Both the position numbers and the translations under genes were made by a program. Of a stretch of DNA of 64,000 nucleotides, positions 1 to 64,000 are shown one piece after another. Within the stretch, counting starts at the first letter, position 1. Each line of letters begins with the position of its first letter. The DNA comes from Macrostomum lignano. Lineage: Eukaryota. The notes beneath the pieces are model-generated. The model made no database searches. It had not been told where the DNA came from and saw only the letters and a list, made by a program, of their open reading frames with translations. The stretch covers positions 1-64,000 of the forward strand of contig NIVC01002358.1 in the NCBI GenBank assembly GCA_002269645.1, read 5' to 3'.

Positions 1-360
1 GTCATTGAAACCGTCCTCCTTTACAATGCTGAAACGTGGACACTGACCGGCCCGCAGGAGCGGCAACTCGACGCCGTTCACGCTGGACTCCTGAGAGCCG
101 CCTTCAGTGTCCACTACTCGCCGACCGCACCACCAACACCAGCAATGACGAGTTATACGACGGGCCCAGCTCTCCCGACCCAGCCCTGCGCATCCGGCGC
201 CTACAGCTGGCCAGCCAGGTCATCCGGGCAGAGCAGTACTGCCCTGAGCCGCTTCAAGACGTGCTGCTGCTATCCATTCAAGGGCCGCGGCGGCTTGGTC
301 AGGCGAGAAGTCCGCGTTTCGTCGACCTGCTTTTAAGAGCCGCTGAAATCTCCAACCCCG
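1..360 (+). mobile_element. Decayed 3' fragment of a non-LTR retrotransposon ORF2 (RTE-like, post-RT region)
   Basis: Frame 1 reads VIETVLLYNAETWTLTGPQERQLDAVHAGLLRAAF, then shifts to NDELY...IRRLQLASQVIR. This resembles the 'LLYGAETW...RLQ...GHV.R' tail of RTE-type LINE ORF2; frameshift near 120. Confidence 0.6.
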
Positions 361-1151
361 CGGACTCGCTATTCTGCGCAAATCTGCGCTTGCGCGCGCC
401 TTTTGACAACCCAACCCAACTTGGCTTGCCTGGGCAAGTGGGCAAGCCAAGTTGCGTTGCTATAGTTTGTTGTTGTTGTTGTTGTTGTTAGATAAAAATA
501 AGTTATAAATAATTCTGCCCATCCCGCGGACTCCTTGAGCAAATGCAATCGCGCCAATACTCACGCAGACGCTCACAAAGGGTGTGCAGCGGCCCTTTGA
601 ATTTCTAATCGTCAGATATGTACACTCAATCTGTGCCTTCGTGGGTTGGCCCTCGTTGTTGTGTGAATCGCACGACCACTCGCGGCTAATTTTGGGTGCC
701 CAAGCCCCAAAGACGACGGACAAGCATCCAAGACGATCTGCAAAGGGCTTATTTTGCATTTTTTAATAGTTCACCTCGATTTCAACCGTGTCAGCGAGTT
801 CTTACTCCAGTCTGCATCGAATCTAATTAACTTCGAAGACCTTCTTTGACACCTGTAGGATAGAAATGACTGAGCTACTTCAGAACGCTGTTACACATGT
901 ACGAGCGTAGCCTAAATTAAACGGAATTCATGTCTACTGTAAACTCTTACATTTATTTACTCTGGTGCAGGCGTCTATTTGAAGTCGGCATTCGCACATT
1001 TTTGGATTAAGCAACGGAAATAGAAAAGCGGTTTCACAGAAGAGCATCTTGTTCTTTAAAACATTAAAAAGTCATTGTTTTAAACTTTCGCCGAGATATT
1101 TAAAGGACACCAGTGAGCACAGGTTAAGCTACATGTATGCAGCCATCGGGC

Positions 1152-3692
1152 TCATGAGAACACCAGCATCCGGGTGGCCGACAGGAGGTCCGTAACGGTC
1201 TTGAGGTACTGGAAGTCCACCTCGGCCACCCTGTCCTTGGCCTCTTGGCTGCTGAACTCTTGGAACGAATTGTAGAAATCCGCGTGATAACCAACCGCCT
1301 CGTCCGGCTCGTCGCTGAACTCCTCGGCGAACTCCTTGATCTTGAGCCGGCGGACGTGTCTCCGGGTGACGGTGAATAGGTAATAGTCATCTTCGTTAAC
1401 CGAGCAGTCCTCCATGTGCTCGCAGGCCTGTGGGACGTCAATTTTCGATGTTTTCGATGCTAAACTAATAAGATGACGAGGTTTTCAACGAATCAAAGGT
1501 TGCTCCCGCCGTTCACTCTTTACTGTGGCTTATAAAAATCCTAATAAGTCAAATGGGTGATCAAGTCCTATGACGTTTGCGCATAGCCAATTTCATTACC
1601 TGCATGTAGAGAACTCTCAGGGTGCGGTATCTATAGGGTTTGACCCAATTTGAAAATAATTCACCTGTACGATGAGCGAATCGCGATCCTTGATTTCCGA
1701 GTTCCAGCGGCTCCAGGCAAAAGCCATGGCTGGGCTGAGCAGGGCCATCTGCTCGTAGAGGCGCTGTTCTGCAATGCTGCTCTTGTCGGGCACATCCACG
1801 TGCTTGGACGAGTCCTCGCGCGGGAACAGGTTAACGCCTGCGGCACGCAGACAGGCGATGAGGCTTCTGACAGGCATCCATTTGCCCTCCAGGTGCGAAA
1901 GCTCCCGCTTGCCCAGCTGCACCTCCGGATCTGCTTCCGGACTGTCTTCAGCCGCGTCTGATGGCGTCTCCGGGATGCAGACCAGGTCCTCCTTGACATT
2001 GATTGCCACTTCGTTGATACTGGCGATGATGCTCAGCCGGCAGCTGCGGGTGCCGAGCGGCCGAAGCTCCCACTGCTGGAATGGCATATTGATGTGGAAG
2101 TCCTGCAGGAAGCCCAGAGTGCCGAACACCGAAGTGCGGAAATTCAGGACGCGCTTGTCCTCGTCGAATTTGGTCACCTCGATGCCGTCCGTGCGCCACT
2201 CCTTGCGCTCGGCGTCCCAGCAAGCCACCTTAGGTTCCTCGGCATAGAACACATTCGATGGGAGCTTGAAGCTCACCGAAATTGGCGGATTCTCAATCTC
2301 TGGCTGCTTCTTGTTGGCTGCTTGCTGCTGCGTGCTGGTGGCGGTGAGTTGGTTGCTCACAGTCGTTGGGTTGCTGCCTTCAGTCACCGAATTCACGTCG
2401 CCGGCTTCGTCGGGCTGCTGCAGCTCCTCGAGTTCCTTGCGCACAATCGGCTGGGGGTGATAGTCGAAGCTCACTGGCTGAGGCGGCACCAGGTGCTGCA
2501 CGATCGTCCAGCCGCGTTTGTTCTGCGGCTGCGGCGGCAGCTGGAGAATGTTGAACTGCATCACCGGGCCGATTGTGTGATACCCGCGAAGATCCATTGC
2601 GTCCTCTTCGCCATCGAAGTCCTCGAACTCCATTGGTGGTGGCGACACGCAGAGGTCCTCTTCAGGCGTCTCGAGCTCCTCCTCCGGCTCAGGCTCTGGC
2701 TCCTTCTCCTCCGGCTCCTCGCCGTCCATTCGCTGCAGCTCCGCCATCAGGTCCATAGTCGGTTCCCGGACCGGCTCTTCTTCCACCTGCTCTTCTCCCT
2801 TCTCAGCTCCTTCGCCCTCGCCCTCCGCCTCGTCCGCCGCTTCGGCCTCCTCGACAACTGGCTCCACCTCTTCTTCCTTTTTGATTGGTACAGCGTAGAA
2901 ACTGGCCGACTGGGGCGAGTAATGGTCGAAGGTGGTGAGCAGGAACTGGTAGGCGCAACCAACCTTTGTCAACGCCTTGGGAATGTCGAAGCCGATGCCG
3001 GACTCGGGGAACTCGAATGTCTTGATGCGCGGATTCTTGCTAAGGTTGCCCCACAGGCACAGGCAGATCGTGTCGCTGCGCCACACGGCCTGCAGGTTCA
3101 TGGTCTCGGAGTCTGCCGCGTTGGCGCCCCGCCTCAGCATCTCGTAGGTTGCCCGGCTGAGCTTCTGCTGCAGCAGCGCCTGCAGATCGGCGATGGTGCC
3201 GCGGTACTGCCGCACCTGCTCCGGACTGGCTTCATCATCAGCCAGGTGGTCCTCGAGCTCGGCGATTAAGCCCAGACAGGGCTTGGAGTCTTCAAGCACG
3301 TCCTCGATAAGCACCCGCTTGTCGTCCTCGCGCCAGGCCACCATGTAGGTGTTGATCTCGGGCAGCACCACCGGGTCCGGAGAGCCGTCGCAGCGCAGGT
3401 AGCGACGCCAGCGCTCGTCGCGGCGCAGAGCGGCAAAATGGGCATCCCGGCTGGCGTGGTAGCCGCCAAGCAGAGCGCGCAGCTGGGCCAGCTCTACTAT
3501 GCGCACCTTCTGCTCCGCCTTCTCCCGCTTCTTGCGCTCTTCAGCCTCCGTTTTCTCGCGTTTCCTGCGCTCCCGCTCCTCTTGCTCCTGGCGAATTCGC
3601 TCCTCCTCCTCTGCTATTCGTCTGCGCTCCTCGGCCTCGCGCTTTCGCTTCTCCTTGTCACCCTTGCCGCCCTTCTTGCCAGATGATGGCAT
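1152..3692 (-). CDS. DNAI7: Dynein axonemal intermediate chain 7 / CASC1 (CFAP94)-like, 2 exons (3692-1665, 1427-1152)
   Basis: Lys/Glu/Arg-rich coiled-coil N-terminus followed by RWRRYLRCDGSPDP..INTY, LCLWGNLSKNPR, WRTDGI and FPQQWELRP-like blocks typical of CASC1. Phase-0 GT-AG intron 1664-1428 joins ...IVQ|ACEHMED. Confidence 0.85.
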
Positions 3693-5559
3693 GCTGCTGA
3701 GCTGCTGTGGGGTCTTTTATATATACGATGGGCTCTACTCTTCACAACTCTTCACAAATTGCGTTTTCTGCTGCTTCTGGCCGGAAGCCGGATGCCAGGG
3801 GACAAGGCTCTGGCGGGAACAAGGAGCAACTTCAACAATGCTTTCTGCAGGCACGCAGCACAATGGGCCTGTCTAACCGATTGCTGAGTGCTGGCTTCTA
3901 GGCTAAAGAATGCAAATTTGAGAAGTGCTGTAGAAAAAATTCTATCGTTGCTTCAGTTTTGAATTGGCGGGCCAGGCTCGCGCTGTTGTCAGGGGCAACG
4001 TTGGACGGGGCAGCCGCGTACACTGTGGGGCGGTGGGGCAGGCCGTACAGACCCGCTCTCTGCCCCAGGTGTATCTTCTGTCCTCCCTCACTCTGCTCTC
4101 TTTCTCTCTCTCTTCTCAGGCCAGTGAACGGAGCAGGCTTAGAATGTTAGTAGTGTGTCGCATGAAGCCAAGCCTTGTCACCAGGTCGTGCTTTTTTACC
4201 TCTATTCTTGTGTAGAATGAAGAATAGCAGCTGTTCATTGCTGACCGTACTTACTCAATAAACGTTCGCGCATCGTCCTGCTCATATCATCGAGCTATCG
4301 ACGAATCAAATTTTCCATAGTTGGATTAGATTCAGCTCTATAAAGTGAGAAAAGAGAATCGATGTTTATAAATAATAAGCCATTTCCAATCAGACTACTA
4401 CTAGTAATCTAATAAGACGAGCATACCGCAGAAAAAGAAGCAGATTTTGTAAGCCTTTTGTAGGCTTCAGGATCCGCAGACTTTTAACATTTAATTACAT
4501 CGAACTTTATTGAATTGTCTCTTGAATTCTCTTGAGTTTTACCTGTGTCACCTCTCAGTACTGCAACAAAAACCACTTGGGAGTGCGCGCATGGGGTGTA
4601 TATATTGGGTGTACACATTGAAACCAATTGCAAAGGGTCGAGCCACGGATAACTGAAGTAGAAGGGCTACTAAACTCGATTTTCTTAGAAATGAGCTGGG
4701 CGGTAAGGAAAGCATACCTGTCGTATCGCTATCGCTAGTGCATTTTGCATACTCTATAGGAAACGAATTAACGCTGAATGGGGGGTTTTGCCATTGAGCC
4801 CGCCGAGATTTGCCTGCAATGCTTAGTAACTCTTAAAAAGATTTATCCGACCAAAACGTTTTGATGGTAACTGGGGTACATCTGTGAGCTATTAGTTCAT
4901 GCAAATGCCATGTTGCTCTGTCCCTAATTCTCTTTATTAAGACTTACTAAGCACTGGGAGGCAACGCAGACAAAATCTGCCGCGTGGCTAAATACGCTGC
5001 AGGAAAAAAGCATTGTGGACAAAGTTTCATCGGGAAAAGCTCGGTGAGCAATTCGTCTGCGGGCAATTCTCATGGAACCCCCAATATACGTCCGATATAT
5101 TCAACAATGTCCAATATAGTATAACACAAGTTCGTTACACGAGTTCGCTCCGCAGTCTATTATTGCATCTGCAGTTATAAAAAGATTGATTTGATCGTAA
5201 ACAAGACAAAAATATGTACAAGAAGGAATACGCTACTTATTTAGTAAGTACGTATAAAAGCCTCCCGAAACTATAAATAGATTGTATACATTATTACCCG
5301 GTGCAAAAGTCGAACAAATAGAACAAATAACATTTTGAAATAGATTTACATCAGTAGATTGAGTTGAAAATAGCGAATGCAAGTCAATGTTGACCCAGCA
5401 TAGCCATATCCAATCCACGTATAGCTATAGGCTTCTCCATCTTTTAGGGTCATGTCAGTGGTAAGTTTTAAACCCATTGTGCTGCTGCTTCACCTTTAGC
5501 TTCCACAATGAGCTTCAGCCCACATCCTTTTTACCGATGCGCTGCTTATTTAATGTCAT

Positions 5560-6663
<1,104 letters not shown>

Positions 6664-6789
6664 CTAGACTTCATCTCAATATTTGAATAAAACTTCCTTT
6701 AACAAGCGTAAATGATACACGTAGCACTTGTCTATGGCTGGAACTGAATTAGCTTTTAGTTGAAAATTTGTTCCGATAACTCGTTTAAC

Positions 6790-7435
6790 GATTGGCTGGT
6801 TTGGTTAGTTGGTTGGATGACTGGTGTGTTAGCTGGTTTGGTTAGTTGGTTGGATGACTGTGTGTTAGCTGGTTTGGTTAGTTGGTTAGATGACTGGTGT
6901 GTTAGCTGGTTTGGTTAGTTGGTTGGATGACTGGTGTGTTAGCTGGTTTGGTTAGTTGGTTGGATGACTGTGTGTTAGCTGGTCTGGTTAGTTGGTTGGA
7001 TGACTGGTGTGTTAGCTGGTTTGGTTAGTTGGTTAGATAACTGGTGTGTTAGCTGGTCTGGTTAGTTGGTTGGATGACTGGTGTGTTAGCTGGTTTGGTT
7101 AGTTGGTTAGATGACTGGTGTGTTAGCTGGTCTGGTTAGTTGGTTGGATGACTGGTGTGTTAGCTGGTCTGGTTAGTTGGTTGGAGGACTGTGTGTTAGC
7201 TGGTTTGGTTAGTTGGTTGGATGACTGTGTGTTAGCTGGTTAGGTTAGTTGGTTAGATGACTGGTGTGTTAGCTGGTTTGGTTAGTTGGTTGGATGACTG
7301 GTGTGTTAGCTGGTTGGTTGTTAGATGGTTGGATAACTGGTGTGTTGGCTGGTTGGTTGTTAGATGGTTGGATAACTGGTGTGTTGGCTGGTTGGTTGTT
7401 AGATGGTTGGATAACTGGTTTGTTGGCTGGTTAGC
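6790..7435. repeat. Tandem repeat, ~37-39-bp unit (gatgactggtgtgttagctggtttggttagttggttg)
   Basis: Directly visible array; the unit variant changes toward the 3' end. Confidence 0.9.
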
Positions 7436-8544
7436 ACCAGTTCTGTTTTCAATGTGCTGCGCTTGCTGCACTGAAAATAAACTAGCAATTAACGAAAGTA
7501 AGGCTTACTCAATTCAATGGGATGGTCGCAGCTGCAGGTAGCTCTTGGATTCCGAACAGACGGTGGGCTCAAGACGACTCCTTCAGGTCACGATCTCGCT
7601 TTGCACCTTGAGCGTTTAGCTGAGTTTTATCTCGTATCTTGGTCAGCTCAGAGAGGGATAGCGGTTGCCAAGAGGGTCCAAAATGCGGCGTGGGGACTTT
7701 AAACACGACTCCGTCGCCTTTTGCATTTATTACCTGCCAGCTGCTCTGTCCAATATAGTCCAATCCAATCCAATAGTGCCTTGTGTGACCGAACTGATAA
7801 AGGAAAGCGAGGCGCCAGCCATTTGCGAATTGGCTGCTCGATAACAAGTCGAGGAGTGGCGCCTGTGTGGTTGGGGGTGTGCGCTAAAATACTTCGAAGA
7901 AATTCATTTCTGGGAGTGGCCCGACCAGCAGGGGTGAAGAAATCTAATTAGTCTATTTGAGATCTTCTTGTTGCTGTTTCGTTGAGCAGCTGCAAGAGCT
8001 GCTAACCTTTAGAGCAAGCTCTGCTTTGCTGCTCTTTTTGTTACTTGTCTCACCTGTCTCACCTTTATCTCGCTTCGATCTCACATGTCCCGCCCTAATC
8101 TCATTCTGATCTCACATGTCTCACCTTTCTCTCACTTTGATCTCACTCTGATCTCACCTGTTCAAATTTTCGATCCAACTATCTCTACTCCATCTCATAT
8201 ATTTTGCATAATCTAACATATTCCTACGAGCGTATTCTCTCCCATCTCTCTCTTATATCAATCGACAAGAATAAATAACAAGAATAAATGCGCAATATTC
8301 ATTTCATTTAAATTTATTTTAAGGCTAGCTGCTTTTAGACTTGGCGGTGCGGCAGTTTGCCATGGACTCCTGAAATACTGGCCTCCTCGCTGCTAGCTGA
8401 TATCAGACATATCTTGGAAAAACTGGTAGGCTTAAAAAACAATAAATTTCAACTGGAGACAACCGCGCCAATGGATACGACTGTTGCAGAAGATAAGAAA
8501 GAAGCATTTAAAATTTCTACAAAAAACCTGCCGAGCCAATCTTA

Positions 8545-13041
<4,497 letters not shown>

Positions 13042-13489
13042 AACAGGGCTATCACTCCTGCCAGAGCTTCGCTATTTTATTTTTCGATCCATGCACTGGC
13101 TGGACGTGACCTTTTTGATTCGATGTTTCTAGCCCAGATTTTTGTAAAGTCAATCATTTTAGATTTTCGATTTTCTGCATGTCCGAAGTTCAAATCAGCC
13201 ATTAATCTATACAAATATATATCTTATTCAACCGACTCTTTTTTGTCGCAGTGTAATACATCTTAACGAAACATTTAAAGAATTGATGCCCATTAGTTAA
13301 ATTGTGGCACTACTTAAAGTATTACAGACAGGCCATTAGTCGCGGGTTTTTAACTAGAAGAAATGATTTTAATGTCAGTTTGGCTGAACAAATCCACTAT
13401 AATGCACTAAAAAGGAGATCTAAAATGTTTGGCGGAAACTTCTTGCGAAGCAATGCCTTCATCTCTTTCCTTTACCACTCTCTCCAGCT

Positions 13490-13890
13490 CCCCACTCTCA
13501 CTTCCTTACTCTCCCTTCCCCACTCTCCCTTCCCCACTCTCCCTTCCCCACTCTCCCTTCCCCACTCTCCCTTCCCCACTCTCCCTTCCCGACTCTCCCT
13601 TCCCCACTCTCCCTTCCCCACTCTCCCTTCCCCACTCTCCCTTCCCCACTCTCTCTTCCCCACTCTCTTCCCCACTCTCCCTTCCCCACTCTCCCTTCCC
13701 CACTCTCCCTTCCCCACTCTCCCTTCCATACTCTCCCTTCCCCACTCTCCCTTCCCCACTCTCCCTTCCCCACTCTCCCTTCCCCACTCTCCCTTCCCCA
13801 CTCTCCCTTCCCCACTCTCCCTTCCCACTCTCCCTTCCCCACTCTCCCTTCCCCACTCTCCCTTCCCCACTCTCCCTTCCCCACTCTCTA
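13490..13890. repeat. 15-bp pyrimidine-rich minisatellite (ccccactctcccttc)
   Basis: Directly visible array. Confidence 0.95.
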
Positions 13891-14941
13891 TTCCCTTTTC
13901 CCTCCCGTGCATTCGCGAGGTCTTTTTCTAAATATATTGAGTAAAAAATGTAATTTGATTTGATTCGCGAAATTAAACAAAAAGATTGCAGCCAGGCGCT
14001 TGTTTAAATTATCACGAAACAAAAAATATTGAAAACAGACAACATTTTTATTGTTGCTAAGCATTAAAATCCAACAGAATTCGGCTTCCTATACAGTAAA
14101 AAGCATTGCTACAAAAAAGCTTTTGAAAAAGTTTGAGTCGCCTATGGCAAACTCTATAATCTTTGAAATTGGTTTCAGTATACAGCGTGCTTGGTGATGC
14201 ACCAGAACAACGCAAATTGAATACTAAAAGTACAAAACCCGTCAGTGGCCTTCAAAAACCAACATCAAAATCCGGGTTGGCTTCAATAAACTGCTTTAGA
14301 GAATAAAAGCCGACATGCAAAAAGTTACTAAAAATCAAAAACAAACAAAAGCTACTAAAAGTAGTGCACTTGTTAAAAAACCGTATGACTTGATCAGGTC
14401 AGGCCTTGAGATCCAAGTGTTTCACTGTAGCTTATGAACTGCGGTGGGTTTTGAGCACTAATAGAAAACTAATGATTGACGCGAGCCGATTATGACAGAC
14501 GCAATTTTTAGACAAGCACAAAAGCAGCGAATCTACATTGATAAGCGATTAAACATAATGGCGGCCTCTTCTACAGAATAATTATCATTGAACACGTCTT
14601 TAATGAACTCGCCAGCCAAAAATGAGTTGGTTGGTCTACCACAGGCCTTTAGCAACATATAGTATTCTCATATATTAGTTGCCTAATCTAAAACCTAAAT
14701 AAAACAGAAATTGACAATCCATTCTATTCCTTGAACCATGTTGGCTAGATTAGCAATCCATTTGTAAAACATTTGACTTACGTAAATGAATTCGACACAA
14801 AGGTTGTGTGCTTATTTGTTTAAAAAAAACTAGAGATGGCTAAGCATCTTTCGATTTGTTTTGCTGCAAATCACTGATTGTCCACCCAGAGACGGGGAGT
14901 CTGTCTGACTAATCAGCGGATTGATGGGGGCTAAAATCCGA

Positions 14942-17900
14942 TCAAATATCGATGGTCATCTTCTTGTGCACGTCCATGGTGCCGACCAGGTCACAGAATT
15001 CGCTGAACGAGATTCGACCGTCGCCGTCTTTATCGGCGAAGATGATCGTCTTGTCGACGATCTGCTGCAGCTGGGCGTCCTTCAGGTTGCTGCCAACCAT
15101 CATCTTGAGCACCTGGGTGGAGGCGGGCAGTAAAGAGTAAAAAGACTTTCTTCAATATGTCCATCACGTGCGAGGTGGTTAAATGCAGAGTGAACTGCAG
15201 CTCAGAGCTGCTGCCCAATCACAGCAGAGTGAACTGCAGCTCAGAGCTGCTGCCCAATCACAGCAGAGTGAACTGCAGCTCAGAGCTGCTGCACAATCAC
15301 AGCAGGGTGAACTGCAGCTCAGCTTACTTTGCCCGTCGCTCACGGTAGTTGCCTTTTGGGGCTATTCAGCTGCGTACTAACCACCGCTAACTCTGCTTAA
15401 CTCAGAGGCTGGTTTCCAAAGAAGAGCTATAGCTACACAGACATAGTAGACTCGTGAATATTTTGAGGCGATGTATGCAAAATAGTGATCAAAGCAAAGA
15501 AGTTCTTACGTGAATTCGAATTCGGTTCAACACACACGCTTCATAAAGCCTTGCCTAGCCACTAGCACTTTTAATAAGCCTCAACTATTCGAATACACGC
15601 AAGCAACGAGGAACTAAGATAGGAAGGCTGTGCTTAACAGACTGTACGAGTATCCATTAAAATCGCTACGGCAACCTGCCTACAAAGAAGCCTCCCCGTG
15701 TGTTTATCTAAGTGCCTCATCAGCTGCCGCAGCTGCTCAGCTTGCAATTAAAGAGAAGACAAGAGATGGAGAAGAGAGATGGAAAGAGATGCGCTCAGCA
15801 GCACTCAAGAGGTCCCGCTGCTGCAATCTATCTGCGTCAGTCCTCCCTTCTTGACTCGAGAGAGCTTATAAGCCATAACCCGCGTCTGGGGTCAGCAGCG
15901 CGGCAGCCCAGAAAGAATCAAAGGCAATCCGCGGGAAAGGCCGCGATGCCTGATCAGGATCGGCTATCCTTTGTCTCCTTATTTACAGGAATCGCCCCCA
16001 GGCGGTGATCTACTTTATTTAGCCGGCTATGCCTCTGTGGCCGTCCTGATTGACTCTGTCCCCTTTTTTCTCTCCCTTTAGCCAGAAATTCTGCTTGCTC
16101 CGCTGAGCTCGCCTCCCATTCCCAATTTATCCTAGCTGCATAGGAGGCTTCTCTCGCGGTTCGAGCTGAGGGGGAGGAAGTGGGCGGATAAGAAGGCGGA
16201 CCGCAGGAGGCCGTAGCTGAGACGATATTTTTGTCTGCTAGGGAGTTGGGGAGCAGCGGAGCGGAGGCCATGCGACTCTTAGACCGAGAATGGTCACGCA
16301 TTCACTGTCAAAAGAGGGTCCCAGACTAATGGAAAGGTGGCAGTAGTCGCAACTCCTTTTCTTCTCCTCTCTCTCCTCTCGCTTATCAGCTGAGCTCCCT
16401 TGAGTCGTCAGAACCGAATCAGAGATTAACGGATCATGAAAAAGAGCAGTGCAAGCGAGTGAGGAATCACGGTCTCAGAACTGGACTGCGGAGAGTTAGC
16501 GGCTCCGAGCGATCAATGAGAATGGACAAGAGAAACAGAGGAGACAGGATGAGAGAGCGAGAGTAAAGAGAGAGGAGAATGTACATAAACTGACCAGGAT
16601 TAGAGGTGGTGACGCATCGGACACAAAAACAGCGATCAGAGACGGTGACGCATCAGACACAGAAACAGAGATCAGAGACGGTGACGCATCGGACACAAAA
16701 ACAGCGATCAGAGACGGTGACGCATCAGACACAGAAACAGAGATCAGAGACGGTGACGCATCAGACACAGAAACAGAGATCAGAGACGGTGACGCATCAG
16801 ACACAGAAACAGAGATCAGAGACGATGACGCATCAGACACAGAAACAGAGATCAGAGACGGTGACGCATCAGACACAGAAACAGAGATCAGAGACGGTGA
16901 CGCATCAGACACAGAAACAGTGATCAGAGACGATGACGCATCAGACACAGAAACAGAGATCAGAGACGGTGACGCATCAGACACAGAAACAGAGATCGGA
17001 GACGGTGACGCATCAGACACAGAAACAGAGATCGGAGACGGTGACGCATCAGACACAGAAACAGAGATCGGAGACGGTGACGCATCGGACACAAAAACAG
17101 CGATCAGAGACGGTGACGCATCAGACACAGAAACAGAGATCAGAGACGGTGACGCATCGGACACAAAAACAGCGATCAGAGACGGTGACGCATCAGACAC
17201 AGAAACAGTGATCAGAGACGATGACGCATCAGACACAGAAACAGAGATCAGAGACGGTGACGCATCAGACACAGAAACAGAGATCGGAGACGGTGACGCA
17301 TCAGACACAGAAACAGAGATCAGAGACGGTGACGCATCAGACACAGAAACAGAGATCAGAGACGATGACGCATCAGACACAGAAACAGAGATCAGAGACG
17401 GTGACGCATCAAACACAGAAACAGTGATCGGAGACGGTGACGCATCAGACACAGAAACAGAGATCGGAGACGGTGACGCATCAGATACAGAAACAGAGAT
17501 CAGAGACGGTGACGCATCAGACACAGAAACAGAGATCGGAGACGGTGACGCATCAGACACAGAAACAGAGATCAGAGACGGTGACGCATCAGACACAGAA
17601 ACAGAGATCAGAGACGATGACGCATCAGACACAGAAACAGAGATCAGAGACGGTGACGCATCAGACACAGAAACAGAGATCAGAGACGATGACGCATCAG
17701 ACACAGAAACAGAGATCAGAGACGGTGACGCATCAAACACAGAAACAGTGATCGGAGACGGTGACGCATCAGACACAGAAACAGAGATCGGAGACGGTGA
17801 CGCATCAGATACAGAAACAGTGATCAGAGACGGTGACGCATCAGACACAGAAACAGAGATCAGAGACGGTGACGCATCAGACACAGAAACAGAGATCGGA

Positions 17901-20900
17901 GACGATGACGCATCAGACACAGAAACAGCGATCAGAGACGGTGACGCATCAGACACAGAAACAGAGATCGGAGACGGTGACGCATCAGATACAGAAACAG
18001 AGATCAGAGACGGTGACGCATCAGACACAGAAACAGAGATCGGAGACGGTGACGCATCAGACACAGAAACAGAGATCAGAGACGGTGACGCATCAGACAC
18101 AGAAACAGAGATCGGAGACGGTGACGCATCAGACACAGAAACAGAGATCAGAGACGGTGACGCATCAGACACAGAAACAGAGATCAGAGACGGTGACGCA
18201 TCAGACACAGAAACAGAGATCGGAGACGATGACGCATCAGACACAGAAACAGCGATCAGAGACGGTGACGCATCAGACACAGAAACAGAGATCGGAGACG
18301 GTGACGCATCAGATACAGAAACAGAGATCAGAGACGGTGACGCATCAGACACAGAAACAGAGATCGGAGACGGTGATGCATCAGACACAGAAACAGAGAT
18401 CAGAGACGGTGACGCATCAGACACAGAAACAGAGATCGGAGACGGTGACGCATCAGACACAGAAACAGAGATCAGAGACGGTGACGCATCAGACACAGAA
18501 ACAGAGATCGGAGACGATGACGCATCAGACACAGAAACAGCGATCGGAGACTGTGGCCCGCAGAAAGCATATGCTAACCTGGAAAAGCTCTCCATTGCTA
18601 ATATAGCCGTCTTTGTCCATATCGTAGATGCGGAAGGCAAATCTCAGCTTGGAGTCTTTGTCGCCTCGAACGGAGAACTGCGACATGCCTGAAATTTTTG
18701 AGTGGGTCGGGGCGGAGGTGCTCAGCTGATGAATTGTTTGCAGGTGCAGATGGGTTTGGAGATGACGGCAAAGGATATACAGCAAGCCAAACCCCTAGAG
18801 TTCGTCGAGGCTGCAATCAGAGCCGCTAAAACCCTGAATCGCTTGCTGTGGGATAAATAAAAAATCCTGGCTTAGGGTAACAGGCGGTAGATGGCGATGA
18901 AAAGGGGAATTGAGTGGCTTGCTAAGGGTTGGTGGCGGGGAGAAGCGCCAAGTTCTACTCCTTGGGGGATTGGATTCTCCTGTCCCCAACTTCAAGCCGA
19001 GGCCTGTCCTTTAAATTTCTCCTCGCGTAGCTCCTCTGTCTCCGGAGACGATGCGGGAGTTGTTGGGAGAAAAGGGGAAGCGCGCTAGTGCCGGGCCAAT
19101 TAGTGGGGCATATACTCGCGTTCTGCGCTGGGATGGGGAAAAGGCGAGCTGAACAGAGAAGGCACGGGCGCTGTCGTGAGACCGGAGACTGGACTGGTCA
19201 CCGCCCGTCCACCTCTCACCCCCACCTGGGCAATAAAAACTGCAATTAACACAGGTGTGGCCGAACCTACCTGTGCGCCAGTCCTCACCTGACTGCGGAT
19301 CGTTAAACTCCCCCTCCCTTAGAAGCTTGAACCCCTCCCAGTCTTCAGGGAAGATAAGGCCCGGCGGCCGCTATTCAAGTCGCCCACCCGTAGCCAAATC
19401 TGAGCACTGGTCACGCACAGGATGCACTACAATCTTCCATGATTCATTTGAATCAATAAAACCCACATTGTCACAAATCAGATATGTACATTCTGTCTGT
19501 GTCTTGGGGTCTGATCCTCATGGGTGTGCATGAATTGAACGACAATCCAATGTACGGAATCGAATCAGGAGTCGTGGTCGTTGAGCTGCTCTGCCTCTTA
19601 TCGCTTCGCTACTCAACATCCCTTCAAAATAAGTCTTAGCAGCCCTCAAAAAGCTGTTTTTCAAGTCCAGCAAAGAAGCTCAATTAAACTACGTCTCGTA
19701 GTCGGATGAAGTTTCTGTTGATTTAGCTGTGGCATTAACACTTCTCTAGTGGACCATAAACTTTCATTGAAACCTTCAAACATTTGCCAGCAGGGTATTT
19801 GCCAATTTGCTCTGTCATGATTAAACAGACCGGTGCAGTCTGATTCGGCTTCTAGCAAACACAAGCATCGTTTGAGTCCCATCCCGAGCTAAAAAAGCTT
19901 TCTTGCGAAGGAAAAAGAGCCAGGACCGAGTCTTCAGTGATGCGACAGAGCAAATACTCGTACGACGGTGGGAGTAAATAATGTTTTTAAAAAGCAAAGC
20001 ACAGCAAGGCATAGCCAGGATTCGGAGATGGCTCGTATCTGCCACCACAAGCACGCAAGTCCGAAATTCAAAAGCACAAAATTGATAATACAAAACACAC
20101 GCCTGCGTTAACTCCTATAAGTAACTCCTTTTTATGACGAGCTACTTCGGAATGAAATTCCAATCGGTTGGAAGTGCGAGAGGGGGAATCTTTGAAAACA
20201 AAGATTCCAGAGTCTGAAGGGTTAGTAAAAGGAAAAAAGGGATTACCGAATAATCAAAGCAAAACTCATTCGATAGAATTAAGAGATTGACTGCTAGCGA
20301 CCTCTCTGCCCGCCACTTTCTCTGAATTTTTATAGCTATTGCCTTCCATTATCTCACCAATCTATCTTTTCCTACCTATGAGCTCGCTCTCTCCTCTCCT
20401 TTCTCTCCTCTCTCCTCTCCCCTCTCCCCCTCCTCTTCCCTCTCCCTTCTCTCCTTTTCCCTGTTTCAATTCTGCCTTCTTTTATGTACGTTTGCTTGTT
20501 GAGAGCTTGTAGTTTCAATTTTAGTCCTATAGACTTCACTTCATTTTCCAGCCTCCTTAAATCCCCAGTCTCCAATTACTCCTCTTTCTCTCTCTCTTAG
20601 CTCGTATAGAGACAACTTGGACAGAAGCAATGCATTAGCAAGAAACCCGAGGAGCGAAAAAACAAAAACTCAGAAAAATCGCCGCCGAACATTTTCGTTT
20701 CCTTCTGAACGAAAAACTAAGCAGAGTGAAATCTAACGCCAGCTCCACCTCTTCTCAGCCTTCGTCAGTTTCCCAGACCCCGCCCTCCGCATCCAACTCG
20801 ATCAGTCTTAGGCTGTTTAATTAACCTCCTGCAAAAGAGACAGTTAAAGGAAATAGGAGGCCCAGCTCCTATTCAGCTGGTCTCAAGAATCCCCAGAGCC

Positions 20901-23900
20901 TCAATACTGAAGCTGACAAAGCACTTCAGGGCTGAGCATCGCGACTGGGCAGCCAAAGTCCCGGCACTAAAAGACAAAGTAGACTCTCCGCAGTCCGCAG
21001 AAGATGAAGTGCGAGAGAAAGACGGAAATGAAAAATGAGAGAGGATTGAGAATGTGCTGGGATTTAAGATGGCCGGTCAGGAAACTCTTCTAGGAGCAGG
21101 CAAAAGCAGTGCTGCTGCTAATCCCGTCCTGAAACTTTTGCCGCCCTCGATGGCATAACGGGAAGTGACAGGCTCGATTCGACTGCACGCGTCTGTCCAG
21201 TGGGAATTATGCTAATTTCTATTCGGCACCCTAATTGCTTGTCCAGTGTCCGAAAGTGTCTGACTCGATGGGTTCCTTGATGGCTTATCTAATGAAACAC
21301 TGAACTTTGAAGCCGTGTGGGTGCTTACTGGTCAGCAAGAATGATCAGCAAGATTCGCGACCACGAGAGCCAATCCCGAAAAGCACAGAAAGAGCTACAC
21401 CCTGTGTGAGCGAGTGTTTATCTGTCAAAGGTTGGGCATGACTCAAGCCTCAGCTGTGACTTCATCGGGCATCTCACAGCATCAGCAGCTACTTGTCATT
21501 TAATGCAAAGCTAACCTTTGAGGCAGAGCAGCTCAGCAATAAACGCATCTGACTTTCGCGTCACGACCCTTGGTTCGATTCCGTGCGTGGCCGCATTCAT
21601 TTGGGGCTCGTGCGCGGAGATTGGCTGAGGCAGGGGCTTTGCCACCGGGGGGGGGGGCAGGGGGGACATGCCCCCCAGTAAAATCTATTGGGGGACATGC
21701 CAATGCTATGTCCCCCACCCCCACCTTGTTACCTGTTATGGAAATAAAAAATTGCCTTAGGGCGACAAAATGAGTGCCTGTGGCGCTAAAATGAGTGCCA
21801 GTGGCGCTAAAATGAGTGCCAGCGGCGCTAAAATGACTGCCTGCGGCGCCAAAATGACTGCCTGCGGCGCTAAAATGACTGCCTGCGGCGCTAAAATGAC
21901 TGCCTGCGGCGCTAAAATGACTGCCTGCGGCGCTAAAATGACTGCCTGCGGCGCTAAAATGAGTGCCTGCGGCGCTAAAATGAGTGCCTGCGGTGCTAAA
22001 ATGACTGCCTGCGGCGCTAAAATGACTGCCTGCGGCGCTAAAATGACTGCCTGCGGCGCTAAAATGACTGCCTGCGGCGCTAAAATGACTGCCTGCGGCG
22101 CTAAAATGACTGCCTGCGGCGCTAAAATGACTGCCTGCGGCGCTAAATGAGTGCCTGCGGCGCTAAAATGAGTGCCTGCGGCGCTAAAATGACTGCCTGC
22201 GGCGCTAAAATGACTGCCTGCGGCGCCAAAATGACTGCCTGCGGCGCTAAAATGACTGCCTGCGGCGCTAAAATGACTGCCTGCGGCGCTAAAATGACTG
22301 CCTGCGGCGCTAAAATGACTGCCTGCGGCGCTAAAATGACTGCCTGCGGCGCTAAAATGAGTGCCTGCGGCGCTAAAATGACTGCCTGCGGCGCTAAAAT
22401 GACTGCCTGCGGCGCTAAAATGACTGCCTGCGGCGCCAAAATGACTGCCTGCGGCGCTAAAATGACTGCCTGCGGCGCTAAAATGACTGCCTGCGGCGCT
22501 AAAATGACTGCCTGCGGCGCTAAAATGACTGCCTGCGGCGCTAAAATGAGTGCCTGCGGCGCTAAAATGAGTGCCTGCGGCGCTAAAATGACTGCCTGCG
22601 GCGCCAAAATGACTGCCTGCGGCGCTAAAATGACTGCCTGCGGCGCTAAAATGACTGCCTGCGGCGCTAAAATGACTGCCTGTGGCGCTAAAATGACTGC
22701 CTGCGGCGCTAAAATGACTGCCTGCGGCGCTAAAATGAGTGCCTGCGGCGCTAAAATGACTGCCTGCGGCGCTAAAATGACTGCCTGCGGCGCTAAATGA
22801 CTGCCTGCGGCGCTAAAATGACTGCCTGCGGCGCTAAAATGACTGCCTGCGGCGCTAAAATGAGTGCTTGCGGCGCTAAAATGAGTGCCAGCGGCGCTAA
22901 AATGAGTGCCAGCGGCGCTAAAATGAGTGCCTGCGGCGCTAAAATGAGTGCCTGCGGCGCTAAAATGAGTGCCTGCGGCGCTAAATGAGTGCCTGCGGCG
23001 CTAAAATGACTGCCTGCGGCGCTAAAATGACTGCCTGCGGCGCTAAAATGACTGCCTGCGGCGCTAAAATGACTGCCTGCGGCGCTAAAATGACTGCCTG
23101 CGGCGCTAAAAAGACTGCCTGCGGCGCTAAATGACTGCCTGCGGCGCTAAAATGACTGCCTGCGGCGCTAAAATGACTGCCTGCGGCGCTAAAATGAGTG
23201 CCTGTGGCGCTAAAATGAGTGCCAGCGGCGCTAAAATGAGTGCCTGCGGCGCTAAAATGAGTGCCTGCGGCGCTAAAATGACTGCCTGCGGCGCTAAATG
23301 ACTGCCTGCGGCGCTAAAATGACTGCCTGCGGCGCTAAAATGACTGCCTGCGGCGCTAAAATGAGTGCCTGTGGCGCTAAAATGAGTGCCAGCGGCGCTA
23401 AAATGAGTGCCTGCGGCGCTAAAATGAGTGCCTGCGGCGCTAAAATGACTGCCTGCGGCGCTAAAATGAGTGCCTGCGGCGCTAAAATGAGTGCCTGCGG
23501 CGCTAAAATGAGTGCCTGCGGCGCTAAAATGAGTGCCTGCGGCGCTAAAATGAGTGCCTGCGGCGCTAAAATGAGTGCCTGCGGCGCTAAATGAGTGCCT
23601 GCGGCGCTAAAATGACTGCCTGCGGCGCTAAAATGACTGCCTGCGGCGCTAAAATGACTGCCTGCGGCGCTAAAATGACTGCCTGCGGCGCTAAAATGAC
23701 TGCCTGCGGCGCTAAAATGACCGCCTGCGGCGCTAAAATGAGTGCTTGCGGCGCTAAAATGAGTGCCAGCGGCGCTAAAATGAGTGCCAGCGGCGCTAAA
23801 ATGAGTGCCTGCGGCGCTAAAATGAGTGCCTGCGGCGCTAAAATGAGTGCCTGCGGCGCTAAATGAGTGCCTGCGGCGCTAAAATGACTGCCTGCGGCGC

Positions 23901-25138
23901 TAAAATGACTGCCTGCGGCGCTAAAATGACTGCCTGCGGCGCTAAAATGAGTGCTTGCGGCGCTAAAATGAGTGCCAGCGGCGCTAAAATGAGTGCCTGC
24001 GGCGCTAAAATGAGTGCCTGCGGCGCTAAATGAGTGCCTGCGGCGCTAAAATGAGTGCCTGCGGTGCTAAAATGAGGCCTGCGGCGCTAAATGACTGCCT
24101 GCGGCGCTAAAATGACTGCCTGCGGCGCTAAAATGAGTGCCTGTGGCGCTAAAATGAGTGCCAGCGGCGCTAAAATGAGTGCCTGCGGCGCTAAAATGAG
24201 TGCCTGCGGCGCTAAAATGACTGCCTGCGGCGCTAAAATGACTGCCTGCGGCGCTAAAATGACTGCCTGCGGCGCTAAAATGACTGCCTGCGGCGCTAAA
24301 ATGACTGCCTGCGGCGCTAAAATGACTGCCTGCGGCGCTAAAATGACTGCCTGCGGCGCTAAAATGACTGCCTGCGGCGCTAAAATGACTGCCTGCGGCG
24401 CTAAAATGAGTGCCTGCGGCGCTAAAATGAGTGCCTGCGGCGCTAAAATGACTGCCTGCGGCGCTAAAATGAGTGCCTGCGGCGCTAAAATGACTGCCTG
24501 CGGCGCTAAAATGACTGCCTGCGGCGCTAAAATGAGTGCTTGCGGCGCTAAAATGAGTGCCAGCGGCGCTAAAATGAGTGCCTGCGGCGCTAAAATGAGT
24601 GCCTGCGGCGCTAAATGAGTGCCTGCGGCGCTAAAATGAGTGCCTGCGGTGCTAAAATGAGGCCTGCGGCGCTAAATGACTGCCTGCGGCGCTAAAATGA
24701 CTGCCTGCGGCGCTAAAATGACTGCCTGCGGCGCTAAAATAAGCGCTGACAACACCGATTCTGAGAATAATGTCATGTAGGAATTTAGTCATGTACATAT
24801 GTAGAGTTGCCGTCAGCGCTGGTTGCGGGACGATGTCGCTGAAGACGTTGCGCCAGGATGCGCAGAGCCCTACTGCAGCTATTCTTCTTCTTATTGTTAT
24901 TAAGCTTACCTTCAATGAACTCCTTGAAGTCCACCTCGCCGTTCTGGTCAGTGTCGAAGATGTCGATGACGCGCTGCACCAGCGGGTTCTGCTGCAGCTC
25001 GGGCAGGCGCAGGAATTCGTCGACGCTGAGCGCTCCGCTGCCGTCCAGGTCGATCTTCTTGAATCGCTTGCCTAGTCGGCGAATCTCCTCGGTGTCGAAG
25101 TGAGCGCACAGCTCCGGCAGAGACACTTCGTTTCCCAT
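14942..25138 (-). CDS. PPP3R1: Calcineurin regulatory subunit B, 169 aa, 3 exons (25138-24910, 18688-18579, 15112-14942)
   Basis: MGNEVSL...[22 protein letters not shown]...[27 protein letters not shown]|[36 protein letters not shown]|[24 protein letters not shown]...; four EF hands, N-myristoylation Gly, canonical splice sites. Confidence 0.95.
15185..15330. repeat. Short 39-bp tandem repeat (~3.5 copies) in calcineurin B intron 2
   Basis: gcagagtgaactgcagctcagagctgctgcccaatcaca repeated. Confidence 0.85.
16605..18552. repeat. 36-bp satellite (gacggtgacgcatcagacacagaaacagagatcaga), ~2 kb, in calcineurin B intron 2
   Basis: Directly visible; it produces the spurious 590-aa and 714-aa repeat ORFs. 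Confidence 0.95.
21770..24740. repeat. 21-bp satellite (gcctgcggcgctaaaatgact/gagt), ~3 kb, in calcineurin B intron 1, embedded in a MITE-like element
   Basis: Directly visible; both flanks match the short element at 26738-27041. Confidence 0.95.
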
Positions 25139-26737
25139 CTGCGCTGCGGATTGGACGGGGTGAGATTTCAGGATGGACAGCAGATTTGGGGTTCGATAGG
25201 CATTCGGGAGCAACCTTTATTATATTCTATGGGTGCCCCCAGACAGGCCAATGGCGGAGAAATATTGGTTCAGCTACGACAGCCAATGGGCGTTGATAAC
25301 TTGATATAGCTCTAAAAGCTTGTGCCTAAAAATTTGGCTTGAAATATTTGAGCTTTAAAGACTGTTAGGACCTATAGTAACTAGTGAATAAAAGCTGAAA
25401 TTTCACATGGAAATGCAATTTCACTTATAAAAACTAAATTATAATTTTTTTGTAGAAATTAATATACTTACAATATACGAGCGTAGCTTATATTTAATTT
25501 ACTTTTTATTTTAATATGATTTCACTAGAATTTAAATTTGAAAAAGTCTTTCTTAGCTGCTGTCAGTTTCTCAGTATTTTACTAATCATAACGTTTCATA
25601 GTTAAAGATTGTAGAGCTAATGTGCAAATCGAAAAAATGTATGCAGTAGGATTATTTTATATGATATCACTATTAAATAGTTGATAACTCTTCTAGCAAT
25701 TTCTAGATTAAAATCCTAATTTTAGCATTTAAATATGCCAATATCTTAATGAGATTTTTTCTTTTTGAGAATATGTAAAGCATGATGAAGTAAATGATAA
25801 ATGGACCATTAATTAAAAAATGGGGCAGGATCAAATGGAATAATCTGAATGCACATTCTGCTTCTTTTGGGCCATCAGAATAATGACTAAATCAAATTTA
25901 TTGTTTTTTTAACACTTGTACTGCCACATACAGTATTCAATTGTGTATTCTACATAAAAAAACAAAAAATAGCTTTTTTTATAAATGATTCTTGTAGCGT
26001 GTATTTAGAATATTTTAATTACTATTTTCATTATATTTTTATTTACGATTTATTTTTTACTCTTACTACTTACTATTTGATATCAATATATTACAATTGA
26101 TTAAACTCCAATTTGTATATTTTTGATATTTTTTATCTATATATAAGATGAATATTTTAGGTAGTGCTAGGATAGTCTTCGACAAAATAATTTTTTAATC
26201 GGAAAGGTAATTACGACAAAAGGATCAGAAATGTTATTAAATTCAAGGCCATTCTTCTGAGACGTTAAATTACTATTAAGCTAAAAACTACTTGATGTGG
26301 AGGACGGGTCCAGTCAGACGACTCGTAGAAATTCAAACGCGAAAATAGATATTCTGAGAAACACAAAATAACATATTATCACGCGCACATTAACAAAAAA
26401 GCTACTTTACTTAAATCATTATAAAGAAATCTTATGTTAGAAAGAATTTAAAGTATACTAGATGTTTTGATAATTCTATAAAAAATATTATTTCTATTTA
26501 CGTTTCTGTGGATTAAATCCGAAAATTTTGCCTTGCAAACTCTAGAGCTGATTTATTGTGCAATTTTGAGAAATTTAGTTGAATATACGAACGCATACCG
26601 TATAAAATATTGCGTATTGGGAATGTAATGCCAAGAAAAAATATCTATTTATTTATATTTACATTTCGAATTACCTTTTTGCCCTTACCAATTTCGAGTT
26701 GTAAAGAAATGTAGATTTTTTATATTCTGGCAGTAGG

Positions 26738-27041
26738 CAGGCGCGTCGCCACCGGGGGAGGACAGGGGGACATGTCCCCCCTCAGTAAAAGCTCGGGGGG
26801 CATGCCAATGCTTTGTCCCCCCACCCCACCTTGTGAGTCGTTGTGGCAATCAATAGTTTTTCTTCAGGGCGCCAAAATTTGGCGCCTTCCAAAAGGAATG
26901 CTCGCGGCGCCAAAATGAGTACCTGTGGCGCCAAAATGAGTGCCTGAGGCGCCAAAATAGTGCCAAATTCAGTCATGTACATGTAAATGTTGAATTCTTG
27001 GCTTTGTCCTCCCCACCATAAAATCCATGGCGATGCCCCTG
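26738..27041. mobile_element. Non-autonomous MITE-like element with imperfect 14-bp TIRs
   Basis: 5' CAGGCGCGTCGCCA versus 3' reverse complement CAGGGGCATCGCCA; internal gggggacatgtccccc palindrome; a related copy starts at ~21630. No clear TSD. Confidence 0.55.
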
Positions 27042-28658
27042 CTTGGCAGGAATTATCGATAATATGCATATCAGCAGGACAACTGATATACTGAATTAAG
27101 TTCTCTCTGAAACATTGCTTGTATAATACTAGTAAAGTAGTCGTCTGCCAACACAAGCGGAGCACATCGTTTCGCACTCTATACATGTAGTTAAGGTTCT
27201 GATTTTAAATATAAAGTATATACTTTTAGTATTCGAGTTACAGTGCAAAGATTAGTTGAATATACGAGCGCATACCGATGAATTTGGAGGTGGAGATCTG
27301 CAGCATCATGCAGTCAGGATTTTTAATATGGGGAGGCGCATGTCATACCATGCATCCCTGGGCATCACTTTCTGCTCTCAATTTATGATTTTAGCGCTCA
27401 ACTTTTTATTGGTTTTAGTGCACCGGTGGATTGGAGGGATGATGATAGTTGTAGCTGCGAGTATTGGGATTGGGGGATCGAGAAAGACCGCCTGTTCTAA
27501 AAGGTTACTGATGATTGATCATTATCATTTGCAGACATGCCGCATAAGTTTGCTACTTGGCTCAAATATAAAACACACAAGTTTTTTAAACACAAGTTTA
27601 ATAGTAGAGAAGTTAAAGAGGTGATGGTAAAATCTTTACAGATCAGACGACAGATGCTAGTGTAACTAAAGTAACGCTGCTCGTCGTGTTTCCTATAGCG
27701 AGACAGATAGTTTAGCGGATAGTTTACAGACAGTACAGACGCGCAGACAGTTTGCGAGTCTCAGACACCGAGATCGATGCAGTGAAGAATCAAAAGTGAA
27801 ATCCGCCAGACGGCTGGGGAGCACACGAATATACTTCTGGTGTCGGCGGCGCGGTGGCGGGCGTGGCGGCGAACCCTGGCGATTGATGAAGGCCGGCCCT
27901 GCGCCTCGCCCAGCAGACGGTTTGGAGATCAAACGAATTCGCCGCGTCTGTTTTTAGCTGCAGCAGACCGCGTGTTGGCCATCTATTATCTAGGGAGGGA
28001 CCACCGAATGCTCGGTGGTCTGATGCACCGAATGCTGCCATCTTGCTTTTCTTTCTGCTGCTTTTTAGACACGCAGCAACTTACTTTCTCTTGTTGTCTT
28101 GTTAGATATTTAGCCACATCGAAAAATTAAACTCATATATTTGACGACATATCATTCCTTCGTACGATCGCATGAGGCTGGCATGCCGTTTTGTAATAGC
28201 TGGCTTTATAAGTTTATCGACTTAAACAAAGGAAAAATGCGACTGTCTCTCTTTAAACACGGCGTCGGCGCCATTGTCACAAGCAATCGCTAGTTGATTC
28301 AATGCGTTCTAAAAAACCAAACGCTTCAAACAAACTTTTCATAGGACGCCAGTCTTTACTTCCTGATTCAACGATAACTTCTGTGGTCACAGATCAGGCT
28401 TGCATATTAACTCTGAGGTCTTTAATTTGAAACATGATTTTTGTATTTTTTATCTCAGATTTATTTGCATAAATAAAACATTTAATTGTATTTTCCATGT
28501 CTAAAACTTAAAGTAAAGCAATTCGTATATATCAGAAAAGAAAGGTCATTCAGTACTTTCTTTGATGAAAAACTTTTTAGCTCTATTTCTTATAAATTCT
28601 AGTTGGGATGCCGTCAACGTGTTTGCATGTATATACAGCGCACGATATGCAAGTCCGG

Positions 28659-29186
28659 TTAGTAGAATCCGCCCGAGTGCATGACAGCCGACCAGTGTGC
28701 GAAAGTGCATCGATCTCCGCCATCAATCGATCTCGTCGACTGGTCTGCTGCTTGCGTAACCGGCGTCGCCGCGGCAGCAGCGGCAGCGGCGTCTGCGGCA
28801 GCCGAGACAGTCTGCTGCATGTACGCTGTCTGCGGCAGCTGCGGCGTCGGCGCCTTGGTTAGCGGCGGAGGCATCGGCGGCGGCATCAGCGTCGGCGGAG
28901 GTGGCGGTGGCGGTGGAGGGATTTTAACAGCAGCTGCAGCTGCGGCAGCGGCAGCCCAGGACGCGGTCAGGGCGGTCAGATGCGATTGGGAAGAGGCCAC
29001 CGAGTACTGCGGAGCTGGCAGGGAGGCTGCTTCAGTTTGCGGCCGTCGATTCGGGTGCGTCCAGAAGCTGGCGGGCAGGCGGCGGTCTCGCAGCGGCACT
29101 GTGATCGGGTACAGCGGGCGAACCCTGACGCGCAGCTGGCGACGTCGCTGAATTCCGCCAGAGCTCGATGACGTCGATGGGGTCGC
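28659..29186 (-). CDS. Terminal coding exon of a FAM181/PERCC1/YAP-type omega-loop protein
   Basis: VPLRDRRLPASFWTHP motif followed by poly-Ala/poly-Pro. The frame is closed upstream by a stop at ~29220, so it needs an acceptor (candidate CAG at 29189-29187); upstream exon not found. Confidence 0.55.
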   Translation of the reverse strand, partial: ATPSTSSSSGGIQRRRQLRVRVRPLYPITVPLRDRRLPASFWTHPNRRPQTEAASLPAPQYSVASSQSHLTALTASWAAAAAAAAAVKIPPPPPPPPPTLMPPPMPPPLTKAPTPQLPQTAYMQQTVSAAADAAAAAAAATPVTQAADQSTRSIDGGDRCTFAHWSAVMHSGGFY

Positions 29187-30815
29187 CTGATTGGGCGGTG
29201 AGTTGAGGTGAGGGAATTAAGCCAGATTCTTACGGCCTCCCAAAGCAAAATGCTTTGTGGCAAACAAATGGTTGTGCTCCCTTTCACAAAATTGAGCTCC
29301 TTCCTGCTTATGCCAAAATGAGCGCGAGGAGTGCTGGAAGGAATTCCAGGACAGAAGCGCCAAACAAGGGCTAAAATTACCGTGAGTGCTGCAAAACTCG
29401 TTACTATTCCGTCATTTCCCCAACCATTGCGGCGCTGTGCGGCACTGCTCTATACAGCCAGCCACCCTTGGACTGGAAAATCTGTGTGTGACTTCAAATT
29501 TGATTTTTGAAGGGCAATTTTCCAACATTTCCGTTTCTATTCCTCTATATAGACTTTCGAAGATCGCGTGAGGGTGCAGTATCTGCTTGGTTACAGGTAT
29601 GGCAGGTAATAAGCGAAAGAACTGCATGTTAATTTGTTTTGACGAATTCTAATGAGGTTTTACCGTAAACAATTTTTGTAGAAGCTAGAAATATCACAGA
29701 AATACCTACCATCACAGAAATACTGGTAGGAAAAGTTGTAATTATTTATGTTCTATTTTTAGCCAGTTAGCCCAGTTTAATAAAAACTAACAGTGATCCC
29801 TGACCAGAGGCTACGGGAGTACTGCACGCAGATTATGATTTTTGAGTCTTAGACAGTCGAGTATCTTTAGTCGCTAGGCACAGAGACATAATGGTGTTTA
29901 ATTATCAAGAGATCAACTCAACTTACCAGGACTTAACTTTAGATAAGTTTTTTTTTGAAATTGGGCAAAAAATCTCAGCCAAACGCCGACGGGGCGAGCT
30001 GTGAAACCCGATCGACTGACTGACAGGCTTACAGCGGATCCGCAATGCCAGTTGAGACGAAAAAACGACCGGCTTGTGTCAGTTCTGCTTCCCGAAAAAT
30101 TCCATGGTGTCGGCTTTTTCTCCCCAAAGCCCCTATTGAAGGCCAGGCCATGCAGTCCCGCCCAGTCCCATACAAGCCGCTGATTGGTAGTCGCAGAGGC
30201 CTCCAGCTCAATGCCGGGGATGCCTTTGACGGTACACTTGGACACTTGGTAGCGAAGGGCGAAGTTGGTTGAACCAGCCAGCGCGCAGTCGGTGGAGGCA
30301 ACAGTTGGCTCCCTCACGCCCCCCGCCTCTCCTGGAAGGAATCCCTTGGCCTGACTGGCAAATACCAGTGCATAATTTTTGTCTTCCAGGCCATGCCGCC
30401 CAATCCAGCGCCCGGGGAATTCAAGGACTGCTGACGAAAGAAAGTCGCTGACGCAGTTCTGACTTGTTCCTTTACTTCGCGGAAAAAATTCCCGGGCGAT
30501 CCTCCTCTTGCTTTAAGAGGCCACGTGCTGCAATTTCTGCCGCAGGGAAATAAATGCCTTGCAGCACTCACTTCATATGCCCTTTCTCCGGCGGCTTGAA
30601 CAGAAGCTGCATGCCATTTCGGCAATTGGGGCGAAGGAGAATTTCTGTCGTGCCAGGAATTCCTAAAATATCTGCAATGCTTTGCCACCGTTTTTTCCAT
30701 TTCCTGGTAGCATTTTCTCTCACCTCAATCCGCTTGACTTGGTGAAGAAATAGTGAGAGAGTGAGTTTAAAAGAACTTATTCATGCAGGTTTATTTACCA
30801 TTAATGCTATTTGGT

Positions 30816-31697
30816 ACTACTAAGGGATTCCGTAAGTGTTGATTTTGGAGGTGGGGTGGGTGTCAACCCTCCTCGCCTCTCATTGGCTGGCGCCCCGATC
30901 ACTAGGTGATCGATACCCGTATCGATATCGGCGCTCGGCGCGCGCGCGCCGCAGGCGCGTGGCGCCAAGCGCCGTCCAGCCGCAGGCGACCCTCCCGAGC
31001 CACCGGCGACCCTCCCCAGCCGCAGGCGCACCTACCGATATGTATGCTCACCCTACCGACATGTACCCCGATATGTACACCCTCCCGAGCCGCAGGCGCA
31101 CCCTCCCGAGCCGTAGGCGCCCATGCCGCAGACGCCCATGCCGCAGGCACCCCGAGTGTACACTCTACCGAGCCGCAGGCACCCCGAGTGTACACTCTAC
31201 CGAGCCAAAGGTACACTCTACCACTCTCCCGATATGTAGTCAACGATATTAGGCTAGTGAAAACTACTTATAGTAGGTGAAATTGAGTATATTTACATAA
31301 AAATGTAGATAAAACATATTGGTAGGTGAATAATGACGCATATTGCATATTAAAATGTACATATTGGAGCATATGAGCAGCAAAAACACACAATGTAGGT
31401 GTATGGGCAGAAATAGACAAAGCAGGTACTGTAGGCGCTACATAGGTGGAAATACACACAGCAGGTTTACAAAGTGTACTTTCGATACATATCGGATTAA
31501 TGTATAAAGCAGGTTTACAAGGCATGCATAAGGTGTAGTTGTATAATACAGGCACGCATGTATAATCAGATTATAGGCAAACGCCCAGGTGCAACAGACG
31601 CGTAAATAATGTCACACCGACTAAAGAGTAAATATTGTCTAACCCGCAGGTGCATAAAAATTTTAAACAAAAGCGGTTCGGGGAAATCCCAAAAGGG
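30816..31697 (+). repeat. Left terminal inverted repeat (~882 bp)
   Basis: Reverse complement of 39326-40207; the spurious ORFs translated from both copies are identical; one mismatch seen near the inner end. Confidence 0.95.
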
Positions 31698-32015
31698 AGG
31701 TTTTAGCCGCCCGTTTTCGCCACCGCCGCCGCCGCCCTAACCCTCTTATAGGTACAATTGCGTTGAAAGTATTTCGAGTCATTAGGTTGTAATGACCCTC
31801 CATATTTTAGGTGGGTGGACTCGAGCCCGGGGCCAGCCCATTTCAGTTTTTTGGGCCGGCCCCTCTGCCAATTTCCTCCCTAGGAGCGAGCTATCAGAAT
31901 TGGTCTTTTAACCCCCGTGTATACACACATAGAGGCCCCTAGCTAGCGCCCATTCTAACCTACCCAGTGTACAGTGTTGGGTTCCCCAAACCGCGTACAA
32001 AGAGAAATACCCTTA

Positions 32016-33030
32016 TCAGTCAATCTCCATACGCTCCCTCAGGGCTGTCTCGTACGCGGCCTCTTCCTCCACGCTCTCGAAGCAGTAGTCGGATGACTGG
32101 CAATGTGGAAATTATAACAGTCAATGTAGATAGAATATATGCAAGGTATATGATTAGATGAGTTGTGTATATAATGTAATATCTTACCAAATCTAAATCG
32201 TCCTCCAGCCGCCACAGACGTAGAGACGCTGTATAGCGCACCAACGAAAGGTGCTCCTCCCAGTTGGAGGGCCATGCGACGGGCTCATCCCACGCAGTTG
32301 GCCGCGCTCCCGGACCGGCCAGGTACGCCTCAGAGTCGGGGGCATACGAATTGCGCCCCATCAACCAGTCCTGGTGCAGAGTCTCAGCCTCCAACACCTC
32401 CCGTAGGCCGGCACCCCTCGCAACCAAAGTATCAAGAACCCGATTAAAGGCTCTGACAAAGGTAGCTTGGGAGGGCAGCCCGCCAGGATGCCGAGACCTC
32501 AGCCAGTCAATGTCCCCGCGGAAAAATGAGGCCACAATGCGAGGAAAGCGCTCACGAACCACGGCGATCTCCTCAGACATATCCTCGTCCTCGTCGTCGA
32601 AGAGAAGGAGCGTAGCGGCTGATGATATTGAGGCCCGGTGGGAGGTAGTTGAAGCAGCAGCAGAGACGGGCGTAGTAGAGGCGGCAGCAGCAGAGACGGG
32701 CGCAGCAGAGGCAGGGCCGGTTGTGGTCAGCTCCTCAACAGAGACGTCAAAGAGGGCGGCTGAGGCGGTAGTCAAATCGGAGGCAGTAGCAGCAGGGGCA
32801 CCGTTCACAACCCCGCCGATAGCCAGCAGCGGGAGGTCAAAAACTTCAGACTCGGTGTCGCTATCATAGGACATAGCCCAAGCTAGATATTGATCAGCCT
32901 CCCAATTATCACTTCCGTTGTTTTCAGTGCCTAGGGGAACTATGTGTTCAGGGATATCCCCGTCGAGGCTGGTTAACTCTTCAGTCGGGCGATTATTATC
33001 CCAGAGGTTGGATAGAGCTCGGCGGGACAT
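32016..33030 (-). CDS. Element-encoded orphan protein (~307 aa if spliced: 33030-32188, 32096-32016)
   Basis: Open ORF with its own TATATAA (33110-33104). Putative 91-nt GTAAG...CAG intron 32187-32097 gives the C-terminus SSDYCFESVEEEAAYETALRERMEID*. No family recognised. Confidence 0.6.
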
Positions 33031-33146
33031 GCTAGAATCAACAGAGAGTAAAGTATTAGAGCTGAGATAGGGTTTGACTCTCTGGAGAGGGGGGAAACAC
33101 TAATTATATAGACGGATCGAGTGAGGCGGTGCGAACCAATAGGAAA

Positions 33147-33680
33147 CTAGCAGTCCCAACCCTCGTTAAACAGATTTTCCCAGGGTGGAGATTGGTAGGG
33201 TTTGAGACCCACGAGCTGAAGAACATCCACCTCAGTCCCGGCTACCGGAGGCGTGTCTGTCTTGACTCGCTTGGCTGGAGGGGGTGCCTCAGGTGCCGGC
33301 TTGAAGAGCTTGTCCAAACGGGCGGCAAACATCCGGCGCCACAGTTCAGGCGTGAATTCGATCGTGTAGCGCCAATTAAACTTTGGGTCCTGATTGAGCC
33401 AATTGCGCAGCAAACGGATCCTCCCTCGCGAAGCTTCAACTGCCTTGAAATTGCCCAACAGGACCCGCTTGTTCACGTGAAGGCGGGCAGCAGCCTCCAG
33501 GTCAGGGCGCGCAGCTTCGAGCTTCTTCCACTCTGGCTCGGCCAAGTAGATTGCAGGGAAGCCGTCCTTCCACACTCCAGCCTCGTTGGTGTAGAGACGC
33601 CGAATTTCAATCAAGTTGTGTTCAGTTTCAAATGTGGGCTTCCGCGCCACAAAGTTTTCGTATAGAGAGATAGAAGACAT
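33147..33680 (-). CDS. Element-encoded 177-aa protein, putative tandem PC4-like ssDNA-binding protein with NLS
   Basis: IEIRRLYTNEAGVWKDGFPAIYLAEPEWKKL and RIRLLRNWLNQDPKFNWRYTIEFTPELWRRM resemble the PC4 pattern (vdIReyy......pgkkGIsLtpeqW..L); C-terminal PPAKRVKTD. Confidence 0.6.
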   Translation of the reverse strand: MSSISLYENFVARKPTFETEHNLIEIRRLYTNEAGVWKDGFPAIYLAEPEWKKLEAARPDLEAAARLHVNKRVLLGNFKAVEASRGRIRLLRNWLNQDPKFNWRYTIEFTPELWRRMFAARLDKLFKPAPEAPPPAKRVKTDTPPVAGTEVDVLQLVGLKPYQSPPWENLFNEGWDC

Positions 33681-33920
33681 GATTTAGCAGCAGCAGCAGA
33701 GAGCTCTCTGACAGCCGTGCAGCGCCTTATATACCCCCGGATGGAGGGTGGGGTGGGTGATGATTTTGGGGTGATTTTTGATGATTTTGGTTGGTTTTTG
33801 GCGATTTATCCAATAACAGGCGAGCTGAGCAGATTTTTTAGTATATATACAGACCCCCAGAGCCAGGGTAGAGAGATAATCCTTCTCTCCGCTCGCTCTC
33901 TCACGCTCTCTGTTTGCAAA
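33681..33920. promoter_or_regulatory. Divergent promoter region between the PC4-like gene and pPolB
   Basis: Minus-strand TATATAA at 33733-33727 and plus-strand TATATATA at 33842-33849, each upstream of its ATG (33680, 33921). Confidence 0.5.
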
Positions 33921-36900
33921 ATGGCTAAACGCAGCGCCACCGCAACTGCTTTCCTGGCTGACAAGAGGCAACGTCTTTATGGTAAGTTTTAATTAATTTC
34001 TGTCTAGACTGTAGTTGCTAGGGTGGGGGTAGGGGCTGAGCAGCAGCAGCAGCTGCAGGGTCTGTGGGACCGCAGAGTAAACAACAAAGACTGCTGCGAC
34101 AGCTGCAGGGGTCTAGACTGGAGTTGCTAGGGTGGGGTGCTGCGGCAGGGTCTGTAACAGAGAGTTGCAGGGGAGGGCTAGACAAGTTTCAGCCGGGTGT
34201 GTGCTGATAAGAAATTGCTGCTAGGGGGGTGTTGTCCAGACAGGCTGCAGCTGGGGTGCAAATTGCTGCGACAGAGAGTTGCAGGGGTGAGTAAACAAAG
34301 ACTGGGGTGGGGTGTTGTCTAGACAGGGAGGGGTGTGCTGATAAGAAATTGCTGCAAAAACAGACAGTTGCTAGGGTGCTGCGGCAGATAAGAAATTGCT
34401 GCAGAATCGTTGGGGCAGGCTAGACAAGTTACAGCCGGGTGGGGGCAGAGAGTTGCTGGGACAGACTGGGGCTGCAGATAGGGCGCTACCCAGACAGGCT
34501 GCAGCTGGGGTGCAAATTGCTGCGACAGAGAGTTGCAGGGGTGAGTAAACAAAGACTGCTGCGACAGGCTGCAGCGGGGGTGCAGATAAGAAATTGCAGA
34601 GAGTTGCTGCGGGGACAGCAGAGTAAACTCTGTTAAGAAATTGCTGGGGCTAGGGCGGGGAAACACGCTGGGGCCAGGAAAATGACAGATTCTTCTGGTT
34701 TTTTATCTCCTTGTGTTTTTTCAGACGCGTTTGTCCCGCCAACACAGCCGGAATCTGTTACCGGACCGGGTGAGTTATCCCGCCCCCCATTTCCCACACA
34801 GACCCGGGCTGACTCACACTCCCCCATTCCCCCCATGCAGGTTTTACGGCCCGGCTGGATAATCAGCGTGACCTGCCCAAGTTTAGGGCAAAGGGTGTCG
34901 AGTATGTGGTGCGTATTACCAACACCGAAGATTTGCGGGAGGTGTTTGCTGACATGCTCGAAGTTTTCAAGCAAGATTTGGCTGGTGATGACTTTATGGC
35001 CGCGAAATTCGAGAGCGACAATATGCTCAAAGCGGCCCACACTCCCCCGGTGCGTGCAGCCCGCATGACGGCTGAATTGTTGTTTAAGCACATTGACAAG
35101 ATTGTGCAGTCGGATGCCACTGTATTGTCAGGCAACTTTTCTGTCCGTCTGCTAAAGGCCTGGGTGCCTCGAGGTGGATGTGCTCTCGAGAACAAGCATC
35201 TAGAAGAGCGGCATGCCTTCTCCAGGCACTATGTCCGCATCACCAACTCGGACAAGAGATGCCTGCTGCGCGCTCTGGTCGTGGCCTGCGCCTACCTACA
35301 ATTCGTGGCCAAGTCCATCAGCGAGCAGGTGTGGCGCACGATCAAGGCCAATTCGTCCAAGCAGACTAAGCTTGCGACTGAGCTACAAATCGAAGCTGGC
35401 CTCTACACGGTAAGTTTCTAGTATTTTTCTTATAAGAATTTTTACACAGTATCATGGAATACTAAAATTTTCTGATAATAATTTTTACACAGTATCATGG
35501 AGTACTAAAAGATATATTTTCTGATAAGAATTTTTACGATAAGGAATACTAAAAGAATTTTACATAGTATCAGGGAATACTAAAAGAAATATTTTACCCC
35601 CCACACAGACTCTTCAAACCGTCTCGCAGGCTGGTCCTTTCGGGGTGGATGCACTGCCCGAAGCGATCCGTGCCCTGAACCGGCTGCATCCGGGGCACGA
35701 TTTTGGTGTACGCGTGTACCGCGCAGAGGAGGCCAACAGGTGCATCTTCAACCTGCCGGGCACCGAGATTCTGCACCTGCACCTGGTCGAGCAGCACTTT
35801 AATGTGGTCACCAAGCTGCCTGCGTTTTTCGGCAGCCACCACTACTGCGACAAGTGCGAGATGGCCTATGATAGCGAACCCGCCAAGCACAAGTGCGCTG
35901 ATGCCTGCAGCACATGCAAGACTCCGGGCTCCAACTGTAAGGCAAACCGCGCATATGTAAGATGCCATGATTGCGGGCTAAATTGCTATAATGCTCAGTG
36001 CCTAGAAAATCACAAGCGCAAGAATAAGGCCGGCAGATCGCGCTGTGATTCGGTCCACGTTTGCGGCACGTGTGGCTATCTAGAAGAACTAAAAGTAGGC
36101 CAGCCCCCTGAGCATCAGTGTGGTTACGCCAAGTGCCCAGTCTGCAAGCAGTACGACGAAACTGCCACCCACGAGTGCTTTGTCACCCCGCCCAAAGCCA
36201 AAGAGTCTAGCGCCCCGTATGTTTACTATGATTTCGAGACGTACGTGGACTCTGGCAAGCAGCACCGGGTACACTTGGTTACGGCTGCCACCTCCTGCGA
36301 GGCGTGTCCCAAACTCTTCCCCAGGCCCCGCTGCAGCGTGTGCGGGGGACTACACAGCTCAGCCAATTGCATTGCGGGACGCGATTTGGCACTCGATTTC
36401 ACGAGCTGTGTCTCGCACAATGACTGTGCCTGTGGGATGCGAGAGTTTGTATCTGTCGGGCCGCACTCTATCGATGCATTTTACTGCTGGCTGACTAGTG
36501 TGTTCAAGCAGGGGGCAATTGCTATTGCGCACAATGGCTCTGCGTATGACGCATTCCTCCTGCTCGGCGCCCTACTCAACGGACTGGCCAAGAAGAAGCC
36601 GCAGTGATCTTCCAGAACAGCCGCCTAATGTACATGAAGTGCGACAAGATCACCTTCAAGGACAGCCTCAATTTCATCCCTATTGGTCTGGCGCAATTCC
36701 CAAAGGCGCTTGGTTTGGGCACCCAACTGACCAAAGGAGATTTCCCGCACGTGTTTAACCAGCCGGAAAATTGGGGGTACGTGGGACCCTACTGCTCAAT
36801 TGATATGTATGGAGGAAAGAAAAACAAGCAGCATGACTCCATCGCAGACTGGCTGGCCAAGCAGGAGGGACAGGTGTTTAATTTCAATAAGGAGTACCTG

Positions 36901-38966
36901 GACTACTGCCTGCAGGACACGTTAATTTTGCGGGAAGGCTGTCTAAAGTACACCCGCCTGATTAAGGACATTTGCGGACTGGACGCATTTGTTCAATCCA
37001 ACACCATTGCGGGCTTGGCTATGGCTGTTTTCACCACCAAGTTTATGGAGCCCAACACTCTTGGGGTGATTTCCCGCCGGTCCGATGTACAGTCGCACAA
37101 GGCGCGGTGCTGGCTGCGCATTTGAATGCAACCGAGTTTGGCGGCCGGTTGCGGACAGCGGACTCGGGCGGCGAGGCTTTCGCCATGGGCCGTAAGGTCG
37201 ACGGCTTCGACCCAGAGACCAGGACAGTGCTGCAGTTTCATGGCTGTTTCTACCATGGCTGTCCCAAGTGCTTCCCCAACGGCGACGTGCTGCACCCGCT
37301 CAAGAACCAGCCAATGCGGGCGATTTATGAGGAGACTGAGCGCTTCACCCGGCTGCTCTCCACTGCATACAATGTGCGTGTTCTGTGGGAGCACGACTAT
37401 CAGGACGAGGGAGCGCCAGTCCAGCAGCCTATTCGCCTGGAGGATGCCCTGTTTGGCGGCCGTACCGAGGCTTTTGTCCCGCACGCCGAGGCCACCGAGA
37501 CTGTAGAGCTGCGCTATCGGGATGTGGTAAGTTTGTACACTTGTACACACACAGTTGACATGCGTTTGAGTTTATCTTATCCTTATCCCCTAGGTGTCGC
37601 TCTACCCGACTGTCAACAAGTTTGACAAGTACCCGGTCGGGCACCCGGTACACCACCCCGAGCCTCATCTACTGGATGAGCTGCAGCTGGCCCGGTATTT
37701 TGGCATCGCCGAGGTGTCGATTCTGCCGCCAACCAATCTCCACATCCCGCTACTGCCCGCCAAGATTAACAAGAAGTTGGTTTTCGGCCTCTGCCGCGTC
37801 TGCATGGAGACCCAGTGCAGCAGCGAGTGTACACACACTGACGCTGAGAGAATGCTCCGCGGCACGTGGTCGACCCCAGAGCTCCACAAAGCCCTGCAGT
37901 TGGGTTACAAGCTGCAGTCAGTTCATGCCCTGGCCTATTGGACCGAGACTCGCACGGGCCTGTTTGCAGATTATGTAAACACTTTTTTGAAGCTCAAAGC
38001 CGAGTCTAGCGGTTCGCCGGGGATGGCTGAGGACGCCAAGGCTGCCTACATGGCCAGCTTTTTCGAGCGCGAAGGCGTCCGGCTGGAAAAGGTGGAGGAG
38101 AATCCTGGCTTGCGCTTTGTGGCCAAGATTTTTCTAAACTCGTAAGTTTTTTCTACTTGCAGTGGGGCCGTGTTTTTCTACTTACATAAAATTTATTTTT
38201 CCCTGCAGGCTCTGGGGCAAATTCTGCCAGCGCGACGACCTGACCTCCACAGAGATTGTGGACAGCTACGAGGCGTGGCTGCAGCGCCTGACCGACCCCT
38301 CGATCAAGGTCAAGTCGTGCGAGCCAATTGGGGAGAGCTTCATGATGCTCGAGTACAAGCCCCGATTTGGCGGTGCTGGCGAGCGGGCGTTCAAGTACGC
38401 TAATGTACCTATTGGCGTTTTCACCACCTCCCACGCCCGGCTGCGACTCTACGAGGCTCTGGAGGGTCTAGGAACCCGCGTCATTTACGCCGATACTGAT
38501 TCGTGAGTAATTTTTTCAACTGTCTCTGTCTCTCTTTCTCCCCTTAACACTTTATCCTTCTCCTCCTCCCAGGGTCGTATACCGCTGCTCTCCGGGCGAG
38601 TACGAGCCTCCGGGCGGTTCGAGTTTGGGGCAGTGGACTGACGAGGTACCTGCTGGCTGCCGCATGGTACAGTTCACCACGGGAGGCCCCAAGCTCTACC
38701 GGTACGTGGTGGAGAAGCCCGACGGGTCGCTGTACTCGGTGCTCAAGTGCAAGGGCATCAGAGTCACCCCCGAGATTTCCGAGCGCGAGGACGAGCTGCA
38801 GGAAATTCTGCGCCACGGCGGGACTGTACGGCTGCCCCAGGCCCAGTTCAGGCGCGATAAGGCTAGCTGTACAATCCGGACCCTCGAGATGGACAGGACT
38901 TTCCAGCGCGTAATGACTAAGAGGGTGTATGGGGCCGCTAGCCGCCCGTATGGCTTTCGGGAGTGA
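33921..38966 (+). CDS. polB: Protein-primed family B DNA polymerase (pPolB), ~1,270 aa, 7 exons: 33921-33981, 34725-34769, 34841-35409, 35630(or 35609)-37526, 37594-38141, 38209-38502, 38573-38966; two apparent single-base deletions (~36600, ~37118)
   Basis: ExoI YYDFET, ExoII AHNGSAYD, FKDSLNF, ExoIII YCLQDT, Vsr-like VDGFD...QFHGCFYHGCPKCF, motif A YRDV|VSLYP, motif B AKIFLNS|LWGKF, motif C YADTDS|VVY; all six introns GT-AG and phase-compatible. Confidence 0.9.
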
Positions 38967-39325
38967 GTGAAAGATAAGGATCTGTCTTTGCACGCCTGGG
39001 ATTCCCCTATGTGCCCACTTGGGATCCCTTGACTCGTGGGGATGAAAATGGTTTTACGCCCGCACTGTACTTAGGGGTCCTTACTCATTTGGCACCTCCA
39101 CTGTACATTGAGCGGGATCCCCTCAAGTGTTAAAACTCCCATTTGACACCTATTCCCTCGGGGCGGTTTGTGGCCCAGCGGTCCGCCTCTTGGAGTAGAA
39201 CTCCTGACATAAACTTGCTGCGCTGATTAGCGTACTGATAGCGCAATCGAAATACGTCCATTTTTCTAGCCCACTTGTGGGTTTAATTGTGTTGAAAGTA
39301 TATCGGGTCATTAGGTCGTGAACCA

Positions 39326-40207
39326 CCCTTTTGGGATTTCCCCGAACCGCTTTTGGTTAAAATTTTTATGCACCTGCGGGTTAGACAATATTTACTCTTT
39401 AGTCGGTGTGACATTATTTACGCGTCTGTTGCACCTGGGCGTTTGCCTATAATCTGATTATACATGCGTGCCTGTATTATACAACTACACCTTATGCATG
39501 CCTTGTAAACCTGCTTTATACATTAATCCGATATGTATCGAAAGTACACTTTGTAAACCTGCTGTGTGTATTTCCACCTATGTAGCGCCTACAGTACCTG
39601 CTTTGTCTATTTCTGCCCATACACCTACATTGTGTGTTTTTGCTGCTCATATGCTCCAATATGTACATTTTAATATGCAATATGCGTCATTATTCACCTA
39701 CCAATATGTTTTATCTACATTTTTATGTAAATATACTCAATTTCACCTACTATAAGTAGTTTTCACTAGCCTAATATCGTTGACTACATATCGGGAGAGT
39801 GGTAGAGTGTACCTTTGGCTCGGTAGAGTGTACACTCGGGGTGCCTGCGGCTCGGTAGAGTGTACACTCGGGGTGCCTGCGGCATGGGCGTCTGCGGCAT
39901 GGGCGCCTACGGCTCGGGAGGGTGCGCCTGCGGCTCGGGAGGGTGTACATATCGGGGTACATGTCGGTAGGGTGAGCATACATATCGGTAGGTGCGCCTG
40001 CGGCTGGGGAGGGTCGCCGGTGGCTCGGGAGGGTCGCCTGCGGCTGGACGGCGCTTGGCGCCACGCGCCTGCGGCGCGCGCGCGCCGAGCGCCGATATCG
40101 ATACGGGTATCGATCACCTAGTGATCGGGGCGCCAGCCAATGAGAGGCGAGGAGGGTTGACACCCACCCCACCTCCAAAATCAACACTTACGGAATCCCT
40201 TAGTAGT
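39326..40207 (-). repeat. Right terminal inverted repeat (~882 bp)
   Basis: Reverse complement of 30816-31697. Confidence 0.95.
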
Positions 40208-42504
40208 TTTGGTGTTGCAACCAATGCATGTAGAACTCGAGCTGTACATGTAGAAGTCCAATTTTGTTTCTTAGCACTGCATGTATCAGAAACAGCTCCC
40301 ATTATCTCACCGTATGGACTTCCGAATGACAAATGGTTTGATTTTCAAGATCAAACATGAAACTTCATGAAGCTTCATCAGTTTATCGACGTAAATTCAG
40401 GAAAAATACTACTAACGACTGTCAAGTGCGCGAAATTTGAGCAAAATTTGCTTCTTCGTGCAGCTTCTTCTGGAAATTTTGGGTCCACCTCCATCTATTA
40501 ATTTAACACGTGCAAGGGACACTACTGCGCCTTCAAATATACGAATTATTTATCTTATAGAGTAGTTCGTTCTGATGCAATTGTAACCTCGATTAATATT
40601 TGCTAAATAATACTGGCACCATATGCCGTGTGGTCGCCATGCAGGCGTTAGCGGAGATGGGCGGCGACGCTGATTTTATCTCATTTATATTTCATTTTGA
40701 CTTCATTTTACTCTCTGATCCCCGATAAGCCTCCGATCAAGCTCTTGAAGGCTGGTCCCTCCACATGTACATGGCACACAAACTATATCGTAGTAGATGC
40801 ATGTATACTCTATAAATTAAAGCTTAGCACTAAAGTACAGTCCATGTAAAAAGCGTGCGCGTGCAGAAGTATGAAATTAGCAGTTTTTTTTTGTTTGAAA
40901 CTGTGAAGCATACTGCGCCGTCAGCGATTGGATTTTCGTACTTGCAAAATAAGTACATATGTAGTGTTGTGCGATTATGACTTGTGACAACTTACTACAC
41001 AAAAAAGAAATGAACTAGCTAAGTACTTTGTAGTTTATGCAGTCAAGCTCATAGGAAAGACAAAGTGAATTAATTGTGATAAATAGTATGGGGGGAAGCT
41101 GTAAGAATTATTAATTAAGATGGAGACTCCACGACACAAAACTGAGGTTCACAACTACGCTTCAAGGACCACTAGTTCTTCTTCTAGTGGTCCTTGCTAC
41201 GCTTTACTGAAGTCTATCTAGGCCTATTACTCATACGAGTTTATTAGGCAAAACTAAGTATTTTTTCTCTTAGATAGATAGTCTAAAATCGTATTTTGAA
41301 TATAAGAAATTATTTACTACAGCTTTTTTTGCCAGACAAGTTTTGTTTATATTGAACAGTGGATTAATTTTAAACTGACCGACGTCGAAGAAATGCGCTC
41401 GTAGAGCGCTCGTTTATTAATATGAAACGGTGGGTTAGCTCCAAGGGCAAGTAATAATGAAAAAGTCTGTCAGGCGTCTGTCAGGCGTTAAGCCTTACAA
41501 TTAGGTCTAATGTAGTGAGATTGCTAAAATAAAAATAGTATATATGAAGCATATTGCAATAGGGGCATAGCCCATAGGGCATAGGGCCTGTCTGTCTGAG
41601 CTGTCTTCCTGCCACATGTGTATGTATGTACCATCACATTAAAGAATTGCAGCCTAGCTTATTGGATTTGCTTTCTCAATAATGTCGAGATCTGCTACTG
41701 TTTATAGCTTTAAGCTTCTTAATAATATGTAGACTTATAGTTAATGATTAGTCAACTTTGTCTTTAGTTTAGTTAAAAATGTGATTGCTAGCTAAGTCAG
41801 TAGCCACTTGTACTTTCATTTTGTCAAACTCAAAGCATTAAGCTATAATAAAAATCAAAGTAGTATTTTTCATGACATTAAATGTTTTACTTTTAGGCCT
41901 AGCCATTATAGAATAACTTGCTTGAATAAAAAAATTGCTTAATTAATGTTTAGGTTTATTAAATTAAGGTCATATTCATAGATATAATATAAAAAATTTG
42001 ATTTTTCTTCTCAATATTCTGAGAGTTACAAGAAATAAGGACAAGGTAATTTATTTCAAAAAAAATTTACTATTTTGTACTATTTTTAAGTGTTCTAATA
42101 TTATATTTATTATTGTCAATAAATCATTTCTTATAAAACTATATAAAAATAAATTTAACATTTTTAATAATTCAAAAGTGTTTTTTTATTGAATATATAA
42201 TTTTTTTTGTTTTTATTCTTTTATTGACTTTATATAACTCTTGACTATTGTCAATTGAGCCTATATCTGAAATAATAAATATATAATAGGGATGAAATTT
42301 CAAAGGTTATAATCAGTAACATTTTTAGCAATAATGCTATCTTAATTAGAAAATTGAAGTTGAACTAAAAATTATATTATTTAAAAATAATCATGTAACT
42401 TTTATATCAAATTCTAACTATAATATTGATTAATTTAACTTTAAAGGTTTGATTTATATTAATTATAAAAACAATTATTAATGCATGTAAGTAAATCAAA
42501 TCCA

Positions 42505-45500
42505 ATGGAAGCCTCACTTGCTGAACAATTGCGCAATGCAGCAGGACAAGGTCAAGTGGGCCTTGTTGGTGAACTACTCAGAGCCAAGGCACCAATCGAA
42601 CCTGATAAGGTTTGTAGCTAGTTAATAGTTTTAAAATTTAAAATGGCCATCTTTTTTAAGTATTCATTCAAACCATTTTTGATTGCTTTTTTTCAAATAC
42701 TCCTAAACTTCACTCTGCAAATAGTGGCAGCTATATCAATAAGAATTGTCAATTTAGTACCTCAGTAGTTAAATGTGGGGAGCTTAGCTACCTTCTGTGA
42801 GAAGCGCCCAGTTATTAGCTTAGCTACCTATGAGGATCGCCAGCTTAGCTACCTGTGAGAATCGCCAGCTTAGCTACCTGTGATAATCGCTCAGTTATTA
42901 GCTTAGCTACCTGTGAGAATCGCCCAGTTATTAGCTTAGCTACCTGTGAGAATCGCCAGTTATTAGCTTAGCTACCTGTGAGAATCGCTCAGTTATTAGC
43001 TTATATACCTATGAGAATCGCCCAGTTATTAGCTTAGCTTCCTGTGAGAATCGCCCAGTTATTAGCTTAGCTACCTATGAGAATCGCCAGCTTAGCTACC
43101 TGTGAGAATCGCCAGCTTAGCTACCTGTGAGAATCGCTCAGTTATTAGCTTAGCTACCTGTGAGAATCGCCCAGTTATTAGCTTATATACCCGTGAGAAT
43201 CGCCCAGTTATTAGCTTAGCTACCTGTGAGAATCGCCCAGTTATTAGCTTAGCTACCTATGAGAATCGCCCAGTTATTAGCTTATATACCTATGAGAATC
43301 GCTCAGTTATTAGCTTAGCTACCTGTGAGAATCGCCCAGTTATTAGCTTAGCTACCTGTGAGAATCGCCCAGTTATTAGCTTAGCTACCTGTGAGAATCG
43401 CTCAGTTATTAGCTTAGCTACCTGTGAGAATCGCCCAGTTATTAGCTTAGCTACCTGTGAGAATCGCCCAGTTATTAGCTTAGCTACCTGTGAGAATCGC
43501 CCAGTTATTAGCTTAGCTACCTATGAGAATCGCCAGCTTAGCTACCTGTGAGAATCGCCAGCTTAGCTACCTGTGAGAATCGCCAGCTTAGCTACCTGTG
43601 AGAATCGCTCAGTTATTAGCTTAGCTACCTGTAAGAATCGTAGTACGTCTGTATTTTTGGGTGGGCATTTTTGCGACTTACATTGGTTGGGCCCCCTGCC
43701 AGCCGGCCGGGTCGGCCGGGTGTTATGCTGGAGTCTGCCGACCCTGCACTAAGCTAATGTTGAGAATCTCCCCAATCCTCCCCACCAGGAAGGCCGTCTT
43801 GCCCTTCACTTGGCTGCGGCCGGCGGCCACGTCCAAATCTGCCGTCTGCTGCTGGACGCCGGCGCGCCAGTCAGCGCTGGCGACGCATCCGGCGTGACGC
43901 CGCTCCAGCTGGCGGCCCGGCATGGCCACGCCCAGCTCGCCCAGCTGCTGGTTGACGCCGGCGCCGATACGAATGCGCGCGACGAACGTCGTGGCGGCAA
44001 TTCGGCGTTGCACGACGCCGCCTGGCAGGGCTACTCGCGCACCGTCGACCTGCTGTGCCGGGCCGGCAGCGACGCCAACGCCGAGAATCGAGCCCAGGCC
44101 ACTCCGCTGCACTTGGCCGTGCAGAACGGGCACAACGAGTGCACCCGGGCCCTGCTGCACGCTGGCGCCGATCCCAATAGGCAGAACACATTCGGCGACA
44201 CAGCGCTGCACACGGCTGCTCGCTACGGCAGGCCAGGTGAGGCCTCTGGGGGGGGGGTTCGTCAGAATTAAAGTACCATCTGTCATGCCTAGGTAGGAAG
44301 TAGCCAGCGGTAAACACTTTTAGACTCTCAAGCGCCACGACCCCTAGTTCGATTCCTTGCAAGGCCTCTGACCTACTTGACTCAGCTGCAGGGGGGGCTC
44401 CGGGCAGCTGGATGCAGCGGGGAGGCGACCACGAGCAGTTAGTGGTGCCGGTGTCTGCAGCGCGGTCTCCCTCCAGAGAGTCCAGGAGGTGGATGGTCGC
44501 TCGCCCAGTAGCCCTTAGGTAGCGGACGAGCTGACAGAGATTCTCGGGCCTGAAAACGTTGGAGAGGTCCGGGTTTGGGCCGAGGTAGGTGAGCCTGTCC
44601 TGTCCTGAGTAAAGGCGGGGCATTCACAGATAAAGTGCTCCGCGTTCTCGACACCGGAGAGGCAGAGCAGAAAGGGCATTCCTCGCTGTGGATTTTTCCC
44701 TGGAGGTAACGATGCCTGGCATAACAGCCATGAGCCGAGAGGGCCATGGTCACCGCCCCGATGTCCCTGCGGTTGAGTCCAAGCAGGGCCCTCCGCAGGG
44801 CGGAGGAAGGACAGGGGACAGCCGCGCGGGATTGCCGGCAGTCGGGGGGCGCAAGCCCACCTCTCCCTGTGCTTTGTTGCAAGGCCTCAGCCATTTGGTT
44901 GGAGGTTGTCGTGCAATTCATACTTCTGAAGCATACGCAACCTCCAAATTCGGTCGGCTGTGCGACTTAGTTTTAACAAAAATGCGACATAGTTTTGGGC
45001 CAAAAATGCGACTTACATGTAAAAGAAACCCTAAAGCAAAATTAACGCAACTTTGGGTAAACGGCAGGAGTAACTATGACTGTCTTATTAAGGCAAAATG
45101 CCTCGTCAAATACTTAGTACTACTAGCGTGTGTACGTATGTGCTGCTCTGGAGTCACCGGAATGGGCAGAATTGCCATTAGCGTTGATTGTGGGACCAGG
45201 GTACTCACAGCTCTTCCGTGACTATTGACTTCATATTTTTTAATGCTGAACTTACACTGAAAAGCGCGCATCCGCAATCCAGGCGCGGCGCGCATCCTAT
45301 TAAGCGCCGGGCCAGTTGTCCGGGTCAACTGTCGCAATAAAAACGGCGACACGGCGCTGCACGTGGCCGCCGCGCTGCGTCGCCGACGAATCGCCGGCAT
45401 GCTGCTGGACTGTCGGGCGGACCCGAGCCAGCGCAACCAGCAGGGCGAGTCCCCGGTGGACGTCGCGAAGCGCAAAGGCTACTCGGATGTCGTCCAGCTG

Positions 45501-48141
45501 CTGCTTGGCCTGGCCGCTGCCGGCTCCGTGTCTGTCAGCTCCGGCGGGTCTGCCGCCGCCGCAGCTGCGATGCTGCATCATCATCAACAGCAGCAGCAAC
45601 AGCAGATGCTTCATCATCAGCTGCATCATCAGCAGCATCCTGGCGGACCGTCCGACAGCGGCCACGGCTCCGCTGGCACCGACGCGGTGCTCCAGCTGAT
45701 GATGCCGCAGCCCGAAGCTGCTCAGCCTTCGCCTCCGCCGCCTCCGCCGCATCCTAAGCAGCAGCCGACGCGCACCCTCACGCCTCCGATGCTGCCCCAG
45801 CAGCAGCAACAACAACAACAACAACAACAACAGCAGCAAAAGAAGAAATCTAAATCTAAACTGCTCAAATGGTCGGTGCTTTCGCTTTTCCGTAGGGGCG
45901 GCAGCGGCAAAAATCAGCCAGGCGGAAAGAAGCAACAGCAGCAGCAGACTTCGTCGGCCGTGGCTCCGGCTCCGGTTGTGCCGGCCCAGGTGGCAAGCCA
46001 GCACCACCCGGTCACCTTCTATACGGATCTGGGCGGCAACCTCCGGCAGGGACCGTCGGTAAGTGCTGTGCTGCTTCTCAAGCAATTAAATTATCATTGC
46101 AATAGCTTAGTCAGTTTGATCGCCCCTGACCCATATCTATTCTTTGAGAATCGCCCCTGAGCCATCTCTTTTCTATGAGAATCGCCCCTGAGCCATCTCT
46201 AATCTATGAGAATCGCCCCTGAGCCATCTCTATTCTATGAGAATCGCCCCTGAGCCATCTCTAATCTATGAGAATCGCCCCTGAGCCACCTCTATTCCAT
46301 GAGAATCTCCCTTGATCCATATCTCTATTCTATAAGAATCGCCCCTGAGCCATCTCTATTCTATAAGATTCGCCTCTCAGCCATCTATATTCTATAAGAA
46401 TCTCCCTTGATCCATCTCTATTCTATGAGAATCGCCCCTGAGCCATCTATATTCTATGAGAATCGCCCCTGAGCCATCTCTGACCTATGAAAATCGGTTA
46501 TAGATGCTGCTCATGACAGTTGCTCTTCATCACCCATCATCCAGCTTCCTCACTCGCCACCCCGCACGCAGTACATGGCCTCCAGCAACTGCACCTGCCA
46601 GCTGAATCCGCAGTCCTGCATTGAGCACGGCTTTCGCGAATGGCACGGCCATATTGGCAATGCCCCGGTCTATGCTGCCGCTCCTCGCCAACCCGGCACT
46701 GTCCAGCCTCCTGCTCAGCCTCATCGCCACCATCTGTTGAACTCGCAGCAGCCGCCTCAACAAAGATTATACCGAACTAGAAGCGACGAGTCTTTGTCAA
46801 TGTCCGGCCACAAGGTGCGCACTCAGGCGGCCAAGTCGCGTGCTCGGGCCCAGCAGCAGCAGCTGCTGATGGGATACGGCGGCGGCGGCGGCGGTGCGGC
46901 CGCTGCCGCTGCGGCCGCGGCTGCTGCGGCTCAATTCGGCCAGCCGCAGTTCGGTAGGCGTGGACCAACTGCAGCCCAGCAGCCGGTTGCTATGGACGCC
47001 GCTTTCGCTTGGAAGCGAGGTGTGCAATGCGCTTACTAGCATTTTGCTAACTGCATGGTTTTAGGGGGTTGCAGCCTAGTGGTTAGAGCGTTGGACTCAC
47101 GACTGAAAGGTCGGGGGTTCGATTCTCGATCCACCTCGGAACAATTTGTGTCCTTGAGGAAGACACTTAAATCACTTAAATTTTGTGATTCATTATTGCT
47201 GAGTAAGCATCGTTGACTAAAGTGGAAGCTTACAGGTATACAGTGTTAGGTTCTATCTTATGAGTGACCGCTCTTATTGACTGATAGAGCTCTCATGTTG
47301 AGTCAGTGAGCTGTCATACTGAGTCAGTCAGCTGTCATGCTGAGTCAGTGAGCTGTCATACTGAGTCAGTCAGCTGTCATGCTGAGTCAGTGAGCTGTCA
47401 CACTGAGTCAGTGAGCTGTCATACAGAGTCAGTGAGCTGTCATGCTGAGTCAGTGAGCTGTCATACTGAGTCAGTGAGCTGTCATACTGAGTCAGTGAGC
47501 TGTCATGCTGGGTCAGTGAGCTGTCATGCTGGGTCAGTGAGCTGTCATGCTGGGTCAGTGAGCTGTCATGCTGGGTCAGTGATCTGTCACACTGAGTCAG
47601 TGAGCTGTCATACAGAGTCAGTGAGCTGTCATACTGAGTCAGTGAGCTGTCATACTGAGTCAGTGAGCTGTCATGCTGGGTCAGTGAGCTGTCATGCTGG
47701 GTCAGTGAGCTGTCATGCTGGGTCAGTGAGCTGTCATGCTGGGTCAGTGATCTGTCACACTGAGTCAGTGAGCTGTCATACAGAGTCAGTGAGCTGTCAT
47801 TTCGTGCCCCACCATAACGCACAGCCGGCCTGGACGAGCAGCAGCCGCAGCAACTCCGCGACTCCGCAGCCTCGCCGGGTCCCTACGGCAGCCTCGACGA
47901 CGAGCCGCATTTCGAGCGTCGAGACCGCGCCGACCAGGAAGGCGGCGGCTCCCTTCAGCGCCACCGCCGCTTTCTTCGCCAGCACCGGCGTCGGCCAGCC
48001 GCCAGCAGCGACGACGACGGCGTCGACGACTCCGACTTGTTTAGCGACGCCGACCACGACGCCGACGAGGAGGAGGAGGAGGACGGAGACGCGCCAAGAA
48101 GTCGCTCGCTGCATCGTCGGCTGAGCGGCGTGTTGAACTAA
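42505..48141 (+). CDS. ANKRD6: ANKRD6/Diversin/Diego-like ankyrin-repeat protein, 5 exons (42505-42609, 43789-44236, 45283-46058, 46572-47019, 47825-48141)
   Basis: Ankyrin series [48 protein letters not shown] parallels ANKRD6, followed by a [13 protein letters not shown]...CTC motif; splice phases consistent. Confidence 0.75.
42790..43635. repeat. Tandem repeat, ~22-33-bp units (tgtgagaatcgcccagttattagcttagctacc), ANKRD6 intron 1
   Basis: Directly visible. Confidence 0.9.
44290..44930 (-). mobile_element. 5'-truncated LINE 3' end (ORF2 C-terminal CCHC zinc knuckle) in ANKRD6 intron 2
   Basis: [26 protein letters not shown], then after a frameshift [19 protein letters not shown]...[10 protein letters not shown]; typical of I/R1/Loa-like ORF2 tails. 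Confidence 0.65.
46140..46495. repeat. ~33-bp tandem repeat (tgagaatcgcccctgagccatctctattcta), ANKRD6 intron 3
   Basis: Directly visible. Confidence 0.9.
47064..47175 (+). mobile_element. tRNA-derived SINE head
   Basis: A box (TAGTGGTTAGAGCG) and B box (GGTTCGATTC), followed by GTGTCCTTGAGGAAGACACTTAA, a hairpin common in tRNA-SINE bodies; no proper acceptor stem. Confidence 0.6.
47295..47800. repeat. 21-bp tandem repeat (gagtcagtgagctgtcatact), ANKRD6 intron 4
   Basis: Directly visible. Confidence 0.9.
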
Positions 48142-48837
48142 TTAATCTCTGTGTCTTTCTTTGTGACTGTGTGTACTTTGTGTCGGATTTAAAATTATTT
48201 GATTTTGTTTTAATTTTATCCTTGCCAAGGGCTGCCCAGCCTCGCTTTTCACCCGTTGTACAAAAGATTACTGTTATTATACATAATTATTTTTTCTAAT
48301 ATCGAGTACGTTCTTCTCAGTGTATTTTTAGCCGTTCGCGCAAAAAATTGTGCCAATATTTGTTTGCTTTTACTAGTAGTAGGCTAAATTGCGAATTCAG
48401 ATCGTTTTTTCCCTAACATATCGCTCCGAATTATTGCTTAGTTCTTTATCTGCCCACTTTTAATATTTGAAATTTATAATTGCATTTTCTTGATCACTGC
48501 ATTATCAGTTTTATTACAAGAAATGTGCTTTTATATTGTTGGCATTTACAGGTATCTGTTTTTACACCTCTTTATAATTGACCAATCAAGATTGCCAATG
48601 CACAGCAGACATTTATTTGTTTATCCTTCTGCTCGAAATTCGGTCAAATTTTCCCTCTAATAGACGGCTATTAATAACTTGTGCCGAACCCCTTTGTCAC
48701 ATTGTGATTGGGCTTATAATAATTACGTAATATATGAACTTGAAAGCCAACTGCTTCGTCTGAGCCCTGTTTAATAAAGTCCAGTCGGCATTATTTCATG
48801 ACTACAATAGGGTTCAGTGAAAACAGATTGCGCAGGG

Positions 48838-51420
48838 GGGATGAGATTAGATCAGAGTGGAATGAGATTAGATCAGAGTGGAATGAGATTAGATCAGAGT
48901 GGAATGAGATTAGATCAGTGTGGAATCGGGTTAGATCAGAGTGGAATGAGATTAGATCAGAGTCGAATGAGATTAGATCAGAGTGGAATGAGATTAGATC
49001 AGTGTGGAATCGGGTTAGATCAGAGTGGAATGAGATTAGATCAGTGTGGAATCAGTGTAGAATCAGATTAGATCAGAGTGGAATGAGATTAGATCAGAGT
49101 GGAATGAGATTAGATCAGAGTGGAATCAGATTAGATGAAATTAGATGAAATTGGAATGAGATTAAATCAGAGTGAAATCGGATTAGATCAGAGTGGAATG
49201 AGATTAGATCAGAGTGGAATGAGATTAGATCAGAGTGGAATCGGGTTAGATCAGAGTGGAATGAGATTAGATCAGAGTGGAATCAGATTAGATGAAATTA
49301 GATCAAATTGGAATAAGATTAGATCAGAGTGGAATCGGATTAGATCAGAGTGGAATGAGATTAGATCAGAGTGGAATGAGATTAGATCAGAGTGGGATAG
49401 GATTAGATCAGAGTGGAATCAGATTAGATCAGAGTGGAATCGGATTAGATCAGAGTGGAATGAGATTAGATCAGAGTGGAATCGGATTAGATCAGAGTGG
49501 AATCGGATTAGATCAGTGTGGAATGAGATTAGATCAGAGTGGAATGAGATTAGATCAGAGTCGAATGAGATTAGATCAGAGTGGAATGAGATTAGATCAG
49601 TGTGGAATCGGGTTAGATCAGAGTGGAATGAGATTAGATCAGTGTGGAATCAGTGTAGAATCAGATTAGATCAGAGTGGAATGAGATTAGATCAGAGTGG
49701 AATGAGATTAGATCAGAGTGGAATCAGATTAGATGAAATTAGATGAAATTGGAATGAGATTAAATCAGAGTGAAATCGGATTAGATCAGAGTGGAATGAG
49801 ATTAGATCAGAGTGGAATGAGATTAGATCAGAGTGGAATCGGGTTAGATCAGAGTGGAATGAGATTAGATCAGAGTGGAATCAGATTAGATGAAATTAGA
49901 TCAAATTGGAATAAGATTAGATCAGAGTGGAATCGGATTAGATCAGAGTGGAATGAGATTAGATCAGAGTGGAATGAGATTAGATCAGAGTGGGATAGGA
50001 TTAGATCAGAGTGGAATCAGATTAGATCAGAGTGGAATCGGATTAGATCAGAGTGGAATGAGATTAGATCAGAGTGGAATCGGATTAGATCAGAGTGGAA
50101 TCGGATTAGATCAGAGTGGAATCAGATTAGATCAGAGTGGGATAGGATTAGATCAGAGTGGAATGAGATTAGATCAGAGTGGAATGAGATTAGATCAGAG
50201 TGAAATAAGATTAGATCAGAGTTGAATCAAATTAGATCAGTGTGGAATGAGATTAGATCAGAGTGGAATCAGATTAGATCAGAGTGAAATAAGATTAGAT
50301 CAGAGTGGAATAAGATTAGATCAGAGTGAAATAAGATTAGATCAGAGTTGAATCAAATTAGATCAGTGTGGAATGAGATTAGATCAGAGTGGAATGAGAT
50401 TAGATCAGATTGGAATGAGATTAGATCAGAGTTGAATCAAATTAGATCAGTGTGGAATGAGATTAGATCAGAGTGGAATGAGATTAGATCAGAGTGGAAT
50501 GAGATTAGATCAGAGTGGAATAAGATTAGATCAGAGTGAAATAAGATTAGATCAGAGTTGAATCAAATTAGATCAGTGTGGAATGAGGTTAGATCAGAGT
50601 GGAATGAGATTAGATCAGAGTGGAATCAGATTAGATCAGAGTGGAATCAGATTAGATCAGAGTGGAATCAGATTAGATCAGAGTGGAATCAGATTAGATC
50701 AGAGTGGAATCAGATTAGATCAGAGAAAAATAGATTAGATCAGAGTTGAATCAAATTAGATCAGTGTGGAATGAGATTAGATCAGAGTGGAATCAGATTA
50801 GATGAAATTAGATCAAATTGGAATCAGATTAAATCAAAGTGGAATCGGATTAGATCAGAGTGGAATCGGGTTAGATCAGAGTGGAATGAGATTAGATCAG
50901 AGTCGAATGAGATTAGATCAGAGTGGAATCAGATTAGATCAGAGTGAAATAGGATCAGATCAGAGTGGAATGAGATTAGATCAGAGTGGAATCAGATTAG
51001 ATGAAATTAGATCAAATTGGAATCAGATTAAATCAAAGTGGAATCGGATTAGATCAGAGTGGAATCGGGTTAGATCAGAGTGGAATGAGATTAGATCAGA
51101 GTGGAATCAGATTAGATCAGAGTGGAATGAGATTAGATCAGAGTGGAATCAGATTAGATCAGAGTGGAATCGGGTTAGATCAGAGTGGAATGAGATTAGA
51201 TCAGAGTGGAATCAGATTACATCAGTGTAGAATGAGGTTAGATCAGAGTGGAATGAGATTAGATCAGATTGGAATCAGATTACATCAGAGTGGAATGAGA
51301 TTAGATCAGAGTGGAATGAGATTAGATCAGATTGGAATCAGATTACATCAGAGTGGAATGAGATTAGATCAGAGTGGAATGAGATTAGATCAGAGTGGAA
51401 TGAGATTACATCAGTGTAGA
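48838..51420. repeat. 21-bp satellite (atgagattagatcagagtgga) with a ~598-bp higher-order duplication
   Basis: Directly visible; identical variant runs start at 49135/49733 and 49292/49890. Confidence 0.95.
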
Positions 51421-51479
51421 TTCAGCATTTGTTTCCCATCCCTGTTTCAGCAGTAAACGCGCCAAGACAAAGGATTGTG

Positions 51480-54400
51480 ATGCTACCTGCCGCTGATGAA
51501 CTCCGTCGATCAGTCAGTGATGGCGGAGGCAACAGCAGCAACAGTGGCTGCATCAGCACCGTGAGCAGCAGCTCAGCCAAGTCTGCAGATCAGCAGAAGA
51601 TGGAGAACGAGTTCAGCATGGACCGATTGAGGCACCACTGCCGCACCTGCCTCAGCAAGGCTTGGGCCACGGCAGACAGCTCAGAGATTAGCATTGTGCC
51701 CGTCAGGTTGTACTCTGGGTGGGTGACGCTGTTGCAGTGTTCTCTGTTGCTTTTTACTTTCTGTGTTTGAAATATTAACTTGATGAACATTTGGACTGCA
51801 AAACTGGTCTTAGCTCCGTTGGGGTGTGTTGGAACCAACCAGTCACCCGAGAGCTGTACCGAGCAATTGCAGGATAATCTGCGAGTTTAAATCTTGATTC
51901 ACTGTGACGCAACTGGGCCTCTCCAAGCAGAAAATATCAATAGGTATGATTAGGAACTTTGCTTTAGTTTTGCTGCAGTTTTCTGTTTTCTGTTCCATGT
52001 TTGTTTTACTGCTCTGCTCAAGTGTGGCTCAATTTCAAAAGGTGAGTTCCAGAAAGAAATGAGACAGTGACAGACCGGAAGAAGATATGGAATCAATTGT
52101 TACAGCAGATAGTTTGCCAAAGCAACCTGCTGACTTTCTCACTGCTTCTTTGTAAATTCTTGTCTTATCGTAATGGAACTGGCGAGATAGAACTGGCGAG
52201 TTGGAGCAGGCGAGAGAAAACAGGGGAAAGGCGGACACAGGCTGGGAGAAAACAGGGGAAAAGCGGACACAGGCTGGGAGAAAACAGGGAAAGGCGGACA
52301 CAGGCTGGGAGAAAACAGGGGAAAAGCGGACACAGGCTGTGAGAAAACAGGGGAAAAGCGGACACAGGCTGGGAGAAAACAGTAGAAGGTGGACACAGGC
52401 TGTGAGAAAACAGGGGAAAAGCGGACACAGGCTGTGAGAAAACAGGGGAAATGCGGACACAGGCTGTGAGAAAACAGTAGAAGGTGGACACAGGCTGGGA
52501 GAAAACAGGGGAAAAGCGGACACAGGCTGTGAGAAAACAGGGGAAAGGCGGACACAGGCTGTGAGAAAACAGGGGAAATGCGGACACAGGCTGTGAGAAA
52601 ACAGGGGAAATGCGGACACAGGCTGTGAGAAAACAGGGGAAAGGCGGACACAGGCTGTGAGAAAACAGGGGAAAGGTGGACACAGGCTGGGAGAAAACAG
52701 TAGAAGGTGGACACAGGCTGTGAGAAAACAGTAGAAGGTGGACACAGGCTGTGAGAAAACAGGGGAAAAGCGGACACAGGCTGTGAGAAAACAGGGGAAA
52801 TGCGGACACAGGCTGTGAGAAAACAGGGGAAATGCGGACACAGGCTGTGAGAAAACAGGGGAAATGCGGACACAGGCTGTGAGAAAACAGGGGAAAAGCG
52901 GACACAGGCTGTGAGAAAACAGTAGAAGGTGGACACAGGCTGGGAGAAAACAGTAGAAGGTGGACACAGGCTGTTCAAAAGGCTTGGAGTGGCTAAAATC
53001 AATATTTAGTCATGTTTTTCGCATAGCTGCCCTGTCCTTGCGTATTCTCAATGGGGGGTGCTCGCTGTGCTCAGCAAGCCGTACTGTTGCTCAGCCCCTC
53101 AAATTTCTTATCTCTGACGCTGCTGAATTCAAAACTTAAAAAAATTCTGGAAACGATACAACTCTCTTGACTCCAGGCCAAAAATGTTTAACACTCCATG
53201 AAGCTGACTCACCAGAGTAAAACCAGATAAAACCCCTGGAAGAGCTTGGTCTAAGCAGTGCATGGTGCATGTGGACATGTTGATAGTTCAACATGATACT
53301 AGAGAATAAAAATCAATCAATGCTGAATTAACCGGTTAAGATTTTTTGTAACTTTTTTTGTCAGAAAATCAGCAGAAATTATTCGATAGTTTTTATGACC
53401 AACCTGGCATAATCTGTTACTGAAGCCCGTCTGTCTCCTGTGTGTACACGTGGAAATGAAAGAAAACTCTGCTGCATGAGTCTTGCAATTGGGCAACCCG
53501 ATTTTGGGGTGGCAAGCGCGCTTTGTCTCTACCAGATTGCTGCTAAGTCTTGAACTCTACCGTTTCTGCTTTTTGTGAGCAATCTAAGCCCATGAGTCCA
53601 GATAAACGAGTGAATGGCACAGTGCGATAAAAACGTAGCCAAGCCAACCGTCCTAGCAGTGTGCGTGGCTTTTAAAATAAGTATCATATAAAAGAAGTTT
53701 CATTCGACCTAGATTCAGCAGAACTGTTCCTACCAGTGCCGGATATGTCGCAAGAGCAGCCGCTGACGAAAGCGCAGGCATTGAGTTTGTGTGCCCAGTA
53801 TCTGGGCGGCGCTTGGGCTGCTCACGTGGACAGCGTTCGGTTTGATGAGATCAGGTGTGCCAGCTCTGCTGGGCTCGGTGTTGATTGCTCAGATAGCTTA
53901 CTAGGTAGAGTAGATCGGTTCCGAGTAGATTAAGGTAGAGTAGATCGGTTCCGAGTAGATTAAGGTAGAGTAGATCGGTTCGAGTAGATTAAGGTAGAGT
54001 AGATCGGTTCCGAGTAGATTAAGGTAGAGTAGATCGGTTCCGAGTAGACTAAGGTAGAGTAGATCGGTTCCGAGTAGACTAAGGTAGAGTAGATCGGTTC
54101 CGAGTAGATTAAGGTAGAGTAGATCGGTTCCGAGTAGACTAAGGTAGAGTAGATCGGTTCCGAGTAGACTAAGGTAGAGTAGATCGGTTCCGAGTAGACT
54201 AAGGTAGAGTAGATCGGTTCCGAGTAGATTAAGGTAGAGTAGATCGGTTCCGAGTAGATTAAGGTAGAGTAGATCGGTTCCGAGTAGATTAAGGTAGAGT
54301 AGATCGGTTCCGAGTAGACTAAGGTAGAGTAGATCGGTTCCGAGTAGACTAAGGTAGAGTAGATCGGTTCCGAGTAGACTAAGGTAGAGTAGATCGGTTC

Positions 54401-57400
54401 CGAGTAGACTAAGGTAGAGTAGATCGGTTCCGAGTAGATTAAGGAAGAGTAGATGGGTTCCGAGTAGATTTAAGGTAGAGTAGATCGGTTCCGAGTAGAC
54501 TAAGGTAGAGTAGATCGGTTCCGAGTAGATTAAGGTAGAGTAGATGGGTTCCGAGAAGATTAAGGTAGAGAAGTTCAGTTGCGAGTAGATTAAAGTAGAG
54601 TAGATCGATTATAAGTAGATTAAGGTAAAGTAGATCAGTTGCGAGTAGATTAAGGTAGAGTAGATCGGTTCCGAGTAGATTAAGGTAGAGTAGATCGGTT
54701 CCGAGTAGACTAAGGTAGAGTAGATCGGTTCCGAGTAGATTAAGGTAGAGTAGATGGGTTCCGAGAAGATTAAGGTAGAGAAGTTCAGTTGCGAGTAGAT
54801 TAAAGTAGAGTAGATCGATTCCGAGTAGACTAAGGTAGAGTAGATCGATTCCGAGTAGACTAAGGTAGAGTAGATTGAATGAGAATTCTCGTTCCGGTCT
54901 GTGTCCTGTCCTTTTTTAAACCTTGCTTCAGCCAATTATTTAAATTGACAATCTCCAGAAGCAGAATAGCTCGTAATCGTTACTTTATTTTTTTACGGCA
55001 GAAGATACTAATTTTCTATACATATCGGCTCCTCTTTAGTGGCGGCCTCAGCAACTACTTATTCGTGGCCAGCCTGGCCGACTCGGTGCAGCCGCAGGCG
55101 GGCCAGCCCAACAGGGTGCTGATTCGAGTGTTCGGCGAGATTCTCAGCAACAACGCCGAGTCGGTGGTGCTGGACTCCGTCATCTTCGCCCTGCTGTCCG
55201 AGAAGCGCATGGGCCCGCATCTGTACGGCGTCTTCAAAGGCGGCCGAATCGAGGAGTTCGTGGCCAACTCGGCGCCTTTGCGTCGGCAGCAGATGGCCGA
55301 GCCGCTGATCCACGGCATCATCTCCAAGCACCTGGCCAGGCTGCACCGCCTGGAGATGCCGCTGTCCAAGGAGCCGCGGTTCGTGTTCAAGATGATGCAG
55401 TCCTGGCTGCGCAGCGTGGAGGAGGTTGTCAGCGGCAAGACGACCGGGAGGAGCCGCCGCCACGGCCGGGCTTCAATGCCACCCCGGTGGCCCGCTTCCT
55501 GCGGGACTTCCGGGTGCATGAGGAGATCGACTGGCTCAGGTGGGGGAGCAGGCGGCAAGGGATGGGTATCAGTGTAGAAGTGGAGAAGTAGAGGGGATTC
55601 AACAGGGACTGCAAAACTAGAAACAGAGAGGGAGAAGCAGAGATGGAGAAGCAGAGGGGGAGAAGCAGAGGGGGAGAAGCAGAGATGGAGAAGCAGAGAT
55701 GGAGAAGCAAAGATGGAGAAGCAGAGGGGGAGAAGCAGAGAGGGGGAGAAGCAGAGGGGGAGAAGCAGAGAGGGGGAGAAGCAGAGAGGGGAGAAGCAGA
55801 GAGGGGGAGAAGCAGAGAGGGGGAGAAGCAGAGGGGGGAAGCAGAGAGGGGGAGAAGCAGAGGGGGAGAAGCAGAGGGGGAGAAGCAGAGAGGGGGAGAA
55901 GCAGAGAGGGGGAGAAGCAGAGGGGGAGAAGCAGAGGGGGAGAAGCAGAGGGGGAGAAGCAGAGAGGGGAGAAGCAGAGGGGGAGAAGCAGAGAGAGAGG
56001 AGAACAGAGGGGAGAAGCAGAGGGGGAGAAGCAGAGGGGAGAAGCAGAGAGGGGGAGAAGCAGAGGGGGAGAAGCAGAGAGAGAGGAGAACAGAGGGGGA
56101 GAAGCAGAGGGGGAGAAGCAGAGAGGGGGAGAAGCAGAGAGGGGGAGAACAGAGGGGGAGAACAGAGGGGGAGAAGCAGAGGGGGAGAAGCAGAGAGGGG
56201 GAGAAGCAGAGAGGGGGAGAAGCAGAGAGAGAGGAGAACAGAGGGGGAGAAGCAGAGAGGGGGAGAAGCAGAGAGAGAGGAGAACAGAGGGGGAGAAGCA
56301 GAGAGAGAGGAGAACAGAGGGGGAGAAGCAGAGGGGGAGAAGCAGAGAGGGGGAGAAGCAGAGAGAGAGGAGAACAGAGGGGGAGAAGCAGAGGGGGAGA
56401 AGCAGAGAGGGGGAGAAGCAGAGAGGGGGAGAAGCAGAGAGAGAGGAGAACAGAGGGGGAGAAGCAGAGAGGGGGAGAAGCAGAGGGGGATAAACAGAGA
56501 GAGGGGAGAAGCAAAGAGCAGAAGAAACATGAAAGAAACGCGGGGAAAAGCTCAAGATGTAACCAGTTTGGAATGAATGAATGTTCAATTAAAGTAAAAG
56601 TATCGGTATATTCTAGGCGAAAATACTACTAAATTAAGTAGTTAAAATGGCAGCTCTCAAATTAGTATATGGATTTCACTAAACCATTTTATTAAAAATA
56701 CCCTAATAACCGACTTGGTCTTTCAGAGACGCCTTCTACAATCAGCTGAGTTCGCCAGTGGTGTTCTGTCACAACGACTTGCAGGAGAGTGAGTGGAGCT
56801 CAACATTTTCATTCCAGTGTGTAAAATAGTAAATGCGTCTTTAATAGGAATAAGAATCACCCCTTTCCTCCCCTTAGAAATCGCCCCTAACTTCCTCATG
56901 GGAATTGCCCCTAACTTCCTCATGGGAATTGCCCCCAACTTCCTCATGAGAATTCCCCTAACTTTCTCATGGGAATCGCCCCTAACTTCCTCATGGGAAT
57001 CTCCCCTAACTTCCTCATGGGAATCTCCCCTAACTTCCTCATGGGAATTGCCCCTAACTTCCTCATGGGAATTGCCCCTAACTTCCTCATGGGAATTGCC
57101 CCTAACTTCCTCATGGGAATCTCCCCTAACTTCCTCATGGGAATTGCCCCCAACTTCCTCATGAGAATTCCCCTAACTTTCTCATGGGAATCTCCCCTAA
57201 CTTCCTCATGGGAATCTCCACTAACTTCCTCATGGGAATCTCCAATAACTATTCCCTGAACACTCACATAGTAGACTAGACTCCGTACATGCGTATGCTG
57301 TGACTCTCCCGCAGACAACATCCTGAAGTTCGACAACGCCTCCAGACAGCACGGCTTCAGCCTGCAGCTGATCGACTTCGAGTACTGCAGCTACAACTGG

Positions 57401-58158
57401 CGCGCCTTCGACATTGGCAACTTCTTCAACGAGTGGACGCTCGACTATACGCCGAGCGAGTGGCCGTACTTCTCCTATCACCCAGACTGCTACCCCAGCC
57501 GGAGGCCCAGCTGACCTTCTGGCGCTCCTACCTGCGCTGGTACAGCGAGCCCGAGATCGACCACAAGGTGCCCCTGTTCCCCACGCAGGAGAGCAGCGAC
57601 TGTCGCGACGTCGCAGGCGCTGACACAGTCGCCGACGACGTTGAGGTCGCAACGGCGCCGGAGACTAACAACGCCGTCGCCGGTAGCGAAGCGGACGCGG
57701 CGCTACTGCTGGAGGCCAAATACGGCGCGTTGATGTCGCATTTCTTCTGGTCAGTCTGGTCCCTGCTGCAGGCCTCCGTATCCAGCATCCACTTCGACTT
57801 CAAGGTAAAGCACTGCAATGTGCACTAGCGCATGCCTTTGGTGCTGGCCAGCCTCCCAGATCCTCAGTTGCTGGGCCAGCCTCCCAGATCCCCAGTTGCT
57901 GGGCCAGCCTCCCAGATCCCCAGTTGCTGGGCCAGCCTCCCAGATCCCCAGTTGCTGGGCCAGCCTCCCAGATCCTCCGTTGCTGGGCCAGCCTCCCAGA
58001 TCCTCAGTTGCTAAGGTCACCGTGACCCTGTACACCGAAATGAATGTCAGAAGCCCCCCGCCGCTGTCTCGCAGGAATACGCCCAGTTGCGCTTCCGTCT
58101 CTACGCTAAGCTAAAAGAGGAGATTACAGGCAAACCCAGCGGCCTGCCGGTACAGTGA
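51480..58158 (+). CDS. Choline/ethanolamine kinase; alternative 5' exons 51480-51706 or 53745-53854, then 55040-55539, 56727-56788, 57315-57804, 58075-58158; two apparent single-base deletions (~55440, ~57503)
   Basis: S|GGLSN ATP loop, [22 protein letters not shown], Brenner motif [11 protein letters not shown]|NNIL, choline-kinase motif [23 protein letters not shown]. Confidence 0.9.
52205..52975. repeat. ~32-bp tandem repeat (gagaaaacaggggaaaagcggacacaggctgt)
   Basis: Directly visible; lies between the two alternative kinase exons. Confidence 0.9.
53905..54875. repeat. 30-bp tandem repeat (aggtagagtagatcggttccgagtagatta)
   Basis: Directly visible; intronic. Confidence 0.95.
55620..56520. 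repeat. Purine-only-like minisatellite (gagaagcagagggg variants)
   Basis: Directly visible; intronic. Confidence 0.9.
56875..57245. repeat. 24-bp tandem repeat (gggaattgcccctaacttcctcat)
   Basis: Directly visible; intronic. Confidence 0.9.
57843..58012. repeat. 28-bp tandem repeat (gctgggccagcctcccagatccccagtt)
   Basis: Directly visible; intronic. Confidence 0.9.
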
Positions 58159-59019
58159 CTGAACGGCAACGCCAGTATATGGATGGAGAATCTGCCGCCG
58201 AGCTGCACACGTCACTGTGGGCCTGATGCGGCTTGTACTTTACAACATGTCAGTTTTGCCTATCTCTTGCGCTGCCGCTGCACTGCACCAAATGCTTTAA
58301 AGATTGGCTTGACCTGCTGGTAATTTGATGACTAACAAAGAAAATCTTAATTCAGATTTCGTATTAGCGTGCGTGTGCAATATGCTTACTCAAAGCTCCA
58401 GCTTTTCACTTATAAGCAAAATATTCCTTGTGTTTACTTAGTAGCACTTGGTTTTGTTTAAATCTCAATTTTTTCAACTGCTTCTGGTATTTATTTGACA
58501 ATGCTAGCGCTGAATTGAGTATCGATCTTGTAAGTGTAGCTTTGTGCTTAGGAGAATTTTCTGCCATTTTTTGAGATTCTAAACAAATACCCAAATGTAA
58601 TCCATGCAATTTATTTTTTTTGCACCTATCTTAACATCTTCATCTAAAATATATTGATTCTATATACACAGGTCAGAGTCGAACCCAGTTTTATTTTTGT
58701 TTATTTCGGTTTAGTGTGATCTAATCTAAAATATAAGCAAAAGAAAGCGAACAAGAACTGCACTGTTGTTTGTTACTCGTGTTTGAATGTTGAGGCGCGG
58801 CCTCAAAGAAGCACAATAGGCCGTGCGATACCAATTATTTTATAATTTACGACTGAGAGGTGAAAAATTTGCGACGGGCTTTTAAAGCAAACATTTTCAG
58901 ACACTACTAGTAGTAGACTACTGCGTTATTTGCTTGTCTCCATCTACCGACAATTTCGAAACTGCGTATATTCTATGGGAGACGGGCAGATTATGGATTT
59001 TATGTATCAGTATTCGCTT

Positions 59020-59775
59020 AGACGCGAGGTGTAGGGCAGACATTCAAATCAATAAGTCAATCTCCTCTCCCCCACATGCGTACATCAATTCAAATAGAGC
59101 GATAAAGTGAGTTCATGAGGGGACGGGTAGGAAAAGACGCGAGGTGTAGGGCCAGACCTCAAAATCGATAAGTCAACCTCTTCTCCGCCACTGCGTACAT
59201 CAATTCAAATAGAGCGATAAAGTGAGTGCATGCGGGGACGGGAAGGAAAAGACGCAAGGTGTAAGGCAGACCTTAAAATCGATAAGTCAACCTCCTCTCC
59301 CCCACATGCGTACATCAATTCAGATACAGCGATAGTGAGTGCATGCGGGGACGGGAAGGAAAAGACGCGAGGTGTAAGGCAGACCTTAAAATCGATAAGT
59401 CAACCTCCTCTCCCCCACATGCGTACATCAATTCAGATACAGCGATAGTGAGTGCATGCGGGGACGGGAAGGAAAAGACGCGAGGTGTAAGGCAGACCTT
59501 AAAATCGATAAGTCAACCTCCTCTCCCCCACATGCGTACATCAATTCAGATACAGCGATAGTGAGTGCATGCGGGGACGGGAAGGAAAAGACGCAAGGTG
59601 TAAGGCAGACCTTAAAATCGATAAGTCAACCTCCTCTCCCCCACATGCGTACATCAATTCAGATACAGCGATAGTGAGTGCATGCGGGGACGGGAAGGAA
59701 AAGACGCGAGGTGTAAGGCAGACCTTAAAATCGATAAGTCAACCTCCTTTCCGCCACTGCGTACATTCATTCAGA
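59020..59775. repeat. 113-bp tandem repeat, ~6.5 copies, intergenic
   Basis: Near-identical ORFs at 59230, 59343, 59456 and 59569 give a 113-bp period; the outer units are diverged. Confidence 0.9.
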
Positions 59776-60469
59776 GAACGATAAAGTGGGCCTATCCAAG
59801 AGTGACATGAACTGGCAAGGGCGTGTGTGAGGAGAGGGCGGTAATTGTATTTATCTTTGGCTTAGTTTCGCAAGTGTTGGTTGATAGAGAGGCCTCTCAA
59901 TTTTACTCAATTTTTCTTGCCCTTTCATCAGATACTACTACACACTACTACAACGTACATGTAAAGCTTTGCATATCGAAAAAGCCTAAGATATATTGTA
60001 TGATAATGAACTAGTAAAGCATTAGGCTTAAACAGGTGTAGCATTCAAACTGTGGAAGAGTTGCGAGAAGAATTGCCAATTTAAATGCTGAGTACAGGGG
60101 TCGCTATTAACTACAGAAGCTAAACTCAATGGTTGAAAGCCTATTTGAGGGCAGCTGCATAAAAGTTACACACATCACAGATGTCTCAAACTTAAGCAAG
60201 CACAACTCATATGTGTCGCTAAATTATGATCATTGAAAACTTTCCATAATATCACAGACACAGATTACTGTGCGACAAGACGAGCAGAATTTATGAATAT
60301 AAAAATCAAAACTAAAAACTGCATCATTAAAGAAGCTCAACTTTATAATAAACGCACAAAATTGCCTAGGTATGTGCTATGATTCCTGACCACTGATTTC
60401 CAACACCGAACCCAGCTTATGCTCGCTTTGTTTTACATGCAACACTAGGCAGGAAATCCTGTAGGAATC

Positions 60470-62776
60470 TCACACCGTGGACGTGATCTCCCCAACTGTC
60501 GGTCGCTGCTGCTCTCGGATCACCCTGAAGGAGGCTCTCGACGCCGGACTCGCTGTCACCGCCGTGTCACCCGCTGGCTGTCGAGTCGCTGGCAGCTGAC
60601 GGCGACCGCCGGCAGTGACACCGGACTGGTCGAGGACGCTGACGCGGGCCCGCTGAGCCAGCAGGGAGCGGAGCTGCTCCGTCTGCCTCTCAAAGCCGCT
60701 GGCTCGCTCCGCCAGCTCCTGGCAGCGCAGCCGAAGCCGCCGAAGCTGCAGCCGCAGTCCGCCGGCTGACTCCGAATTTGCTGAATCGGCAATCGACGAT
60801 GGCGTCGAGGAGGTCGGCCCCGCCGCCGCTAAAGTTGCCGCGGCTAGAGATTCGTCGTCCAGAGAGTCGGCATCGCTCTCCCGACTGCGGCGGCTCGTGC
60901 GCGGCCGCGCCACCAGCAGGTGCAGCGTCCAGTGCCGCTCCAGCATACGCTCGATGTCATCCGGCGACGCGGTCAGCACTGAGACGCCGTTCACCTCGAC
61001 CAGGAGATCTCCGCTTCGCAAACCGCTGTCGGCACCACCGGCGGCGCCGTCCTCGGCGACGCTATCGATGGCGGTGAGGCGGCGCAGGCGCTCCAGCAGG
61101 CGCGGATTGGCGCGAAAGACGCCGCCAAAGCCGCCGCTGTCACCGTTGACAATGCCGATAGCCGGACTTCGGCCTACGGGGCCTGAAATGGCGTCAGCGG
61201 CGTCGGAAGCGTCCTTGGCGCCTTCAGCCGCTGGCAAGCGCAGCTGAGCGGTGTAGCAGTGAATGCCCCAGCCGTGAGTGAAAGAGCGCCGGTGCAGCCG
61301 GCGGCAGATAAGTCGGCAGACGGACAGCAGCTCCATCAGCGTCGGTCGCCACCTGCTGCTATCGGTGGCTTCGAACTCCTGCTCGACCAGAGCCGCTTGG
61401 CATTGAAAGTCGCGCTTAGTGCCGGTCAACTGGCGCTGGGCGGCGAGCTCGGCGCGGGCCCGGCGCGCCATCAAATCGTCTGGTCCGGCGGCGGGTAACC
61501 TCGGCAGCTGGCGCCGGGCCGCACCCGTTGCCGATGTCGGCGTTGTCGGCGTCAACGGCGTTGTCGGCGTGGTCGGCACGTTGTTCGTCGGCGTGATCGG
61601 TGGCGAACTCTGCCGCGCAGCTATCACTCTGCGCTGAGCGACCTCACTTCGCGCGCTGCGGACGCTGCGCACGCTGCTGCGCGCGTTCGATGAATCCGCG
61701 GTCGTCTGACGACGGAACGAAGTCGCCGCCGATGCCGTGGACCTGTCGACGGCCTCCTCAGCCTCGGCGCTGCGTTTGGTCGGGGCAACTTCGGCATAAT
61801 GAGCTGATCGCGGCGCCTCGCGCGCCGACATTGGCGCTTCGGCGCCCTCAAGTCGCTGAAGGCGGCGCGCAGCACCGCGTCTTCGCGTCAACGACTCGAA
61901 GCCGCTTCTCTCCAAACCGCTGCCGCCTCCTTTGCGTAGCCGGGCGCGCAGGTCGCTGGCAGCTGCCGCCTCCGCCGGCTCGGTCGGGCGGGTCAGCAGC
62001 GCGCGCTCGTACAGCTCGCGGTTCTCCGCCCGCAGGCGCTGCAGATCGCGGAAACTGTCGCGCAGGCGCGCCAGCGTCTCGCTACCGCCTCCCCCGCCTT
62101 TTTGTTCCGGTGGCTTCTGTGACGGCGGGTGCTGCTGTGGTGTCGGCGGCTTCGGCGACTGCACCGGCTGTTGAGCAGCTGGTTCTCCAGTGCGTCCAGT
62201 TCGCTTCAAATGAATCTCCAAGTCCTTCCTGGCCTGCTGGATGACCAGCGGACAGTCGTCCGGGTCTAGCTGGCGCAGCTCGCGGCCCTCGGCGTCCCGC
62301 TCCGTCAGGACGAACTCCGCCGACTGACTGGCCGCCTTGGCGCCGTAGGAGGCCAACAGCAGCTGCAGCACCTGGCCAGCGGTTGTCCGCCTGGACACGA
62401 ACAGCGACTTGCAGTAGCCGCCAGGCATCAAGCAGGCGGCGTCGTGGATTTTCACCAGGCCGCCGGAGCGCATGTGCATCACCAGGGGGCTCGGCTTGCC
62501 GCCATTGCTGCTTTTCTTGTTTCTGGATAGAAGCAGCTGTGGGAGCAGCTTGGCATCATCCGGGAGGCCGCCGCCGCCGCCGCCTCCGGGATCCAGAGTG
62601 AAGTAGTACAGGCTGGGGTCCCTGGCGGCCATCCCGTGCCTGGCCAGCACCAGCCTGGCCAGATCCCTGGCAGTCATGCTCGGCTCGATCGCGAATTCCT
62701 CCGGCTGGGAGGCGCCGCTGGCAAAGCTGGACTGGACTCGAACCCGCGCCGTCGGCGGCTGCTCCGCTGTTGGCAT
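60470..62776 (-). CDS. Scaffold protein with two Ras-association-like domains, coiled coil, PDZ domain and C-terminal PDZ-binding motif (-STV)
   Basis: RA-like blocks (EPSMTARDLARLVL; KSLFVSRRTTAGQVLQLLL...LDPDDCPL); PDZ (SGLRSGDLLVEVNGVSV); ends EITSTV*. Single exon seen, ATG at 62776; a further upstream exon is possible. Confidence 0.7.
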   Translation of the reverse strand: MPTAEQPPTARVRVQSSFASGASQPEEFAIEPSMTARDLARLVLARHGMAARDPSLYYFTLDPGGGGGGGLPDDAKLLPQLLLSRNKKSSNGGKPSPLVMHMRSGGLVKIHDAACLMPGGYCKSLFVSRRTTAGQVLQLLLASYGAKAASQSAEFVLTERDAEGRELRQLDPDDCPLVIQQARKDLEIHLKRTGRTGEPAAQQPVQSPKPPTPQQHPPSQKPPEQKGGGGGSETLARLRDSFRDLQRLRAENRELYERALLTRPTEPAEAAAASDLRARLRKGGGSGLERSGFESLTRRRGAARRLQRLEGAEAPMSAREAPRSAHYAEVAPTKRSAEAEEAVDRSTASAATSFRRQTTADSSNARSSVRSVRSARSEVAQRRVIAARQSSPPITPTNNVPTTPTTPLTPTTPTSATGAARRQLPRLPAAGPDDLMARRARAELAAQRQLTGTKRDFQCQAALVEQEFEATDSSRWRPTLMELLSVCRLICRRLHRRSFTHGWGIHCYTAQLRLPAAEGAKDASDAADAISGPVGRSPAIGIVNGDSGGFGGVFRANPRLLERLRRLTAIDSVAEDGAAGGADSGLRSGDLLVEVNGVSVLTASPDDIERMLERHWTLHLLVARPRTSRRSRESDADSLDDESLAAATLAAAGPTSSTPSSIADSANSESAGGLRLQLRRLRLRCQELAERASGFERQTEQLRSLLAQRARVSVLDQSGVTAGGRRQLPATRQPAGDTAVTASPASRASFRVIREQQRPTVGEITSTV

Positions 62777-64000
62777 TGTCGAGCGCGTCTGCAGTAGCTG
62801 GCCGGCCAAACTGCTTCAGGCAGTGTCTGCTGAGACCCGCAGGTGAGCGCAGGAGAGCATTAATAGCTAATGGAAATTGCACACCCGCTGCCTCCTAAGG
62901 TAGCTGCGCTGTGCGCCTTCGCCTCTTTCTGTCTGTCGCTTCCCTCCCCTCTCTCTCTCCCACTCTCTGCATAGGGCGTACAGCGCGAACCCGAACCCTT
63001 CCTGGCGAATGCCGACTCCATACTGACCAAAATGCGCTGCTTTGTGCAGCAGTATATGCTTTTCATTTTTCTTTACTGTCCCCACACTCTGTCCGCCCCT
63101 CTCTCTCTGTGCTGGGCACGCAACCACTGGGTGCCAGAGAGGCAGAGTTAGGTTTGCCTGCACTTGGCGAGCGAAAGAAGAAAGCTGAAAGGAGAGACGA
63201 GAGATAGAGAGACGCGCACTTGGGCCTCTAACTTGAATTGACACGATGAATAAAATGTCTGAAAGCGACGGAATGAGCAAGATTAAACGAATTGAAAGAA
63301 GAATTGGTTTAAAGAGAGACCAGGAAATGACCTGGATGATCGAGGATGGACCATAAGAAAACAAAGGACCAAAGAGTGGTCTACTAATGTAACCAATACG
63401 AGCTACCTAAAAATAGGCACGCTGGCCATTGAAAAATGGCATCACCAAGAGATAAACGGCAAAATGAAGACGAGGCCTCACACATTGCTCTTGCTCAAAT
63501 GAACAAATCAAGTTTAAAACTAAGTCTTGATATGCAGAAAGTTCTCAGTTCAGAATTAGATTGAAGTGGCCGCTGGAATGTGCTCGAGTCAATACGCCAA
63601 AATCTATGTTTGTCTTCAAGAACTGATGGGTTTGCCCGCCCTCAGAGATAGACAGCAGAGATAAGTTAGTTAAACACAATGAGCGATACAGACAGACAGT
63701 TTGACTGAACCATGTAGCTTGCAGACCTATCTATATATTTTATTATAAACCCAATGAGCAACGTTTTAAAAGAATACTAAAGCAAGCAAGCACTTTGGAG
63801 CATCATAAATTATCATAAATCAAGTGGGCAAGAATTCGCAGATGAAGGCTGTATCTACTTCTTCAGCTCCGCCGCTGTCGTTTCTCCAGCTCCAAAGCTT
63901 CGTCCACAGCCGCCTCGAACAGCTGCGAGTGCGGAATCGGCCTGGAAGTCTGGAATCCCCATTTGGGATAAACGTGGGCCAGCACAGGGCTGATTGCCCT

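Follow-up and report, generated by a model that had tools for sequence, protein, structure and literature searches.

A Polinton-like lineage of Macrostomum lignano that keeps its polymerase, lacks an integrase and is probably inserted by a borrowed enzyme

Organisation of the element

The window, i.e., 64,000 nucleotides of Macrostomum lignano contig NIVC01002358.1, holds a mini-Polinton of 9,392 bp at positions 30816-40207. As the first-pass annotation had proposed, it carries three genes only, namely a pPolB gene, a PC4-type gene and an orphan. Its features are the following, with position, strand where applicable, and basis:

30810..30815, left target-site duplication (TSD) TTTGGT (sequence)
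30816..31702, plus strand, left TIR, 887 bp, starting ACTACTA; presumed protein-primed replication origin and integrase substrate
30823..30842, plus strand, fixed-length hypervariable block, TIR positions 8-27 (comparison of 36 ends)
30848..30879, plus strand, conserved hairpin-forming stretch directly inward of the variable block (folding and low variation)
32016..32096, minus strand, orphan exon 2, acidic tail (splice joint 32096/32188, seen in the three RNA-type runs but not in the DNA run)
32188..33030, minus strand, orphan exon 1, acidic Ala/Ser/Thr-rich first half and predicted all-helical domain of ~140 aa
33147..33680, minus strand, putative PC4-type single-stranded DNA-binding protein, 177 aa (Pfam, Atlas neighbours, relatives)
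33681..33920, probable divergent promoter region between PC4 and pPolB, 240 bp, with TATA-like boxes (sequence)
33921..33981, plus strand, pPolB exon 1 (splice joints in RNA-type runs)
34725..34769, plus strand, pPolB exon 2, downstream of the repetitive 743-nt intron 1 (splice joints in RNA-type runs)
34841..35409, plus strand, pPolB exon 3, N-terminal region common to related Polinton pPolBs (hhalign 99.1%, E 1.6e-18)
35609..37526, plus strand, pPolB exon 4, Cys-rich region, exonuclease motifs and VSR-type nuclease insert, with two frame breaks (motifs, Pfam)
37594..38141, plus strand, pPolB exon 5, polymerase motif A to motif B (Pfam, motifs, splice joints)
38209..38502, plus strand, pPolB exon 6, motif C (YADTD) at its end (splice joints, motifs)
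38573..38966, plus strand, pPolB exon 7 (splice joints)
39321..40207, minus strand, right TIR, 887 bp (sequence)
40208..40213, right TSD TTTGGT (sequence)

The near-identity first reported for the TIRs stands, with 2 mismatches between them, while their length is 887 bp rather than ~882 bp, inside the 100-1500 bp range of Polintons; the perfect 6-bp TSD, TTTGGT, is indeed present at both flanks. The termini read 5'-ACTACTA...TAGTAGT-3', and the corresponding motif, (ACT)2A//T(AGT)2, occurs in 36/36 ends of the family. It matches none of the three motifs given for Polintons/Mavericks, i.e., (AGT)2//(ACT)2, (AG)3//(CT)3 and (AC)3A//T(GT)3, and has only the outer AC...GT in common with the last (PMC8097293). 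Directly inside the termini, TIR positions 8-27 occur in 16 versions over the 36 ends, with positions 1-7 and 28-36 on either side invariant, and this block is the same at both ends in 12 of 18 copies against ~5% by chance. Further inward, the first 120 nt of the TIR fold with a z of -3.0, and variation is low at positions 41-80. The two TIRs appear to have been homogenised by copying, and their identity is therefore weak evidence of age, which weakens the ground for the very recent insertion originally proposed.

The pPolB gene

The spliced structure suggested for pPolB is borne out, with seven exons separated by six GT-AG introns, two of the introns splitting polymerase motifs A and B. All seven introns of the element, i.e., six in pPolB and one in the orphan, are spliced out in three runs whose RNA nature is argued for by intron-skipping joints that are missing from the DNA run. 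Two exon pieces exceed the PF03175 cut-off, the polymerase motifs could be located, and identity to animal and metagenome pPolBs is 40-49%. Exon 3, which aligns with the N-terminus of related pPolBs, is the presumed position of a terminal-protein domain; a single-sequence model of it (pLDDT 46) gave no fold match.

In the window copy, the reading frame is broken twice in exon 4, near 36,600 and 37,115, and such breaks are found in 9/12 other copies. They are gaps of 1-2 bases, never stops by substitution, as would be expected of assembly error, and contigs from all four sequencing runs read through at both sites of the window copy. Among copies, 156 synonymous and 52 replacement variants (ratio ~0.10 per site) were counted with zero substitution stops; pPolB evolves under purifying selection. 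The stretch of the VSR-type insert, in which nuclease motifs are present, shows 12 synonymous and 3 replacement variants.

The PC4-type and orphan genes

Taken alone, the PC4-type protein stays under the Pfam PC4 cut-off (E 0.19); its Atlas neighbours are PC4 proteins, with scores <0.9, and the PDB leads point the same way. It is 45% identical to its counterpart in the sister family described below and 31-33% identical to proteins of full Polintons of the same genome, which like the element carry a PC4-type gene; of three such relatives, two exceed the Pfam cut-off.

The orphan protein (307 aa, two exons) has UniRef models carrying the same acidic tail. Word search returned 5 relatives, all from M. 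lignano, and a profile search over 1.84 billion proteins gave 7 matches, of which five are strong and two weak. Automatic annotation as, e.g., DDE_Tnp_1_7 or ParB is without Pfam support, and an Atlas lead to DUF3516 was dropped for low recognition; the structure model (pLDDT 46) gave zero Foldseek matches at E 0.001. The orphan is under purifying selection, yet it is missing from a mobile two-gene subfamily (8.76 kb, TIRs >1.1 kb). Since this subfamily inserts equally cleanly, with perfect TSDs, the orphan is not the integrase, and it corresponds to no known integrase or capsid.

A family of short elements

The locus represents a class rather than a one-off deletion, as had been surmised: the genome contains 186 ends of this type, for a family of ~90 copies, 62/66 paired ends span <10 kb, and the 18/18 copies read are flanked by perfect 6-bp TSDs, each different (C at position 3 in 11/18, G at position 4 in 8/18). 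Two other pairs span 10.5 and 11.1 kb, and shorter deletion forms range over 1.1-7.7 kb; a 167-kb pair was rejected as one element, being two unrelated ends. Within a single 40.6-kb pair (G000:C271:276966-317531), the element's own pPolB and PC4 genes are separated by an integrase and another polymerase, unrelated to the first, an arrangement that fits a full Polinton nested inside a mini-element. This probable nesting apart, no copy with the same TIRs was found to carry integrase or capsid genes.

A sister family, with ~65% DNA identity, has the same introns, TIRs of ~370 bp and a 6-bp TSD in the single copy read, and likewise lacks integrase and capsid. One of its end pairs measures 15.5 kb (C2285:125089-140547). 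The M. lignano UniRef polymerases of this type map to the family or its sister in 12/12 cases checked.

Search for integrase and virion genes

Neither an rve integrase nor a major or minor capsid, A32-type ATPase or protease gene was found in the window element. Fifteen queries, i.e., genes of resident Polintons plus a gypsy integrase, gave a best E of 0.45 over this element, 12 more copies and three sister stretches, in line with the absence of integrase and virion genes noted at first; the controls worked, as the queries detected such genes in control viral contigs and a PC4 control detected the PC4 gene. The left arm of a two-gene copy had zero matches with the integrase and virion queries, the 8.76-kb form leaves no room for an integrase, and none of 73 PF21738 matches falls on the element.

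Single-protein queries of viral contigs gave no match. Where viral contigs hold a related polymerase, it adjoins integrase and virion genes, which argues that these genes were lost in the mini-Polinton lineage. Among metagenome loci of at least 7 kb with a related polymerase, 13/24 are also without integrase or virion gene, so that linkage of polymerase and integrase is not universal in the relatives.

Resident full Polintons

The same genome is rich in full Polintons that have both integrase and capsid and whose polymerases are unrelated to that of the mini-element; many open integrase frames are present, with support from Pfam rve, and end pairs of 16.5-18.7 kb occur. The first-pass annotation had predicted a helper with ACTACT ends; none was found among the four families, each bearing an integrase or a capsid, that were read to their ends, all of which (4/4) start AGTAG, not ACTAC, at least three resident polymerase types lying outside that set. 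The TIRs of the mini-element share no alignable sequence with those of the resident families, and no tblastn match at E 0.01 links its pPolB with the resident polymerases. In a poorly resolved tree, read solely for the remoteness of resident polymerases and built without 9/24 homologues in which the anchoring motifs are missing, the resident polymerases sit on very long branches; given this remoteness, the parent family would not be present. A bipartite system, with family A as the capsid segment partnering the element, was suggested by the ACTACTAC arm of the family A terminal palindrome and ruled out, family A having its own polymerase and helicase in ~18 kb.

Comparison with known systems

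Capsid-less autonomous Polintons as a rule keep the integrase. In the capsid-less or 'N' Polintons of Repbase, for example Polinton-1_EI, Polinton-1_GI, Polinton-1N1_DR and Polinton-2N1_DR, the whole virion module is lost as in the element, a comparison by virion genes, since integrase and polymerase are not among the columns of Table S1 (PMC4028283). A close likeness is also seen to VSR-bearing pPolB2 Polintons/Mavericks, which share the VSR-insert pPolB, long TIRs, 6-bp TSD and a terminal trinucleotide repeat (bioRxiv 10.1101/2023.08.22.554363; PMC8097293). Polintons/Mavericks nevertheless measure 13-25 kb, against 9.4 kb here without integrase, capsids, ATPase and protease, and intact vertebrate Mavericks are intronless (PMC8097293), in contrast with the six spliced introns of this pPolB.

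Insect polintons lacking polB are, like the element, multicopy, partial and in need of complementation in trans; they form the mirror case, having lost the polymerase where the present lineage kept it and lost the integrase (bioRxiv 10.1101/2025.02.07.637071). Cytoplasmic and mitochondrial linear plasmids, with a terminal protein fused to pPolB, are likewise Polinton-derived and devoid of virion module and integrase, but are extranuclear replicons of fungi and plants (PMC11161782), whereas the element has spliceosomal introns, host transcription and precise insertion in an animal chromosome. Casposons and pipolins are also capsid-less, self-synthesizing and built round a family B polymerase, but are prokaryotic or organellar and, unlike the element, have their own integrating enzyme (PMC5718144).

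How the element may replicate and insert

As it has no integrase and yet is cleanly inserted at dozens of sites, the element most likely copies itself and borrows its insertion enzyme. It is probably a reduced Polinton lineage, autonomous for replication and dependent for integration on a resident Polinton integrase acting in trans. The pPolB, primed by its own N-terminal terminal-protein region, would copy a linear form in the nucleus from the ACTACT ends, assisted by the PC4-type single-strand binding protein; displaced strands would fold through the long TIRs, which may be why both ends are alike. New linear copies would then be inserted by the rve integrase of a co-resident full Polinton, provided that it tolerates two flipped G:C pairs (ACTAC instead of AGTAG), and the polymerase may have been kept because the ACTAC origin differs from the AGTAG origin of the helpers. 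A 6-bp TSD is the signature of Polinton integrase, and AC...GT ends occur in swamp-eel Mavericks (PMC8097293).

Alternatively, though this is unlikely, the element could be the satellite of a cognate helper, i.e., a full Polinton or virus with ACTAC ends, which would be exogenous, no longer present in this line, or one of the unscored families. Transposases usually need their own end sequence, which speaks for such a helper. So do the existence of Mavericks with AC...GT ends (PMC8097293) and the several resident families outside the set of ends read, only the best integrase candidates (119 of 2,453 and 143 of 1,509) having been scored. On the other side, no pair of full-Polinton size with this TIR exists besides the nested case, the 12 UniRef polymerases checked all lead back to the family or its sister, and two families 65% alike that both lack the genes imply a long life without a linked integrase.

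Insertion by another DDE enzyme of the host genome that makes 6-bp duplications, namely a gypsy-type integrase or a Ginger-type transposase, is improbable. The genome does contain gypsy-type integrase ORFs, and both kinds of enzyme are related to the Polinton integrase; however, the ends, TIR length and constant 6-bp TSD match Polintons, while retroviral-type ends are normally TG...CA and retrotransposon integrases act on the cDNA of their own particles. About as improbable is that the element integrates unaided, through an activity so far unrecognised for which the VSR-type nuclease of pPolB is the most plausible source; one is led to this reading by the lack of an end-matching helper in the search, by the two-gene subfamily, which leaves pPolB and PC4 as sole candidates, and by the motifs and conservation of the VSR stretch. 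Precise ends with a constant 6-bp stagger nevertheless result from paired strand transfer, which VSR nucleases are not known to perform. Polintons with an integrase, moreover, bear the same VSR insert (bioRxiv 10.1101/2023.08.22.554363). Lastly, a passive non-autonomous derivative amplified wholly by helper proteins, its polymerase a decaying relic, would account for the frame breaks in most copies and for the deletion forms, but is already largely refuted by the strong purifying selection on pPolB, the spliced transcripts, the introns conserved in the sister family, and the nature of the breaks, small gaps of which the two in the window copy are read through in all four runs' contigs.

Beyond replication of its own with integration in trans, a bolder extension is put forward tentatively, as rather doubtful: the element could be an animal's first nuclear linear-plasmid-like replicon, i.e., an old intron-bearing lineage that multiplies as protein-primed linear DNA, free and with an origin of its own, and would take from unrelated Polintons nothing but their integrase, in spite of differing ends (or use a new pPolB-borne integration route), its 20-bp origin block being kept hypervariable against sequence-specific silencing or competitors.

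Implications

Having both a polymerase and an integrase is what defines a Polinton, and how such elements replicate and integrate is still described by models, not by observation. The literature searched holds no description of an integrase-less Polinton family that keeps pPolB, nor of Macrostomum Polintons; Repbase lay outside this search, and prior annotation there is possible. A eukaryote-wide survey required of each pPolB a frame of at least 900 residues and a nearby integrase (bioRxiv 10.1101/2023.08.22.554363), so that an integrase-less, intron-rich kind would be missed by design. Polymerase-only derivatives may recur in other animals, filtered out by surveys needing a nearby integrase and a long unspliced frame. 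Macrostomum lignano being a laboratory flatworm amenable to RNAi, the helper's identity, the predicted free linear molecules and the variable block at the ends are directly testable. Here a transcribed and successful lineage uncouples polymerase from integrase, which suggests that an integrase can act in trans, apparently even on ends unlike its own; the element would represent, in the nucleus of an animal, an intermediate between Polintons and linear plasmids.

Structure and expression of the element

The element is 9,392 bp long and is bounded by inverted repeats of 887 bp each, with 2 mismatched positions between them and TTTGGT on either side as target-site duplication, its termini reading ACTACTA at the start and TAGTAGT at the finish. 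As such, the near-identical terminal inverted repeats (TIRs) and perfect 6-bp duplication claimed by the first-pass annotation are borne out, and so are its three genes, including a spliced protein-primed DNA polymerase (pPolB):

30816-40207 of the window: mini-Polinton
Element interior, plus strand: pPolB, seven exons
Element interior, minus strand: PC4-type gene (ssDNA-binding-type protein) and two-exon orphan

In contigs of three runs guessed as RNA, seven GT-AG introns are removed, six from pPolB and the seventh from the orphan, with two or more of these runs showing every joint; none of the 7 intron-skipping joints was listed for DNA-run contigs. Three pPolB introns interrupt or adjoin polymerase motifs A, B and C, and the spliced product is predicted to comprise ~1,275 residues. 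In the window copy, exon 4 loses frame at two sites, the first of which differs in 12/12 other copies and the second in 11/12, both being read through by contigs from all four runs. UniRef entries identical to the element proteins are labelled Macrostomum lignano. The surrounding host DNA (6795-59775 of the window) is full of long minisatellites (periods 14-113, up to ~3 kb) and host-type ORFs.

Copy family and selection

When the 764-Mb genome was searched at the DNA level and the best 16 of 421 candidates were scored, the copies recovered were colinear and 94-99% identical. The count for a 33-base TIR motif is 186 (control, 0), and the 180 places listed yield 66 inward-facing pairs, i.e., 12 spanning less than 8 kb, 50 spanning 8-10 kb, and one each of 10.5, 11.1, 40.6 and 167 kb. 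Insertion is precise and multicopy, since the 6-bp duplications, which the first-pass annotation had proposed looking for, are perfect and mutually different in each of the 18 copies with both ends read. Selection acts on the polymerase: among the pPolB differences from 12 copies, 156 are synonymous and 52 are replacements (~0.10 per site), and none is a substitution to a stop. In the helical part of the orphan, 12 variants are synonymous and 1 is a replacement, with one stop (multiply changed codons left out of both counts). Exon 4 is uninterrupted in 3 of these copies and carries one to five gaps of 1-2 bases in the other 9, some common to two or three copies; we infer that these gaps are mostly assembly error.

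Rearranged copies (G000:C1157, C1158, C1090, C157 and C513), in which PC4 or the orphan is duplicated in an inverted or flanking position, resemble fold-back defective forms. A cluster of several PC4-type genes, ~37% identical to that of the element and some 3.4 kb apart, lies at G000:C1753:139521-211974. At G000:C1944:70505-76964, a 5.7-kb copy starts exactly at the end of a partial resident integrase match, as if inside the integrase gene of a helper.

Within the TIR, positions 8-27 take 16 forms in 36 ends, with constant length and invariant flanks, the variation being arranged as short recombining blocks. Compared pairwise (non-independent comparisons), the forms differ by A/T and C/G flips (531) more than by transitions (385) or other transversions (260). 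A similar block occurs in both ends read of a sister family. Escape from sequence-specific silencing, or origin competition, are our guesses as to its role.

Absence of integrase and virion genes

Queries with the integrase, capsid, penton, ATPase and protease of resident Polintons, i.e., full families of the same genome, gave a best E of 0.45 in the window element, 12 copies and the sister stretches, and detected those genes in control viral contigs; integrase and virion genes are absent, as had been claimed. The orphan, which might have proved an integrase or capsid, has no relatives beyond M. lignano among the named search results, and its predicted model is all-helical with low confidence. 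More decisive against a hidden integrase is a two-gene subfamily of ~8.8 kb containing PC4 and pPolB only, where PC4 matches at 84-93% identity without an adjoining orphan. In one copy read closely, all that is left of the orphan is a vestige of its final intron and exon, and insertion of the subfamily is clean, with perfect duplications in 3/3 copies read at both ends. All two-gene copies read (G000:C24, C811 and C1165) carry an identical one-base end-to-end difference, on either side, which suggests flip-flop of the ends in replication.

Sister family and distant relatives

The sister family, whose pPolB DNA is ~65% identical to that of the element, has exons 3-7 interrupted at the same places and termini starting ACTACGT. 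One copy read measures 10.4 kb, with a GGGGGG duplication, and encodes PC4, a low-complexity ORF and a dUTPase:

L043:5907-6434: dUTPase of a sister copy (PF00692)

No integrase was found in the sister stretches read. The sister motif occurs 68 times and forms 22 pairs, of which 20 are 2.6-10.4 kb long, the others being 13.8 kb, containing a LINE-type ORF, and 15.5 kb. With two diverged families of the same reduced design, this design is therefore older than their split.

Related polymerases in two viral contigs are adjoined by integrase and virion genes. Among 80 metagenome loci, integrase was found in 10, ATPase in 23 and capsid in 3, and 11 of the 24 loci of at least 7 kb carry one or more of these. 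Some related polymerases there are single unbroken frames of 1,345-1,416 residues, so the pPolB introns were gained in the element's lineage. A 5.9-kb metagenome stretch (L092:3325-9254), with AGTAGT ends, 155-bp repeats, polymerase as its only gene and no matching duplication at its ends, hints, without proving it, that polymerase-only forms recur. A second contig (L084:181-5156) is 85% identical to it across the polymerase and right end. Further loci (L077-L082) combine a related pPolB, a RING gene and a small ORF, end at tRNA-like sequence and show no TIR or integrase; they are perhaps a tRNA-targeted element.

Resident Polintons as possible helpers

Among scored candidates, the genome holds at least 73 capsid, at least 119 pPolB and well over 100 integrase matches, most in open frames. 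Several resident families carry integrase, capsids, ATPase, protease and polymerase in the stretches read, two measuring near 18 kb and 16.5-18 kb end to end. The full helper with ACTACT ends predicted by the first-pass annotation was not found: 4/4 resident families read at their ends start AGTAG, and their polymerases are of other types than the element's, which also rejects simple deletion from any of those read as its origin. PC4 is the only gene in common (29-33% identical). The only pair of element ends enclosing an integrase (G000:C271:276966-317531, 40.6 kb) holds ~31 kb of extra DNA and a second, unrelated polymerase, between the element's own polymerase and PC4. This polymerase type lies elsewhere ~11 kb from that same integrase type. 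On the simplest reading, the extra DNA is probably a nested full Polinton.

One full resident Polinton (G000:C393) has a TATA-binding protein gene beside its polymerase (L048:1203-1766; PF00352, E 3.7e-23). The ~18-kb family (L040, G000:C67) ends in a 100-bp imperfect palindrome (L040:9314-9414; inner arm ACTACTAC); its integrase N-terminus matches phospholipase-A2-like sequences, and a D5-like helicase ORF was recognised by eye.

Replication, integration and placement

In protein-primed replicons and Polintons, linear DNA is replicated from its terminal repeats by a pPolB whose N-terminal domain serves for priming, and the 6-bp duplication is a hallmark of the Polinton integrase, as described in PMC11161782, PMC8097293 and bioRxiv 10.1101/2023.08.22.554363. 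On the proposed model, the ACTACT termini would serve the element as origins for its own copying, both ends would become alike as displaced strands fold via the TIRs, and a resident Polinton integrase would insert the product. The two ends are identical over the variable block in 12/18 copies (chance, ~5%) and at most 1 base apart in 15/18. ACTACTA and AGTAGTA are only two flipped G:C pairs apart, and AC...GT ends are known from swamp-eel Mavericks (PMC8097293), making it plausible from the end sequences that the resident integrase tolerates ACTAC-type ends. Very probably, the element replicates by itself and is integrated by an enzyme provided in trans; a resident AGTAG-type Polinton is the somewhat favoured donor.

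Polintons without capsid (PMC4028283, including Table S1) or without polymerase (bioRxiv 10.1101/2025.02.07.637071) are already described, as are introns in dinoflagellate polinton-like elements (PMC12166617). The literature covered, Repbase entries being outside its scope, yielded no account of a polymerase-keeping, integrase-less Polinton family or of Macrostomum Polintons. The element has neither integrase, virion genes nor a known Polinton end motif. Its mode of action is that of a Polinton, and the most suitable placement is as a satellite lineage of Polintons whose autonomy extends to replication alone.

Follow-up and report, generated by a model that had tools for sequence, protein, structure and literature searches.

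A spliced polymerase gene between perfect inverted repeats

The window (the whole stretch of 64,000 nucleotides of Macrostomum lignano contig NIVC01002358.1 that was analysed) contains a 9.4 kb element at positions 30816-40207, which has perfect inverted ends of 887 nt and encodes a DNA polymerase of family B that is protein-primed (pPolB) in seven exons separated by six spliceosomal introns. Its features are given below, where joints are those seen in contigs of the sequencing runs X1, X3 and X8.

30810..30815, no strand: left target-site duplication, 6 bp, TTTGGT, identical to the hexamer at 40208-40213
30816..31702, plus: left terminal inverted repeat, 887 nt, starting ACTAC; a box from base 28 is common to partner and fold-back elements
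32020..33099, minus: orphan open frame, 359 codons from stop to stop, of no known family, in part of the copies only
33147..33680, minus: PC4-like protein, 177 aa, with atlas leads of 0.86-0.87 to PC4 clusters
33921..33981, plus: pPolB exon 1, start codon inferred; joint in X1
33982..34724, plus: intron 1, phase 1; joint in X1; GT..AG in 18 of 18 mapped copies (of 20)
34725..34769, plus: pPolB exon 2; contig joints
34770..34840, plus: intron 2, phase 1; joint in X1, X3 and X8; 18 of 18 mapped copies
34841..35409, plus: pPolB exon 3, presumed terminal-protein region and start of a presumed vOTU-like region
35410..35608, plus: intron 3, phase 0; joint to 35608 in X3 and X8; GT..AG in 17 of 19 mapped copies
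35609..37526, plus: pPolB exon 4, with Cys-rich region, exonuclease, Vsr-like nuclease insert and start of motif A; Pfam PF03175
37527..37593, plus: motif A intron, 67 nt, phase 0, YRDV|VSLYP
37594..38141, plus: pPolB exon 5; PF03175 E 5e-13
38142..38208, plus: motif B intron, 67 nt, phase 2, inside the Ser of KIFLNS
38209..38502, plus: pPolB exon 6; contig joints
38503..38572, plus: intron at the end of motif C, 70 nt, phase 2, inside the Ser of YADTDS
38573..38966, plus: pPolB exon 7, to the stop codon; contig joints
39321..40207, minus: right terminal inverted repeat; complementarity with the left copy 100%
40208..40213, no strand: right target-site duplication, TTTGGT

The polymerase is ~30% identical to fish and metagenome pPolBs, with PF03175 matches on exons 4 and 5, and its nearest database proteins are Macrostomum lignano gene models. 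The two domain names given for exon 3 are those we take to apply; the general architecture of pPolBs is set out in the accessible part of PMC11071308. Exon 4, which runs for 1.9 kb without an intron, contains an insert at ~37140-37420 for which Vsr was the top match of a fold search (probability 0.97-0.99, at weak E values of 0.013-0.023). The model of this insert has a mean pLDDT of 85 and matches the homing nuclease I-Bth0305I more weakly, and a PDB sequence search with the Vsr region returned 0 matches. A Vsr-like insert is also present in a marine nematode pPolB2 (10.1101/2023.08.22.554363, excerpt). Two frame breaks lie in exon 4 of the window copy, near 36,600 and 37,115, on which the preliminary description of this DNA was silent. 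Contigs of X3 and X8, presumed to be RNA, run across the orphan frame upstream of the polymerase with no joint in it. The PC4-like protein matches a protein of a Polinton from the same genome that itself matches Pfam PC4 (BLASTP E 5e-11), a similarity suggesting that it is probably a single-strand DNA-binding protein for strand-displacement replication.

With Polintons the element shares its pPolB (PF03175), its long terminal inverted repeats and the 6-bp target duplication. It lacks their AG...CT ends and intronless core genes: Polintons end 5'-AG...CT-3', unlike the ACTAC...GTAGT of this element. Genes for an integrase, capsid, protease or packaging ATPase were not found within 30816-40207, so the earlier view of an ordinary Polinton had to be given up. 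Intact vertebrate Mavericks are reported to be intronless (PMC8097293, excerpt), and Polinton insertions have been reported from flatworms in a text whose accessible part passes over introns (10.1101/2025.04.19.649669).

All three motif introns pair a donor GT(A/G)AGT with an acceptor YAG, and retention of the motif B or motif C intron leads to an immediate stop codon. A spliced aligner supplied with a profile built from 45 outside homologues recovered the same three introns blind, together with intron 3. None of the 24 sequencing runs listed is on record as RNA and 18 are guessed to be RNA; Logan contigs of four were examined. Exact removal of the motif introns was found in three of the four (X1, X3 and X8, from three studies, their RNA type guessed), and X3 and X8 each yielded a single contig with all three motif joints. 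Depth at the listed places inside the motif B intron is 0 in the X3 and X8 contigs, and in X1 cover there is 51-70 of ~370. The deep DNA-like run X16 (depth ~800-4700) has none of the five GT..AG joints listed, a list beyond which there are 13 further joints. The GT..AG ends, consensus donor, pyrimidine tract and exact removal in runs presumed to be RNA are those of U2-type introns; we regard it as practically certain that the motif introns are real spliceosomal introns.

Joints in X1, X3 and X8 and the blind profile alignment agree with the earlier placement of introns in all three catalytic motifs. The gene does depend on host nuclear splicing, as proposed; a survey based on ORFs alone would catch only pieces of it, and such surveys undercount viruses of this kind. 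Two further introns described previously, at 33982-34724 and 34770-34840, were recovered as joints, the former in X1 only and the latter in X1, X3 and X8. A third had been given as 35410-35629; that intron exists, but its end was misplaced, as the joint lies at 35608 in X3 and X8, and 35629 is a second in-frame acceptor AG, the one picked by the profile aligner.

The P-element transposase is subject to a splicing switch between germline and soma, and the preliminary description proposed a cell-type or germline switch here as well. The immediate stop on retention of intron B or C would suit such a switch, as would some cover of intron B in X1 and the contigs of X1, X3 and X8 that extend unspliced into intron 1. 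Set against this are contigs from three studies that are spliced throughout, two of the runs (X3 and X8, joined at all three sites) having depth 0 at the listed places inside intron B, and strong, consensus splice sites in nearly all copies. Nor can a switch explain why the introns sit in motifs, because at any place upstream of motif C an intron that breaks the frame would do. We consider a regulatory role very unlikely; splicing of the motif introns would instead be constitutive.

Sister copies and a partner family

At least 40 sister copies of the region occur at 90-99% identity (40 scored of 122 candidates), alongside a second family with ~65% DNA identity to the first. All three motif introns are present at every locus mapped, 35 of 35 in family 1 and 12 of 12 in family 2, which makes them a family trait and removes the earlier concern that they might be copy-specific insertions. 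Across these 47 loci they measure 65-121 nt, one having acquired a 2.2-kb insert, and their ends are GT..AG except for one lost final base and one GC donor. Intron sequences cannot be aligned between families. Comparison with 19-20 sisters gave a dN/dS of 0.10-0.49, and comparison with 10 family-2 copies, where dS exceeds 2, one of 0.11-0.16; the profile region is free of frame breaks in 6 of 20 family-1 and 5 of 10 family-2 copies tested. Distinct target sites number 11 among 13 family-1 rows, and copy counts overstate events because some copies with a common target duplication are one insertion assembled twice. Judged from these comparisons, the motif introns are old and have been retained while their own sequence turned over.

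Family 2 elements repeat the plan of the window element, at 9.5-9.7 kb with ACTACGT ends and 6-bp target duplications that match in both of two elements. An intronless reading of this family, with open frames of 867 aa, was discarded: its motif A intron is 81 nt, in frame and stop-free. The profile aligner places its motif C intron at 5702-5779 of its locus, ending CAG. Scans of viral contigs with the family-2 protein, protein P0146 and the end pattern produced no match.

The genes missing from the polymerase element were found in a partner family of ~10 kb elements, which carry an integrase, minor and major capsid proteins, a protease and a packaging ATPase between inverted repeats. This gene content was read from two copies (L138 and L139), which are ~75% identical in DNA and have one layout. 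The partner major capsid protein scores 0.98 in the atlas to double-jelly-roll (DJR) clusters, and no polymerase signal was seen in the partner loci examined (best E 0.62). About a dozen partner repeat pairs lie 9-10 kb apart.

Partner ends begin with ACTAC and 22 variable bases followed by the box at base 28, as in the polymerase elements. The 20-nt box has 167 exact matches in the genome, compared with 0 for a reversed control. The end pattern was found in 68 of 232 loci compared, comprising polymerase, fold-back and partner elements and 0 canonical ones. The fold-back elements are gene-poor, 8-9.4 kb long with additional 4-kb derivatives, and have the ends of the polymerase element; a search with the terminal 145 nt picked up ~9.2-kb elements, most of which proved to be of this type and were rejected as a coding partner. 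Family 2 shares ACTACGT and terminal variants with the other elements, though not the box. Identical variable terminal stretches occur on both polymerase and partner elements, a suggestion that a single polymerase copies them. The left and right target duplications agree in 24 of 25 polymerase or fold-back elements for which the two ends are available, and in three of four partner elements.

Canonical Polintons are also abundant in this genome: they are 17-21 kb long, have AGTAGT ends and contain an integrase, capsids and an intronless polymerase. Their polymerases give profile scores of 36-66, versus 951-981 for the polymerase elements, and their integrase is only ~34% identical to that of the partner. 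The integrase/capsid modules L126-L137, L140 and L141 were excluded as partners, being canonical, with AGTAGT ends and a polymerase of their own. A genome search with Pfam Pox_A32 gave no match (150 scored of 375 candidates), a blank that is uninformative because ATPases are present in the genome.

A candidate two-part Polinton

Complementary gene sets on separate molecules (two partner copies read) and a common terminal sequence point to a divided genome, and the two elements together, at ~19.6 kb, are as long as a normal Polinton. We favour, as the probable reading of this gene content, that the element in the window is one half, for replication, of a bipartite Polinton/Maverick and that the two families are mutually dependent. 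The spliced polymerase and the PC4-like protein would replicate all molecules with the common ends, starting at these by protein priming and proceeding by strand displacement, and the partner integrase would insert polymerase, partner and fold-back elements alike; we hold this division of labour to be fairly likely. The partner capsid might in addition package pieces of ~8-11 kb separately, a tentative suggestion that draws on their narrow size range.

Deletion derivatives are common among DNA transposons, and both families could have been derived in this way from a full-length Polinton of like ends, either unseen or recently lost, without any stable two-part system. Shorter and fold-back derivatives are indeed present in the genome, and the scored match lists cover only part of the candidates (at least 115 integrase matches, 115 scored of 2640; for PF03175, 91 scored of 974). 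However, the 38 inward end pairs include 9 with polymerase only, 9 with integrase only, 0 with both, 7 with partner-type ends and 13 unclassified, as formed from the first 100 of the 167 box places at a spacing of up to 16 kb, a sample in which a master element could be hidden. The gene sets are also complementary, PC4-like protein and polymerase versus the remainder, and the layout is conserved, both in two polymerase-only families under purifying selection at dS above 2 and in two partner copies at ~75% identity. We judge an origin by deletion to be unlikely.

Each family might instead parasitise the canonical AGTAGT Polintons separately, with no mutual need. The abundance of those 17-21 kb elements, with integrase, capsids and intronless polymerase, would allow for this, and both types of end start with A and a short repeat. 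Yet over the box the two families have ends that are identical at every base, and these do not match the canonical ends, and the partner retains an integrase of its own; separate parasitism appears improbable.

Like the Polintons/Mavericks (polintoviruses, adintoviruses) of animals, the system described here has a protein-primed family-B polymerase, long inverted ends and a 6-bp duplication, and the rve integrase, DJR capsid, protease and ATPase are likewise present, but on the partner element. Unlike them, it distributes the core genes over two ~10 kb elements rather than one of 15-20 kb, begins with ACTAC rather than AGTAGT and has six spliceosomal introns. Bidnaviruses likewise carry a common terminal sequence on both segments, but their DNA is single-stranded, their capsid is parvovirus-type and they lack an integrase; here, each of the two parts is an integrated element of double-stranded DNA, and the capsid is of the DJR kind. 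The genome of Bombyx mori bidensovirus (Bidnaviridae) is in two parts (PMC5680193, excerpt), and the bidnavirus polymerase is Polinton-derived (PMC11071308, excerpt). Transpovirons and linear protein-primed plasmids are capsid-less, with inverted ends and a lost structural module (accessible parts of PMC11071308 and 10.64898/2026.10.13.758929). They depend on giant viruses or are cytoplasmic or mitochondrial, whereas the element described here is nuclear, spliced and integrated, and has a structural partner with the same ends.

Our literature search, which left Repbase, subscription journals and supplements outside its scope, found no description of a bipartite Polinton or of motif-centred spliceosomal introns in pPolB. 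In its accessible part, PMC5680193 has no double-stranded DNA entry in the table of multipartite families and names only polydnaviruses as segmented. The independence of modules is called speculative in a 2026 preprint (10.64898/2026.10.13.758929, excerpt); if the two-part reading is true, a split Polinton whose halves have ends in common would exemplify it in nature, and would account for elements with a polymerase only, or with none, that are now classed as defective. The host, apparently a laboratory flatworm, would allow such a system to be followed by observation.

Introns at invariant motifs

In an alignment of homologues the three motif introns lie at the top 0.2-3.8% of conserved boundaries, and the other three window introns in poorly conserved or unprofiled sequence. 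The presence of three of six introns in the top 2.1-3.8% of boundaries by conservation has a binomial P of 2e-4 to 1e-3, with a threshold chosen post hoc, and the Fisher combined P for the window introns against conservation is 0.003-0.01.

Convincing introns were also identified in 4 of 65 metagenome polymerase loci (L192-L195). L193 has introns in the exonuclease II motif (HNMK|G), at site 647, in the Vsr motif and in motif A at 814/2, these four sites alone giving a Fisher P of 0.007-0.008, and L194 has those at site 647 and at 814/2. The L192 intron is in the Vsr sequence, and that of L195 has its acceptor immediately past SLYP. Motif A is interrupted at 813/0, 814/2 and ~819/0 in different lineages; site 647 of the other clade lies outside the conserved columns. 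Of all 11 sites, 7 fall in the top decile of conservation (P 2e-5), an enrichment to be read with the reservations that three sites are in one motif, that the metagenome loci were gathered partly with a pattern spanning the motif B site and that the profile aligner favours conserved regions, inflating enrichment at foreign loci. Aligner calls with weak donors or no AT contrast were dropped (L168, L176, L179, four in L188, L191, one each in L192 and L193, L197, L198, L203, two in L211, L217, L218, L051 at 426/2, and L154). The profile aligner found no introns in 8 viral loci and L061.

The two intron-bearing groups fall in different starred clades of the polymerase trees. A single clade uniting them is rejected (p-AU 5e-6, or 6e-4 with two intronless relatives) on a quick tree of 18 rows that left out six in-genome intronless polymerases as too distant. 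These trees place introns concentrated in invariant motifs in two separate polymerase clades, as independent occurrences. Sharing of intron positions, for which the preliminary description proposed a check, holds between the two families of this genome; it does not extend to the separate Polinton clade, where other positions are used. ATPase or capsid genes adjoin the L192 and L193 polymerases, and motif introns therefore occur in ordinary Polintons too. One intron of L193 is exactly absent from its close relative L194, so precise intron gain or loss occurs.

A rival reading is that introns were gained neutrally at proto-splice sites, or acquired from host polymerase genes through recombination in conserved motifs, with a clustering that partly reflects detection bias. 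In its favour, conserved columns have a somewhat raised frequency of G|G (0.076 vs 0.050), AAG|G or ACG|G is the site of two foreign introns, and half of the window introns lie off motifs. The motif introns of the window, however, interrupt TG|G, TC|G and TC|G instead of the MAG|G of proto-splice sites, and AG|G is unenriched in conserved columns (0.014 vs 0.014), contrary to the earlier suggestion of gain at such sites. As for bias, the window gene model is fixed by contig joints and the long exon 4 is intron-free. Transfer from host genes was rejected, since motifs A, B and C are uninterrupted in three of three host family-B genes, which we take from their motifs to be delta-, alpha- and zeta-like. 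Pairwise comparison of 13 introns revealed no introner relationship (no pair beat 200 shuffles at p <0.02). Overall, we see neutral gain and its variants as having little probability.

The motif A and motif B introns resemble in position what we take to be PolB intein sites. PolB inteins occupy three fixed active-site positions, one of them YGD|TDS (PMC549080, excerpt), which the motif C intron resembles, and Polinton-like viruses contain group I introns and, commonly, homing nucleases (PMC12220804, excerpt). Descent of the motif introns from self-splicing introns or inteins that turned spliceosomal would account for these likenesses. Against it, the introns have no Rfam match at E up to 1, are 65-125 nt long and mutually unlike, and the three motif A positions misfit fixed homing alleles; those of the window, at 67-70 nt and frame-breaking, are not themselves group I or II introns or inteins. 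Two chance-level Rfam matches both lay within the terminal repeats, and a literature search for intein alleles was without result. We rate such ancestry as quite improbable.

Nuclease escape or irreversibility is favoured over neutral gain or bias, self-splicing ancestry and a switch. A preference for conserved sites is known for inteins and group I introns, such sites being the targets of homing nucleases and places where an insertion has to be removed exactly, and spliceosomal introns normally show no such preference (PMC2814812, accessible part). By analogy, site-specific or homing nucleases would cut conserved motif codons of the polymerase gene, and repair of the cut would leave an insertion that the spliceosome can remove and that blocks re-cutting. 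Such gain by cut and repair, with subsequent protection, is a plausible candidate that we hold somewhat short of probable, with the Vsr-like insert of this polymerase and the frequency of homing nucleases in Polinton-like viruses in its favour. Loss of an intron from a motif would have to be exact, as an imprecise deletion would kill the enzyme, and irreversibility alone may be what keeps the motif introns, a possibility we advance tentatively. Several observations run against nuclease escape: the nuclease target is putative, the fold search matched Vsr weakly (E 0.013) and the Vsr domain is itself split by one foreign intron; three of the six window introns and site 647 are off conserved columns; and L193 and L194 differ exactly.

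Combining these proposals, the elements might represent a bipartite double-stranded DNA Polinton virus, its halves packaged separately and integrating independently, whose motif introns were repeatedly gained as intein-like armour against competing nucleases; we offer this combination as speculative. The motif introns are in any event a testable case of targeted intron gain. Like inteins and introns of group I, they interrupt active-site motifs (PMC549080 and PMC2814812, excerpts), but they are short GT-AG introns that the spliceosome removes, lack an ORF or structure and shift in position by a few bases between lineages. Spliceosomal introns inside an element are also known from dinoflagellate Polinton-like viruses, which carry introners, young repeated transposons mostly gained after integration (10.1101/2025.03.18.643946, excerpt). 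Unlike introners, the introns described here are old, mutually unlike, fixed in all examined copies and concentrated in motifs.

Terminal sequences and fold-back elements

At each terminus of the Polinton in the window, ACTAC is followed by variable bases. Bases 6-27 of the termini occur as a few interchangeable variants that are common to different element types (window 30816-30842; ends of L032-L045 and L221-L232), and the two ends of a single element in this set usually carry the matching variant. This pattern suggests that the ends undergo terminal exchange or panhandle repair.

The same ends, with 6-bp duplications, were found on fold-back elements at six loci (L066-L070 and L076). These elements are multi-copy and ~9.2 kb long, with mirror arms of 2 x 4.5 kb (e.g. 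L066:323-9710), and no convincing gene was found in them. They are probably products of snap-back replication that have turned into parasites.

Introns and relatives of the polymerase

An intron in the Vsr motif of pPolB is present at the metagenome loci L192 (6441-6560) and L193 (2442-2552). The metagenome locus L194 is the closest relative of L193, yet it lacks this intron exactly (330-460). In family 2, the diverged sister polymerase family, the motif A intron (L051:4711-4791) is in frame and free of stops; at locus L064 the motif A intron occupies the same site as in family 2, but with a third, unrelated sequence.

The AT-rich, decayed and intronless pPolB at L061:3831-6096 belongs to the same broad group as the intron-bearing families and falls apart from them in the grouping. 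On the public viral contig L083, a PD-(D/E)XK nuclease gene (2786-3196) lies directly upstream of pPolB.

Gene content and surroundings

The element is flanked by host genes, and the window also holds long minisatellite arrays:

1617-3716, Casc1-like host gene
5560-6663, host gene, aquaporin-family (MIP) frame
~16450-18700, ~21600-24700 and ~48700-51800, minisatellite arrays (unit lengths 36 nt and 21 nt)
45261-46160, host gene, ankyrin-repeat frame
60470-62815, host gene for an RA/PDZ protein

Within the element, subfamilies differ in what lies to the left of the PC4-like gene (window 31703-33255, compared with the corresponding place in L032, L038-L042, L044, L045 and L048): some carry the 359-codon frame, L048 has an acidic frame of 232 codons instead, and others lack any long frame. 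Capsid/integrase modules of the canonical Polintons can also take the form of inverted duplications (L126, L127 and L135), with an integrase in each arm. At least two further capsid lineages, of ~432 and ~463 aa, are present in the genome (L224; DJR matches).
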